From: Azolla caroliniana
Taxonomy: Eukaryota; Plantae; Polypodiophyta
NCBI GenBank assembly: GCA_043228905.1
Contig: JBHGNT010000016.1
Location: forward strand, 18,724,001-18,788,000
Length of the DNA: 64,000 bases
Direction of reading: 5' to 3'
Shown piece after piece: positions 1-64,000 of the stretch (positions within the stretch are counted from its first letter, which is position 1; the number at the start of each line of letters is the position of its first letter). The notes beneath the pieces are model-generated. The model was not told the DNA's origin, made no database searches, and saw only the letters and a list, made by a program, of their open reading frames with translations. A program made the translations under genes and the position numbers.

Positions 1-289
1 AAGAGTCTAAAGAAGGGGAGGATTACTTTTAATCCTCGGGATTGAGACAACCCATGAGGCCAAGTGTGAACATGGCTGGGGGCCTTGAGAATTACTATAA
101 ATAAGAGGCCTAGCTACCCTCATTTCATCATGCATTGACTACGTCGAGACTCTGTCCGTGAGTGGAACGACTCTTGTAGCAAGCGCGCTATCATCCAGGT
201 ACGACTCGACGCCAAGGCGGTGGTATGGGACGCCGATCGAGGCTCGAGTCCGTCTCGATCCCTTCGCTCGGGGGTGGTCGGGTGGATCG
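1..289 (+). repeat. Partial LTR of gypsy chromovirus family G1, fused to inverted pol
   Basis: Matches 5506-5794 (LTR 5423-5887) base for base as far as read; switches at TCG (287-289) into minus-strand RT sequence. Confidence 0.93.
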
Positions 290-3065
290 CAAAAACCCCA
301 CAAAACCAAGGAATGATCGAACTTCTCGAATATTCCGAAGAGTGGGCCAAAGCTTGATTTTCTCAATGCGAGAAGGATCAATTTCAACTCCTCGTTCGGT
401 TATGAGATGTCCTAGATAAGTAATTGATTTCTTGAAGAACTCACATTTTGAGATCTTCGCATAAAACTGTTTGTCACGCAATGTTTGTAAAACAAAGCGG
501 ACATGTCTAGCATGTTCTTGTAATGTACGGCTATATACTAAAATATCATCCAAGAAAATAACGACAAATTTTCCAAGTTGTTCTCGGAAAATGTCATTCA
601 TTTCTTGTTGAAAAGTAGCCGGAGCATTAGTCAAACCAAAAGGCATAACCAAAAACTCGTAATGGCCATCGCGCGTACGAAATGCCGTTTTAGGAACATC
701 GTCCTCACTTATTCGTATTTGATGGTAGCCAGTACGGAGATCAAGTTTCGTAAAATACCGAGCTCCCTGGAGACGGTCAATTAGATCGTCAGCCCGGGGC
801 AATGGATACGAATTCTTGATCGTCACTTTATTCAAGCGTCGGTAATTAATACACATACGCCATGTGCCCTCTTTCTTTTTAACCAAGAGAACTGGTGCAC
901 CCCATGGAGATTTACTATAACGTATATAACCCATTCGTAAATAGTCCTTGAGTTGCTTAGATACCTCATCTTCTTCGGATCGACTTAAGCGATACGGAGG
1001 TATACTTATTGGTGCAACACCAGGTACAATATCTATACGATGGTCTATATTACGTTTAGGAGGTAACCCATCAGGTAGTTCACTTGGAAAAACATCATGA
1101 AAATCATTTATGATTTCATCAGTTGTTGTTGTTCAAAATATGTTAATTGAATCGGGACATTATCGATATTGTAAACGTGAATGTCCGGATCAAGTACACA
1201 ATAAAATAACGTAGAACAAGACAACTCAGATATTGATGGACACGAGGAAACAATCGAGAGGGATTGTTTTTTTACACATTGAATAAAATGCGTACAATCG
1301 TTCAGTACAAAAGAAATGGAATGACGAACCCAATCAATAAATAAAGAAGAGTTTTTATTATAAAACCAGGGATAACCCAGTATTACATCGGTGGTACAAA
1401 GATTCATTACATGGAAGTCTACTTCCTCTATATAAGTATCAATAGACATTCCTAATGAATGAATCGCCCGTTGATGTATTGTACTCTTCCATCAGCCAAG
1501 TGCACCGTGTAGGTGTGATCACTTACGGTGGGTTGGATTCCCCATATCTGAACCAAACGATCATTCACAAAATTGTGTGAGCTTCCCGAATCAAATAAAA
1601 TTGTACGGGAGATCCATTGATATACCCGTTTGCACGTAGTAAATCATTGGGACCCAATACATAGTGAGGGAAAGAACATTGACAATTACTTAAATGATGT
1701 GTATAGACCTGAAGGACATTAGGAATCTGACCTTTATGGTCTGCAGCTTTAGCTTTGTTGTCGTGCTCTTTCTGTTGGAGCTTTCGACATTGATCTTTTG
1801 TATGACCCTTCTTTTTGCAGAATACACAAAAGGATGTTGTCGCTTACAATCGCGATCCAGGAATTCGTTGGGTGTCTTGCGTTTCCAACAAATTGCAACT
1901 GCTTAGTCCGGGCGCTTCGTTGGGTTTGTTATGGTCCTTCTTCGAAGTGCGTTGATAGCGAAGAACTATTTCAACGGCCTCTTCGAAGGATTTTGGATCC
2001 TTATCGTGCACTATCCAGTGATAGTCCGAATTGGGGATGCCATTGAGAAACAAGCTATCAACCAATTGTCTCCTTCTAGACCCGATTTTTGGATTTGGGT
2101 TCTAGCATGGTGAACATAGTCTTCTAGCGAGGAAAATTTCCTGCTAGAGAGGTTCATTAAAGCTTGTGCTGCCTCGGTTCGAGAGGGAGGTTGCAGAAAT
2201 TGGCCCTTAAAAACCGTGACAAAATAGTCCAGGTATCGGGCAATTTCCCCATAGTACGGAGGCCACGCCACCAGGCGGCGGCCTTACCCCCGAGTTCTCG
2301 GCCGACATATGCAATCTTCGTACTATCTGGCGTGGGATAGAGCTCAAAATGAGACTCCCATCGTCCCAGCCATGTGCAGATTGCTTCTTCGGTTCTTTCC
2401 TTTTTGTCTCCCGTAAATGGCTTAACGACAAATGATGGTTCACCTTGTCGCTCATCAGGTCTATTAGTCTCACGTTGTAGACTAATGACACGTGCCTCAA
2501 GAGCACTCTGAGATTGCCGAAGTTCGGTCATCTGTTGAGCGGTGAAACTAAGGAATTGGGTTATTTGTGCCAAATACATCTCAGTGGACATTTGTCCAGG
2601 AGGATTCCCTTGAGTTCCTTCCGCTTGAGCGGATGACATCGGGTCGTTAATTTGAGCCATTAAAGATTATTTCTGGAAAGAAATAGGATAAGGTCAGAGA
2701 TATAGTCATAACATCATGTCGTGATGTAAACATATCATGGGCGAGCATTAATCGATATCATTATCTCACGTCAATACCCCTCTAGACGTATGAGATGAGG
2801 TTCGAGATCAGGTTACTATGGTAACACAAAGGTGTTTTAAAAACCATGGGGGTGACAAATAAATGTCTTTCCCTGATCTTTATATCGATTTTTTCATGGT
2901 GGCTCCCGAGGCTCAACCATGTATGTTCGCGTCATGAATAGTTTATACACGAAAAAAAATGTTAACAATAAACTATGTTTCGGTGCCCACATAAGTGGTT
3001 TCGGCTCTTTAAGTCCTATTACGAGGACCCGAGGTGCACTTAGACCTTAAGTCTAAACATGTGGT
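290..3065 (-). mobile_element. Ty3/gypsy chromovirus G1 copy 1: part of leader, gag, protease, RT (frameshifted, truncated in RT)
   Basis: ORFs 2157-2660 (gag), 1108-1449, 191-934 ([18 protein letters not shown]); collinear with about 7010-9795. Confidence 0.93.
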
Positions 3066-3111
3066 TTCGGAGTTATTACCTCGATTCGTTCGAAATGATA
3101 TGCGTTGGATT

Positions 3112-4401
3112 TGGTATCAGATTTTTGTACTAATGTTTCTTTGTTTTTCATTTGTCTTTTGATTGATGCTGATCGATCGTTGTGCGGTTGGCCTTGATCC
3201 AGACAACGATCAACAAAGAACTTCGGTAACTCTTTCCATAATTTTCTTTCTATTCTCTCTTCTCCCATCAAATCATGTGTTTAGTTTATATGTAATTTTT
3301 TTTCATTAAGTCAATGATGTTGTAGTGGTCTTTAATTGATTATCTAAAACGTTTACATATGTGCACGAGGTCAATACCTCGTTTGACATATTAATAATAT
3401 GTGATGAGTGTCGTATGCGTACGAGGTTAATACCTCAATTACGTATTACGTTCACGAACATATGTTACGTTTGCGTATGAGTTTAATACCTTGATTTGTT
3501 GTAAACGATATGCGATTTGGTCTCGTATGCGTAAGAGGTCAATACCTCCATTGCGTATTACGATGATCTCTTATTTGTGGATGTTTTCGTGTGCGAAAAG
3601 GTATATACCTCGATTACGTAATCTCGATCACATCATTTGTGGCTATTTTCTATAACGATATGTTGAATATAGGCATATGTGGTCACATATATACGTATTT
3701 GATCGTATATATGTGATAAGTAAAATATGTGTATATTCGTTATTACGTGATTATATCGAAAGTTGTCATGATCGGGGAAAAGGATGTTGGTGGCCGTCCT
3801 CACTTTTTGTGAGAGATGGCGTTGTCACCATCCTTTTTCAACATTTTTTTATTGTTGATAACCCCGTTGACGACCTCGATTTCGTTACGTAAAGAAACGC
3901 CAATAGCCAAAATGATGTTGAGTACGTAGGCTTGACCCACTTCAAGTGAGGTCGCTCCAATGACGCGCGTATCCAACATCCCTCCCTCGTTACATGGATA
4001 CGATGCCACCATGAGCTCGTTCTTACGAGAGGCATTCGTAATGACGTGACCATGTGATGGCCCACGTGAGCTACTACGAAACAAGGCTCATTTGGCTTCA
4101 CCATTAGGTTGCACTTTGGCGTATGCCATCGTAATTACGAGACTTGAGGTTAGGTAACGTACCAACATAGTTTTGGTAAATGAGGGCGAAATAAGGACCT
4201 TGACATATATGTTCTTTTAAAAAAACATATATGATCAATTGCCTCGCATATCTCTTACGCATCAAACATTAAACATTCGAGAAGACCAACTTACTTGGTT
4301 GGCTCAAGTGTTTAATGTATTTGTTCTCGAGGTCTCGAGTTCAAATATGACCAAGACCATACAACATCCTTGATACATATGACTATACCACATGTTTAGA
4401 C
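3112..4401 (+). mobile_element. G1 PBS plus 5' leader in inverted orientation
   Basis: Starts TGGTATCAGA at 3112; diverged reverse complement of about 9786-11054. Confidence 0.85.
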
Positions 4402-4501
4402 NNNNNNNNNNNNNNNNNNNNNNNNNNNNNNNNNNNNNNNNNNNNNNNNNNNNNNNNNNNNNNNNNNNNNNNNNNNNNNNNNNNNNNNNNNNNNNNNNNN
4501 N
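4402..4501. other. Assembly gap (100 N)
   Basis: Run of N. Confidence 1.
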
Positions 4502-4503
4502 AA

Positions 4504-5422
4504 TTTCGTTTTTACGGGTTACCGATGGATATCGTGAGTGACCGAGATCCAAAGTTTACTAGTGACTTCTGGACGCAAGTCTTTAAGAAGTTAGAAACTA
4601 CGTTGAGCATGAGCTCCACGGATCATCCTCAATCCGATGGACAGACAGAACGAGTAAATCAAATTATTGAGGACATGCTTCGAGCATACGTTGGTGCAAA
4701 ACCAACAAAATGGGAACGTTACCTCCCAATTTTGGAGTTTGCTTATAACAGCTCCAAGCATACGTCGACGGGATATAGTCCTTTTATGTTGATGTATGGA
4801 TTATAGCCACGAGCCCCGATTCATGTTAATATACATCATGATGAGTTGCGAAGTACGCAAAACTTTCTTCGGGATATGCAAGATATGTTGCATATTGCAC
4901 GGGATAATATAAAAACAGCTCAGGATAGAGCGCGTTTTTATGCCGATCATCATAGGCAACCTCGTGTATTCAGCCCTGGACAGAAGGTATTTTTACGTGT
5001 ACCTCACAATTCTAAGACATTGTCTACGGGTAAGTGCGCTAAGTTAGCCCCACGGTTTTGTGGACCTTTTACAGTCCTCAAACGCATTGGGTCATCAGCC
5101 TATCGTCTCGCTCTTCCCGATGGTGTCGGAATTCATCCAGTCTTTCATGTAAGTCGTCTAAAATAACTTCTAGGTTCTGGCGACAATACAGTTACAACTG
5201 AAACTCTGGTTACTTCTGAAGATTTATCTTCTAAACCACATGTACCAGAAAGAATTCTCGATGTTAAAACAAAAAAATTACGTACTAAGGAAATCCGAGA
5301 ATTTAAAATAAAATGGATGGATAAATCAATCAAAGATGCCACATGGGAACGCGAAACGACACTAACAACTAACTTCCCTAACTTTCCATTGCAAGAGTGC
5401 AATGTTTTAAAGAGGGGGAGTA
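4504..5422 (+). pseudogene. G1 integrase C-terminal half, chromodomain and PPT (inverted relative to the rest of copy 2)
   Basis: FRFYGLPMDIVSDRD...HPQSDGQTER, GPF motif, chromodomain PERILD..KIKW..DATWE; stops at 4804 and 5164; PPT AGAGGGGGAG 5411-5420. Confidence 0.92.
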
Positions 5423-5887
5423 TGTTACGGGCATGACCATATAATATCCCGTGGTGAGAATTGTCGTAGTATTCTATACACGTGGATAAGTGTGAGGGTT
5501 AAACAAAGAGTCTAAAGAAGGGGAGGATTACTTTTAATCCTCGGGATTGAGACAACCCATGAGGCCAAGTGTGAACATGGCTGGGGGCCTTGAGAATTAC
5601 TATAAATAAGAGGCCTAGCTACCCTCATTTCATCATGCATTGACTACGTCGAGACTCTGTCCGTGAGTGGAACGACTCTTGTAGCAAGCGCGCTATCATC
5701 CAGGTACGACTCGACGCCAAGGCGGTGGTATGGGACGCCGATCGAGGCTCGAGTCCGTCTCGATCCCTTCGCTCGGGGGTGGTCGGGTGGATCGGCACCC
5801 TTCTTTCTCTCTTTTCTCTCTATTCTTTCTAGATCTATCATTGATATATCCTTATTTTATGCTTACTTTAGTACCTAATCTCTAATA
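5423..5887 (+). repeat. G1 3' LTR (465 bp, TGTTA...TAATA)
   Basis: Follows the PPT; reverse complement of 11057-11521. Confidence 0.95.
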
Positions 5888-8292
5888 ATTAACTCATCAA
5901 CGAATTGGTAAGCCAATTCAGGAGTTGTTACCGTGGTTTTAGTAGCAATAAATCTGGCCATTTTAGTCAGTCTGTCAACCACAACCCATATGGCATCATG
6001 ACCTTTTTGGGTGCGAGGAAGGCTAACAATAAAATCCATGGATATACTTTCCCACTTATTATTGGGAATGTCCAAGGGATGTAAAAGTCCTGCGGCTTTA
6101 AGTCGCTCGGCTTTGTTAACCTGACATTGGTGACATTTAGTCACATAGCTATGTATGTCAGGACGCATCTTAGGCCAATAAAATTGAGTGGAGATGAGAA
6201 CGAGTGTACGATGTATTCCAGGGTGCCCTGCTGAGGGTGCATCATGGCATTCAAAAAGAATTCTCTTTTTGACCTCAGGTAAATCTGGAACACAAACCTT
6301 CCCATTACGGTAGAGCAGACCGTTAGCAATGTGGAAGTATTCCTTCGAGGGTGTGGTGGTGTCTGTTCCAGACTCGACTCTTGCCCAGTATTTTGCAAAA
6401 TAATTGTCATCAGGATACTTTCCTCGAAGGTGATCATAAAGATCTGATGTTATTTCAGTGAAGCTAAGCATGTTAACTTCACGGATGCGACTTAGTGCAT
6501 CAGCGACAGTATTCATGGAACCTTTACGATATCGTATGGAAAAATCAAAGTTCTGGATGAGATCAGCCCATCGTGCCTTACGACCTTTCAGGTCTTGTTG
6601 GTCACAAAAATATTTCAAGGACTCGTGGTCCGTAGTTACCACAAAGCGATTTCCATAAAGATAATGGCGCCATGTTTTGAGCGCATGTATAACCGCAAAT
6701 AATTCCTTTTCTTGAACGGTATACCGACATTGAGCAGAATCAAGTTTCTTACTCTCGAATGCTATTGGTTTACCATCTTGATACAAGACAGCACCTATAG
6801 CATAATCGCTTGCGTCGGTTTCAACCTCAAAAGGTTTTGAAGGATCGGGTAAAAGAAGTGAAGGAGCCTTGCATACCAAGTCCTTGAGTTCCTTAAAGGC
6901 GAGGTCTAGTGTAGCATTCCACACAATAGGTTTTGTAGACTTACGCGTTTGACCTTTTAGAAGATCAGTAAACGGCGTCGTCAATTGTGAGTAATTACGA
7001 AGAGATTTTCGCAAAAATCCGACAAAACCAAGGAATGATCGAACTTCTCGAATATTCCGAAGAGTGGGCCAAAGCTTGATTTTCTCGATGCGAGAAGGAT
7101 CAATTTCAACTCCTCGTTCGGTTATGAGATGTCCAAGATAAGTAATTGATTTCTTGAAGAACTCACATTTTGAGATCTTCGCGTAAAATTGTTTGTCACG
7201 CAATATTTGTAAAACAAAGCGGACATGTCTAGCATGTTCTTGTAATGTACGGCTATAAACTAAAATATCATCTAAGAAGATAACGACAAATTTTCCAAGT
7301 TGTTCTCGGAAAATGTCATTCATTTCTTGTTGAAATGTAGCCGGAGCATTGGTCAAACCAAAAGGCATAACCAAAAACTCATAATGGCCGTAGCGCGTAC
7401 GAAATGCTGTTTTAGGAACATCGTCCTCACTTATTCGTATTTGATGGTAGCCAGTACGGAGATCAAGTTTCGTAAAATACCGTGCTCCCTGGAGACGGTC
7501 AATTAGATCGTCAGCCCGGGGCAATGGGTACGAATTCTTGATCGTCACTTTATTCAAGCGTCGGTAATTAATACACATACGCCATGTGCCCTCTTTCTTT
7601 TTAACCAAGAGAACTGGTGCACCCCATGGAGATTTACTATAACGTATATAACCCATTCGTAAATAGTCCTTAAGTTGCTTAGCTACCTCATCCTCTTCAG
7701 ATCGACTTAGGCGATACGGAGGTATACTAATGGGTGCAATGCCAGGTACAATATCTATACGATGGTCTATATTACGTTTAGGAGGTAAACCATCAGGTAG
7801 TTCACTCGGAAAAACATCACGAAAATCGTTTACGATTTCATCAAGTTGTTTTTGTTCAAAATATGTTAATTGACCCGAGACATTATCGATATTGTAAACG
7901 TGAATGTCCGGATCAAGTACACAATAAAATAACGTAGAACAAGACAACTCGGATATTGATGGACACGAGGAAACAATCGAGAGGGATTGTTTTGTTACAC
8001 ATTGAATAAAATGCGTACAATCGTTGAGTACAAAAGAAATGGAATGGCGAACCCAATCAATAAATAAAGAAGAGCTTTTATTATAAAACCAGGGATAACC
8101 CAGTATTACATCGGTGGTACTAAGATTCATTACATGGAAGTCTACTTCCTCTATATAGGTATCAATAGAAATTCCTAAAGAATGAATCGCCCCGTTGATG
8201 TGTTGTACTCTTCCATCAGCCAAGTGCACCGTGTAGGTGTGATCACTTACGGTGGGTTGGATTCCCCATATCTGTACCAAACAATCATTCAC
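5875..8292 (-). CDS. pol: G1 copy 2 Pol (protease C-part, RT, RNase H, integrase N-half; truncated by inversion)
   Basis: 805-aa ORF with [16 protein letters not shown] zinc finger, SMDFI; reads into the inverted LTR. Confidence 0.95.
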
Positions 8293-9482
8293 AAAATTGT
8301 GTGAGCTTCCCGAATCAAATAAAAATTGTACGGGAGATCAATTGATATACCCGTTTGCACGTAGTGTAAATCATTGGGACCCAATACATAATGAGGGAAA
8401 GAACATTCACAATTACTCAAATGATGTGTATAGACCTGAAGGACATTAGGAATCTGACCTTTATGGTCTGTAGCTTTAGGTTTGGCGTCGTGCTCTTTTC
8501 GTTGGAGCTTACGACATTGCTCTTTTGTATGACCCTTCTTTTTGCAGAATACGCAAAAAGGATGTTGTCGCTTATAATCGCGATCCATGAATTCGTTGGG
8601 TGTCTTGCGTTTCCCAGCGAATTGCGACTGCTTAGTCCCGGGCGCTTCGTTGGGTTTGTTATGGTCCTTCTTCGAAGTGCGTTGATAGCGAAGAACTATC
8701 TCAACGGCCTCTTCGAAGGATTTTGGATCCTTATCGTGCACTATCCAGTGATAGTCCGAATTGGGGATGCCATTGACAAAACAAGCTATTAACCAATTGT
8801 CCCCTTCTAGACCCGATTTTTGGATTTGGGTTCTAGCATGGTGGACATAGTCTTCTAGCGAGGAAAACTTCCTGCTAGAGAGGTTCATTAAAGCTTGTGC
8901 TGCCTCGGTTCGAGAGGGAGGTTGTAGAAATTGACCCTTGAAAACTGTGACAAAGTCTGTCCAGGTCTCGGGCAATCTCCCCAAAGTTCGGAGCCCACGC
9001 CACCAAGCGGCGGCCTTACCCCCTAGTTCTCGGCCGACATATGCAATCTTCGTACTATCTGGCGTGGGATAGAGCTCAAAATGAGACTCCCATCGGCCCA
9101 GCCACGTGCAGATTGCTTCTTCGGTTCTTTCCTTTTTATCTCCCGTAAATGGCTTTACGACAAATGATGGTTCACCCTGACGCTCATCAGGTCTATTAAT
9201 CTCATTTTGGAGACTAATGACTCGTGCCTCGAGAGCACTTTGAGATTGCCGAAATTCGGTCAACTGCTGCGCGGTTGAACTAAGGAAATGTTGTACTTGT
9301 AAAATATACGCCTCAATGGACATTGTCCCAGGAGGATTTCCTTGAGGTCTTTCCGCTTGAGCGGAGGGCATCGGGTCGTTATTCTGAGCCATTGAATGAT
9401 TATTTCTGGCAAAGAAATAAGATAAGGTCAGACAAATAGTCATAACATCTTGTCGTGGTGTAAACATATCATGGGCAAACAT
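8289..9482 (-). CDS. gag: G1 copy 2 Gag (probable start near 9392)
   Basis: Retrotransposon gag-like ORF with zinc knuckle [14 protein letters not shown] directly upstream of protease (FDSGSSHNF). Confidence 0.9.
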
Positions 9483-11042
9483 TAATCGATATCATGATCT
9501 CACGTCAATACCCCTCTAGACGTATGAGATGAGGTTCAAGATCAGGTTACTATGGTAACACAGAGGTGTTTTAAAAACCATGGGGGTGACAAATGAATGC
9601 CTTTCCCTGATCTCTATATCGATTTTTTTCATGGCGGCTCCCCGAGGCTCAACCATGTATGTTCGCGTCATGAATAGTTTATACACGAAAAAAATGTTAA
9701 CAATAACTATGTTTCTGTGCCCACATATGTGGTTTCGGCTCTTTAAGTCCTATTACGAGGACCCCGAAGTGCACTTAGACCTAAAGTCTAAACATGTATT
9801 ATAGTCATATGTATCAACGATGTTGTATGGTGTTGGTCATATTTGAACTCGAGACCTCGAGGACAAATACATTAAACACTTGAGCCAACCAAGTAGATTG
9901 CGCGTCTTGAATGTTTAATGTTTGAGGCGTATTCGAGATATGCGAGGCATTTGCCCCTATATGTTTTTTTTAAAAGAAACATATAGGTCAAGTGGCCTTA
10001 TTTCTCCCTCATTTATTACCCACTATGGTTGTACGCTACCTAACCTCAAGCCTCGTAATTACGATGGCATATGCCAAAGTGTAACCTAATGGTCAAGCCG
10101 AATGAGCCCTTGTGTCTTCGTAGGCTCATGTGGCCCATCACATGGTCACGTCATTACGAATGCCACTCGTAAGAACGAGCTCATGGTGGCATCGTATCCA
10201 TGTAACGAGGGGAGATGTTGGATACGTGTGTCATTAGAGCGACCCTACTTGATGTGGATCAAGCCTGACGTATTCAACATCATTTTGGCTATACGAGGTT
10301 CGTTACGTAACGAAATATCAAAGTGACCAACGGGAATTTCAACAATAAAAATTGTTGATAAAAGGGATGGTGACAACGCCATTCTCACAAAAATGTGAGG
10401 ACGGCCACCAAAATCCTCTCCCCAATTAGGAAAACATTTGATATGAATCACGTAATCTAAAATATACACATATGTCAATATATCACATATATACGATCAG
10501 AGACGTATATAAGTGACCACATATGCGTATACTAAATGAATCATTTTTTTTATATAGCCAACAATGATGTATTCGGGATACGTAATCAAGGCATATACCT
10601 CTACGCACACGAAACATCCGAAAATAAGGTTAAGCGTAATTCGCAATTGAGGTATTGACCTCTTACGCATACCAAACCCAACGCATATCATTTCGAACGA
10701 ATCGAGGTATTGACCTCGTACGCGAACGTAACATATGTTCGTGAACGTAATACGCAATTGAGGTAGTAACCTCGTACGCATACGACACTCATCACATATG
10801 ATTTATATGTCAAACGATAACCAATTAAATACCACTTCAACATCATTGAATATATGAAAAAAAAACTACATATTAAGTATACACATGTATAGAAGGGAGA
10901 AGAAAAATTAGATAAAAAAAATTAAGGAAAATTTACCGAAGTTCTTTCGCTAATCCTTGTCTGCATGAAGGCGACCGCACAACGATCAATCGCCATCCCA
11001 CGCGAAGACAAAAAGAAAACCAAAAGAAACGTTAGTACATAT

Positions 11043-11054
11043 GCTCTGATACCA
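11043..11054 (-). promoter_or_regulatory. Primer-binding site, tRNA-iMet type
   Basis: TGGTATCAGAGC 2 nt inside the LTR end. Confidence 0.95.
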
Positions 11055-11056
11055 AT

Positions 11057-11521
11057 TATTAGAGATTAGGTACTAAAGTAAGCATAAAATAAGGATATAT
11101 CAATGATAGATCTAGAAAGAATAGAGAGAAAAGAGAGAAAGAAGGGTGCCGATCCACCCGACCACCCCCGAGCGAAGGGATCGAGACGGACTCGAGCCTC
11201 GATCGGCGTCCCATACCACCGCCTTGGCGTCGAGTCGTACCTGGATGATAGCGCGCTTGCTACAAGAGTCGTTCCACTCACGGACAGAGTCTCGACGTAG
11301 TCAATGCATGATGAAATGAGGGTAGCTAGGCCTCTTATTTATAGTAATTCTCAAGGCCCCCAGCCATGTTCACACTTGGCCTCATGGGTTGTCTCAATCC
11401 CGAGGATTAAAAGTAATCCTCCCCTTCTTTAGACTCTTTGTTTAACCCTCACACTTATCCACGTGTATAGAATACTACGACAATTCTCACCACGGGATAT
11501 TATATGGTCATGCCCGTAACA
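11057..11521 (-). repeat. G1 5' LTR (465 bp)
   Basis: TG start at 11521 abutting copia gag; followed by AT and the PBS. Confidence 0.95.
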
Positions 11522-12834
11522 CTTTCCATAGTAGAAGCAAGTGGGCCTCCCCCTTGACTTTGACCTCGTCCCCAATTTTGTCCCGGTTATGGGGACTCCG
11601 ATTCTGGCCTCTTCCCCGGTTATTGTCGTCTTCTGTAACCAAAACCTTCGGATCGTTTCCGGATTCCCAGTCCTTCTGGCGTTGTCCAAAGTGACAACTA
11701 GCATCTCCCAACTATCCGGGAGGGAACCGAGGAGCAGCAACGTGAGTACCTCATCGGCTAGAGGTAATTCCAACGAGGTTGTTTGGTTTATAAGCCCATG
11801 GAAGGCATTCATGTGCTCCGCCATACTGGAGCCGTCTTGATATCTGAGTCTCACCAGCTTTCGGAATACCGAAACTTGATTTACGACATTCTTGTTCTGA
11901 ATCATGATGCATATGTTCTCTCAAAGTTCGTGATCCTTCTTCTCCTCATTGAAGTTGTTGTACAAGATCATGTCGATAAAGGATTGGATGTAGATTGTTG
12001 TCTTCATGTGCATTATCTCCCAAGTTGGAGCATCTATTTTGTCTGGTCTTGCATATCTAATTTGTACCGGTAGCCAGAGATATTTGACCACCAACATGTC
12101 CCTCATCTTCGACTTCCATATTGGGTAGTTGGCACCGGTGAGCTTGAACATGTTGCAGAATGGATCTTCCATATTCTTTTTTTTTTTTTTTTGCCAAAAA
12201 AAGATACTACATTAGTATTAGAAAACCGCCATAAGGCTAAACATACAAGCTATACCGATCCCTTATATTTTTCTCCAGATTGATAGTAATAGTGCTCGGC
12301 CACAACCGAGTCTCAAACACACGATGGAAGAAATAAACAAAAAGTAGCAATGCACTTGACAAGATAGAAGAGACGACACCATATGTTATCGTGGAAAACC
12401 CTAATTGGGAAAAAACCACGGGAGTTCTCTAACTCCAAACAGGATCACTATAGAGGAGGGGTACGAACAATGTGTTTCAGAGTAAACAACCTCAAGCTCT
12501 GTCTTCGCCAATAGGCGGTTACAATAGAAACTGCTTTCTATCTATCTATCTATCTATCTCTCTATACAACACACACACAATAATAATACCAACAACTCAT
12601 TGGACATAGTTGCCCTAGTTATATTTATACTCATATAACTTTAGGACTATTTACAAGTGTGACCTCAACGGTCACGTTCGAACATATTTACTAATATGTT
12701 CCTATTTGCTGGTTCATACCGGATCCGACATGACTCCTTCTAGGTCCATCCGATCCAGTTTCTGGATCACTCCGATCTGCTTCGTTCTTCTCCGGCTTCC
12801 CCGATCCCCATCCGGAGGGACCGATATCTTAACA
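11522..12834 (-). mobile_element. Ty1/copia family C: 5' LTR (about 12210-12834) and decayed gag, interrupted by G1 in the zinc knuckle
   Basis: MEDPFCNMFKLTGANYPIWKSKMRD...RPTCFYYGK homologous to ORF 38117-40069; LTR shares GGTCCCTCCGGATGGG and CTCGGTTGTGGCCGAG with 37420-38159. Confidence 0.88.
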
Positions 12835-13704
12835 ATGTGGACCTCATGTCTGAACCTAGGCCTTATGTTACCTTTCCCCCCCTAATACCCTCGCCAGTCA
12901 TGGAGCAAACCCCATTCTTGTCATCTCACTTTCTATGTAACGTCCCTTCCGTGGAACCTTCCTTCGCTCTTCCCTGCCTCGCTATCAAATTTTCCCTGGC
13001 CCAGACCTTTTTGCTCACCTTGTCACGAACATCTCTTCTCGTCGTGCCCAAGGACTATTCATTCCGATTTTTCGATTGTTTTTTATTATCATAAAAGGAA
13101 TGTGTTGGGGAGATTTGTTCCTATTTTCGGTCATCGTATTGTGGGCATTTATCCTAAACATATGATTGTCTTATGTTGAGAATCAAGCTCAACTTGGTCT
13201 ATTGTGTGAACTCACCTTGAGAGTGAATAGACACTCTAACGGTCAAGAGTCACCATTATGTCACCACTTTATATTCTTGCATTTAGTATGAGTCATAGAG
13301 TCATATTCTATGACACATAACTTATGAGCTTTCACATTCCCCATGCTCCATGAGTCTTGTAGTTAATGAAGAGAGAGGGTGACTATATAAAGCACCCTCG
13401 TCCCACCTTGTATAATGTTGAGTCTTTCTCCTTTGTTAATATACTTTACCTTGCGTATTCTCTGTGTCTTACTCCTTGTCTCTCTCTCATACACACACAC
13501 ACAACTCATATCTATTCAGCTGCACAGATTCCATCTCTTGATTCTTTACATGGTATTAGGGCGACTTGGTAGCTCGATCTAGCCCATCCGCGTGCGCTGC
13601 GTCCTACGCCGACGACCGAGAACCGGCTCATTGCCATCGTAGCTTCGCTACATAGATCACATTCAAAGAGAGAAGGAGGAGAAGAAGAAGAATCGACATA
13701 ATGA

Positions 13705-16302
13705 ATACTCAAATGGGGAGCGCTCTCCCTATCGAGAAGTTGGATAGAAACAACTTCGCATCTTGGGAGTACAAGATGCACCAATACCTTGTCGGACAAG
13801 GCTATTGGAGCTACATCAAAGGAGCACACGAAGACTGACCCATTGAAACAGCTCCCGGATACGCGACATGGGAGCAAGCCGCAAGCCGCGTGATGTATTG
13901 CTTGGTGACATGTGTTCACGATCACATGCTTGGCTACATTCGCAAAACCAAGACGCCGAAGGGGGCATGGGAAAATCTACGAAAGATTTTCGCGGCGAAC
14001 ACAACCGCAAGAAGGCTTCAACTCCGCCAAGAGTTGAACAACATTCAACAAAGGGACATGTCCATCGCGACATACACCTTGAAGATCAAGGAGCTTTACG
14101 ACTCGCTCGGCTCGATAAGCATAAATATCGATGATGATGAGATGGTGCAAATATGCCTCAGCGGCCTCGCACCACGGTTCGGCGCGAGGCGAACCGCCGT
14201 TCTAACAAGGGAGAAATCTCCCTCCTTCTTCGAGCTCCAATCAATGCTATTGATCGAAGAAAACCACATGTGTACAAGGAGCAATGAGTCGGAAGCCCAC
14301 ATGCTCTACACGCACTCGAACGGAGGAAGAGGACGCGGACGACCGAGAGGCCGATTCGGCCAAGGACAAGGCGGACGAGGTCCGACCTACGACAACAACT
14401 CCCAATTTTGGCCACAAAACGGACGCCAAGGAGGAACCTTCACAAGAAGGGGGAGCTTCCACTCCTGCCCGAGCCATCAAAACGCAACCGAATGCGGATA
14501 TTGCGGAAAGCTCGGCCACCACGAAGAAGAGTGCCGAAAGAAGATGTGTGAATCGGCTTCCACAAGCCGACAACTCACGAATTACGCACACAATTCTGAC
14601 TACGAAGAGTATAGCAGAATGTATGGGCACAACTCCAACTATGAAGATCGTGGCGGAATGTATGCACAAAACTCCGACCGTGGCGGAATATTCATGATGA
14701 AACATAGAGCAAACTCTATGTCGGCCTCAACCTCAACTAGTGCCCTCAATCCGGAGGACGTATGGTTTGTTGACTCCGGAGCCTCAAACCATATGACATC
14801 TCATAAAGAATGGTTTCTTGAACTTCGAGAGCCGGAGCGACCCGGTTATGTCGAAACTGGAGATGACACTACGCACCCGATTCGGCACATCGACAATGTT
14901 CCATTCGGGGAAAGAGGTAAGCAAACATACATTAAAAATGTCTTGCATGTTCCTACGTCTCGGTCGGCCAAATGGTTGAGCAAGGGATGCAAGTACGATT
15001 TGACCAAGAAGGGTGCTTCATCGAAAAAGAGGGCCGAATCATCGCGCATGGAAGAAGAGAGGGCCGGATGTTCATTCTCGATTCACATGAGATGAAATCC
15101 GCCATGTTCGCAAAAAGCATGAAAGCCGACTTTGACATAGAGCTATGGCACAAGCGAATCGGCTATATCAATCTCAACAAACTCAAAGCAATGAAATCGA
15201 AAGGAGTCGTCATCGGAATGCCGGCATTCAAAGAGAAGGAGATTGAGGTGTATGCGAAGCGTGCCAATTCGGCAAGCAACACCAACACCCATTCCCAAAA
15301 GGGGGGAACGTGAGCAAAGGTCTACTCGAAGTAGTCCATTCCGACCTATGGGGATCGGCGTAGACGACTACATTCAGCGGATGCCAATATTACGTGCTCT
15401 TCATCGACGACTTCTCCAGGCACATGTGGCTCTATCCGATGTGGCAAAATAGCGAAGTGTTCGGACACTTCCAAAGGTTTAAAAACGAAGTCGAAAAGGC
15501 CACTGGTCGTCATGTACGATGCCTTCGATCAAATGGCGGCAAGGAGTACTTCTCGGATGATTTCACGACGTATCTTCGAAAGGAAGGAATTCGGCGAGAA
15601 TTCACTTGCCGACACACTCCGCAACAAAACGGAGTAGCCAAGCGCAAAAATCGGCATATCCTCGAAGTAGCGCGGGCCATGATGAACGAGAAGCATATGC
15701 CCAAGTCATATTGGGCCAAAGCTGCAAATACAGTCGTCTACCTAATGAACCGGTGCACAACATCCGGAGTGCACGAGGTCACTCTGCACGAAAAATACTT
15801 CTGAAAGAAGCCGGACTTATCGCACACCCGGATATTCAGCGCGATATCGTACGTGCACATCCCTGACGAGAAGCGTCAAAAGCTTGACCCAAAGTCGGAG
15901 AAATGTATCCTCATAGCATACTCACTATAGCAAAAGGGGTACAAGTGCTACAACCCCTCAACTCGAAAATCTCGAGTAAGTCGAGATGTCGTTTTTGACG
16001 AGTCTGCATCCTGGTACGCACTAGAGACAACTTCGACTCCGACTTCGCTCAACCCGGAATTCGCCGAACAAGAGATAGAGGATGAAGATCGCCTTACGCG
16101 CATGTTCAAAGAAAGTCCGATCACGACCCGACTGAGCGGACCACAAGAGCCTTTGAGCAATCAAAGCACATCACGGCCTAGCCCGAAGATGGACAAAGGC
16201 AAGGCGAAAATGTCGGAATACGAAGACGATTGCTTCGATGACGATGAGTCAACTCACTCATTAGAGTTCGGCGGCTTCGATGTACCAATCGGAGCTAAGA
16301 AA
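13705..16302 (+). pseudogene. Copia A gag, protease, integrase (frameshifts and stops)
   Basis: CGYCGKLGHHEEEC, WFVDSGASNHM, LWHKRIG, FIDDFSR, TPQQNGVA. Confidence 0.92.
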
Positions 16303-16736
16303 GCCCTTGCCATATCACAAGGCTCGAACCCATGACCTTATGCTACATGGGTCGAGCTCTTGACCATTAGATTATACATTGTAATACGTAGAATATTATT
16401 TTCATTTATATTTTATTATAGAAAATTGATGTATATTCCAGATTTCTCTGAAACATTCTAGAAACTTAAGGAGTATTCCTTAGAACACTATAAAAGGAGG
16501 CACAAGGCATTATTTCGAACCAAATCGGTTCAACGCTAGTCTTAAGCCTCCTAGTTACTGTACATTTTCTTCACATAATATATATCTTTTCTTATCATCA
16601 CTCTCTCTCTCTCTCGATCTCTCTCTCCCTCCCACTCACTCACTCTTTCCTTCTCTCGAGAGTTCTTCACCTCTCTTAGTACTAATTCTTCTTTTAGTAC
16701 TAAGTCCTTCTCTATCTTAGTACTGTTCCTGACAGT

Positions 16737-16749
16737 TTGAACCGATTTG
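16737..16749 (+). promoter_or_regulatory. Non-tRNA (self-priming type) primer-binding site
   Basis: TTGAACCGATTTG is the perfect complement of LTR 16521-16533 (CAAATCGGTTCAA), 32 nt after TATAAAA at 16489; no TGG. Confidence 0.8.
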
Positions 16750-16857
16750 CCTACCTTCTGTCTCTCTCATTTCCTACTAATCTCTTATTCCTCTTTTCTT
16801 TCATCCCATGGCCACTGTTAGCGCTGAAGAATATCAATCTGTTTTCTCGGAATTTCA

Positions 16858-19800
16858 ATGCTTGAAAGAGAAGTTCCATGCTTTGGAACAAGAAAACCAA
16901 CGGTTGCTGGGGGATCTTCAGCAAATCTCCTTAGAAAAACAGCAAACGCAACAACAACATGGGGAACTTGCGTTACGCGTGCAACAACTGAGAAGATGGC
17001 AACCATTTCGCTACGTCAGTTGCGTAAAGAAGGGCACAAGGAGGAAATGTTCCTCTTTGCAATATCAGTAAACCCCTCCAGCACCACTAAAGAAGAATCC
17101 ACCGTTCAACTTCCCGAGAAGTATCGTCATTACGCCGATGTGTTTGATAAAGTACAAGCCAACACACTTCCTCATCATCGACCGTACGATTGCCCCATCG
17201 ATTTACAACCGGGAAAAGAGCCGCCATGGGGACCGATCTACAATTTGTCACCAACCGAGCTGGAAGTCCTTCGGGCCTATATAGAGGAGAATTTGGAAAA
17301 TGGTTTCATTCGGCATTCGAAATCTCCAGCGGGCGCACCCATTTTCTTCGTCAAGAAAAAGGATGGATCGCTTTGTCTCGTTGTAGATTACCGTGGCCTG
17401 AATAAGGTTACAATCAGGAATAGGTATGCTCTTCCCCTTATCTCAAGTCTTTTAGAACGGATCAATGGTGCCATGTTCTTCACGAAGATCGACTTACGGG
17501 GAGCATATAACCTTGTACGGATTCGACCAGGAGACGAATGGAAGACCGCGTTTCGCACCAGATATGGGCACTTCGAGTATACGGTCATGCCGTTCGGCCT
17601 CACTAATGCACCGGCAGTCTTCCAGCACATGGCTAATGATATATTCCGAGATCTTTTGGATGATTGTTTGATCATCTATTTGGATGATCTACTGGTTTAT
17701 TCAAAGACCCAAGAAGAACATGATTCTCATGTACTATTAGTACTAAAACGACTTCGAGAACATGATCTGTATGCAAAGCTGGAAAAATGTAGTTTCGGAT
17801 GCAACCAAGTGGAATTTCTCGGCTACATCATTTCGTCAGAAGGCATCTCCATGGACCCAACTAAGGTCAAAACGGTGGTAGAATGGCAGACTCCGCGTTC
17901 GGTGCGGGATGTGCAATGCTTCCTAGGCTTTGCCAATTTTTACCGGAAGTTCAGACAAGATTACTCAAAGATCGTTCTATCTCTCACACAACTTACCAGG
18001 AAGGGACAACCGTTCATCTGGTCTGAAGAAAGGGATGTGGATTTCGAGAGTCTTAAAAAGGCATTTACCTCGGCTCCAATTCTAGCTCATGTCGATCCGG
18101 AAAAACCATTCATTATCGAAGCTGACGCATCAGATTTTGCATTGGGGAGCATTCTGTCACAACAGGGGAATGATGAGAAGCTACATCCTGTGGCTTTTCA
18201 CTCACGCAAGTTTGACGCCGCCGAAATCAACTACGAAATTCATGATAAGGAGCTATTGGCAATAATGGATTCTTTTATGCAATGGAGGCATTTTCTAGAG
18301 GGATCCTCTCATCCGGTCACAATATTTAGTGACCACAAGAACCTTGCCTACTTTCAGGATGCTCGTGTGTTGAATCGACGTCAAGCTCGGTGGGCCCACT
18401 TCCTCACGCGTTTCGACTTCAAAATTACATATCGTCCGGGGAAGCACCAAGGGAAGGCAGATGCATTATCACGACGTTCGTATCTAGCACCCCGTCCCGG
18501 CGAGCCAACTTTTGATAAACAAAAACAAGTCATCTTGGGACCGGCACGACTACAAACAACACAGATCTTTGATATGCCCATGGATTCCCGCGTTATCGAT
18601 ACCATACGTGAAGACTTGAAGACAGATGCGTTCGCCCAAGCTATACTAGCACAAATTGATCCCTCTCGAGCATCGTGTTCACAGTCACAACCACCAGGTA
18701 CGGACTATCGGCAATTCAAATACCATGATGGATTACTCTTCTTTAAAGAACTTTTGTATGTTCCTAATGGTTCTTGCCGCCTTCAAGTAGTACAAAACTG
18801 TCATGACACATATACAGCTGGGCATTTTGGTAGTACTAAAACACTACATTTAGTACAATGATCATTCTGGTGGTCCTATATGCGACTATTTGTCGAGGAT
18901 TTTGTTCAGACTTGTGATACATGTTGCAGAGCGAAAATGCCAAGGCATCATCCATATGGTTTATTAGAACCATTACCAATTCCAAGCAAGCCGTGGTAGT
19001 TCATTGCTCTAGACTTCATCACAGATCTTCCAGTCTCTAAGGGGTTCAATGCGATTCTAACGGTGGTTGATCGATATATGAAGATGGCTCATTTCTTGCC
19101 ATGTACTAAGGAGATCTCCAGTGAAGACACTGCCGAAATTGTCATGCGTGAAGTATGTCGGCATCATGGACTTCCCGATAGTATCATCAGCGACCGTGGA
19201 CCCCAGTTCGTGTCAAAATTCTGAAAGCACCTTTTTAACATGCTCAAGGTCAGTTGTAACCTCTCCTCCGGCTACCACCCACAAACCGACGGCCAAGCCG
19301 AACGAACCAATCAAACGCTGGAGCAGTATCTGCGGTGCTTTCTTAGCTATCATTAGGATGACTGGGCAGATATTCTCCACTTCGCCGAATTTGCCTATAA
19401 CAACTCTATCCACGCATCCATGAAAGTTACGCCATTTTATGCTTATACGGGATGTCACCCCCGGTGCTATGTACTTGAAACCCCATAGGTGTCCACAAAT
19501 CCTTGCGCAGAGGATCGTTTGGAGAGGTTACGCAAGATACAAGCGGATTTGTCTACTCATCTCCAACAAGCTCAACAAACACACAAGGTTTATGCGGATC
19601 GTCATCGACTCCCATCTAGTTTTAACATTGGAGATCGGGTATGGCTACTCCGACGACACATCAAGACTACTCGCCCATGCGAGAAGTTGGATTATCGGCG
19701 ATTAGGTTCTTTCCGTATTATAGGAAAGATTAATGATGTCGCTTTTCGTCTTGATCTACCTCCACAACTTCGGATACATCCAGTGTTTCATAGTTCTCTC

Positions 19801-20109
19801 CTCGAACCCTATCAAGAGAGCACCATCCCAGGCCGTATTACACAGCCTCCATCCCCAATCGAGCTTGAAGATGGACCTGAGTACGAGGTTGCCGCCATCC
19901 TTGATTCCAAGTTTGTTCGCAACAAGCTCTACTATCTAGTCGATTGGCTAGGATATAGTCCCAACGAGCGTACTTGGGAACCGATAGAGAATGTCACCAA
20001 TGCTCGTGCTCTTCTTGAAGACTTCCATCGTCAATATCCAGACAAACCGGGTCCTCAATCCAAAACGACTCGTTACACTCGTTGTTTTAAAGGGGGGATA
20101 GTGTCATGA
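16858..20109 (+). pseudogene. pol: Element T pol: RT and RNase H (open 16858-18861), integrase with stops, chromodomain
   Basis: [76 protein letters not shown]. Confidence 0.95.
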
Positions 20110-20536
20110 TATGGCAAGACTCGAACCCATGACCTTATACTACATGGGTCGAGCTCTTGACTATTAGATTATACATTGTAATACGTAGAATATTATTTTC
20201 ATTTATGTTTTATTATAGAAAATTGATGTATATTCCAGATTTCTCTGAAACATTCTAGAAACTTAAGGAGTATTCCTTAGAACACTATAAAAGGAGGCAC
20301 AAGGCATTATTTCGAACCAAATCGGTTCAACGCCAGTCTTAAGCCTCCTAGTTACTATACATTTTCTTCACATAATATATATCTTTTCTTATCATCACTC
20401 TCTCTCTCTCTCGATCTCTCTCTCCCTCCCTCTCACTCACTCTTTCCTTCTCTTGAGAGTTCTTCACCTCTCTTAGTACTAAAACTTCTTTTAGTACTAA
20501 GTCCTTCTCTGTCTTAGTACTGTTCTTGACAGCCCT

Positions 20537-22223
20537 CATCTCTGCAAATGAAAAGCTCCGTCGTTCCACCCGTGAAAAGAATCCGGTCAGTCGATTCGGC
20601 CACAACAACTACATGGCATATCACTATGCCTTTATGATGAAGGTGGCGACAGTACGCAAGCCAGAAACATTTTCCGAAGTAGCAAAGGACCCACGATGGA
20701 TCAAAGCAATGAACGAGGAGATGCGTGCACTACGCAAGAACGAGGCATGTGATCTCGTTCCCCACTCACCGCACAAGAAGGCAATTGGATGTAGATGGAT
20801 TTACAAAGTGAAGTACAACGCCGACAGTTCCGTCAACCGCTACAAAGCGCAACTCATAGCGAAAGGCTACGCACAAACGCATGGAGTTGACTATGAAAAG
20901 AACTTTGCCCCGGTGGCAAAGATGACAACGGTATGGACCGTAATTGCACTTGCCGTGGCGAAAGGGTGGCACCTCCATCAACTGGACGTCAAGAATGCCT
21001 TTCTACAAGGCGAATTAGAAGAGGTGTACATGATACAACCACCCGGCTTCAACTTGAGCACCCATCCGAAAGTTGTATGCCGACTCAAGAAGCCACTCTA
21101 CGGCCTCAAGCAAGCACCGTGTTCTTGGCATTCGAAGATAACGCAATATCTTCATCAAATTGGCTTCCGTATGTCAAAATTGGACAACTCCCTCTACATA
21201 CGAAGCGATTCCCCAAGTCCGATCGTCATCATCTTATATGTGGATGACCTAGTCATTGGAGGTGAGCATCTCGTCGAAATCAATAAGGTCAAATCCCTCC
21301 TTTCCGACAAGTTCGAGATGACGGACATGAAGGAGCTCCACTACTTCCTCAACATCGAGATAATTTGGACTCCGGCCGGAATCATGATCTCTCAACGGCA
21401 CTACATCCTCAATTTATTATACAAATTCGGGATGGCTGAGTGCAAATCCGCGGCAACCCCGCTCGATCGCAATTTCAAACTAGTTGCGAACTCCGGCACC
21501 AAAGCGTGTGAGCCGACTCAATATCGGCAACTCATCGGGAGTCTCATCTACCTCACGATCACTTGACCCAATCTCAGTTATCCGGTCGATCTCCTTAGCC
21601 AATTCATGCAAACACCGCGTAATACTCACTTGGATTGCGCTAAGCGAGTTCTACGATACGTGAGCGGCACAATGAATTGCGGCATCCTCTACAAGACCAC
21701 GATGCCAATACGACTCGAGGGGTACACAGACACCGATTGGGCCGGCTACAAAGCTGATAGAAGATCAACCTCCGGATTTGTTTTTTCCCTCGGCAACGGA
21801 GCAATATCTTGGAGCAGCAAAAAGCAACCAACCGTTGCTCTTTCGAGCACAGAGGCAGAATACAGGGGCGCAGTAGTGGCCGCATGTGAAACCGTATGGC
21901 TCAAAAGGATACTCAAGGATCTAGGCGTACCCATCAAGGATCCGACTTCCCTTTACTGCGACAACATGACCAGTATCTATTTGGCTCGGAACCCGGTGTT
22001 CCACACGCAGACAAAGCACATCGAAGTGCACTATCACTTCATCCGAGAGCGCGTTCTAGCTGGCAATGTCGACCTACAACACATTAGCACAAATCTTCAA
22101 ACGGCCGACATCTTCACTAAAGCCTTAGGAGCCGACAAGCTATGGCAAATCATGACCGATCTCGGATTGACGATCCCTGACCTGCCAAGCTTGAGGGGGA
22201 GAACTGAAGACACTACGCAATAA
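20537..22223 (+). pseudogene. Copia A RT and RNase H
   Basis: QLDVKNAFL, LYGLKQ, LYVDDL, SWSSKKQ, TKHIEVHYHF; stop at 21564. Confidence 0.95.
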
Positions 22224-23957
22224 CGCGTGGATTCCGCAACCGCGCAACGAAGCTGCGAAGAGCCGATCTACCGCGCAAAGCCGCGAAGAAAGACGCAAGC
22301 CGAAGCACATACTTCTCAACTACGCACAATGCAAGCTGGAGCACGGATTCCGCAACTCCGCATAAATGCGAGTCGACGCGGACCGCGGAACGCGAGTCGA
22401 AGTGGATTTCGGATACCGTCTGAAACCGACCCGACTTGATCTTGAGGGGGCATGTTGAGAATCAAGCTCAACTTGGTCTAGTGTGTGAACTCACCTTGAG
22501 GGTGAATAGACACTCCAACGGTCAAGAGTCACCATAATGTCACCACTTTATATTCTTGCATTTAGTATGAGTCATAGAATCATATTCTATGACACATAAC
22601 TTATGAGCTTTCACATTCCCCATGCTCCATGAGTCTTGTAGTTAATGAAGAGAGAGGGTGACTATGTAAAGCACCCTCCTCCCACCTTGTATAATGTTGA
22701 GTCTTTCTCCTTTGTTAATATACTTTACCTTGCATATTCTCTGTGTCTTACTCCTTGTCTCTCTCACACACACACTCTCTCTCATACACACACACAATTC
22801 ATATCTATTCCGCTGCACATAATCCATCTCTTGATTCTTTACATCTTATGTAGAATGCCATAGGTTTGTTCTCACCATTCCCCTTCAATCACATGCATTT
22901 ATGGAAATGATGCAAATGCCTCCTTTCTTCTTAAATATGACATCATTCCTCAATCATTTTTGTTGAGCTTGCAAATAATGGAATGTCTCCTTTCATCTTA
23001 AATAAGATACCCTTCCTCTATCATATTATTTGAGCTTGCACTCATGTTGCATCTTATGAACATCTTATACATTCATATTTTGCATATTACTCGCACTCTT
23101 ATGCATTTCAGGACTGGAGGGAGGTCATATGATTAGATCCTCTTTTTTTGCGAATGGTCTCCTACATTAAGTTAATACATGTCCTTGTGATAACTAACGT
23201 AGTGTTTGGAATGCTCAACAACTTTACACACCATAAATAATTGTGCGTTTGTTTAGATTGTTTGACGAAAAGTCTAATTGAAAACGCTTACCCATGTGGA
23301 GGCTTGTGGACATTATTCTTGTTCATCATTTTGAAGACCCCCTTTTTCCCTATGATGTTGTCTCACATTCATATGACTTAGTAAGACTTGGTTCAAGCTA
23401 ACTTACAACCTTTTTTTGTATATTGGTGAAAGTTTGTGGCCACCCACCTCTATGTGATACAAGCCCCCATTAAGAACACTTTGTTAAGTCTAATCAAGAG
23501 ATTGTCATGTGCAAACTCAGTATGCAATCTTTCATTGCAAAATGATGTAATCATAACTAAGGTCCAGTCAAATCATTAGACAACTTGAATTGAAAAAGCG
23601 AAGCTTGATCTATGAGGCCACGTGCTCATGCCAATGCGTGAGAACCAAGGTCTTTGATCAAATATTGCATTCAATAACTACCCTAAAATGCGAGCTCCCA
23701 CTTTATGTTGGTTGATGAAGATGAAGTGGTCGAGCAATTGTTTTTACTGATAGTAGAAAGAAAAAATACAATAGAGAAAGAAGAACAAAATGCATAGATC
23801 ACACATAGACATTTTGGTAGCATAATAAACCTTGCATTACTTTTGATCTATATACTAGGAATGGGCCCAATTTGGTTTAGGTTTCTTTGCCTTGAAACCA
23901 AACCAAACCAAACCAAACCATTTATATAGATAAAAAACCAAATCAAACTGTTTATGA

Positions 23958-24910
23958 ACTTTCAAGCCATTTAAGAAAACGTAAATCAAACCATTTTAAA
24001 CAAAACCGTTTAGGGAAAAGTTGAAACCAAACTGAGCCACTTAATAAAAAGTTTGAACCTAACCACATTTAAGCCAAACTAATTAAAAAATGAAATAAAT
24101 AAAAATACACTAAATTAAATAAGCATTTATGTTAATTAAATTAAATAAATAAATAAACATTAATTAAGCCATTAGATTAAATAAACATTTAAGTTAAGTG
24201 AATTAAATCAATAAAAAACATTAATTAAACCATTAAATTACATAGACATTTAAGGGATAAAAAAGTTAGCCACTTTCAAGCCATTTAAGAAAACGTAAAT
24301 CAAACCATTTTAAACAAAACCGTTTAGGGAAAAGTTGAAACCAAACTGAGCCACTTAATAAAAAGTTTGAACCTAACCACATTTAAGCCAAACTAATTAA
24401 AAAATGAAATAAATAAAAATACACTAAATTAAATAAGCATTTATGTTAATTAAATTAAATAAATAAATAAACATTAATTAAGCCATTAGATTAAATAAAC
24501 ATTTAAGTTAAGTGAATTAAATCAATAAAAAACATTAATTAAACCATTAAATTACATAGACATTTAAGGGATAAAAAAGTTAGCCACTTTCAAGCCATTT
24601 AAGAAAACGTAAATCAAACCATTTTAAACAAAACCGTTTAGGGAAAAGTTGAAACCAAACTGAGCCACTTAATAAAAAGTTTGAACCTAACCACATTTAA
24701 GCCAAACTAATTAAAAAATGAAATAAATAAAAATACACTAAATTAAATAAGCATTTATGTTAATTAAATTAAATAAATAAATAAACATTAATTAAGCCAT
24801 TAGATTAAATAAACATTTAAGTTAAGTGAATTAAATCAATAAAAAACATTAATTAAACCATTAAATTACATAGACATTTAAGGGATAAAAAAGTTAGCCA
24901 CTTTCAAGCC
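23958..24910. repeat. Three tandem copies of a 314-bp AT-rich unit
   Basis: ACTTTCAAGCC recurs at 23958, 24272, 24586 and 24900; units look identical. Confidence 0.95.
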
Positions 24911-24960
24911 TTTAAACCAAACCACTTAAACTTGTAAACTGATAAACCCCAATTTTAGAA

Positions 24961-25227
24961 TTGTCCCTTCACACGTGCTCATTGCTGGGTATACTCAGCA
25001 TAATCAAGTTCATGAAGCTTTACTTCTTTCAAGCAGCTACAAAGTGGGGGCCTTTCCCTAGACGTTATCACCTTCATAGGCCTCTTGAAGGCTTGTGGGA
25101 GCTTAGGATATATGGGAAAAAAGGTAATAAGATATTCAATGTTCATTGTAATAGTGGACTATTTTGTATATTGTCTTTGGCTACTCTAATTTTAATACCA
25201 ATGGAGGATAATTTTATGGTAAAAAAA
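24961..25227 (+). pseudogene. PLS-class PPR gene fragment inserted in the hAT element
   Basis: Across two frameshifts reads VLIAGYTQHNQVHEAL / SFKQLQSGGLSLDVITFIGLLKACGSLGYMGK / GNKI; flanked by 13-bp direct repeats. Confidence 0.8.
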
Positions 25228-25429
25228 CCCAATTTTAGAACCAAACTGAACTAAAACCGAACCGTTTATTAATGATTAAAACCAAACCAAACCATTTAAT
25301 TATTTCGGAACTTATAAACCAATACCCTATGGCTTAATGGTTCGGTTCAGTTTGAGCCGAAATTGGGCCCATATCTACTATATACATCCTACAATTTGTG
25401 GGAATTACATTTTTGGCCTTTCACACTAT

Positions 25430-25940
25430 GTATCAATCTCCCACTAAAAGCCAAAAATTGATGAAACTGATGGAAAGATTATACAAGACCTAAACCTCCT
25501 ACTTGATGAACATTTTACACCATATACACAAAGGGAATATTTGGGTAACATGAAGAACTAAGTGATTCCCATCACGTGACAACAATGTTGTAGCACATCA
25601 TGCGGTAGAACTTTGGTCAATGCATCTAAGACATATTTTTGAGAAACAACCTTCTCAAGACTAATGCAGACAACAACTATGCATTCCTAGATGAAATTGG
25701 TATCGCACTCCAATGTGCTTGGTCTTTGTATGATACACTAGATTTTTAGCCAACGCAATGACACCTTGGCTATCACAAAACAATATGGGTACAAGTTGAG
25801 GTATGCCCATGTCACATAATAGTTTGGAAAGCCATACAACTTCCTTACATGCCTCACTACTTGCAACATACTTGACTTATGTATTAGACAAAGAATTACA
25901 CTCTTGGAGGCAAGATCTCCAATATATGGCACCTCCCATA
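25430..25940 (-). pseudogene. Highly decayed copia RNase H remnant
   Basis: HTKTKHIGVRYQF near 25700-25735; purine tract near 25435. Confidence 0.6.
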
Positions 25941-25943
25941 AAC

Positions 25944-27828
25944 TGAAAGATGTACCTTGTGTTGAGAGTAGAATCTCAAATTTGTGAGAAAGATTAGCTT
26001 GGAAATACAAAACAATACGTGGAAACAACAAATGCACAATACAGAGTGATTTACGTGGAAACCCTAAATGGGGGAAAACCACAGGAACAGAGATCCCACC
26101 ATACAGAGAGAAATACAATGTGATATCACACAATACAACACTCTAAAACCGAGTGTATCAGCCGCACAAGGCTCTTGACATCCAAGCTCACTTAGTTATG
26201 GCACCGGTCTCTCTCTCTCACACTCTTCTGTTCTACCTACTCACACTTCTCAGCACACATTGTTTTTCTCACATATTCTACGTTTGCCCTAGATGTTTTT
26301 ATACTCATACATCACATGGGCTATTTACAAATGTAGCCCCTACTACACATTACTACTATTATTATCTATAATAATAAGTAGCCATCAGCTGACTCTAGTG
26401 TCGAGTGTCCAATCGGTCTGACTGGTTGGCCTGGTCATCGACCATCAGGTCGACCTAGCCAGTCAGTCGTGTCTTCGACCTGGATCTCCTTTCTGTTGAC
26501 TCACCCAGTTGACTCTCACAATCCACTTTCTCGCAGTCGACCTGGCTAGTCAGTCGTGTCTTCGACTTGGATCTCCTTTCTGTTGACTGACCCAGTTGAC
26601 TCTCACAATCCACTTTCCGCAGTTGACCTAGCTAGTCAGTCGTGTCTTCGACTTGGATCTCCTTTCTGTTGACTCACCCAATTGACTCTCACGGTCCACT
26701 TTCTCACAGTCGACTCTTCAACCATCGACACTCAGCCCGAACAATTGGCTCCTCCTAGTCTTCGACTGTCGGCACTTCTTGGCCCAAACAATTGGTTCCT
26801 CCCACTAGAGGGACATATTCCCAACAAACTCCCCCTTCACTCCAGTGGGTGGGAGTCGGTCAGTCCTGTCTTTTCTTGATAGACTTTGAGTCTGTCCATT
26901 GGTAGGTTCTTCGTGAGCATGTCGGATCCATTGTCGTTGGTATGGATTTTCACAAGGGAAAACTCTCCTTCATCAACCTTCTCTCGCAACCAGTGATACC
27001 TCCTTTGTATATGCTTGGTCCGAGAATGGTATGCAACGTTCTTTGCAATATGTATGCCACTCTGATTATCACAGTGGTGCAAGAATTCTTCTTGCTTCAT
27101 CCCGAGTTCACTGAGGAAACTCATATACTTTGCCTCTGTGGTCGACAAGGCCGCAGACTTCTGCAGTTGTGACTGCCACGACATTGCTCCCCCTGCATAG
27201 GTCATCACGTACCCTGACGTGGATCAACTTGAGTCTGCATCCCTTGACATGTCTGAATTGGTAAACCCTTCGTGCATGGGTTTTCCGATACCATACCTTA
27301 GGCATACGCCCGAGGTGCATTTTAAGTACCTGAGTATCCATTTCACCACTGCACAATGTTCTCGTCCTGGATTACTCATATATCGGCTTACCATTCCCAC
27401 AACAAATGCTATGTCTGGTCTCCTGGAGCCCATAGCATACATTAAACTCCCGACGGCTGAGGCATATGGTACTTTCCTCATCTCAACCTTTTCTTTCTCC
27501 CCTCTTGGGCATTGCTTTGCATTCAACTTGCAGTTGGTCTGTAACACAGAGCCGACTGGCTTTGCTTTCGACACGTTGAATCTTTCTAGGATCTTCGTCA
27601 CATATTTCTCTTGTGACAACCACAACACTTTCTTAGTTCTGTCCCGAACTATGTGCATCTCTAAGATCTATTTTGCTGGTCCAAGATCTTTCATGGCAAA
27701 CGATTTTCGTAGAGCTTTCGTCAAGCTTCCGATCTTCCTTGTATCTTGATCGATTATCAACATGTCATCTACATATAATAAGAGAATAAGGAAGTCACCT
27801 TCATCGTACCTTTTGATGAACACACATG
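25944..27828 (-). mobile_element. Ty1/copia 3' end: RT/RNase H remnant, PPT, 3' LTR (about 25944-26826; left boundary approximate)
   Basis: LYVDDML, YASAVGSLMY, CDNQSGIHIAKN, TKHI; PPT GAAGGGGGAG then TGTTGG at 26826. Confidence 0.88.
26449..26715. repeat. About three tandem ~87-bp units within the LTR
   Basis: AGTCAGTCGTGTCTTCGAC..TGGATCTCCTTTCTGTTGACT repeated three times. Confidence 0.88.
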
Positions 27829-27829
27829 G

Positions 27830-30800
27830 AATTTTCTGCTCGCGTAGGAAAACTATGAGCCCCCGACCAGAGGCCCATCATTCTGTGTGTGTACATGGGT
27901 GTGCATAGTTTGAAGCTCTATTTCTGGCCAAGCCGGTTGTAATTCCCTATTTCCCTCTATTAATCATTAATCTTGATGTGTCTCTCTATGCGTATGGACA
28001 TCTCCATGTTCTAGCATTTGTTCTGTTTCTATTTCTGTGTGCGTGAGCCTGTGAGCCTGTGAGCCTGTGAGCTCCTCACTGCTATCCGCCAACGGGTCCT
28101 CAACGGAATACATCTCTGAGCTCGTGCACTCAGCATCCGACATTCGGGAACCAATCCGGTTCAGATACGCGTCCGAAATCCGATCCGGACAACCTTCTTC
28201 TAACATCAGCTCCTTGGTCCGAGACCCTGGTGGTCTCGCACCATTTCAACACACGCTCGCGGAAAACCGCGACATCTTTGGTGAACCCAACATGAAAAGG
28301 GTTGGTAGAGGAGTCCAAGATGAGAGGAAGTGAACTCACTGAAGCAATGGTGGTGGCCGTTGACCGCCTAATGAATGCTCTAGAGGGCACAAGTACCCTC
28401 CACAAGGCTGGATAGGCAATAGTTGGCACAATAGGCCGATTCAATGGAAAGGACGTGACAAGCTACCTGGAAGCCTACTAGGCTGAAATGTTAATGAAGG
28501 ACATTCCGGAGGATAGACGATTATCCATATTCCCTCGAGTAGTGACGTAGAGCATCCACGTTGAGGTGCTCGAGATTCAAGCCGATTGTCGAAACTAGTT
28601 GGAATTCAAGGGACGTCCCCTCAAAAGGTATGGATTCAACGACTCACTCCGGTTGTCAAAGTGCGAGTTCATGGAGTGGGTCGAAAGCCGCGAAAAGGGG
28701 AGGAATACATCGGTGCTCCTCCAAGAGTTCGAGAAGCAGTTCGCTCAGCTCTCGGCGTTGGATTAGATAGTCCTCAATACGAGCAAGGTCCTACTATTTA
28801 TTAAGTCTGTCGACGTGGGTGATCGGGAGAAGGTAGGTCTTCTATTGGAGACGGATGAGGGACTCACGGCCGACTGGGCCGTGGTGAAGAGGGTCTGGAA
28901 ACGTTTCGATAAGTGACGGGATAGGAATAACGAGGGGGAGTCTATGGCTAGCCTGATTGTCGTGAAGAAGCCAGGAGAACCAGTCCCGACATGGTCGGAA
29001 GAGACGAGACGGTGGCTGGAGTCGGGCATGGTTCCGACCAACATGGTTAGAGGATTGTCTAGGGGTGCAACGATGGGGGAGCTGATGTCAATGTGTTCAT
29101 GACAGCTGATGAAGATGGTGCGCAGCCTCCAAATCGCACAAGCCCAGAGAGTTGGTGGAGGACGATCGCGTGGCCGGAGGCCTCCGAATGATTGCATATG
29201 GTGTGACGATGTTGGTCATGTTCAGAGAGACTGCGCCGACTTCGCTGAGGCACTGAGGAACAACCCTAAACCCGAAATGTCGAGGCCATCCACTACTCGG
29301 CCTCGGCCGACATTTGGGTAGGCAGAGGCAAGGGTGCCGACTTTGGGAACGACACTGGATTTTGGCCAGTTGTGCTCGAGACCTTCTTTGGGAAAAGGTT
29401 GAAGAAAGAAGAAGCGGACCATGTGGAGAGGTGGGTCCAGGAGGTCACCGGATGAAACAATCTGGTTGAGGAGAGAATCGGCTCCGTGGAAGCCGTGTGC
29501 CAGAACTACAAGGTTTTGGTAGAAGATAAGCGAGCTGGAAAGGCCGGAGGGGGCCGGTCCCTCGAACCGGTATGAGACCCGGAGTGGACTAAAGAAGAAT
29601 GACAGGGGCCCAGCCAGCTCATAGGAGAAGATGAAGTTGTCGAGCTTCCGGTTGAGCTCAGAGATGGAAAGGGCGATGGACCTACGAAAGGTCTTGGAGG
29701 AGCGGATCCTCGACAACTGCATGGAACTCACGTTGCGGGAAGTACTTGGGATAGCGAACAAGGAGTTCCACGATGACATCGTGGATCTAGTGAAGAGAAA
29801 GCGACTCTCATCGGAGCCAGAACTGGAGAAGCCGGTCGAGGTGAGGATGACATTGATCGATGAAGTGGCAGTAGAAGACGAATACGCCGAAAACCACTAT
29901 ATGAAACCACACTGGGCAAGGGCTACGATGTAGACACCAGTCCAGATCGGTAATGTTCAGGAGCCGATGGTAGCATTGATCGACCACGGATCGGAGATCA
30001 ACCGAATGTTGATGGACTTCTACAAGGAGGGAAAGTGGCCGATCAACACCAAGCACGGGTGGAAGATATGTGTGGCGACCCGAGCCATGGAGGAGCTTAC
30101 GGAGCATGCCTGAATGTCTAGATAAAGGTCAGGGACGTTGTGATTGACCAACACTTCTTCGTGCAAGAGACGTCCTCCCACCTAGTAATTCTCGACGAAT
30201 CTTATATCACGGCGGCTCGAATGGAGACAAAGGTGTTGGACAACGGTTCAACATATGCAAGGGTAAAGAACCAGGATGGTCGACACTGCGTCCAATTTTT
30301 GACCGTTCGGCCCAACCACGAACGGAATTGTAATACTCTTGGCAACGATGGCCGAGAGGATTTTTGAACAGGGCAACCAAGGCGTGGGGCTGCGATAGTC
30401 CGGATAGCTGGAAGAAACCCCACACTTGTGCCATAGGTAGGAAAACTTGGCCCTCTGTTAACGGAGGTTGTACCTTAACCGGCATCGGTGGCCGGGAAAG
30501 GAAGCGGGTCGAAGGGCGCTTGAAGGCATGTGGAGCCTTGCGCCCGGACAAACGGATCGATGGTGCCATGGATGTGGTCTCATTCGACGACACCCTCGGG
30601 GATATCGAGAGGGTAGTCGACGAGGATCCATGCAAAGACCGGATTATTCTAGTCGGTTCGATCGATATGTACGAAGTCATCGTGGACTTCAGGAGGATGG
30701 TCGGGTCGGATTGGACCGCCCAAGTGGACACTAAATACAAGATTGTGGACTGGAAGGTGAGGCCAATTGCGGCTCCCTTGCCAGAGGGTAGCTGGGAGTG

Positions 30801-33245
30801 GATGAAAGGGGTCGAGACCAACCCGAGTTTGTGAGGTCTGGTCGGCATAGGACACCAGTTCGCCGATGAGACGCTATGAGAGCTGAAGATCAGTGGGGGT
30901 GGCTTCCTACTACCGGCGGAGGAGGACCAGTTTTAGAGGATGCTTAGGAGGCATGGGAAAGCCTTCGCATTCTTGTCGGAGGAGATCGGGTGCGTCGACC
31001 CGACGATCGTGGAACCGATGGTGATCTTCACGGTACCACATGTGCCGTGGAATCTCAAAACAATTCTGGTGTCGAGAGCCCACATCCTGAAACTGATGGA
31101 GCTGCTCAAGGAGAAGGTCGATATGGAGATCCAATAACCGTCGAGCACCCCATATTAGAATTTTTGGTTCACGGTACCGAAGAAGAACGACATGTTGCAC
31201 TTCATTCAGGACCTGCAACCGGTCAATAAGGTGACCATTCGAAATGCAGGAGCCGGTCCAACGATCGATGAGTTTGTAGAGGCCTTCGCCAGAAGGTCTA
31301 TCTACTAAGTCAACGACTTATACTCAGGGTACGACTAGTTCCGACTAGTCGTGGAAAGTAGGGATATCACGACGAAGTGAACCCCTCTCGGCCTAGTTCG
31401 GATGTGTACCCTATTGCAGGGAGGAACAAATTCGGGCGCACCTGGTGAACGCGATGAACAAGGTGATGAGGGACTGCATCTGAGACATCACCATGCCATT
31501 TCTGGATGACATTCCGATCAAGGGATGTTTGAAGGAAGCCAAGGACGAATCGGTTGGAGCGGTTGGGTGCCGGAGGTTTGTCGCGTACCACATCTCCGAT
31601 TGTGAGAAGATACTACAAAGGATTGAGCGCACTCGGTTTACCTTCTCCAGGGAGAAGTTAGCTTTCGGATAATTGGAGATCCTGGTGGTCGGTCACCTAT
31701 GCGGCTCATATGGCCAGAAACCGTCTCCGGCAAAGGTAGAAACCATCTCGGCGATGAGAGAAGAGTGCAGGTTGGTCACGGAAGTTTGACGATTCTTGGG
31801 AGAGTGCGCCTTCTACCACATATGGTGAAGAGAAAAGCGCAAAATGTTGATCGGCCACAACCGAGTCTTGAATCACTTCAATGAGAATCAACCACAGAAA
31901 CGGAAATGGAGAGAACACAAAGGAAATACATAGGATGTTTACATGGAAAACCCAAATAGGGGAAAAAACCACGGGAGCCCACGGACTCCAACTATCACTA
32001 TAGGAGAAAGGTACAATCAAAGCCTCGGAGGCAACGACCTCAAGCTCTTTATCTTCGCCAACCGGCGGTTACAACAGAGTATCTCTCTGTATCTCACACT
32101 CTCTCCCTCTCTATCGCTCTCTGTACAACAGTTAAAACGATATAAACAACAACACTCTCACATACTATAGCGATTGCCCTAAGTCATATTTATACTTATA
32201 TGAACTTAGGGCTATTTACAAATATAGCCTCAATAGACTTACTCAAAACATATCTACAAGTATGTTTTCTCTTTTGGTTCTCACCGGGTCTCCTCCGGTT
32301 CTCACCGGATCCTCTTCATTCATCATCGGATCCCATCCGGAGGGACCGATTTCCCAACATATGGATCCCCCATTACGCGCACATTGTCGAGCTGCTCGAC
32401 GGATTATTAAAGAAAGGGAGGAAATTCGAATGGGATGAAGAGCACACGGGGGCGGTTCAGAGACTGAAGGAGATGTTGACGGTACCACCGACTCTCCAGA
32501 AAGCGGTATACAAGGTGAACACTCCGATTTATGTGACGACGGACACGAGTCTGACCGGAATCGGATGGTTGATCAATCAGGAGGACGAGGCTAGCACGTG
32601 GTTCCCCGTCCGGTTCGGTGTGAAGGTGTTGAGCGAGCGGCAATGAGGATACGCCCAAATTAAATGCGAACTGTGGGGTATCATTTCAACGGTCAAGGCT
32701 GACAAAGACTACTTGATAGGGATAGAGGTGATAGTCGAGATGGACTACCTACCAATTCTCGGTATAGTTTCCAGATGCGCGATTCCGGACCTGGCAATGC
32801 TCAGGTGGATCACGCACAATTCGATAACCAGGCACATCTCTGGAAAGGACAATGCCATGGCCGATATGCTTTTGAGAGCATGATTCGATAACAAGGACGA
32901 CATGGTGTCAGAAGACGAAGAAGTCGGTGTGGATTTCTTGGAGTCGGCTCGAATGTTAGGAAATAGACGAAGCACTCTGGCCTTGAACGTGTTCAACGAG
33001 AACGGTTACAATGGGGAGTGGCTTCAAATCAAGCGGTTTCTGAGCACGATGGCACCATATCCGAAATGGACAAAAGAGGAAGCGGGTTGGATCCAGAAGA
33101 AGGCTTATTGGTTCTTCCTACAAGATGGGAAGATCTAGCAACATCCGAAGAGGCGGACCGGCACACCACTCCGGGTGGTGACAATGGAAGAGTAACAATG
33201 GGTGCTCGTGTCGGAGTTCAACAAGAGTGCTTGGTCTGGACATAG
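27830..33245 (+). mobile_element. Decayed Ty3/gypsy element F: partial LTR to 28274, tRNA-Trp-like PBS, gag, protease, RT, RNase H
   Basis: LTR end CGCGACA; PBS TGGTGAACCCAACATG 28279-28294; CIWCDDVGHVQRDC, ALIDHGSEIN, FIQDLQPVNKVTI, DLYSGYD, FLDDIPIKG, VTTDTSLTGIGW; many stops. Confidence 0.85.
31826..32359 (-). mobile_element. Solo LTR of copia family C inserted in gypsy F
   Basis: TG..CA ends, TSD TATGG (31821-31825, 32360-32364), similarity to 37420-38159. Confidence 0.93.
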
Positions 33246-36080
33246 TGTTGGGAATAAAGGGCCATCATGCCTTTTATTAGTGCACGAGTGTGAATGCACT
33301 AGTAGCACTCTTTTGACTTGTATATACATACTATCTAAAAACCAAAAATTAGAGGTACAGTCTTTGTACCCAAGATAGTGTGCATCTCTCTCTCTCACTC
33401 AGACTCTCTCCCTCTCTCCTTCTTTGTACCCAAGATAGCATGTATCTCTCACTCTCACTTAGACTCTCTTCCTCTTTGTTTTTTTCGTAAACCCTAATCC
33501 TCGTGCTGCCTTCAAATTGGTATCAGAGCTGGGTTTAGAGTTTTCCGCAGAGCAAGGTTTAGGGTTTTATGCAGAGAAAAGTTTAGGGTTTTCTGTAGAG
33601 CAGAGTTTAGAGTTTTCTACAGGTAGAGTTTAGGGTTTTCTACAAAGCAAGTCTTTTTATGAAGAGTAGGTCACGTTTTCTGTAGGCAGGTCATGTCTTT
33701 CTACAGAGTAAGCCTCTCTTTTTTCTGGACAGCAGGTTTGGTCCTCCGTTTAGGCTAAGAAATCATGACTAGCAGCAGTGATAGTAGCCACCTTATGCAC
33801 ATCAAGAAGCTTGAGGGTGCACATAACTTTTCGGTATGGAAAAAGCAGTGCTACAACATCCTGTTGCAAAGGAAGCATGCAAAGCCTATAAAAGTCAAAG
33901 GGGTAAAGCCTACATATATGGACCAAGATGATTGGCAAGAGTTGAACGAGCTTGCACCCTCGACTATTGAGTTGTCAATCTCTAATGCCTTGCTTTTTAA
34001 TATTGAAGGTTTGGACTCCGCCTATTCTATATGGACTAGACTAGAGGAACCATATGCCCAAAAGACGGCAGTTAGCAAAGTTTATTGGCTTAAGAAACTT
34101 ATGGATTTGTGTATGACAGAGGGCACACCCATGTCAACTCACCTAAGTGAGTTCAATTCCATTTTCAGCCAGCTGGTTACCTTGAAATTCATCATTGATG
34201 ATGAGTTTAAGGCCACGTTTTTACTTTGCACCTTGCCAGAAAGTTGGGATACTTTCAGGACTGCTATGAGTGATTCAAATGCAATGCTTCTTTATGCCGA
34301 TGTAGAGAGTTCTCTACTCATGGAAGAGATGAGTCGGCAAAACAATGCATCCAATAAGTCCTCTAGTGTGATGCATATGAGGGGTAGTTGACAACAGAGA
34401 GGCAAATCTAATAGTTATGGCCATAGTAAATCACGTGGTAAAGATGTAGAATGCCATCACTGTGGCAAAAAGGGTCATTTTAAATGTGATTGTTTCAAAT
34501 GGAAGAAAGAGAAAGGAAAGGGAAGGAAGATAGATGATTTCATAGAAGAAAAGAGAGACATTCAACCAATGAAAGGCAATACTAAAATTGAAGAGGTGAA
34601 TGTAGTCACTCATGATAGTGATAGTGGAAATGATGTACTCTTTGTTTCATCATGCCATAGAGAACATGCTTTACTTGCAGATACGGATGGTGACATGCAC
34701 ACTTGGATACTCGATTCTAGTGCTTATTTTCATGTCACCCCTCATCGTGAGTGGTTTTCATATTACATAGGGGTCGACATCGTGTTGTCCATCTTGGGGA
34801 CAACTATACATGTGAAATTGCAGGTATTGGCATTGTACAATTACAGTTTCAGCATGGTTCTGCTTTCACACTTTAGCATGTACGGCATGTACCTCAACTC
34901 AAGAAGAGCTTGATTAGCATAAGACACCTAGATGATGATGGATTTCACACAACCTTTGGTGATGGGAAATGGAAGATTTGTAAGGGATCTAGAGTTATTG
35001 CCAAGGGTAGTAAAAGTGATATTTTGTATCCTCTCCATGTATCTAGTGTGAGTGATCATGTTGTTGCCATAACCGAGCAGCCTAGTGTTTCTTTGTGGCA
35101 TGGCCAGTTGGGACACATGAGTGAAATTGGTATGAAAGTATTGTCTCGTTTGGGTTACTTGCCATGTCTTCATTATGCTGCTTTTGAACATTGTGATCAA
35201 TGCATTTATGGTAAACATGTACAAACATCTCATAAAAAGTCTCTTTCATTGAAGTCGTCCCCGCTTGAGTTAGTACATTCAGATGTTTGTCAGATGCCAG
35301 GGCTATCATTAGGGGGAAAGAAATACTTAGTCATCTTTGTCGATGATGCTACACGGATGGTATGGGTTTACCCTATTCGTAGCAAGGATGAAGTGCTCGA
35401 CAAGTTTCAAACATTTTTGGCATTAGTTGAGAATCAAATTGATAAGACACTTAAGTGTCTTCGCTCTAACAATGGTGGGGAATAAGTGTCCAAGGCCTTT
35501 CAAGCATTTTGTGACAGCAAAGGGATAAAGAGGGAACTCACTACCCCTTATAATCCACCCCAAAATGGAGTTGCAGAGCGTATGAATCGGACCATTCAAG
35601 ATAAGTTCCGTACTGTGTTGTCTCATGCTGCATTACCCCATGGTTTTTGGGCAGAGGCTGTTATGACAGTTGTTCACTTGATTAATTGGTCACCTAACAG
35701 GTTTTTGGGAGGGGGAATGCCCCAAGAAGCGTGGTCGGGCAAGCCACCTTCATATGTTCACTTGAGAGTGTTTGGTTGTGAGGCTTTTGTGCACATTCGT
35801 AAAGAAGAACGCAACAAACTTGAGCCTGGAAATGTATTTTCCTAGGATACGGTGACGAGGGTGAAATGGGGTATAGATTGTGGGATCCCGAGAAAACAAA
35901 AATAGTACGCAGCAATGATGTTATCTTCCGGGAAAATCGCATGCATAAACAACCCGAAAAGACTGAGGAAGTACGTAGGGTTGTATTCTGTGAAGAAATA
36001 CGTTTTAGACAGGAAAATGTGCCCATTGTACAACAACAAACACATGTTGTAAACTTACTTGCAAGAAATGATCAGCCAAC
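33246..36080 (+). mobile_element. Ty1/copia element B: 5' LTR 33246-33514, PBS, gag, protease, integrase; 3' part missing
   Basis: PBS TGGTATCAGAGC 33518-33529; gag 33765-34391, WILDSSA, LWHGQLGHMS, FVDDATR, PPQNGVAERMNRT. Confidence 0.92.
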
Positions 36081-36157
36081 TGTTAGGAATAGTACTAAGA
36101 CAGAGAAGAAATTAGTACTAAGTGGAATAGAGGGTGTAGAACACTCGAGAGAAGGAG

Positions 36158-36189
<32 letters not shown>

Positions 36190-36572
36190 TATATTATCGT
36201 CTTCGGAGATCAAATATGACCTATGAGACCAAAAATATTACATTTCACGTGATACGTGTGAAAGTGAGTAGTGACTCTCGATGTTCAAGAACTTTACCAA
36301 TGAATGTTGCAATCGAGAGTGCACATTGTGGTTGTGAGAGGAATTCATGCAAAGATTGGGCTCGATCGAAGAGATGTGGAAAGCATGGTCGAATATGATC
36401 AAAGGCAGAGCATTGTATCAAAGTGTGATACTCAGACTCGCGAACTTGTTTAGGGCAAAGTGTGCATAGCCGACCACTCTCATCACTTGTACCCCAACGC
36501 CCTGTTTCACATCGCAATGCATGTGAGCTAAGTCGCATGGAAGCAATGTGAAACAGGGCGTTGGGGTACAAG

Positions 36573-36611
<39 letters not shown>

Positions 36612-37419
36612 TGTGTGTGTGTGTGTGAGTGAGAGATCGAGGGAGAGAAAATGATGATGATAGTGATATATTATGTGAGAAGAATATAAAAGGAAGGGTA
36701 GGAGGTTTAACACTGGCGTTGAACTGAGTTGGTTCGAAATAATGCCTTGTGCCTCCTTTTATAGTGTTCTGAGGAGTAGTCCTAAAGCTTTTAGAATGTT
36801 CCAGAGAAATCTAGAATATACATTAATTTTCTATAGTAAATCTTAAATAAAAATAATATCGATCTACTTCTAGAATGTTCCAGAGAAATATGGAATATAC
36901 ATTAATTTTCTATAGTAAAACTTAAATAAAAATAATATTGTACGAATTACAATAGATAGTGTAATGGTCAAGAGCTTGACCTATGTAACATAAGGTCATG
37001 GGTTCGAGTCTTGCCTTATCATGACATTATCCCCATTTTAAAATGACGAGTGTCACGAGTCGTTTTGGATTGAGGACCCGATTTATTTGGATATTGACAA
37101 TGGAAGTCTTCAAGAACAGCATGAGCATTGGTCACATTCTCTATTGGTTCCCAAGTACGCTCATTGGGACTATATCCTAGCCAATCGACTACATAGTAGA
37201 GCTTGTTGCGAACAATCTTGGAATCGAGGATAGTAGCAACCTCATACTTAGGTCCATCTTCAAGTTCGATCGGGGGTGGAGGTTGTGGAATAAGTCTTGG
37301 GATGGTGCTGTCTTGATAAGGTTCGAGGAGAGAACTATGAAACACCGAATGTATGCAAAGTTGCGGGGGTAGATCGAGACGAAAATCGACATCATTAATC
37401 TTTCCAATAATACGGAAAG
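36081..37419 (-). mobile_element. Second, older copy of chromovirus T: chromodomain, PPT, 3' LTR (36081-37026)
   Basis: ORF 37019-37462 matches 19489-20109; LTR homologous to 20102-20531 with a ~79-bp internal duplication near 36792-36940. Confidence 0.9.
36158..36581 (-). mobile_element. 5'-truncated non-LTR retrotransposon (LINE) 3' end with (TCTA)n tail, inserted in the LTR microsatellite
   Basis: MRLSSHALRCETGRW..RLCTLC..ESEYHTLIQC C-terminal Cys/His motif; (AGAT)n at about 36158-36189. Confidence 0.8.
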
Positions 37420-40024
37420 TGTTGGGAGACAGGTCCCTCCGGATGGGAAGAGAGAAGAACAATGCCGATGAACAGTGTTGGGAAACCGGATGAGGAGTAC
37501 CCGGCTATGGAGAGCCATATGACGCAGACCCGGTGAGAACCAGATGAGGAGTACCCGGCTACGGAGAGCAGACCCGGTGAGAACCAGATGAGGAGTACCC
37601 GGCTACGGAGAGCCAGATGGCGCAGACCCGGTGAGAACCGGATGAGGAGTACCCGGCTACAGAGAGCCGGATGGTGCAGACCCGGTGAGGAATGCCGAAA
37701 CCGGATGAAGAGACATATTCATAAATATGTTTCTGAGAGTCCATCGAGGCTACATTTGTAAATAGTCGAAAAGTCATATTAGTATAAATATGACTTAGGG
37801 CAAACTTTTATTTACTGTTGTTATTTTCTTGTTGGTGCAAGAAAAGAGAGAGCGCGTAACTGTGTACAGAGAGAGAGAGAGAGAAAGAGGTCGTTGCCTC
37901 AGTTGTAACCACCGCCTGTGGCGAAGATTATGAGCACGAGGTCGTAGCCCCCGTGAACTCACTATTGTACATTCTTACATAGTGATAGTTTGCAACCTGT
38001 GGGCTACCGTGGTTTTTTCCCTAGTTTGGGGTTTTCCACGTAAACCTCCTGTGTACTCTTCTCTTCTTTGTGTCGTGCTTTTATTTCCCGTTTTCTGTGT
38101 ATGATTCTAAGCTCGGTTGTGGCCGAGCCTTGCGTATAGGGAGCGTGCAGTTCCTGTCAAGTGGTATCAGAGCAAAACGACACAGAAAATGGACGAATCG
38201 TTTGGCGGCATGTTCAAGCTCACCGGCTCCAACTATTCAATGTGGAAGTCGAAGATGAGGGACATGCTCGTGGTTAAAGATCTTTGGTTACCAGTTCAGT
38301 TCGGGGATAAGAGACCGGACAAGATCGACGCCACAATATGGGAGGTGATGCACATGAAGACAATGGCGTACATACGGTGCTTCATCGACATGAGCCTATA
38401 CAACAACTTCAATGAAGAGAGCAAGGCTCATGAGCTCTGGGAGAAGATCGGCATAATGTTTCAAAACAAAAATGTTGTTAATCAGGTTTCGGTATTCCGG
38501 AAGCTAGTAAGACTCCGGTACCAAGATGGCTCCAGCATGGCGGAGCACATGAATGCCTTCCAAGGGCTGATCCACCAGGCAACTTCATTGGAAGTACCTC
38601 TCGCCGATGAGGTACTAGCGCTACTCCTGCTCGGTTCCCTCCCGGATAGCTGGGAGACGTTGGTTGTCACTTTGGGCAACGCCGGGCCGGAAGGAAAACG
38701 GTTATCCCTAGCAAGAGTAAAGTCGAGCTTGCTAGATGAGGAGGCGCGTCGGAAAGATAAAGATACGAGCTCCGACTCCAAAGCGCTCCTTACTGAATTG
38801 GAACGCGGAAGACATAGAAACCATAGTCCCCAAAATCGGGAGAAGTCGGGGACACGGTCAAAGTCAAGGGGGAGACCTACTTGCTTCTATTGCGGCAAGC
38901 CGGGACACTTCCAAAAGAACTATCGGCATTTCCGTAAAGACAAGGAAACCGACGGCACCGATTCGAACGGATACCGGACACCGGACCGGAACGGTAAAGA
39001 CCATAGGGGACCGGACCGGAAGGGAACGACGGCAATTGCGGCAAGTGAAGAGGAGTTTACGCTCATCACCGAGGAGAGTGAGATAAACCTTGCCGGTGAC
39101 GAGATGACTTGGGTGGTAGACTTCGGAGCTTCGTTCCACCTTACCCCGGACCGGAAATGCTTCTCATCCTACTCAGCCGGTGATCACGGCTGTGTCCGGA
39201 TGGGGAATGAAGGTACATGCCAAATTGTCGGCATAGGAGACGTGTGGTTGTCGACACCAACCGGATGCAAGTTGCTGCTGAAGGATGTCCGACACGTTCC
39301 GGAGGTTCAACTGAACCTGATATCAGCTGGTCGGCTAGATGATGAGGGCTACACGGGTAGCATCCGGAACGGTGTCATGAAGTTCAGCAAAGGGAGCCTG
39401 ATTGTGGCTCGGGCCCGGAAGGTAAACACACTGTACTTGATGAATGCCCGGTTATGTCCGGAAGAAGTGAACGTGGCATCCGACACTGCCGGTGAGCTGT
39501 GGCACAAGAGGTTGTGTCATATGAGCGAGAAGGGGATGAAGAAGCTTGCATACGACAACCTCATTCCAGTGAAGAATGTGCACTTGGAGAAGTGCACTGA
39601 TTGTTTGGCCTGTAAGCAAAACCGGACCTCCTTCCGACCAAGGCCACCGATGAGACGTAATGCACCACTGGAGTTGGTGTATACAGATGTGTGTCAAGTA
39701 GACACGAAGTCACATGCCGGAGCACAGTACTTCGTGACGTTCATAGATGACCACAACCGAAAGCTGTGGGCCACACCGTTGAAGACGAAGGATCAGGTGT
39801 TGTCCGTCTTCAAGGAGCTCCACGCGAGAGTGGAAAGAGAAACCGGCCGGAAGCTGAAGGCGGTTCGAGCAGATAACGGAGGAGAATACCGGGGGCAGTT
39901 CGAGGAGTATTGCCGCTCGAAGGGAATCCGGCTCGAATTTACCGTGCCAAAGACGCCGGAACTAAACGGACTGGCCGAGAGGATGAACCGGACCATAATG
40001 GAGAGGGTCCGGAGTATGCTAGAA
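37420..40024 (+). mobile_element. Ty1/copia family C element: 5' LTR 37420-38159, PBS 38162-38173, truncated in integrase
   Basis: TG..CA LTR with ~54-bp tandem repeats (37485-37710); TGGTATCAGAGC. Confidence 0.93.
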
Positions 40025-40069
40025 TGTCGTGTGAATCTTCACACACTATGTAAAAAAATAATGAAATAA
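38189..40069 (+). CDS. Copia C Gag-protease-integrase polyprotein (truncated; last ~15 aa come from adjacent sequence)
   Basis: Open frame MDESFGGMFKL..CFYCGKPGHF..WVVDFGASFH..LWHKRLCHMS..FIDDHNR..PELNGLAERMNRT. Confidence 0.9.
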   Translation: MDESFGGMFKLTGSNYSMWKSKMRDMLVVKDLWLPVQFGDKRPDKIDATIWEVMHMKTMAYIRCFIDMSLYNNFNEESKAHELWEKIGIMFQNKNVVNQVSVFRKLVRLRYQDGSSMAEHMNAFQGLIHQATSLEVPLADEVLALLLLGSLPDSWETLVVTLGNAGPEGKRLSLARVKSSLLDEEARRKDKDTSSDSKALLTELERGRHRNHSPQNREKSGTRSKSRGRPTCFYCGKPGHFQKNYRHFRKDKETDGTDSNGYRTPDRNGKDHRGPDRKGTTAIAASEEEFTLITEESEINLAGDEMTWVVDFGASFHLTPDRKCFSSYSAGDHGCVRMGNEGTCQIVGIGDVWLSTPTGCKLLLKDVRHVPEVQLNLISAGRLDDEGYTGSIRNGVMKFSKGSLIVARARKVNTLYLMNARLCPEEVNVASDTAGELWHKRLCHMSEKGMKKLAYDNLIPVKNVHLEKCTDCLACKQNRTSFRPRPPMRRNAPLELVYTDVCQVDTKSHAGAQYFVTFIDDHNRKLWATPLKTKDQVLSVFKELHARVERETGRKLKAVRADNGGEYRGQFEEYCRSKGIRLEFTVPKTPELNGLAERMNRTIMERVRSMLECRVNLHTLCKKIMK

Positions 40070-41368
40070 TTATTATAGATTAGATTAGTAGCTTACTATA
40101 GAAAGATGGATATACTCAAGAGCTTCAAAATGTATTTTACTATATACAAAATGGAGAAATACATACCAAGTTATGAGAAAATAAGGTTTGATTAGATAGG
40201 GAAATTAGAACTATCCCACATAGATAGGAAAGTTAAGGTCCTGGCTATATAAACACCTTGAGCTCCCTCATTTGTCATTTGTGCTAAGAGCACTTTGGCC
40301 ACTTTGTCTTGATGGATGATGGTGGCCAAATTCCTTAAAACCGGAAACTGGTCGGTAAGCAAACCCGGAAAAGGGGTCCGGTAAGCAAATCCAGAAACGG
40401 GCTGGTAAGCAAATCCGACAATCGGCCGGTATGCAATCCGAAAACTGGCCGGTATGCAAAACTGGAACCAGCCGACAAGCAAAACCGGAACCGGAATGGG
40501 TATGCAAATCGGTCGGTAAGTAAAATCGAAAATCGGCCGGTAAGCAAAACCGGAATCGGCCGGCAAGCAAAACCGGAACTGACAAGCAAACCGGAAACCG
40601 GCCGGTAAGCAAACCCAGAACCGGAACCGGCAAGCAAAACCGGAACCGGCAAGCAAATCGGAACCAGCCGGCAGGCAAAATGGAACCGGCTACCGGACGA
40701 GGTTGGACACGGACGGACGAAAGATTGGATCATGCAACAAACTAAAGTAAAGTGAAGAGAACTAAAGTAAAGGCCATGTGGACGCAAGCAACTAAAGAAG
40801 GGAGTGCATGGAAAAAGTAAAGGTCATGCGGACAGTCACATGCAACCAAAAGAAAAAGCTAGGCAACTAAAAGTAGAGGCCATGCAACAAAATGTGGAAA
40901 GGCTATTATCAAGGGGGAACTCCATATTTATTCCATTTTTTTTCCTACACTAGGATAGACTCTCCATATTATAAATTTTTCTTTTCTTTTCTTTGGGAGC
41001 TCTCTTATCTTATCGAAGCCAAGAACCCTAATCTTCCCTACGGAAGCTATCTCTCAAGTAAACCATAATTTCTATACGGAAGCAATCTCTCAAAATCCAA
41101 AATTCCTTGTCAAAGCCATATCACTCAAGAATCATAATCTCTTATTTCCTCTAATCTATTATTCTAATCATCTCCATAAGATAAAACTTTTGTAATCCCA
41201 ATCTTGGGATTGATTGTAATCTTTCTTTCCCTTTTATTAATGAAATTTGTTAATCTTGCTCATTTCGGTTAATTCTTAGTACATAAATACACGAATTTGA
41301 TATCCTCTAGACAAAGGCCCCGGGGTCTTGCCTCAACGTTCACGTATCCTCGTCGTATTTTCGCGACA
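40025..41368. mobile_element. Probable orphan LTR (1344 bp) with internal AACCGG/AAGCAAA repeat tract
   Basis: Termini TGTCGTG / CGCGACA; TATA-like motif near 40245; degenerate repeats 40338-40695; no TSD. Confidence 0.55.
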
Positions 41369-41939
41369 ACGGTGAAAGTGAAAGATATCCAATTTGATTT
41401 GAGGCAAAGGTGCTTAATGGATGACAACGAAGGTATGCACAAGCAAACCGAGAGTTTTGTTCATTGCCATAAAGACTGATAAGGACCACTCAATTGACAT
41501 TGAAGTACGAATCTTGGGATTATTGTGTTGTTTCTGTTGAAAGCACTTCTATAGATAGATGGAACTTTTCCTCCCATCGATAATGTTGGCCTAGGATTCA
41601 GACAAGTGTATACCCTTTTGGTGGTGAATCCGATAGAGGTAGTTTTCAAGTAGCTCTAAGCTACTAGCTTACATAGTGTTATAGGATTAATGTGAATCTC
41701 TCTTTTACACTCTCTTGTACGCTTAAACATAGAAGTTAAAATGAAGACAATATATTATTACCACCACTCTTAGTACAAAGAGTTCTAGCACCAACAAGAG
41801 AGAGATATAAGTGTTTTATTTACTAATCACTATCACTAATCTCTCTTAGCTATTAATTACAAATACGGAGATAGAAGAGGAGGCTTAAAGTTTTAATCAC
41901 TAGGAGCAACTCTTAAGATTGAGCCACTAATGCGTTTTT

Positions 41940-42650
41940 AGTTTAGAGAGAGCCATACCATACATTGTGAAAATGCTCTACAAAGAAGTCTTCTACCTTG
42001 TGGTTGTCCAAATAGATCTATTTCGACCATTTGGGGTAGATATTTCCTCGTGTCAAAACCCAGGAAGCTTGAGGGTATTCTAGGATATCTGTATTGGGAT
42101 TGGCTCAAGGCCATATGTGTGGGTCTAAACCAAGCTCATCTAAAGGTACTCTTGATGCAAAAGTATCTTTAAGACCTACAAGATGCTTCCAAAGGGAGTC
42201 ACCTATTTTTTTAAATATATGCATATGATTTAATAAATGATGTTCTATAAATCCTTCCAATTACTCTAGTGTGAACCATATGGACATGTTGGGTTCCATC
42301 CCACTTGTTTGATACACATTTACAACGATCATCATCATCCTAGCTAATAATCTCCACATTCACATTAATTAGAGGTTCAACAATCCACTTCTTATACAAA
42401 ATTTGTGGGCTATTGTCAAACTAGTGGTCTTCCTCATTTGATTATCCCATCAAAATGGTGTGTTATCTTTTTACTACGTAAAGGGCGATCTTTAGGCAAA
42501 ATTTGTGTGTAAGCTACCCATTTTTGTTTTAAGATTTACAATAGGTTGATCTCAACCAATCACCAGACCATGGGGCATGCCTTATAGCCTTTTGTCTAAA
42601 GAACTTGAAAAAACCCATATCCAACATTGTCATGAGTAGTCCATGAACTT
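41940..42650 (-). pseudogene. Decayed CACTA (En/Spm) Tnp2/TnpD transposase remnant
   Basis: Minus strand gives WTTHDNVGYGF..TKGYKACP (about 42570-42645) and HHLLNHMHIFK (about 42205-42245), resembling Tnp2 motifs WTIHDFPAYG..KGYKACP and HNLDVMHIEKN. Confidence 0.65.
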
Positions 42651-43114
42651 GAATCCCCAAGTCAAGAAGAAGAAGGTGTGGGGGTGTCTAAACTAAGTTT
42701 GGAGCATGCTAGGGTTCTAGGGAAAAGATTTGTCACTTTGAAGTCCAGAAAAATGTAGTCCATACTTCTATAAATCTTCGTGTCGAAAAGATAAACGATC
42801 GATTGATAATGGAGGGCGTAGATTCAATCATCTAAGAAATAGTGAACCGAAGCAGGAGAGGACATTGCAAGAAAGCAATCAACACTTTGATACATATTTC
42901 CAATTGCTGAAAGGGAAGAGAACTCTCTACAGATCTATCAAGCATAAACATAAGTTGTTGAGATGCTAAGCAATGTTAGTCCCAACACCGACCACTTTGA
43001 TGGAAGGGGTTTGTGCTGGGTGCTGTCGAGGAGCAAACAATCGATACATACAAGAACAAACGTTGTGGCGCTAAAAGGAGAAATGGCTAGTGGGCGATGT
43101 CTAGAGTTGGTCGA

Positions 43115-43718
43115 ATGAGGTGAGGTGAGGTGAGGTCAAGTCAAGTCAAGAAAAGATAGGTTAGACCAGGTTAAGTTAGGTCAGATGAAGTGAGGTCAAG
43201 TCAAGTCAAGACAGGTTAGGTAAGGTGAGGTTAAGTCAAGTAAGGTTAGGTCATGTAAAGGTTAAGTTACGTAAGATGAGGTCAAGTCAAGTCAAGTCAA
43301 GTTATAGGTTAGATGAGGTGAGGTCAAAGGCAAGTCAAGTTAGGTCCGACCAAGTTAAGTTAGGTTAGATCACAAGGCTCTCTTCCAAGTTGAATGAGGT
43401 GAGGTCAAGTAAAGTAAAGTCAAGTTAGGTTAGACTAAGTTAAGTTAGGTCAGATGAAGTGAGGTCAAGTCAAGTCAAGTCAAGTTAGGTTAGACCAAGT
43501 TAAGTTAGATAAGATGAAGTGAGGCCAAGTCAAGTCAAGTGAAGTCAGGTTAGACCAAGTTAAGTTAGGTAAGATGAAGTGAGGCCAAGTCAGGTCAGGT
43601 CAAGGTAAGTTAGGTCAGATGAAGTAAGGTCAAGTAAAGTCAAGTTAGGTCAAGGCCACATTAAGTTAGGTCAGATCACAAGACTCTCTTCCAAGTTGAA
43701 TGAATAAGTTAGGTTAGG
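43115..43718. repeat. Degenerate pentamer satellite (AAGTC/AGGTT/AGGTG) with higher-order structure
   Basis: 5-bp period; ~55-bp blocks; AGATCACAAG.CTCTCTTCCAAGTTGAATGA at about 43367 and 43673. Confidence 0.9.
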
Positions 43719-43898
43719 GATTTACTTAGTTCCTCTTCTTCTTCTTCTTCTTCTTCTTCTTCTTCTTGACTTGGGCTTCAAGTTCTCCATCCAAACAAAA
43801 TCGCCCACATCTCTCTCTCTCTCTCTCTCTCTCTTTTCATTTAAGCTGCTTTTTTGTTTCTTTTCTTTGCTCTTCTCTGTCTCTCTGTGTAGCTAGCT

Positions 43899-46800
43899 AT
43901 GGCGATGAAAGAAGGAGACGACGACAGAGCTGCCTCTTTACCTTTTAACCCTACTCACCCTCACGACACCCTTCAATATGGTCTTTCTTCCTTCAAGCAA
44001 GAAGCTCTTCCTGTGCACCCTCTTCAAGCTCTGCAAGCTACGGTGAGCGGTCCTTTCTGTAACCCTAATTTGTTTTTGCGGACGATTCTTTCTGAAGCAG
44101 TAAAGTCGATCGTAAGTATCTGTAAGAACGCAAGGGTTTCTTCGCTGTCGGGTCCATGAAGACCGAAACTTTGAAAGATCTCCCAGACATCAGAAACTTC
44201 AAGATCTCTAAGAAATCAGGGTTTTAAAGATCTCCAAGAAATTAGAGTTTGATTGCAACGAGGTTTGAAAATTAAAGTTATCCAAAAATGTAGAGTTTCG
44301 TAGAAAGATCTGCGGAGCCCTAGAATATTAAAGTTCAAGATCTCTATATAATTAGGGTTTCCATTGATATCTGGAAGGCCAATGAATCTCCAGTGTATTA
44401 AACAGACCTTGACTGATCGGTAGTGTTCATGAGGGCCCATTTTAAAATGTCCAAGAAATTAGGGTTTCAGAAATCCTAATGATATGGCCATGAAGCCCTG
44501 GAATATCTTAGGAATGAGGGTTTTGAGGATAGCAATAAGACTCATGAAACCCTGCAATGCTAAAGACCTCTTAAAAATTAGGGCTGTGTTGATACTAGCC
44601 AGGCTCATGAAGCCCTGCAGTATTAAAATCTCTAAGAAATGAGGATTTCGTAAATAGCAGTAAGGCTCATGAAACCCTACAACATCAAAGAAGTTATGGT
44701 TGCATTGATAGCGAGCTGGGGCCACTACAGAGAGAAACTTCTGTCTTTTCCTATAACACTTTGTTCTACCTTAAAAAGAAGGCATAGTGTGTATCTTTGC
44801 ATTTTGTCCCACCTCAAATGGCCCCATTCTTCCACTCCTTTTTAGTTCATTATAAGCTCGTAAAAACACTTTTGTGGTTTTTAATGTATATTTCACCGAA
44901 GTCCTTTCAATCAAATTCTTGAAGTTAGTGTGTTTATCAGCTCGTCTCTTAAATCAACACGCTTCAATTGATTTTTATGTGGATATTCTTCGGTCACTGA
45001 ATGTTATTTCCTATAGGTTGCATTCAATCTTAGAAGGATTGGAGCATTCACCTGTGCGTTGTGGTGAGACATCCCCTGTTTCACATTTTCAAATGCCTCA
45101 AAGAACTTACCAATGTTTATGAGTGAAATGGTGAAGTCAATTAAAAATACTTGTCAGGGTATGATGTTGATGAATTCTTTGCAAATTTAAATTTCCAAAT
45201 CATTATTTGGAGGTCAGAACAAGATTGAGACTTTGCGACAGCCAAAAGTTGATTTTTTTTTTTTTCTATTTTCTAGTGGGAAATGGCACAAATATGATTC
45301 GAGTCAGAACAAGATTGAGACTTTGTGACAGCCAAAAGTTGATTTTTTTTTCTATTTTCTAGTGAGAAATGGCACAAATATGATTCGAGTCAGAACAAGA
45401 TTGAGAACTTTGCGACAGACAAAAGTTGAATTTTTGTTTCTATTTTCTTTCGAGAAAATGGCACAAATATGATTCGAGAACAATGTGTAAAGAGAATACA
45501 CATGTTATTGTTGAAAATAATAGAGATATCAACTATGAGGAGATAAAATTGTTATTTTGCAAACAGTTTTTGCCCTCTGAGTTTCACTTGGATAGGTTAT
45601 GGAATGTTGCGTCTCCTATATAGACAGATAAATTTCCTTATGTAATAAGAGTGAACAAATTTATCAAGTCTCTGCAGAGAGAGATTTGATAGAAAGTGAT
45701 AATGATGTGAATCAATCCATCCAAGCCAGCATAAAAGAAGTGGAGCATAAGTAAGCTACAATAGGAGTTGACACAACAAGAATTGCATACATTCCTTTGT
45801 CCAATGGTGGCATGTTTGGAGGTGACCCCTCATCGTTGATGACCCTGTCATAATTGCACTCTTCCAATTCAAAGATGTTCCGGTGCATAAATTACCACCA
45901 TTCAAGTTGCCAAAAAATCTTATCGAAAGATTATTTGACCTCTCTTAACCTAGTTCATCAAGGAAGGATCATAGACAACTGGAATTAAAGGCCATTCAAA
46001 GGACATGTATGCTATCATTGCCTTCAATTAGGTGTATTGTGTATGTGTGTGCCAAACGAGAAGAAGAACCCGGAATGTGGACATACACACAGTCGTGGTT
46101 GGGTGTGCTTGAAGCCATATGTTTTGGTGCTTCTGCAAAATGTTATTTGATATAAGAATCAACTGTCATGAGTCATACGTGGAAGAGTATGAAGATGCAA
46201 TTGACATATTATTAAGGTCGCTAAGCTGAATCATATGTTGAACTAAATTTGAGGGACGTTTAGAAAAGATGTAACAAATATAAAAACGAGAATTCCAAAA
46301 TCTCAAAGGGAGAAAGTTCCGAAGTTTGAGAAAGAAAGACAGACAGACAGAATTCTGAAATTCAGAATGCTGCAAATTCAGGAAGTATGGGATTCTGTAT
46401 ATATTCAGAATCTTCTGACAGATTGAGAGTTGGAACATGAAAATGTTGAAGCTTCAGCAGAGAATTTGGAAGGGGAAAGTGGTGGGGCAAACCCAATGAT
46501 AAGGAGGTCAGTTTTAATAAAGTAGTATAGACATATATGAAACTATGGTATCATGTGTGTTCTCATGTTTCTGAAATATATATGCAAAACAAATCTGACA
46601 CATCTAAAACATTTATGTCATGAACCATGGAACTGGTTTATGAAACTTCAAGGAAGTTGTCACTATGTTGCCGGTGCACCTTTGAGATGGACTTCAAAAC
46701 TGTTTCATAACTTATCCCTTCTCTGCCGATCCGAGAGATAGGCTCGTAGAGTGAACTCTTTTGTATGACGATCTATTTGTATCTCATCAAAGGTTTGTCC

Positions 46801-48721
46801 AGTCATCTTGAGTATCTGTTGGATCACTTTTGGCAAGCGACACTTTAGTTGAGTATTTGCAAGTTTGGTTGTCTGGCTGTCTGTATTTCTGCAATGCTGC
46901 TATTGGCATTTATTCTTGAGCTATCTCTTCACATTGTGACTCTAAACTGTAGAGGCTAAACATTAAATTCTAAACTTTAAGCCCTATCTGCTTTTTCCAC
47001 TTGAAATCATCTTTGGCCTGCTTCTACAGCTGTGGCCATGTTTATTCAGTGCTCAGGAATATATGCAGAAAACAGTTTGTGTGGGGTTGGACAGGATGGA
47101 CTTTCAAATTTGGAATCATTCTTTGAATACTGAGTGACCATAGCTATCCAGACTGCATGTGTTTGTTGCTGTACGTTTGGCTACATGTGATTCTGATTTG
47201 CTCAGCAGCATGTAGAATCCTTGCAGTCAGTTTTTATCAATAGAGAATAGATGAATGAGTTGATCGAGGCTAACCATTGTTTCCTTCTAGCCTAGCACAC
47301 GAGGAATGATTATGTTGATGTCACCAAATTAAGTGAAAGACGGGATACTAGAGAGGCTGAAGCAGGATAATCTGTATTTAGCGCATAAGTGAGTTATATA
47401 AGATGCATTATCATATCATAACATAGTGGAAATGGTTTCTTGAAAATGTATTTATCCTCAAACAGAAGGCTGCTTTCTTGAAAATGCTTTTGAGATCTCA
47501 AGAGTTAACATATCATGAGTAGCATTTCTTTGTTGGCTTCACTAAGAATGCTATCAGAATCTGGTTTAGAAAGTCATTCAATCATCTACATTTTGATGTT
47601 TATCATGGTGAAAAAGGTATTGGAATTGTGCATACTAGTTTTTTCATAGGACATGCAGTATTGTTTAGTTTGAGAAATTTGCGATCACCCCCTTGGACCC
47701 CCTTGGAGGTTTGCACTCATGATATTTTATCCCGCTAGAAATTTGTTGGAGGTGAAAACGTGGGATAAAATATCATTAGTATGAAGTTGATTTCGTTGTT
47801 TGTTTCATTGAATGCTGTCAGAAATTGGGATTGGCAGTCATTTATTTAGCTCCATTTTGATGGTTACAATGGTGAAAAAAAGTATTGCAAGTGTACATAT
47901 TAGTCAAATAAAATTTAACTAAGTATTTGTGTAGATAATCTATTTTTTGAGTAAAGAAAAATAAATTTGCACTCAGTATTCTTGTAGATTGCCTTGTTAT
48001 AATGAAACAAATTAAATTAAGCATTCCTCTCATAACTGTGTGCTGGTTGATACTGAAGATTGACAAGCAACATCGGCAAACAAAGAGATCATTGTTAGAG
48101 AAGGTTTATGGCTCAGCAGTTCCTATGCGGATGGATATTGATAAACAAATACTGTCAAGGTAACAAACTTTATGTTACTAAACTCGAAGAGCACTTTAAA
48201 TGTTCTTTCAAGGTATTATGAAGTTTTGACCTAAATGTAGTCATATAGATGTTATAAAATGAATCCACTAGCTCATGGATTATGGTCTGGACATAGAACT
48301 AGGGCTTATTACCTTATTGTGCTATGCCCATACCATAACTATCAATACTTGGATGACCAAATAGCTATCTTTGAACTAATGGATCTAGATAAAGGTGTCC
48401 AATAAGGTATGATATGTTTATACCTATGCTCATACAGGTTTCAACGTCCTCCGGGTTTGCCGTCGTCGATGTTAGGTTTGGAGTCGTTGACGGGAGAATT
48501 AGATGAATTCGGCTTTGAAGATTATCTCAATGGTAAGTATTCCATTTGAAAGAGAGTAGCAGTTTAACTTCTTGTTCTGGTTAATTAATCAAATTGGTTA
48601 TGTATTTCTTTGTGATACAGATCCTCGAGATTCTGAATCAATTGCTCGTGTCGATATGCATAGTGTGATTGAAATCCGCCTTGGTATGTCACGTGGACCA
48701 GCTGCACAGGCTCTTCTGTAG
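43899..48721 (+). CDS. UMP1: Proteasome maturation factor UMP1/POMP family; exons 43899-44042, 48059-48159, 48438-48532, 48621-48721 (146 aa)
   Basis: GT-AG introns in phase; HDTLQYGL..HPLQ, YGSAVPMRMDIDKQILSRFQRPPGLPSSMLGLESLTGELDEFGFEDYLNDP..DMHSVIEIRLG. Confidence 0.92.
45213..45478. repeat. Three tandem ~88-bp units in UMP1 intron 1
   Basis: GTCAGAACAAGATTGAGA starts at 45213, 45303 and 45389. Confidence 0.9.
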
Positions 48722-50304
48722 ATGATTGTGTGGTCATGATTCATAATTCCAATGTGAACCGTTCCCTACAGAAAGTAACTCGTTTGTCTCATCAAACTAT
48801 TAAAATTGTGTCCATTGGAATTGTCTCTATACCTTAGTGTGAGCAAAATTTGTTTTAAAAAGTAAAATGAATATGTGCATTGTGGACTCTTCTTTTAGGA
48901 GGGAATGTTGAACACTTTTTAGAATATCATCTCATAATTATGTCACGTTTAACTAGGTTTAGTAGAATTGTTTGCTTATAATCTAAAGCTAATAATGAAT
49001 CTATGAAACCATGGAAGTAGGGATTGTCGGAGCATCTAATCAGTCAATATCATCTACTTTTAAATCTCTGCTTGTATCAGATTTTTTTTCTAGTTTATGA
49101 TTTATATTTAGACATTTGAGAATCGGTCACAGAGATGAACGGCGATAATTTTACTAAGAGTTTGGGGGATTTAAATTCTTGAATGACATTTGTTCTCCAC
49201 AAATAGAACAGATTTTTTATCTTCCATGAGGCCAAATTTGCCCTACGGAACCATGTAAACATATCCAAGAAGGGGTGTTACTATGCAATATAAACACAGA
49301 TATCTGACCGCGTTCTTAGTGAGGATTTGAGTATGACACTTAAATTATTATGTCATCGTACTTCTTCTGAATGCTTGGATCAATTGGGCTGGAGCATTGT
49401 ACAGTTGTCAATATCCACTACTGTCAACTTTGAAAAGTGTGAGTTCTTCGTGTCACAGGTTTAGATAATTTGGTTTATTGTCACATTCTGTCATATTCTT
49501 GGGAACCACCTCACAATACAAATGGAGTTCCAAGGGTTTTCTAGACTTTGTTAGCTTCTCCAAGATTGTGGCACTGTTGACCCAATCGACATGTAAGGAA
49601 GTGCCTTTTGTGTTAAATTGTAGTGTATATATGGTAATGACCACACAAATTAACAGAAGGGTTATCCTCCATATACTTGTGTTCAACATTCCACATTCAT
49701 CTTTTATTGCAGCAAGTTATCCATTGATCCTAACATTTGCGATGGTAGGGAAGATTTTAGGGTTTTGTAAAGGATTTAGGGTTGAGCAAAAAATTTAGAG
49801 TATTTGCAGAAAGTTTACTTACTGATTTTGTTACATCTTGACAATTTGACCATTTGACATTATTCTCATTGCTGCTCCACCATTTTTTGTTATTGATGTT
49901 GCAACATTTCTTGTTGTAGAGAGAATCACGCTTAACAATTGGTCTTTTAGCCTTTTGATCAACCTTTAAACTCCTTTACAAGTCTCGACTCAAACTTTAG
50001 GTCTCGATCAACTTTCAAACCTCAATTGACCTTTAGGTCTCATTGATATTTAGAGCTTGATTGATCTTTGTAGGTCTCCATCAACCGAAGTGTTGACTTC
50101 AACCTTTAGTTCTCCATTGACCTTTTGGGGCTTGACATGACCTTTGATCTCAAATCCATTCTTATATCGTGCTTTGGCTTAGCTTTGAGGTTTCACCATC
50201 CTCACTCTGGAGAACGCAATCAATGCAAAAGTTTTGCTTACTATGGATAGTTTCCAACCAACTTCTTGACTTTGGAGCTTTCCATCATGTCACTCAATTT
50301 TGAT

Positions 50305-50353
50305 CCCTAAAACCCTAAAACCCTAAAACCCTAAACCCTAAACCCTAAACCCT
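50305..50353. repeat. Interstitial telomere-like tract (CCCTAAAA)3(CCCTAAA)3
   Basis: Read directly. Confidence 0.9.
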
Positions 50354-50759
50354 TCCAACACTACAATACTAGGGATTTCAAGCTAGTTTGAATAGGAAAT
50401 TCACAACATTGTGCTATGATAATCATTGGAGCGGTAGAAGTTAACCTTCTCGGCCAATCTCTGATCTAAGGCAGAAAACTCGAAGAAGTTGATTTCCAAT
50501 CAAGGTTCTTGTTAGGAGGGTTGGTTGATCCACAAAGTGAACCTCCGACTTGTTGACTATTTTACCCTTTCTATGTCACTTAGTGGACTATTTTTTAACA
50601 GTCTTCGAGTGTCCTCATTATGGCATGGCAGACTAGTGCACTTGAGCAAGACTAGCATCATGTAGTTATCTAAGACTACTTAGATCTCTTCTATTTTGAC
50701 CATCAAATTTGTGGCCATCTCCAATCTTGCAAACATACAACATCACCTCACTTGATTGG

Positions 50760-51215
50760 CACACGTAGTTCATTCGGACTTTTGTGGACCTATGCCACAT
50801 CACTCTCTCAATGGTGCCTCATCATTCCTTACGTGTATTGATGATCTGACCTAGAAGGTGTTGGTCTACTTGATGAGGACCAAAGACAAAGACAAAGCCT
50901 TTGCTTCTTCCTATATTATTTGCAATGGTTGAGAATTACACAGACCGAAAGCTAGCAAGCAACCAAAAGCTAAAATTCTTGCGATTCGATAATGGAGAAG
51001 AGTATAAATAAGATGAATCAATAGTTTTTTGCAAACAAAGAGGTACCCAATGTGAATTCATGACACCCTATAGTCCAAAGTAGAATGGCATTACTAAACA
51101 CATGATGAAGCACTTTGATTTATCTTATGGCTTCTAGTTTGAGGCTAATACTCACTACAATGCACGTAATCAACATCAAGATATCTTGCAAGAGCTCTAG
51201 ACTAGTCCTAAGTGT
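50760..51215 (+). pseudogene. Highly decayed copia integrase remnant
   Basis: KLKFLRFDNGEEY and TPYSPK*NGI motifs. Confidence 0.65.
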
Positions 51216-52813
51216 TAAATATAATCAATGATCAACCCCAAGTTGTAAATCTATCCCCATATGTACCCTTAGAGTGCACATTTTGTGATATCGCCCCAAA
51301 TGAGGAGTAGCTATTGTGCAACTCGACCATATGAGTCGATAAGGTGTCAATCTAGGAAACCATAGATACGGAGGACACGATGTATTTAGGAAAGAGCAAC
51401 GAGACAAATAAGATTGGCTAATCAAGTTAACTATAAAATATTTTGTGGGCAAGTTACGATGTACTTAGTATTGAAGTATGTGCCATTGACTTTAAGATAA
51501 GTACTATCTAGCACTAGCTTGTATCTACTGAGCTGGGTCATATTAAATGACAAGTCAATTGACAGAAAAAGGAAATATCCACTACTATCAATTGACATGC
51601 ACATTTAATGTTACACTCAAACCAAACACAGAATACAACCCACTTTCTTACATAGTGGCTGAATCCAATGATCAGTCCCCACTAATTTTGTAGTGAGCTG
51701 GTCCAAATCCCATCTAACACTAAGTACAAGGTCATGGCATGGCTTCTAGTATGAGGCTATATTCACTACAATGCACATAATAAACGTCAAGATATCTTGT
51801 AAGAGCTCCAGACCAGTCCTAAGTGCAACGCCATATCAAACAAGAATACAACATCCATTCATCTTTAGAAATTAGGAAGTCCTCACCGCTCAAAGAAAAT
51901 TTGATTGATTACATGAAATTGTTTGTTTAGGTGCCTACTTGAGGCCATTTAAAATATTCTTGAGTTGGCAAACTAGATGTTCCTAGCAAGATGACATGAA
52001 ACCTTTTGGTTTGCTACTAATATATTTCTTTGTCTAGATCACCATGGAAAAAGGTTGTAGAAGAAGCTTCAAGTCCGCAACAACTAATAGCTCAATAAGA
52101 ATCAAAGGGTTGTCATTTTCATTACCTATGAAAAGATCTCCTCAAAATCAACTCTTGGGCATTGTGCTTCTAATTCCTTGCACCTTTGTTATGTACATGT
52201 TAACTTATTAAACTTGCATATGTGCAATGTGCAAAGAAGAGGTGCACAATATTCACCCCAAAGCCGAGTGACTATGGTATCTCCTACTACAAAGGAGCTC
52301 GTGTCCATGAATACAAGCTCGGCTAGACCCATTGAGCGGTTCTTTAACAAGGGATTGAGGCAACCTGGAGCAGCAACACTTGGTAGCTTCGAGCTTTTCG
52401 TGCGTGTCTCTCAATTTTTGTTTTGCCTTCTCATGCGCAAATTATGACGGCATAAATCTTGTGAAATTCAGAAGGTTTCTGTACCTACTTAAAATATAAT
52501 ACCTTTTGTATGCAACTCCCAACTTCACGGTCATACCATAATCAACAGCTTTTGTGCCATCCCCCAAATTAGGTAGTTCAACAATCAAATGTCAATAAAG
52601 GTACAAGAAGGTTATCCAAAAGGCTAGCATTGCTAAAGCACATGGACCAAATGATTGGGTATGTACATTAAGAAACTACAAACATGGGGAACTGATCATT
52701 TATTCATAAGATACGTGCATGGATATACAACATAATTGCACATGAGAGTGAGACACATTTATATGTAGCATGGAACTTTAGAGAGGGATAAGGTATGAAA
52801 TGTCTTGAAGATT

Positions 52814-55800
52814 TTAAACAAATTGGTCAAGATAGTCATCAACAGAAGTATACTTGACATCAGGGTAGAGTGAGGTAGCCTCGACATCATTGGGTCCAAG
52901 CTCGAAATTTGTTTGCTCCCCTTTGAAGACAATGTTATGCAGAATAGATGGAAAAATGTTCTCTGGAAATGGAGTACCTACAGTGGACCGACATCACATC
53001 ATTTGAATGTTTTACTAAAAGGAAATACACAAAAATGAGACTAAAAAAATTTAGAGAAACAAAAAATGGGTTTAGGGACATACTCTCGATCTCCTTCACA
53101 AATTCTTCCTCGGTCATAGTTATTTTCTCCAAGGTTTTTCCAATTTTCTTTTCCCATTTATCGACCAACTCGTTCAAGGTAACGATATTTGCAGGTGGCC
53201 GAATGTGGAGGATCTTATTCAAGGCTCTCGGATCGAATGCAGCTTTGATTGTGTAGGTTCCGACGTCTTCCTCATGGACAACAATAGCTTGAAAAGGAGC
53301 GAAGTAATTAATTAATAGCATTGATATGAGACTTCTTACAAATAACATTGATATGCATCACAGTTCTTATGCCCATGCATCGATATTTCTTTTTAAGTAA
53401 CATGGTGGTCAATCAATGATGTCCACTATCACACACACTCTTTGGCTTATGTATTGATAAATTAGAAGAAGTGGTGAATAAGGTTGCACGAGAAGGAGTG
53501 AATGCCCCCAAATTGTTGCAACATGTTATATTATTACGTCTATATGCAGATGATGTGGTATTCTTCTCATATGATGTTGATAGTATGCAACATTTACTTA
53601 GGGTATTAGAAGAATTTTGTCATAGTAATGGACTAGCAATGAATGTGGAGAAAACAAAAATGATGGTAGAGCAAACCATCCAACCTCATCATTACCCTAT
53701 GCTCACATATAGAGGTGAACATATATAATTTGTTCGAAGCTTTAAATCATTAAGGATGAAGTGGGAAGATGCTAAGCGGACAAAGCTAGAATACTACATT
53801 GCAAATGTCAACCCTGAATGTTGGTCTCAATACAAAGCAAGAATGCCTATTGATCGTATCCAACCTTATCTCATTATCAATCTGAGTAGTAATGCTCATA
53901 GAGCCCTTACACTACTTCGCACTCGATCTCACATGTTAGGTATTGAAGTTGCAATATGGTATCAAAATGTAACGAATTTGAAGACATGTAAGTAATGCAA
54001 TGAAGGCATGGTAGAGGATGAATGTCACTTGCTCGACATATAGTGCAATTCGTTCAAGATATGCTAACAAATTAAGAGGGAGTGATAACTTAAGTGCCAC
54101 ACTTAAGACACCACCTAGAAGGTTGAGCTCGTATGTGTATGCTTTATTCACACATAGCGACTTTGTGCTTCAATGTATGAATACCCCTTCTTAGGAAGGA
54201 GACCCATATCAAGAACACATATATACTCTGGTCCCATAGGTCAAAACTAGCCTCTTTATGGACGATAAAAATTCTAATTCTAATATATATATATATATAA
54301 ATTCTCCATGGAGAAAAACATAGCTCTTAAATATATATGACCACTTTTTCTCCTCAGTTGATATGGGCATTTCTTCTTCTCTATGGATATAAAAGACACT
54401 TGGATTCTTTCTCTCTTAATAGGGGGGTTGGATTTAACATTTGTGGAAACAATTTTGAGAATAAATGTGACATTTTTATTCTTTTGTTTTTACCTTTCAC
54501 ATCTCCACTTCCATAGATTGTGACTTTGTCTCTTGGAGGGGATGTATGGCCTTCCTGGAGGAGATTTGAAAGGAAATGGCCGGCAAAGCCATTGGAAACA
54601 ACATATGTGTAGGGTATGTCAGCATCCTCAATGCTCCTTCGGAATTCTACTTTCGTTTTGAACAGGCTTTGGGCGGGTTCCAAGAAATGTGAACGATCAA
54701 AATCATTGCCAAACTCTGATGGGATAAACCTCTACACCATCAATTTGAACCCCATTTTAATAATGAAATTTTAGGACATCAGATTTCCAGAATAATAATA
54801 CAATGGTAATCAAAGGCAGAACAATACAACAATGGTAATCATAGGCATAATGTTTAAAAGCAATGTAAAAATTTCAAGAGCACCAGAATTTCCAAATAAA
54901 ATGAAGAGAAATTGCAATTCAAGGTCATACTTGCAATGCAAGGTAACAATTTGTCAAGAAGCAATGCAACTCAAAAGCATACAAGTTTTCCGAATGAGAT
55001 TACGGGAAAGTGCAATTCAAAAAGGCCATACTTGCAATGAAATGCCACAAATTTTCATAAAAACAGTGTGATTCAGAGGCATACAATTTCTAGATATGAC
55101 CACAAATAGCAATGAGCAATTCAAATTTCAGACCTTGATTGTGCCAACTTCTTTGATGGCGTCAAGGACCTTGAGCTGATCCTTGAGCTGAGCTCCACCA
55201 ACAGCAGAGATGACCACATCCACTTGCTTAAATGCGGCTACAAGGCTCTCATGGTCATCCAACGAACCCTAAAAAACAAACCGGCCAAGAAGAACAAAGG
55301 GAAACATTAGCTGCTCTGTCTCTTAGCAACAACTCCGAAATGAAATAACCCTCAATTTTTGTTTCCCAAAATACCCAAACACTTTTCACCATTTCCACAA
55401 AATGCCTCAGGTCAAATCTCAAGAAGAAAGAAAGAAAGAAATGGAGATGATATTGTTTTCCATATGATTGCTTAGACAAGACAGGGGATTTAGCAAGACA
55501 TAGTTAGGGGAATGTTGGGGAAGTAGATTACGGTCAGGGTTATCTCCGATGTTTTCAATCTGTTCAATTAGAACTACGCGGAGTATGTCATGCCACAAAA
55601 CCTTAAAGTACCAGAAGAAAAAGGAACCTATTTCCTCAGTTTGATCAAGTATAAGAAACCTTAGGACCACAAAGGAACCCTCATGAAAGCAACCCTAGCT
55701 ACCATCAGATTGGGATGGCATACTAGAAGAAAACAATCAAATGAAAAGAAAGAAGAGTGAGTGACTAACAATTAAAAGAAGGAATCAGAGATGCATGGTG

Positions 55801-56012
55801 AGAGGGAGGGGATTTGTTACCTGGAGGATGGTGATGCCTGCGGATTGGAGGGATTGGACAATGTCAGGTTTGGAGGCGATGGTGGAGGGTCTGATGAGGG
55901 CGAAGGTGGGATGGCCCAAGGATGCCCCTGCAAGGGCTATGAACTTCCCGATGTAGCCTGTGGCGCCCAGAACCAGGACTCTTTTGCTCTCCTCTTCTCC
56001 ATCTCCTGCCAT
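52814..56012 (-). CDS. Isoflavone reductase-like / phenylcoumaran benzylic ether reductase-like (PIP, NmrA-type SDR); exons 56012-55821, 55268-55134, 54731-54494, 53287-53084, 52977-52814 (310 aa)
   Basis: GATGYIG NADPH motif, VDVVISAVG, KRFIPSEFGND, K..RR.IE..IPYTYV, LYPDVKYTSVDDYL; GT-AG introns all in phase. Confidence 0.95.
53440..54285 (+). mobile_element. Internally deleted LINE remnant in intron 3 of the reductase gene (antisense)
   Basis: RT motif LYADDVV; C-terminal RTRSHMLGIE..TCK*CNEGMVEDECHLL; TTCTAA-type tail before (AT)n. Confidence 0.8.
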
Positions 56013-56518
56013 ATCTCTCTGTCTCTCTCTCTCTCTCTCTGAGAAATCAAAGCTCCAAGTCTCAGAATCAGAACACAATGGGAGAAGGAAGAAGCAGGGG
56101 AGGGTATATATATATATATATATATATAAAGGCAGTGTAGATTTAGTTCTTACTCTTAAAGACTTAAAGACAAATGAATGTATTTGTTTTAGTTTGTTAA
56201 CTTGTGTGGGAGACAAAAAAAAATGAAAATGTTTTGTCTGTCTTGTTTGAATGTTTGTCGAAGAATTAGGTTGTCTGCATCGGTTTTAGTTGTGTGTGTA
56301 CGTGTGTTAGTTTAAGTTTTGTGTGTGTGTGTGTGTCTGCGTCTCTGGGGTTCGGCTCTGATCAATAGGTAGACCATGTCTGTCTTCTTTCCCACGTGCT
56401 CGTGTTCGACCTACAATGAATCCACATTTCTTTGTATGCTTGTGGCAATCCTTTCCTCGTCCCCGTCTGCCCTGTCACTACTTGGATGTGACATTATCGC
56501 TCGCGTTTAGGGTGTACC

Positions 56519-58220
56519 TTGGTTGGCCTCGCATCACGGTTCAGTGCGATGATAATCGCTATCCTAGCAAGAAAGAATTCTCCCTCTTTCTTCAATCTTC
56601 AATCAATGTTGTTGGTTGAAGAAAACCATGTTCGAACAAGGAGCAACACCTCGGAAGGCCACATGCTGTATACACACTCAAACGGAGGAAGAGGGCGCGG
56701 TCATGCAAGAAGAGGCCGATTCGGCCAAGGACGAGGCGGACGAGCTTCGACCTATGAAAACAACTCCCATTACCGGCAAGATGGTGGAAACTCAAGAGGA
56801 CCGTTCGAAAGAAGGGGGAGCTTCCATGCCGGTCCAAGCCTACAAAACAACCCCATCGAATGTGGATATTGTGGCAAAATCGGTCACCATGAAGAGTAGT
56901 GTTGAAAGAAGAAGAGTGAGTCGGCTTTTACAAGCCGACAACTCACCAATTATGCCACCAACTTCGAATACGACAACTATGGTGGATTATTCAGACCGAG
57001 ACATAGAGTGAACTCTATGTCGGCCTCTGGCCCAACCAACGCCTCTAATTCGGAAGACGTATGGTTTGTTGACTCCGGAGCATCAAACCATATGACGTCA
57101 CATCAAGAATGGTTCCAAGACCTACGAGAGCCGGATTGACCTGGCTATGTCAAGACCGGAGATGACACTACACATCCGATTCAACATGTCGACAATGTCC
57201 CATTCCGGAAAGAAGGCGAACAAACTTGCATTAAAAACGTCTTGCATGTACTGACCATAATGAAGAATTTGGTCTTGGTCGGCCGAATTGTTGAGCAAGG
57301 CATGCAAGTTCGATTCAACCAAGGTGGTTGCTTTATCGAGAAGGAAGGCCAACTCATCGCTAGGGGTTGAAGGGAAAGCCGAATGTTTATCCTCGAGCCG
57401 AACGAGGTAAAATCGGCCATGTTTGCAAAGGGCCTCAAAGCCAACACAGACATAGAGTTGTGGCACAAGAGAATTGACAACATCAACCTTCAAAAGCTCA
57501 AGGGGATGCAATAAAAAGGAGTCATCATCGGCCTCCCCACCTTCAAAGAGGAAGAGATTGAAGGAATATGTGAAGCTTGCCACTTCCGTAAACAATATCG
57601 GCACTCATTTCCAAAAGTCTGAACGAAACATGAGCAAAGGTGTCCTATATGTGATCCACTCAGACGTGTGGGGATCAACATAGATGACAACATTTGGAGG
57701 ATGTCGGTACTATGTCACCTTTATCGATGACTTCTCTAGGCACACATGGATCTTTCCCATGAGGTAGAAGAGTGAAGCGTTTGCACAACTGGTCGGCATG
57801 TACGATGTCTTCAGTTAGACGGAGGTAATGAATACTTCTCCGATGCATTCACGGCATACCTTAACAAGAAGGAATTCGGCGAGAGTTTACGTGCCAACAC
57901 ACACCGCAACAGAATGGAGTGGTTGAACGCAAAAATCGGCATATACTCGAAGGAGCACGGGCCATGTTGAATGAGAAGTATATGGCCAAGTCATATTGGG
58001 CAGAAGCGGCAAATACAGCCGTCTACCTCATGAACCGGTGCACAACATCTGGATTGCACGATGTAACCCCTTATGAGAAGTACTATGGAAGGAAGCCAGA
58101 TCTATCCCACATCAAGATATTCAGTTCTATTGCATACGTGTACATTCCTAATGAAAAGCGGCAAAAGCTACATCCCAAGTCAGAGAAATGCATCCTTGGA
58201 GGATACCCATTGGAGCAAAA
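56519..58220 (+). mobile_element. Copia A-family fragment (gag end, protease, integrase), no LTR
   Basis: Collinear with about 14160-15935; many stops. Confidence 0.9.
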
Positions 58221-61200
58221 TGTAGGAAATAGCGTGGAATATTGCTCAGCCACAACCGAGTCTTGAATCACTTGAATGAGAATCAAACACAAAAATGGGA
58301 AGTAGGGAGTGAACGCACGTACACACACAAACAACGATAGAGAACACATGATGTTTATGTGGAAAACCATGGGAGCCCACAGACTCCAAACTATCACTAT
58401 ATGAGACAGGTACAATCAGAGACTTGGAGGCAACAACCTCAAGCTCTGTATCTTCGCTCTATGTCTCACTCTCTCTCTCCCTATACAATATGGTCTCAAC
58501 AACAATTGACAACAACTCTCTCTAAATGATTGCCCTAAGTCATATTTATGCCTATATGGCTTTCAAGCTATTTCCAAATATAGCCTCAATTGGCTTACTC
58601 TAACATATTTACAAATATGTCCCATCTTCCTGTTCTCACCGGGTTCATCTAATCCGGTTTCTGGATCTCATCCAGAACCCTTCCGGATCTGGTTCCTTCA
58701 TCCAACTCGTCCGATCTGGTTCCTTCGGTTCTCATCCAGATCCAATCTAAAGGGACCGAATTCCCTCCGGCATGGGATGTCTCGTCAACCCGATCCGCCT
58801 TCGGCACACGTCCAGCTTATCGGTTGTCAGCACCTTGGTCATCATATCTGATCCGTTCTCTTTCGTGTGGATCTTCGTCAGCACGAAGTCTTGATCTTCT
58901 ACCTTCTCCCAGAGCCAGTGATATCTCTGCTCGATGTGCTTCGTCCGGGAATGGTAGGTCGCATTCTTTGCAAGGTGGATGGCACTTTGATTGTCGCAGT
59001 AGAGCCGGAATTCCTCCTGCCGGATCCCTAGCTCTCCGATGAAGTCCTTCATCCAGATTATCACATTGTCGGCTTCCACAGTTGCCATGTACTCCGCTTC
59101 CATTGTCGACAATGCAATGGACTTCTGCAACCTCGACTGCCATGATACAGTTCCCCCCGCATAAGTCATGACATATCCGGATGTAGACCGCCTGTTATAT
59201 GCATCAGCCGACATATCTGAATCCGTGAATCTGTCAAGTTGGGGTTTACCAGAGCCAAACCGAAGGCACATGTCTGAGGTTCCCTTCAAGTATCAGAGTA
59301 TCCACTTGACCGCGTTCTAGTGTTCTTTGCCGGGATTGCTCATGAACCGATTGACTACTCCGACTGCATATCCGATATACAGCCGGGTACACACCATTGC
59401 GTACATCAAACTCCCGATAGCAAAGCCATATGGTATCTTCATCATATCCTCCTTCTCTGTCTTTGTCTTTGGACTTTGCTATCCAGACAATCTGCACTTT
59501 GCCGGGAGTGTCGATCCGACTGGTTTCGCCTCCGACATGTTGAACCTTTGGAGTACCTTTGTCACGTACTTTTCCTATGACAACCATAACAACTTCTTTG
59601 ACCGGTCCTGGATGATGTGCATTCCCAATATCTGTCTTGCAGGACCCAAGTCTCTCATTGAGAAGGTTCGGTTCAGAGCCTTCTTCAACATCCGTATCTT
59701 GACTTGGTCTCGTCCAATGATCAACATATCATCCACATAAAGGAGGAATATCAGGAAATCTCCTCCATCGAATTTCTTCACAAACACGCAATGATCAGCC
59801 TGTGTCTTGTGGTACCCTTGGTCAGTCATGAAGGAGTCGAACTTCCGGTACCATTGCTGGGGCGCTTACTTCAATCCGTATAGGCTCTTCCTCAACCGGC
59901 CACCAGGTGCTCCATCCCTTTCTTCACAAATCCTTCTAGTTGCTGCATGTAGATCTCCTCTTCGAGGTCACCATGGAGGAACGTTGTCTTGATGTCTAGT
60001 TTCTCTACCTCGAGGTCCATGCTTGCCGCTATGCTCAGCACCGCCCGGATGGAAGTCATCTTAACTACCGGGACAAAAATCTTATCAAAGTCTACTCCCT
60101 TCTTCTGTTGGAAACCCTTCACTACAATTCGAGCTTTGTATCTCGACGGGTTTCCGACATCTCCCAGTTTTAGCTTGTACACCCACTTGTTCCGGTGTCA
60201 TGTCGAAGCACGTCGTGTATAAGAGCTTGGTGTGTCCGGGCAGAACCGCTGGAGTTCTGAACCAAGAGAGTGGAAATAAGAAAGAGAAGAGTAGTCGAGC
60301 CGGAAATATCTCAATAGTCACTAGTGGTTTGCAGCCCTACACGTGAAGATAAAAACCCTTATATTGTTCCACCTACATAACCAAATTAAGTGTGCAAATA
60401 CATATGGGAAAGCCCTCTAGAAGAGCTTTCCAACGAGCTATAGAATGTCGAAAACAAATGTCAGAATTGAGAGTTATGAAGAGAATACCGTACAACGCTA
60501 CTCCTCAAACGTAGACGAAGAAGAAATGCCAAAATAGGAAATTCACTATTTCTTCGAGAGAAAAAAAACCCTTTACAAAATAGGACTCTTTTATTGTTTC
60601 CCTCCCCTCCATGACAAAAATCCTCCCCTCTTATACTAAATCGATGTCATTACATGTAGGCCACGTGGCACACACCTAGAGAAGCTTGTGCATGTGCGCG
60701 ATATAAAGCATGTGGGCCATGTGGCACACATGTAGAGAAACTTTGCATGTGCATTATATGGTGCACATGAAATACATTACATGGTTTTGACTACACAACA
60801 TTTGTTCCAAAATAATGCAAATAAATCCCTAAGAACAATAATACTGAAGAACTTTGAGTCTAGAATCTAAATCAACTCCAATGAGTCGAATCAGGTGGAT
60901 CTCCAAGGAGTGATGGGTCGGTCACCGAATCGAGATGCGTGGTTGTAGTTGAGGCAAGTGTGGAATTGTGGTGGCACCAATCGGTCGTATCCCTTTACAA
61001 CACCGGAATGCTCTCTTCCCTTTCGACAACTCCGTCAGTTCATATGTGTGGTTCTCATGTAGGGAATCCATCTTGTCCTGCATGGCACTCAACCACTTGC
61101 CGCTATGGGTGTCTCTCTTTGCTTCTTCGAAGCTTTCTGACTTCCCCTCATCGGTTAACAACACATGCTCTGCATTCGGAAATCTCCAAGGGGCTTTTCT

Positions 61201-61590
61201 CTCCCTTAGCGAATACCTCCGTCCTTGGCTTTCGGCAACTGGTTCTTCCATCTGTTTCTCATCTAAATCCGTTTTGGGGCCTTGTCCAGTTCCGGTTTCA
61301 ACTTCCTCTTCTTCTTCTTCAGTCGGTTCGGTTTCTGCTCTGAATTCGGCCAGTTCTTCAAGTGTCATCCAGCTTCCGGCCAGATGGGTCCTCAGGTCCT
61401 TCAGTGGATCTTTGCCTGCCGACCTGTAATTCATTATCTTTTTCTCCGACTCCCAATCGACAATGATCTTATCCTCCATGAAGATAATGTCCCGACTCTT
61501 GAATACCTTCTTGTCGACCAGATCCCACACCCGGTGACCGAACTCATCATCACTGTATCCAAGGAATATGCATGGCCTGGACTTCGGATC
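58221..61590 (-). mobile_element. Copia (C-like) 3' half: integrase end, RT, RNase H, 3' LTR (about 58221-58765)
   Basis: YKARIVVKGF, LYVDDML, CDNQSAIHLAKN; LTR shares family C motifs; PPT/LTR junction appears deleted. Confidence 0.88.
60196..61002. mobile_element. Solo LTR (807 bp) with 4-bp TSD
   Basis: TGTCA...CAACA flanked by CCGG on both sides; removal restores host RAFRNKWVY. Confidence 0.85.
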
Positions 61591-62006
61591 TGTAAACGAT
61601 TGCTTGCAGAAGCGTTAGAGAAGCAGAGAAAAACAGAAAATATGAAGAGAGTACACGGGAGAGACAGAGAGAGCAGAACATAAAAATTATCTTCAAAACT
61701 AATAGTAAACACTCTGTACATACTCTGTGCTCAGTAGCACTATTTATACAAGTCCTACGCGGACTGACAAAAGTACTGTGTACTTCAATGCTCACACGAG
61801 CATCTGACACTAACTCTGAGACTATAACTACCTAGTAATCTAACTTATTACTAGGCTTCCGGTTACTGTTGGATCCGACTAAACGGCTCTCTGCTCACCG
61901 ACTCTGTAGCTTGCCGGCTCGGTTGCTCACCGGCATACCGATCTGTCTCACTTACTGGCTCAGGCTTTTCAGCCGATCCGGCTCCAGTTGAGCTTGCCGC
62001 TCAACA
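61591..62006 (-). repeat. 3' LTR of copia element E (416 bp)
   Basis: PPT TTGAGGGGGAG (62007-62017) then TGTTGA...TTTACA. Confidence 0.88.
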
Positions 62007-64000
62007 CTCCCCCTCAAGCGCAACTCGAGGTCGGGTTGTGGTGTCATTCTCTGTGGCGGCCGGTTCTTTCAACCGACTTCTCCTGGCGTCGCTCCGCCTT
62101 GCTCGTGCTCCTCGTCCGGCCCGGTCCTGTTTGCCGCGACCCCTCTGGTTCTGCACGCCTCGACCTTCTCGGTCGGCATGTCTGCTCATCAGGCCCATCT
62201 CAGCTCCTTCGCTGCTATGACTCCGGCGCTTGCCGATCCATCGGTTCCTCCGCGATGGCATTGACTTCCGCTGCGTCCGTGTCTCCTTGGCCTTTGGTTG
62301 ATCCGACTCATCCGGATCCAACTCTTGATGCGAATCGGCTGTCTCCGACTCGTTCCAGCTCTTGTCTGAATCGGTATCCTCCGATTCGACTTCCGGCATC
62401 AGGCCTTTCACCACATCGGACCACGTCCGGGTCTTGGCCTTCTCCGTGCTTCCCTCGGCTTCTTCAACCAGTTCACCGAAATCGAATTCTTCATTCGACT
62501 CCGCATCATGGTCATTACCGCCGTGATGACCTCCGCACAGCATGCACTTCTCTTCCTGAGTGCACACTTCTTCTTCCTTCCGGTTGGCTCGGTCCTTCTT
62601 GACTCTGCCACCACAGCCGCTTGCTCCGACTTGTTCCGATGTGTCGACTTCCTTCGTCGGTTCGGCTTCTTTCTTCTTCTTGTCTCCCCTTCTTCCGGTT
62701 CTTCTCTTACCGACTGGTTCAACAATTTCTTTGCCTTTGGTGCCCTTGCTTCTCCCCTTCAAGTGCGGCACGTCGAGATGCTGAACACCAAGCATGTTGG
62801 TAAAGTGCTGCAACTTGTCAGATCTGAGCGGCTTGGTGAAGATGTCGGCAAATTGCCGATCCGTGTGAACATACCGAAGTTCAACTTCACCGCTTAGGAC
62901 CCACTCACGCACAAAATGATAATGCACTTCTATGTGCTTCGTGCGAGCATGGAACACAGGGTTCTTGGTGAGCTGCATGCTGCTGATGTTATCACAATAA
63001 ATCGGGATCGGGGTCGGTACCTCGATCCGCAAGTCTCGCAGCAGTCGCCGAAGCCAAATGGCTTCGCAAGTAGCCACGGTCGCGCCTCGGTATTCAGCCT
63101 CAGTGCTAGACAGAGCCACTATTGGCTGCTTTTTGCTGCTCCACGCAATAGCTGCGTTCCCAAGAGAAAACATAAATCCGGAAGTCGATTGGCGATCTGA
63201 CACATCGTCGGCCCAGTCAGCATCCGTGTAGCCGACCAGCTCTTCAATTATACTTCGCCAGTATAACAGTCCTCGGTCCTTCGTGCCGCTTACATATTGC
63301 AATATTTGTTGCGCGCACTGAAGGTGCTCAACAGTCGGCTTCTGCATGAATTGGCTTGTCACTCCGACCGGATAGCTGATGTCGGGTCGGGTGATGGACA
63401 AATATATAAGGCTTCCAATGATTTGTCGGAACCATTTCTCATTGCAGGCCGGTCCGGAGTTGGGACAGAGTTTCTGGTTCCGGTCCAAGGGTGTGGAGAC
63501 AGGTCGACACTCTGTCATGCCGAACTTGTACAACATATTTAACGCGTAATGTCGTTGTGAAAGCAATATGCCATCGGGGGTGTGGATCACCTCGATCCCG
63601 AGGAAGTAATGAAGGTCCCCCAGGTCCTTCATCTCAAATGCGTCCGACAACTGGGACTTGACGCGGTTGATTTCAGAAAGGTCCGGTCCGGTGATGACTA
63701 AATCATCAACATATAGCAGTATACATACCGGACCGTCTGAGCCTTTCCGGATGAACAATGAAGAGTCCGACTTGGAGGCCGCGAATCCCATCTTACACAA
63801 CCGGTGTGTGATTTTCGCATTCCAAGCTCGGAGGTCTTGCTTCAAGCCGTAAAGTGACTTCTTCAGTCGACATACCGCCGACTTGTTCATCTCTGATTGG
63901 AAACCAGGGGGTTGGATCATATAGACCCGTTCTTGAAGATCTCCTTGAAGGAAGGCATTCTTCACATCTATCTGGTGAAGATGCCACCCCCTTTCCACAG
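62001..64000 (-). CDS. pol: Copia E Pol (RT, RNase H, ~250-aa extension); continues beyond the window
   Basis: QIDVKNAFL, LYVDDL, AWSSKKQ, TKHIEVHYHF; open through to a TGA inside the LTR. Confidence 0.92.
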   Translation of the reverse strand, partial: VERGWHLHQIDVKNAFLQGDLQERVYMIQPPGFQSEMNKSAVCRLKKSLYGLKQDLRAWNAKITHRLCKMGFAASKSDSSLFIRKGSDGPVCILLYVDDLVITGPDLSEINRVKSQLSDAFEMKDLGDLHYFLGIEVIHTPDGILLSQRHYALNMLYKFGMTECRPVSTPLDRNQKLCPNSGPACNEKWFRQIIGSLIYLSITRPDISYPVGVTSQFMQKPTVEHLQCAQQILQYVSGTKDRGLLYWRSIIEELVGYTDADWADDVSDRQSTSGFMFSLGNAAIAWSSKKQPIVALSSTEAEYRGATVATCEAIWLRRLLRDLRIEVPTPIPIYCDNISSMQLTKNPVFHARTKHIEVHYHFVREWVLSGEVELRYVHTDRQFADIFTKPLRSDKLQHFTNMLGVQHLDVPHLKGRSKGTKGKEIVEPVGKRRTGRRGDKKKKEAEPTKEVDTSEQVGASGCGGRVKKDRANRKEEEVCTQEEKCMLCGGHHGGNDHDAESNEEFDFGELVEEAEGSTEKAKTRTWSDVVKGLMPEVESEDTDSDKSWNESETADSHQELDPDESDQPKAKETRTQRKSMPSRRNRWIGKRRSHSSEGAEMGLMSRHADREGRGVQNQRGRGKQDRAGRGARARRSDARRSRLKEPAATENDTTTRPRVALEGEC

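What the first reader, a model, noticed from the sequence alone, without database searches (positions are those of the whole stretch)
16489..16749. tRNA-independent, self-priming LTR retrotransposon in a plant genome
Seen: where a PBS should be (2 nt after the 5' LTR end at 16734) there is no TGG tRNA complement. Instead 16737-16749 TTGAACCGATTTG is the perfect 13-nt complement of 16521-16533 CAAATCGGTTCAA, which begins 32 nt after TATAAAA (16489), about where transcription should start. Known: S. pombe Tf1 and related Tf1/sushi-group chromoviruses prime reverse transcription by annealing the first ~11 nt of their own mRNA to the PBS, followed by RNase H cleavage; seed-plant chromoviruses typically use tRNA-iMet. 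Inference: this family self-primes. The RT (PPWGPIYNLS..ELEVLRAYIEENL..GFIRHSKSPAGAP) looks fungal Tcn1/Tf1-like, a clade reported from non-seed plants.
Basis: partly seen in the sequence, partly recalled or inferred. Interest (0 to 1): 0.85.

Follow-up and report, generated by a model that had tools for sequence, protein, structure and literature searches.

The report
Self-priming Tcn1 retrotransposon in a fern
A broken copy of an abundant jumping-gene family, likely in a fern, has no tRNA docking site; the 12 bases after its left repeat pair with a stretch of that repeat, and sister families keep the pairing with different letters, so it likely starts copying itself with a piece of its own RNA, a route shown in yeast Tf1 and already predicted in print for this plant group.

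Summary
The part shared by family copies is 12 nt. The element (16308-20531) is a dead, gag/protease-deleted copy of a very abundant Ty3/gypsy chromovirus family nested in a copia element; plastid gene order points to a leptosporangiate fern host. Self-priming is well supported: no tRNA 3' end fits; a sister subfamily changes primer and PBS together (28 of 29 versus 26 of 26 copies, not independent); a second family in the genome has a different 11-nt PBS pairing at TATA+32; the published Selaginella SM-Tcn1 record shows the same layout by eye. The transcription start and the RNase H cut were not testable. It is not new: Neumann et al. 2019 predict self-priming for 83% of 1500 plant Tcn1 elements, a 2026 paper lists Tcn1 in ferns, and this scan noted the same thing before in two moss-type genomes. 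What is added is covariation evidence and a ragged PBS border that may record RNA 5' ends. New member of a known kind; low interest.

The parts
16303..16307 (+). Left target-site duplication GCCCT (right copy 20532-20536)
16308..16734 (+). 5' LTR, TG...CA; first ~15 nt locally rearranged (10-nt inversion) against the 3' LTR
   Evidence: 14 of 423 aligned positions differ, 3 of them in the rearranged end
16489..16495 (+). TATA box (predicted)
   Evidence: sequence; kept in the 30 closest copies
16522..16533 (+). Predicted self-primer, first 12 nt of the RNA (16521 adds a 13th pair in this copy); predicted cut after 16533
   Evidence: start site and cut inferred
16517..16531 (+). Weak local hairpin across the predicted start site
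   Evidence: (p 0.82 only when the whole U3 is included)
16675..16704 (+). Predicted 11-bp U5 hairpin from repeated palindromes
   Evidence: p 0.99
16722..16736 (+). LTR end and GT spacer; predicted short stem (with 16722-16727, p 0.54, or with 16535-16541, p 0.39)
16737..16748 (+). Primer-binding site, complementary to 16522-16533
16749..16751 (+). Hypervariable border just 3' of the PBS
   Evidence: minor-letter share 0.22 against 0.004 in the leader and 0.006 in the primer, 30 copies
16808..16990 (+). gag remnant; about 1.45 kb of gag and protease deleted at ~16990
17350..17832 (+). Reverse transcriptase (YLDD at 17677)
   Evidence: Pfam RVT_1 E 5e-33
18094..18414 (+). RNase H
   Evidence: Pfam RT_RNaseH E 3e-35
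18769..19812 (+). Integrase with SH3 domain, broken by stops at 18859, 18997, 19222, 19354, 19486
19882..20031 (+). Chromodomain, group I type, aromatic residues Y, W, Y at 19882, 19945, 19954
   Evidence: Pfam Chromo E 1e-14
20089..20101 (+). Polypurine tract
20102..20531 (+). 3' LTR
13173..22844 (+). Host Ty1/copia element into which the chromovirus inserted
36597..37419 (-). Partial second copy of the family (chromodomain, PPT, truncated 3' LTR)

Best explanation
This is a dead copy of a Tcn1-type chromovirus family whose PBS pairs with its own LTR and that likely primes reverse transcription with the first 12 nucleotides of its own RNA. Shown: the pairing, its position (PBS 2 nt after the LTR, partner 32-33 nt after the TATA box), its retention with changed letters in related families, and the lack of a tRNA site. 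Inferred, by analogy with Tf1: transcription starts at about 16522; the RNA 5' end folds back on 16737-16748; the element's RT/RNase H cuts after about 16533; the freed 3' OH is extended across U5 and R to give minus-strand strong-stop DNA; the PPT at 20089-20101 primes the plus strand. Inferred further: the plus strand copies the attached primer, so each new PBS is rewritten from the RNA 5' end, which would explain the ragged bases just 3' of the PBS.
For: Pairing beyond chance; 12-bp helix p about 0.95, fold z -7.1. Exact LTR-end+PBS junction at 637 places, reversed control 0. A one-letter PBS variant at 1041 places: 28 of 29 such copies carry the matching letter in the primer, 26 of 26 copies of the window type carry the other. 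Second family (RT-RH about 63% identical, 384 junctions): other 11-nt PBS, 5 of 11 letters different, partner at TATA+32; perfect in 24 of 28 counted copies, one mismatch in 4. Distant metagenome relatives: 15 of 22 loci with an LTR pair give 8-13 nt, 14 of them at offset +2. SM-Tcn1 record read by eye: 15-nt complement (499-513 against 392-406), same flanking motifs, RT 154 of 199 residues identical. No tRNA 3' end fits (at most 2 nt, 39-40 tRNA sequences). RT tree joins it to fungal and vertebrate rows, apart from seed-plant rows (94/87, midpoint root). Tf1 mechanism and non-templated additions by Tf1 RT: passages.
Against: No start-site or strong-stop data: only contigs were served. The within-family covariation is not independent: on a gag tree primer and PBS change 4 and 5 times, 4 independent pairs, sign test p 0.625, and part of the switching is recombination of the LTR+PBS block. 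The three-duplex 'pretzel' of Tf1 is only partly seen: the leader duplex of the window copy is no better than shuffles (35 of 200 as good) nor is the pre-PBS duplex (133 of 200). One distant family pairs only 8 nt and does not fold that way (p 0.0). 7 of 22 distant loci gave under 8 nt, and 57 of 79 had no usable LTR pair. The predicted PBS for the changed primer of the window's second copy was not found (0 places).
Confidence: 0.88

Rival explanations
1. A tRNA fragment cut in the T arm primes reverse transcription; the LTR complement is secondary.
For: The spacer plus the first 7 PBS bases pair with 9 nt of the T arm of tRNA-Asn(GTT). Only 12 anticodon types were sampled (30 of 62 tRNA loci fetched).
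Against: 9 nt is shorter than the 12-13 nt self match; the second family's PBS matches no sampled tRNA over more than 6 nt yet pairs 11 nt with its own LTR; it does not explain why the primer letter follows the PBS letter.
Confidence: 0.04
2. The duplex is real and selected but structural (packaging, dimerisation or translation control); priming uses another route.
For: Covariation shows pairing, not priming; the start site is unmeasured; flanking pretzel duplexes are weak.
Against: The PBS arm sits at the fixed +2 offset where a primer must end, in both families here, in SM-Tcn1 and in 14 distant loci; no other primer site exists; the experimentally proven Tf1 belongs to the same group.
Confidence: 0.06
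3. Chance complement, or a one-off local duplication inherited by descent.
For: Copies within a family share ancestry; the primer region is itself part of a small inverted repeat.
Against: 0 of 20000 shuffles reach 13 nt; different letters pair in different families.
Confidence: 0.02

Closest known systems
Plant Tcn1-clade chromoviruses (REXdb; Neumann et al. 2019, PMC6317226; SM-Tcn1 of Selaginella, Novikova et al. 2010, PMC2864245)
   Same: Group I chromodomain with aromatic cage, overlapping gag and pol frames, about 5.7 kb, 5-bp TSD, no tRNA PBS, LTR-complementary PBS; RT 154 of 199 residues identical to SM-Tcn1 by eye; same LTR-end and post-primer motifs. Neumann predicts self-priming for 83% of 1500 elements.
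   Different: Host is likely a fern, where the 2010 PCR survey of 26 ferns and horsetails found none and Neumann lists only moss and club-moss; but PMC13477047 states that ferns contain Tcn1 (its ferns are Alsophila and Adiantum). Novikova reported no PBS for SM-Tcn1, although the record holds the complement. This copy is deleted and broken.
Tf1/Tf2 of Schizosaccharomyces pombe and the Tf1/sushi group
   Same: PBS complementary to the predicted RNA 5' end; chromodomain integrase; RT groups with fungal and vertebrate rows.
   Different: Primer 12 nt (11 in Tf1, recalled); the flanking pretzel duplexes are weak or not found here; separate gag and pol frames; self-priming is proven for Tf1, only predicted here.
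Seed-plant chromoviruses (Tekay, Reina, Galadriel, CRM)
   Same: Ty3/gypsy domain order with a C-terminal chromodomain.
   Different: They mostly use tRNA-Met and lack the aromatic cage; Asteraceae rows are 42-49% identical and fall on another branch.

Membership tests
Plant Tcn1 clade | RT close to a named Tcn1 element | tested here: met
   154 of 199 RT residues identical to SM-Tcn1, counted by eye; gag also plainly alike
Plant Tcn1 clade | Placement inside the Tcn1 clade in a tree with REXdb references | not testable with these tools
   No named Tcn1, Tf1, Tekay, Reina or Galadriel reference was among the tree rows; REXdb files too large to read
Plant Tcn1 clade | Group I chromodomain with aromatic cage | tested here: met
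   Pfam Chromo; Y, W, Y at 19882, 19945, 19954; definition
Plant Tcn1 clade | Overlapping gag and pol frames, 5.5-9.4 kb, 5-bp TSD | tested here: met
   Undeleted family copy 5772 bp with frames 529-1722 and 1698-5306; 5-bp TSD; table. The second family is 5.3 kb, a little under the range
Plant Tcn1 clade | At least 10 nt starting 0-5 nt after the 5' LTR complementary to the LTR (Neumann's criterion) | tested here: met
   13 nt at +2; 12 or more in 25 of 30 copies
Plant Tcn1 clade | Non-seed plant host | tested here: met
   Inferred: plastid contig G000:C73 has psbZ-trnG-trnC-petN, then trnE-trnY, inverted trnD, rpoB, the derived fern arrangement described in PMC3098776 (passages; figure not seen; rpoB and psa/psb names other than psbZ and petN recognised from memory)
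Tf1/sushi self-priming group | No tRNA 3'-end PBS | tested here: met
   No TGG within 0-5 nt; best 3'-end match 2 nt (partial tRNA set)
Tf1/sushi self-priming group | Primer lies at the very 5' end of the RNA | not testable with these tools
   Only contigs served; TATA+32/33 spacing kept in two families and SM-Tcn1
Tf1/sushi self-priming group | Three-duplex 'pretzel' around the PBS | tested here: inconclusive
   Central duplex p 0.9-0.97; pre-PBS duplex above shuffles in L172, L193, L201 (5-7 of 200 as good) but not in the window (133 of 200); leader duplex 35 of 200 in the window; definition from passage, figure not seen
Tf1/sushi self-priming group | RNase H-dependent cut that frees the primer | not testable with these tools
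   RNase H domain present; cut is inferred
Tf1/sushi self-priming group | RT groups with fungal and vertebrate chromoviruses | tested here: met
   Branch 94/87, unstarred, midpoint root, 53 rows; 88 in the quick tree of 119 rows
Seed-plant chromoviruses (Tekay, Reina, Galadriel, CRM) | tRNA-Met PBS and group II chromodomain | tested here: not met
   tree

The most novel reading that the evidence does not exclude
The thousands of copies in this genome are a fossil record of self-priming: the PBS is rewritten from the RNA's 5' end in every cycle, so the ragged 1-3 bases behind it (G, T or C; 10 different 8-mers in 26 near-identical copies) record start-site choice, the cap and untemplated additions, and a U3 hairpin arm that copies the PBS hides the 3' copy of the primer. 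That would give a sequence-only test of self-priming for any LTR family.
Probability: 0.3. Interest if true: 0.5.

Novelty: new member of a known kind. Interest (0 to 1): 0.24.

Why it matters
Self-priming has been shown by experiment only in fission yeast; for plant Tcn1 elements it was predicted from complementarity in single copies. The matched changes between subfamilies and families found here strengthen that prediction, and a fern with over 2000 exact LTR-PBS junctions of three types is convenient material for a 5'-end experiment. It does not change what is known: mechanism, clade and presence in ferns are all in print.

Tried and rejected
Predicted PBS for the altered primer of the second copy in the window: 0 places; that change is private. 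RNA evidence: five runs, all contigs, shares 0.22 or less; no start site obtainable. One contig of run X2 (depth 3.5, RNA only a guess) folds back exactly at the duplex (16520 to 16749, opposite strands), but it includes U3, so it is not the primer-strong-stop species, and nothing like it appeared for the second family: not counted. Phylogenetically independent covariation test: 4 pairs, not significant (19 of 92 loci skipped for lack of a PBS with enough flank, 11 dropped for short gag match, 62 used). Cluster members and ESM Atlas gave no host names of use. PDB search gave only Ty3 and other general RTs. 'First Tcn1 in a fern' considered and rejected; searches for Tcn1 with fern names found no other report, but the 300-genome dataset of PMC8282616 includes two water ferns and its element tables were not seen. 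The U3 hairpin as a general feature rejected: absent in six distant loci and weak in the window copy. Levin 1995, Lin and Levin 1997 (RNA) and Atwood-Moore 2006 are not held.

Full report
Observation. The two 13-mers are exact reverse complements at the stated places, and TATAAAA is at 16489. The longest perfect complement starting 0-5 nt after the LTR reached 13 nt in 0 of 20000 Markov-shuffled LTRs and in 0 of 549 internal positions used as mock PBS; 12 nt was reached once in each. Two neighbouring elements that show a TGG-type PBS give 5 nt.

Anatomy. The element runs from 16308 to 20531 between GCCCT duplications, inside a copia element. It carries RT, RNase H, integrase, SH3 and a chromodomain and a PPT. 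About 1.45 kb of gag and protease are missing at ~16990 and the integrase frame has five stops, so this copy is dead. Its LTRs differ at 14 of 423 positions (K2P 0.034); with the fern rate quoted in PMC13477047 that would be roughly 3 million years, a loose estimate.

The conserved duplex is 12 nt. Among the 30 closest copies (chosen by likeness to a query holding both motifs; one is the window) 8 pair over 13 nt, 17 over 12 nt, and 5 have one substitution. Folding from 16522 gives the 12-bp helix with probability about 0.95 and z -7.1 against 200 shuffles. The three columns behind the PBS are far more variable (minor-letter share 0.22) than the leader (0.004) or the primer (0.006), with 10 different 8-mers in 26 copies.

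Covariation within the family. A PBS variant with one changed letter occurs at 1041 places. Of the first 30, 29 had a findable primer and 28 of these carry the matching change; 26 of 26 window-type copies with an exact junction carry the other letter (4 of 30 lacked the junction). These copies are not independent. On a gag tree of 62 rows (19 of 92 loci skipped, 11 dropped) primer and PBS change 4 and 5 times; 59 rows are matched and 3 unmatched; 4 independent pairs give p 0.625. Some switches are recombinants that join an LTR+PBS of one lineage to the leader and gag of another right behind the PBS. The site is also a CpG. So this may be one or two mutational events.

Covariation between families is the stronger test. 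Of 40 loci picked by chromodomain score, 32 gave an LTR pair (2 no RT, 6 no pair). Three belong to this family; 29 to a second family, RT-RH about 63% identical, whose PBS starts at +2, differs at 5 of 11 letters and pairs with its own LTR at TATA+32: perfectly in 24 of 28 counted, with one mismatch in 4; 384 exact junctions genome-wide, control 0. Of 79 metagenome loci (50-83% identical), 22 had a usable LTR pair; 15 of these pair over 8-13 nt, 14 at offset +2, in six different PBS sequences; nine of the 15 are one family with only 8 nt that does not fold this way. The SM-Tcn1 record of Selaginella (PMC2864245 supplement), read by eye, has a 15-nt complement (499-513 against 392-406) about 30 nt after its TATA-like box, with the same motifs behind the primer and at the LTR end, although that paper reported no PBS.

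tRNA priming. No TGG follows the LTR, so an intact tRNA 3' end cannot anneal; the best 3'-end match is 2 nt among 39-40 tRNA sequences of 12 anticodon types, from 30 of 62 loci. A 9-nt match to the T arm of tRNA-Asn exists for this family but not for the second (6 nt at best).

Lineage and host. Named relatives: a mucoromycete 64%, amphibians and fish 52-64%, Ustilago 56%, Asteraceae 42-49%; the closest (60-89%) are unnamed metagenome proteins. In a careful tree of 53 rows the element and the second family lie with fungal and vertebrate rows, apart from Asteraceae, Closterium and the window's other gypsy element (94/87, midpoint root). No named Tcn1 was in the tree; by eye the RT has 154 of 199 residues identical to SM-Tcn1 (not the same stretch as the figures above). 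The chromodomain keeps the three aromatic residues. A plastid contig of the assembly has psbZ-trnG-trnC-petN followed by trnE-trnY, an inverted trnD and rpoB, which fits the derived order of core leptosporangiate ferns described in PMC3098776 (passages); the host is therefore likely such a fern.

Mechanism. Shown: pairing, position, covariation, no tRNA site. Inferred from Tf1 (passages; the primary papers are not held): start near 16522, fold-back, RNase H-dependent cut after about 16533, extension across U5-R. Tf1 cDNA keeps a DNA copy of the PBS and its RT adds untemplated bases, which would explain the ragged border; slippage in the T run is an alternative. The flanking duplexes of the Tf1 pretzel are weak in this copy and only partly above shuffles in relatives. 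Start site and cut could not be tested: all runs were contigs.

What is known. Neumann et al. 2019 (passages and Additional file 5; Additional files 1 and 3 too large to read) predict self-priming for 83% of 1500 plant Tcn1 elements by the same criterion. They and Novikova et al. 2010 (passages, sections 6 and 7, one supplement) knew Tcn1 only from mosses and lycophytes, but PMC13477047 (passages and one part of its table file; fern rows of Table S25 not seen) says that ferns contain Tcn1. Also seen as passages: PMC3350952, PMC8282616, PMC13469084, the S. osmophilus preprint (figure and supplements not seen). Searches showed no paper on self-priming in a fern element or on the ragged PBS border, but most subscription papers are not held. 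Earlier notes of this scan describe the same layout in two moss-type genomes.

Verdict. Observation confirmed, interpretation supported (0.88), novelty low: a new member of a known kind. Interest 0.24.

Noticed in passing
window 16517-16531; L172, L192, L193, L201, L095: A hairpin spans the predicted start site, its U3 arm copying part of the PBS: 9 nt in the second family (0 of 85 control windows), 7 nt in L192/L193, weak in the window copy, absent in six distant loci. It could hide the 3' LTR copy of the primer.
   Followed up: partly
L212, L213, L234, L235, L240, L218: Recombinant subfamily: one LTR type joined to two different leader/gag types with the junction at or just behind the PBS.
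   Followed up: partly
window 16308-16322: The 5' LTR begins with a 10-nt inversion and is 3 nt shorter than the 3' LTR, yet keeps TG and a perfect TSD.
   Followed up: no
PMC2864245 supplement S3 (SM-Tcn1, 392-406 and 499-513): The published Selaginella element holds a 15-nt self-complementary PBS that its paper said was not found; read by eye.
   Followed up: partly
run X2, record 13: One contig of depth 3.5 changes strand exactly at the primer/PBS duplex; probably a fold-back artefact or a rearranged copy.
   Followed up: partly
window 1-11521: Another gypsy element on the minus strand with a TGG-type PBS at 11054; its 468-bp LTR has a 100% identical copy in inverted orientation at 5423-5890, near an N gap at 4402-4501, and a 94% tandem duplicate at 287-3062. 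May be an assembly artefact.
   Followed up: no
window 23958-24922: Three near-identical AT-rich 314-bp tandem units.
   Followed up: no
window 55788-56000 minus: First exon of an NmrA-like (isoflavone-reductase-type, label recalled) host gene.
   Followed up: no
L031, L038, L039 (G000:C5), L048 (G000:C2): Tandem arrays of nuclear tRNA-Lys(TTT) and tRNA-Ile(TAT) genes about 370 bp apart or closer.
   Followed up: no
L045 (G000:C73): Plastid psbZ and petN appear to need RNA editing for start, stop and several residues, as expected in ferns (recalled).
   Followed up: no
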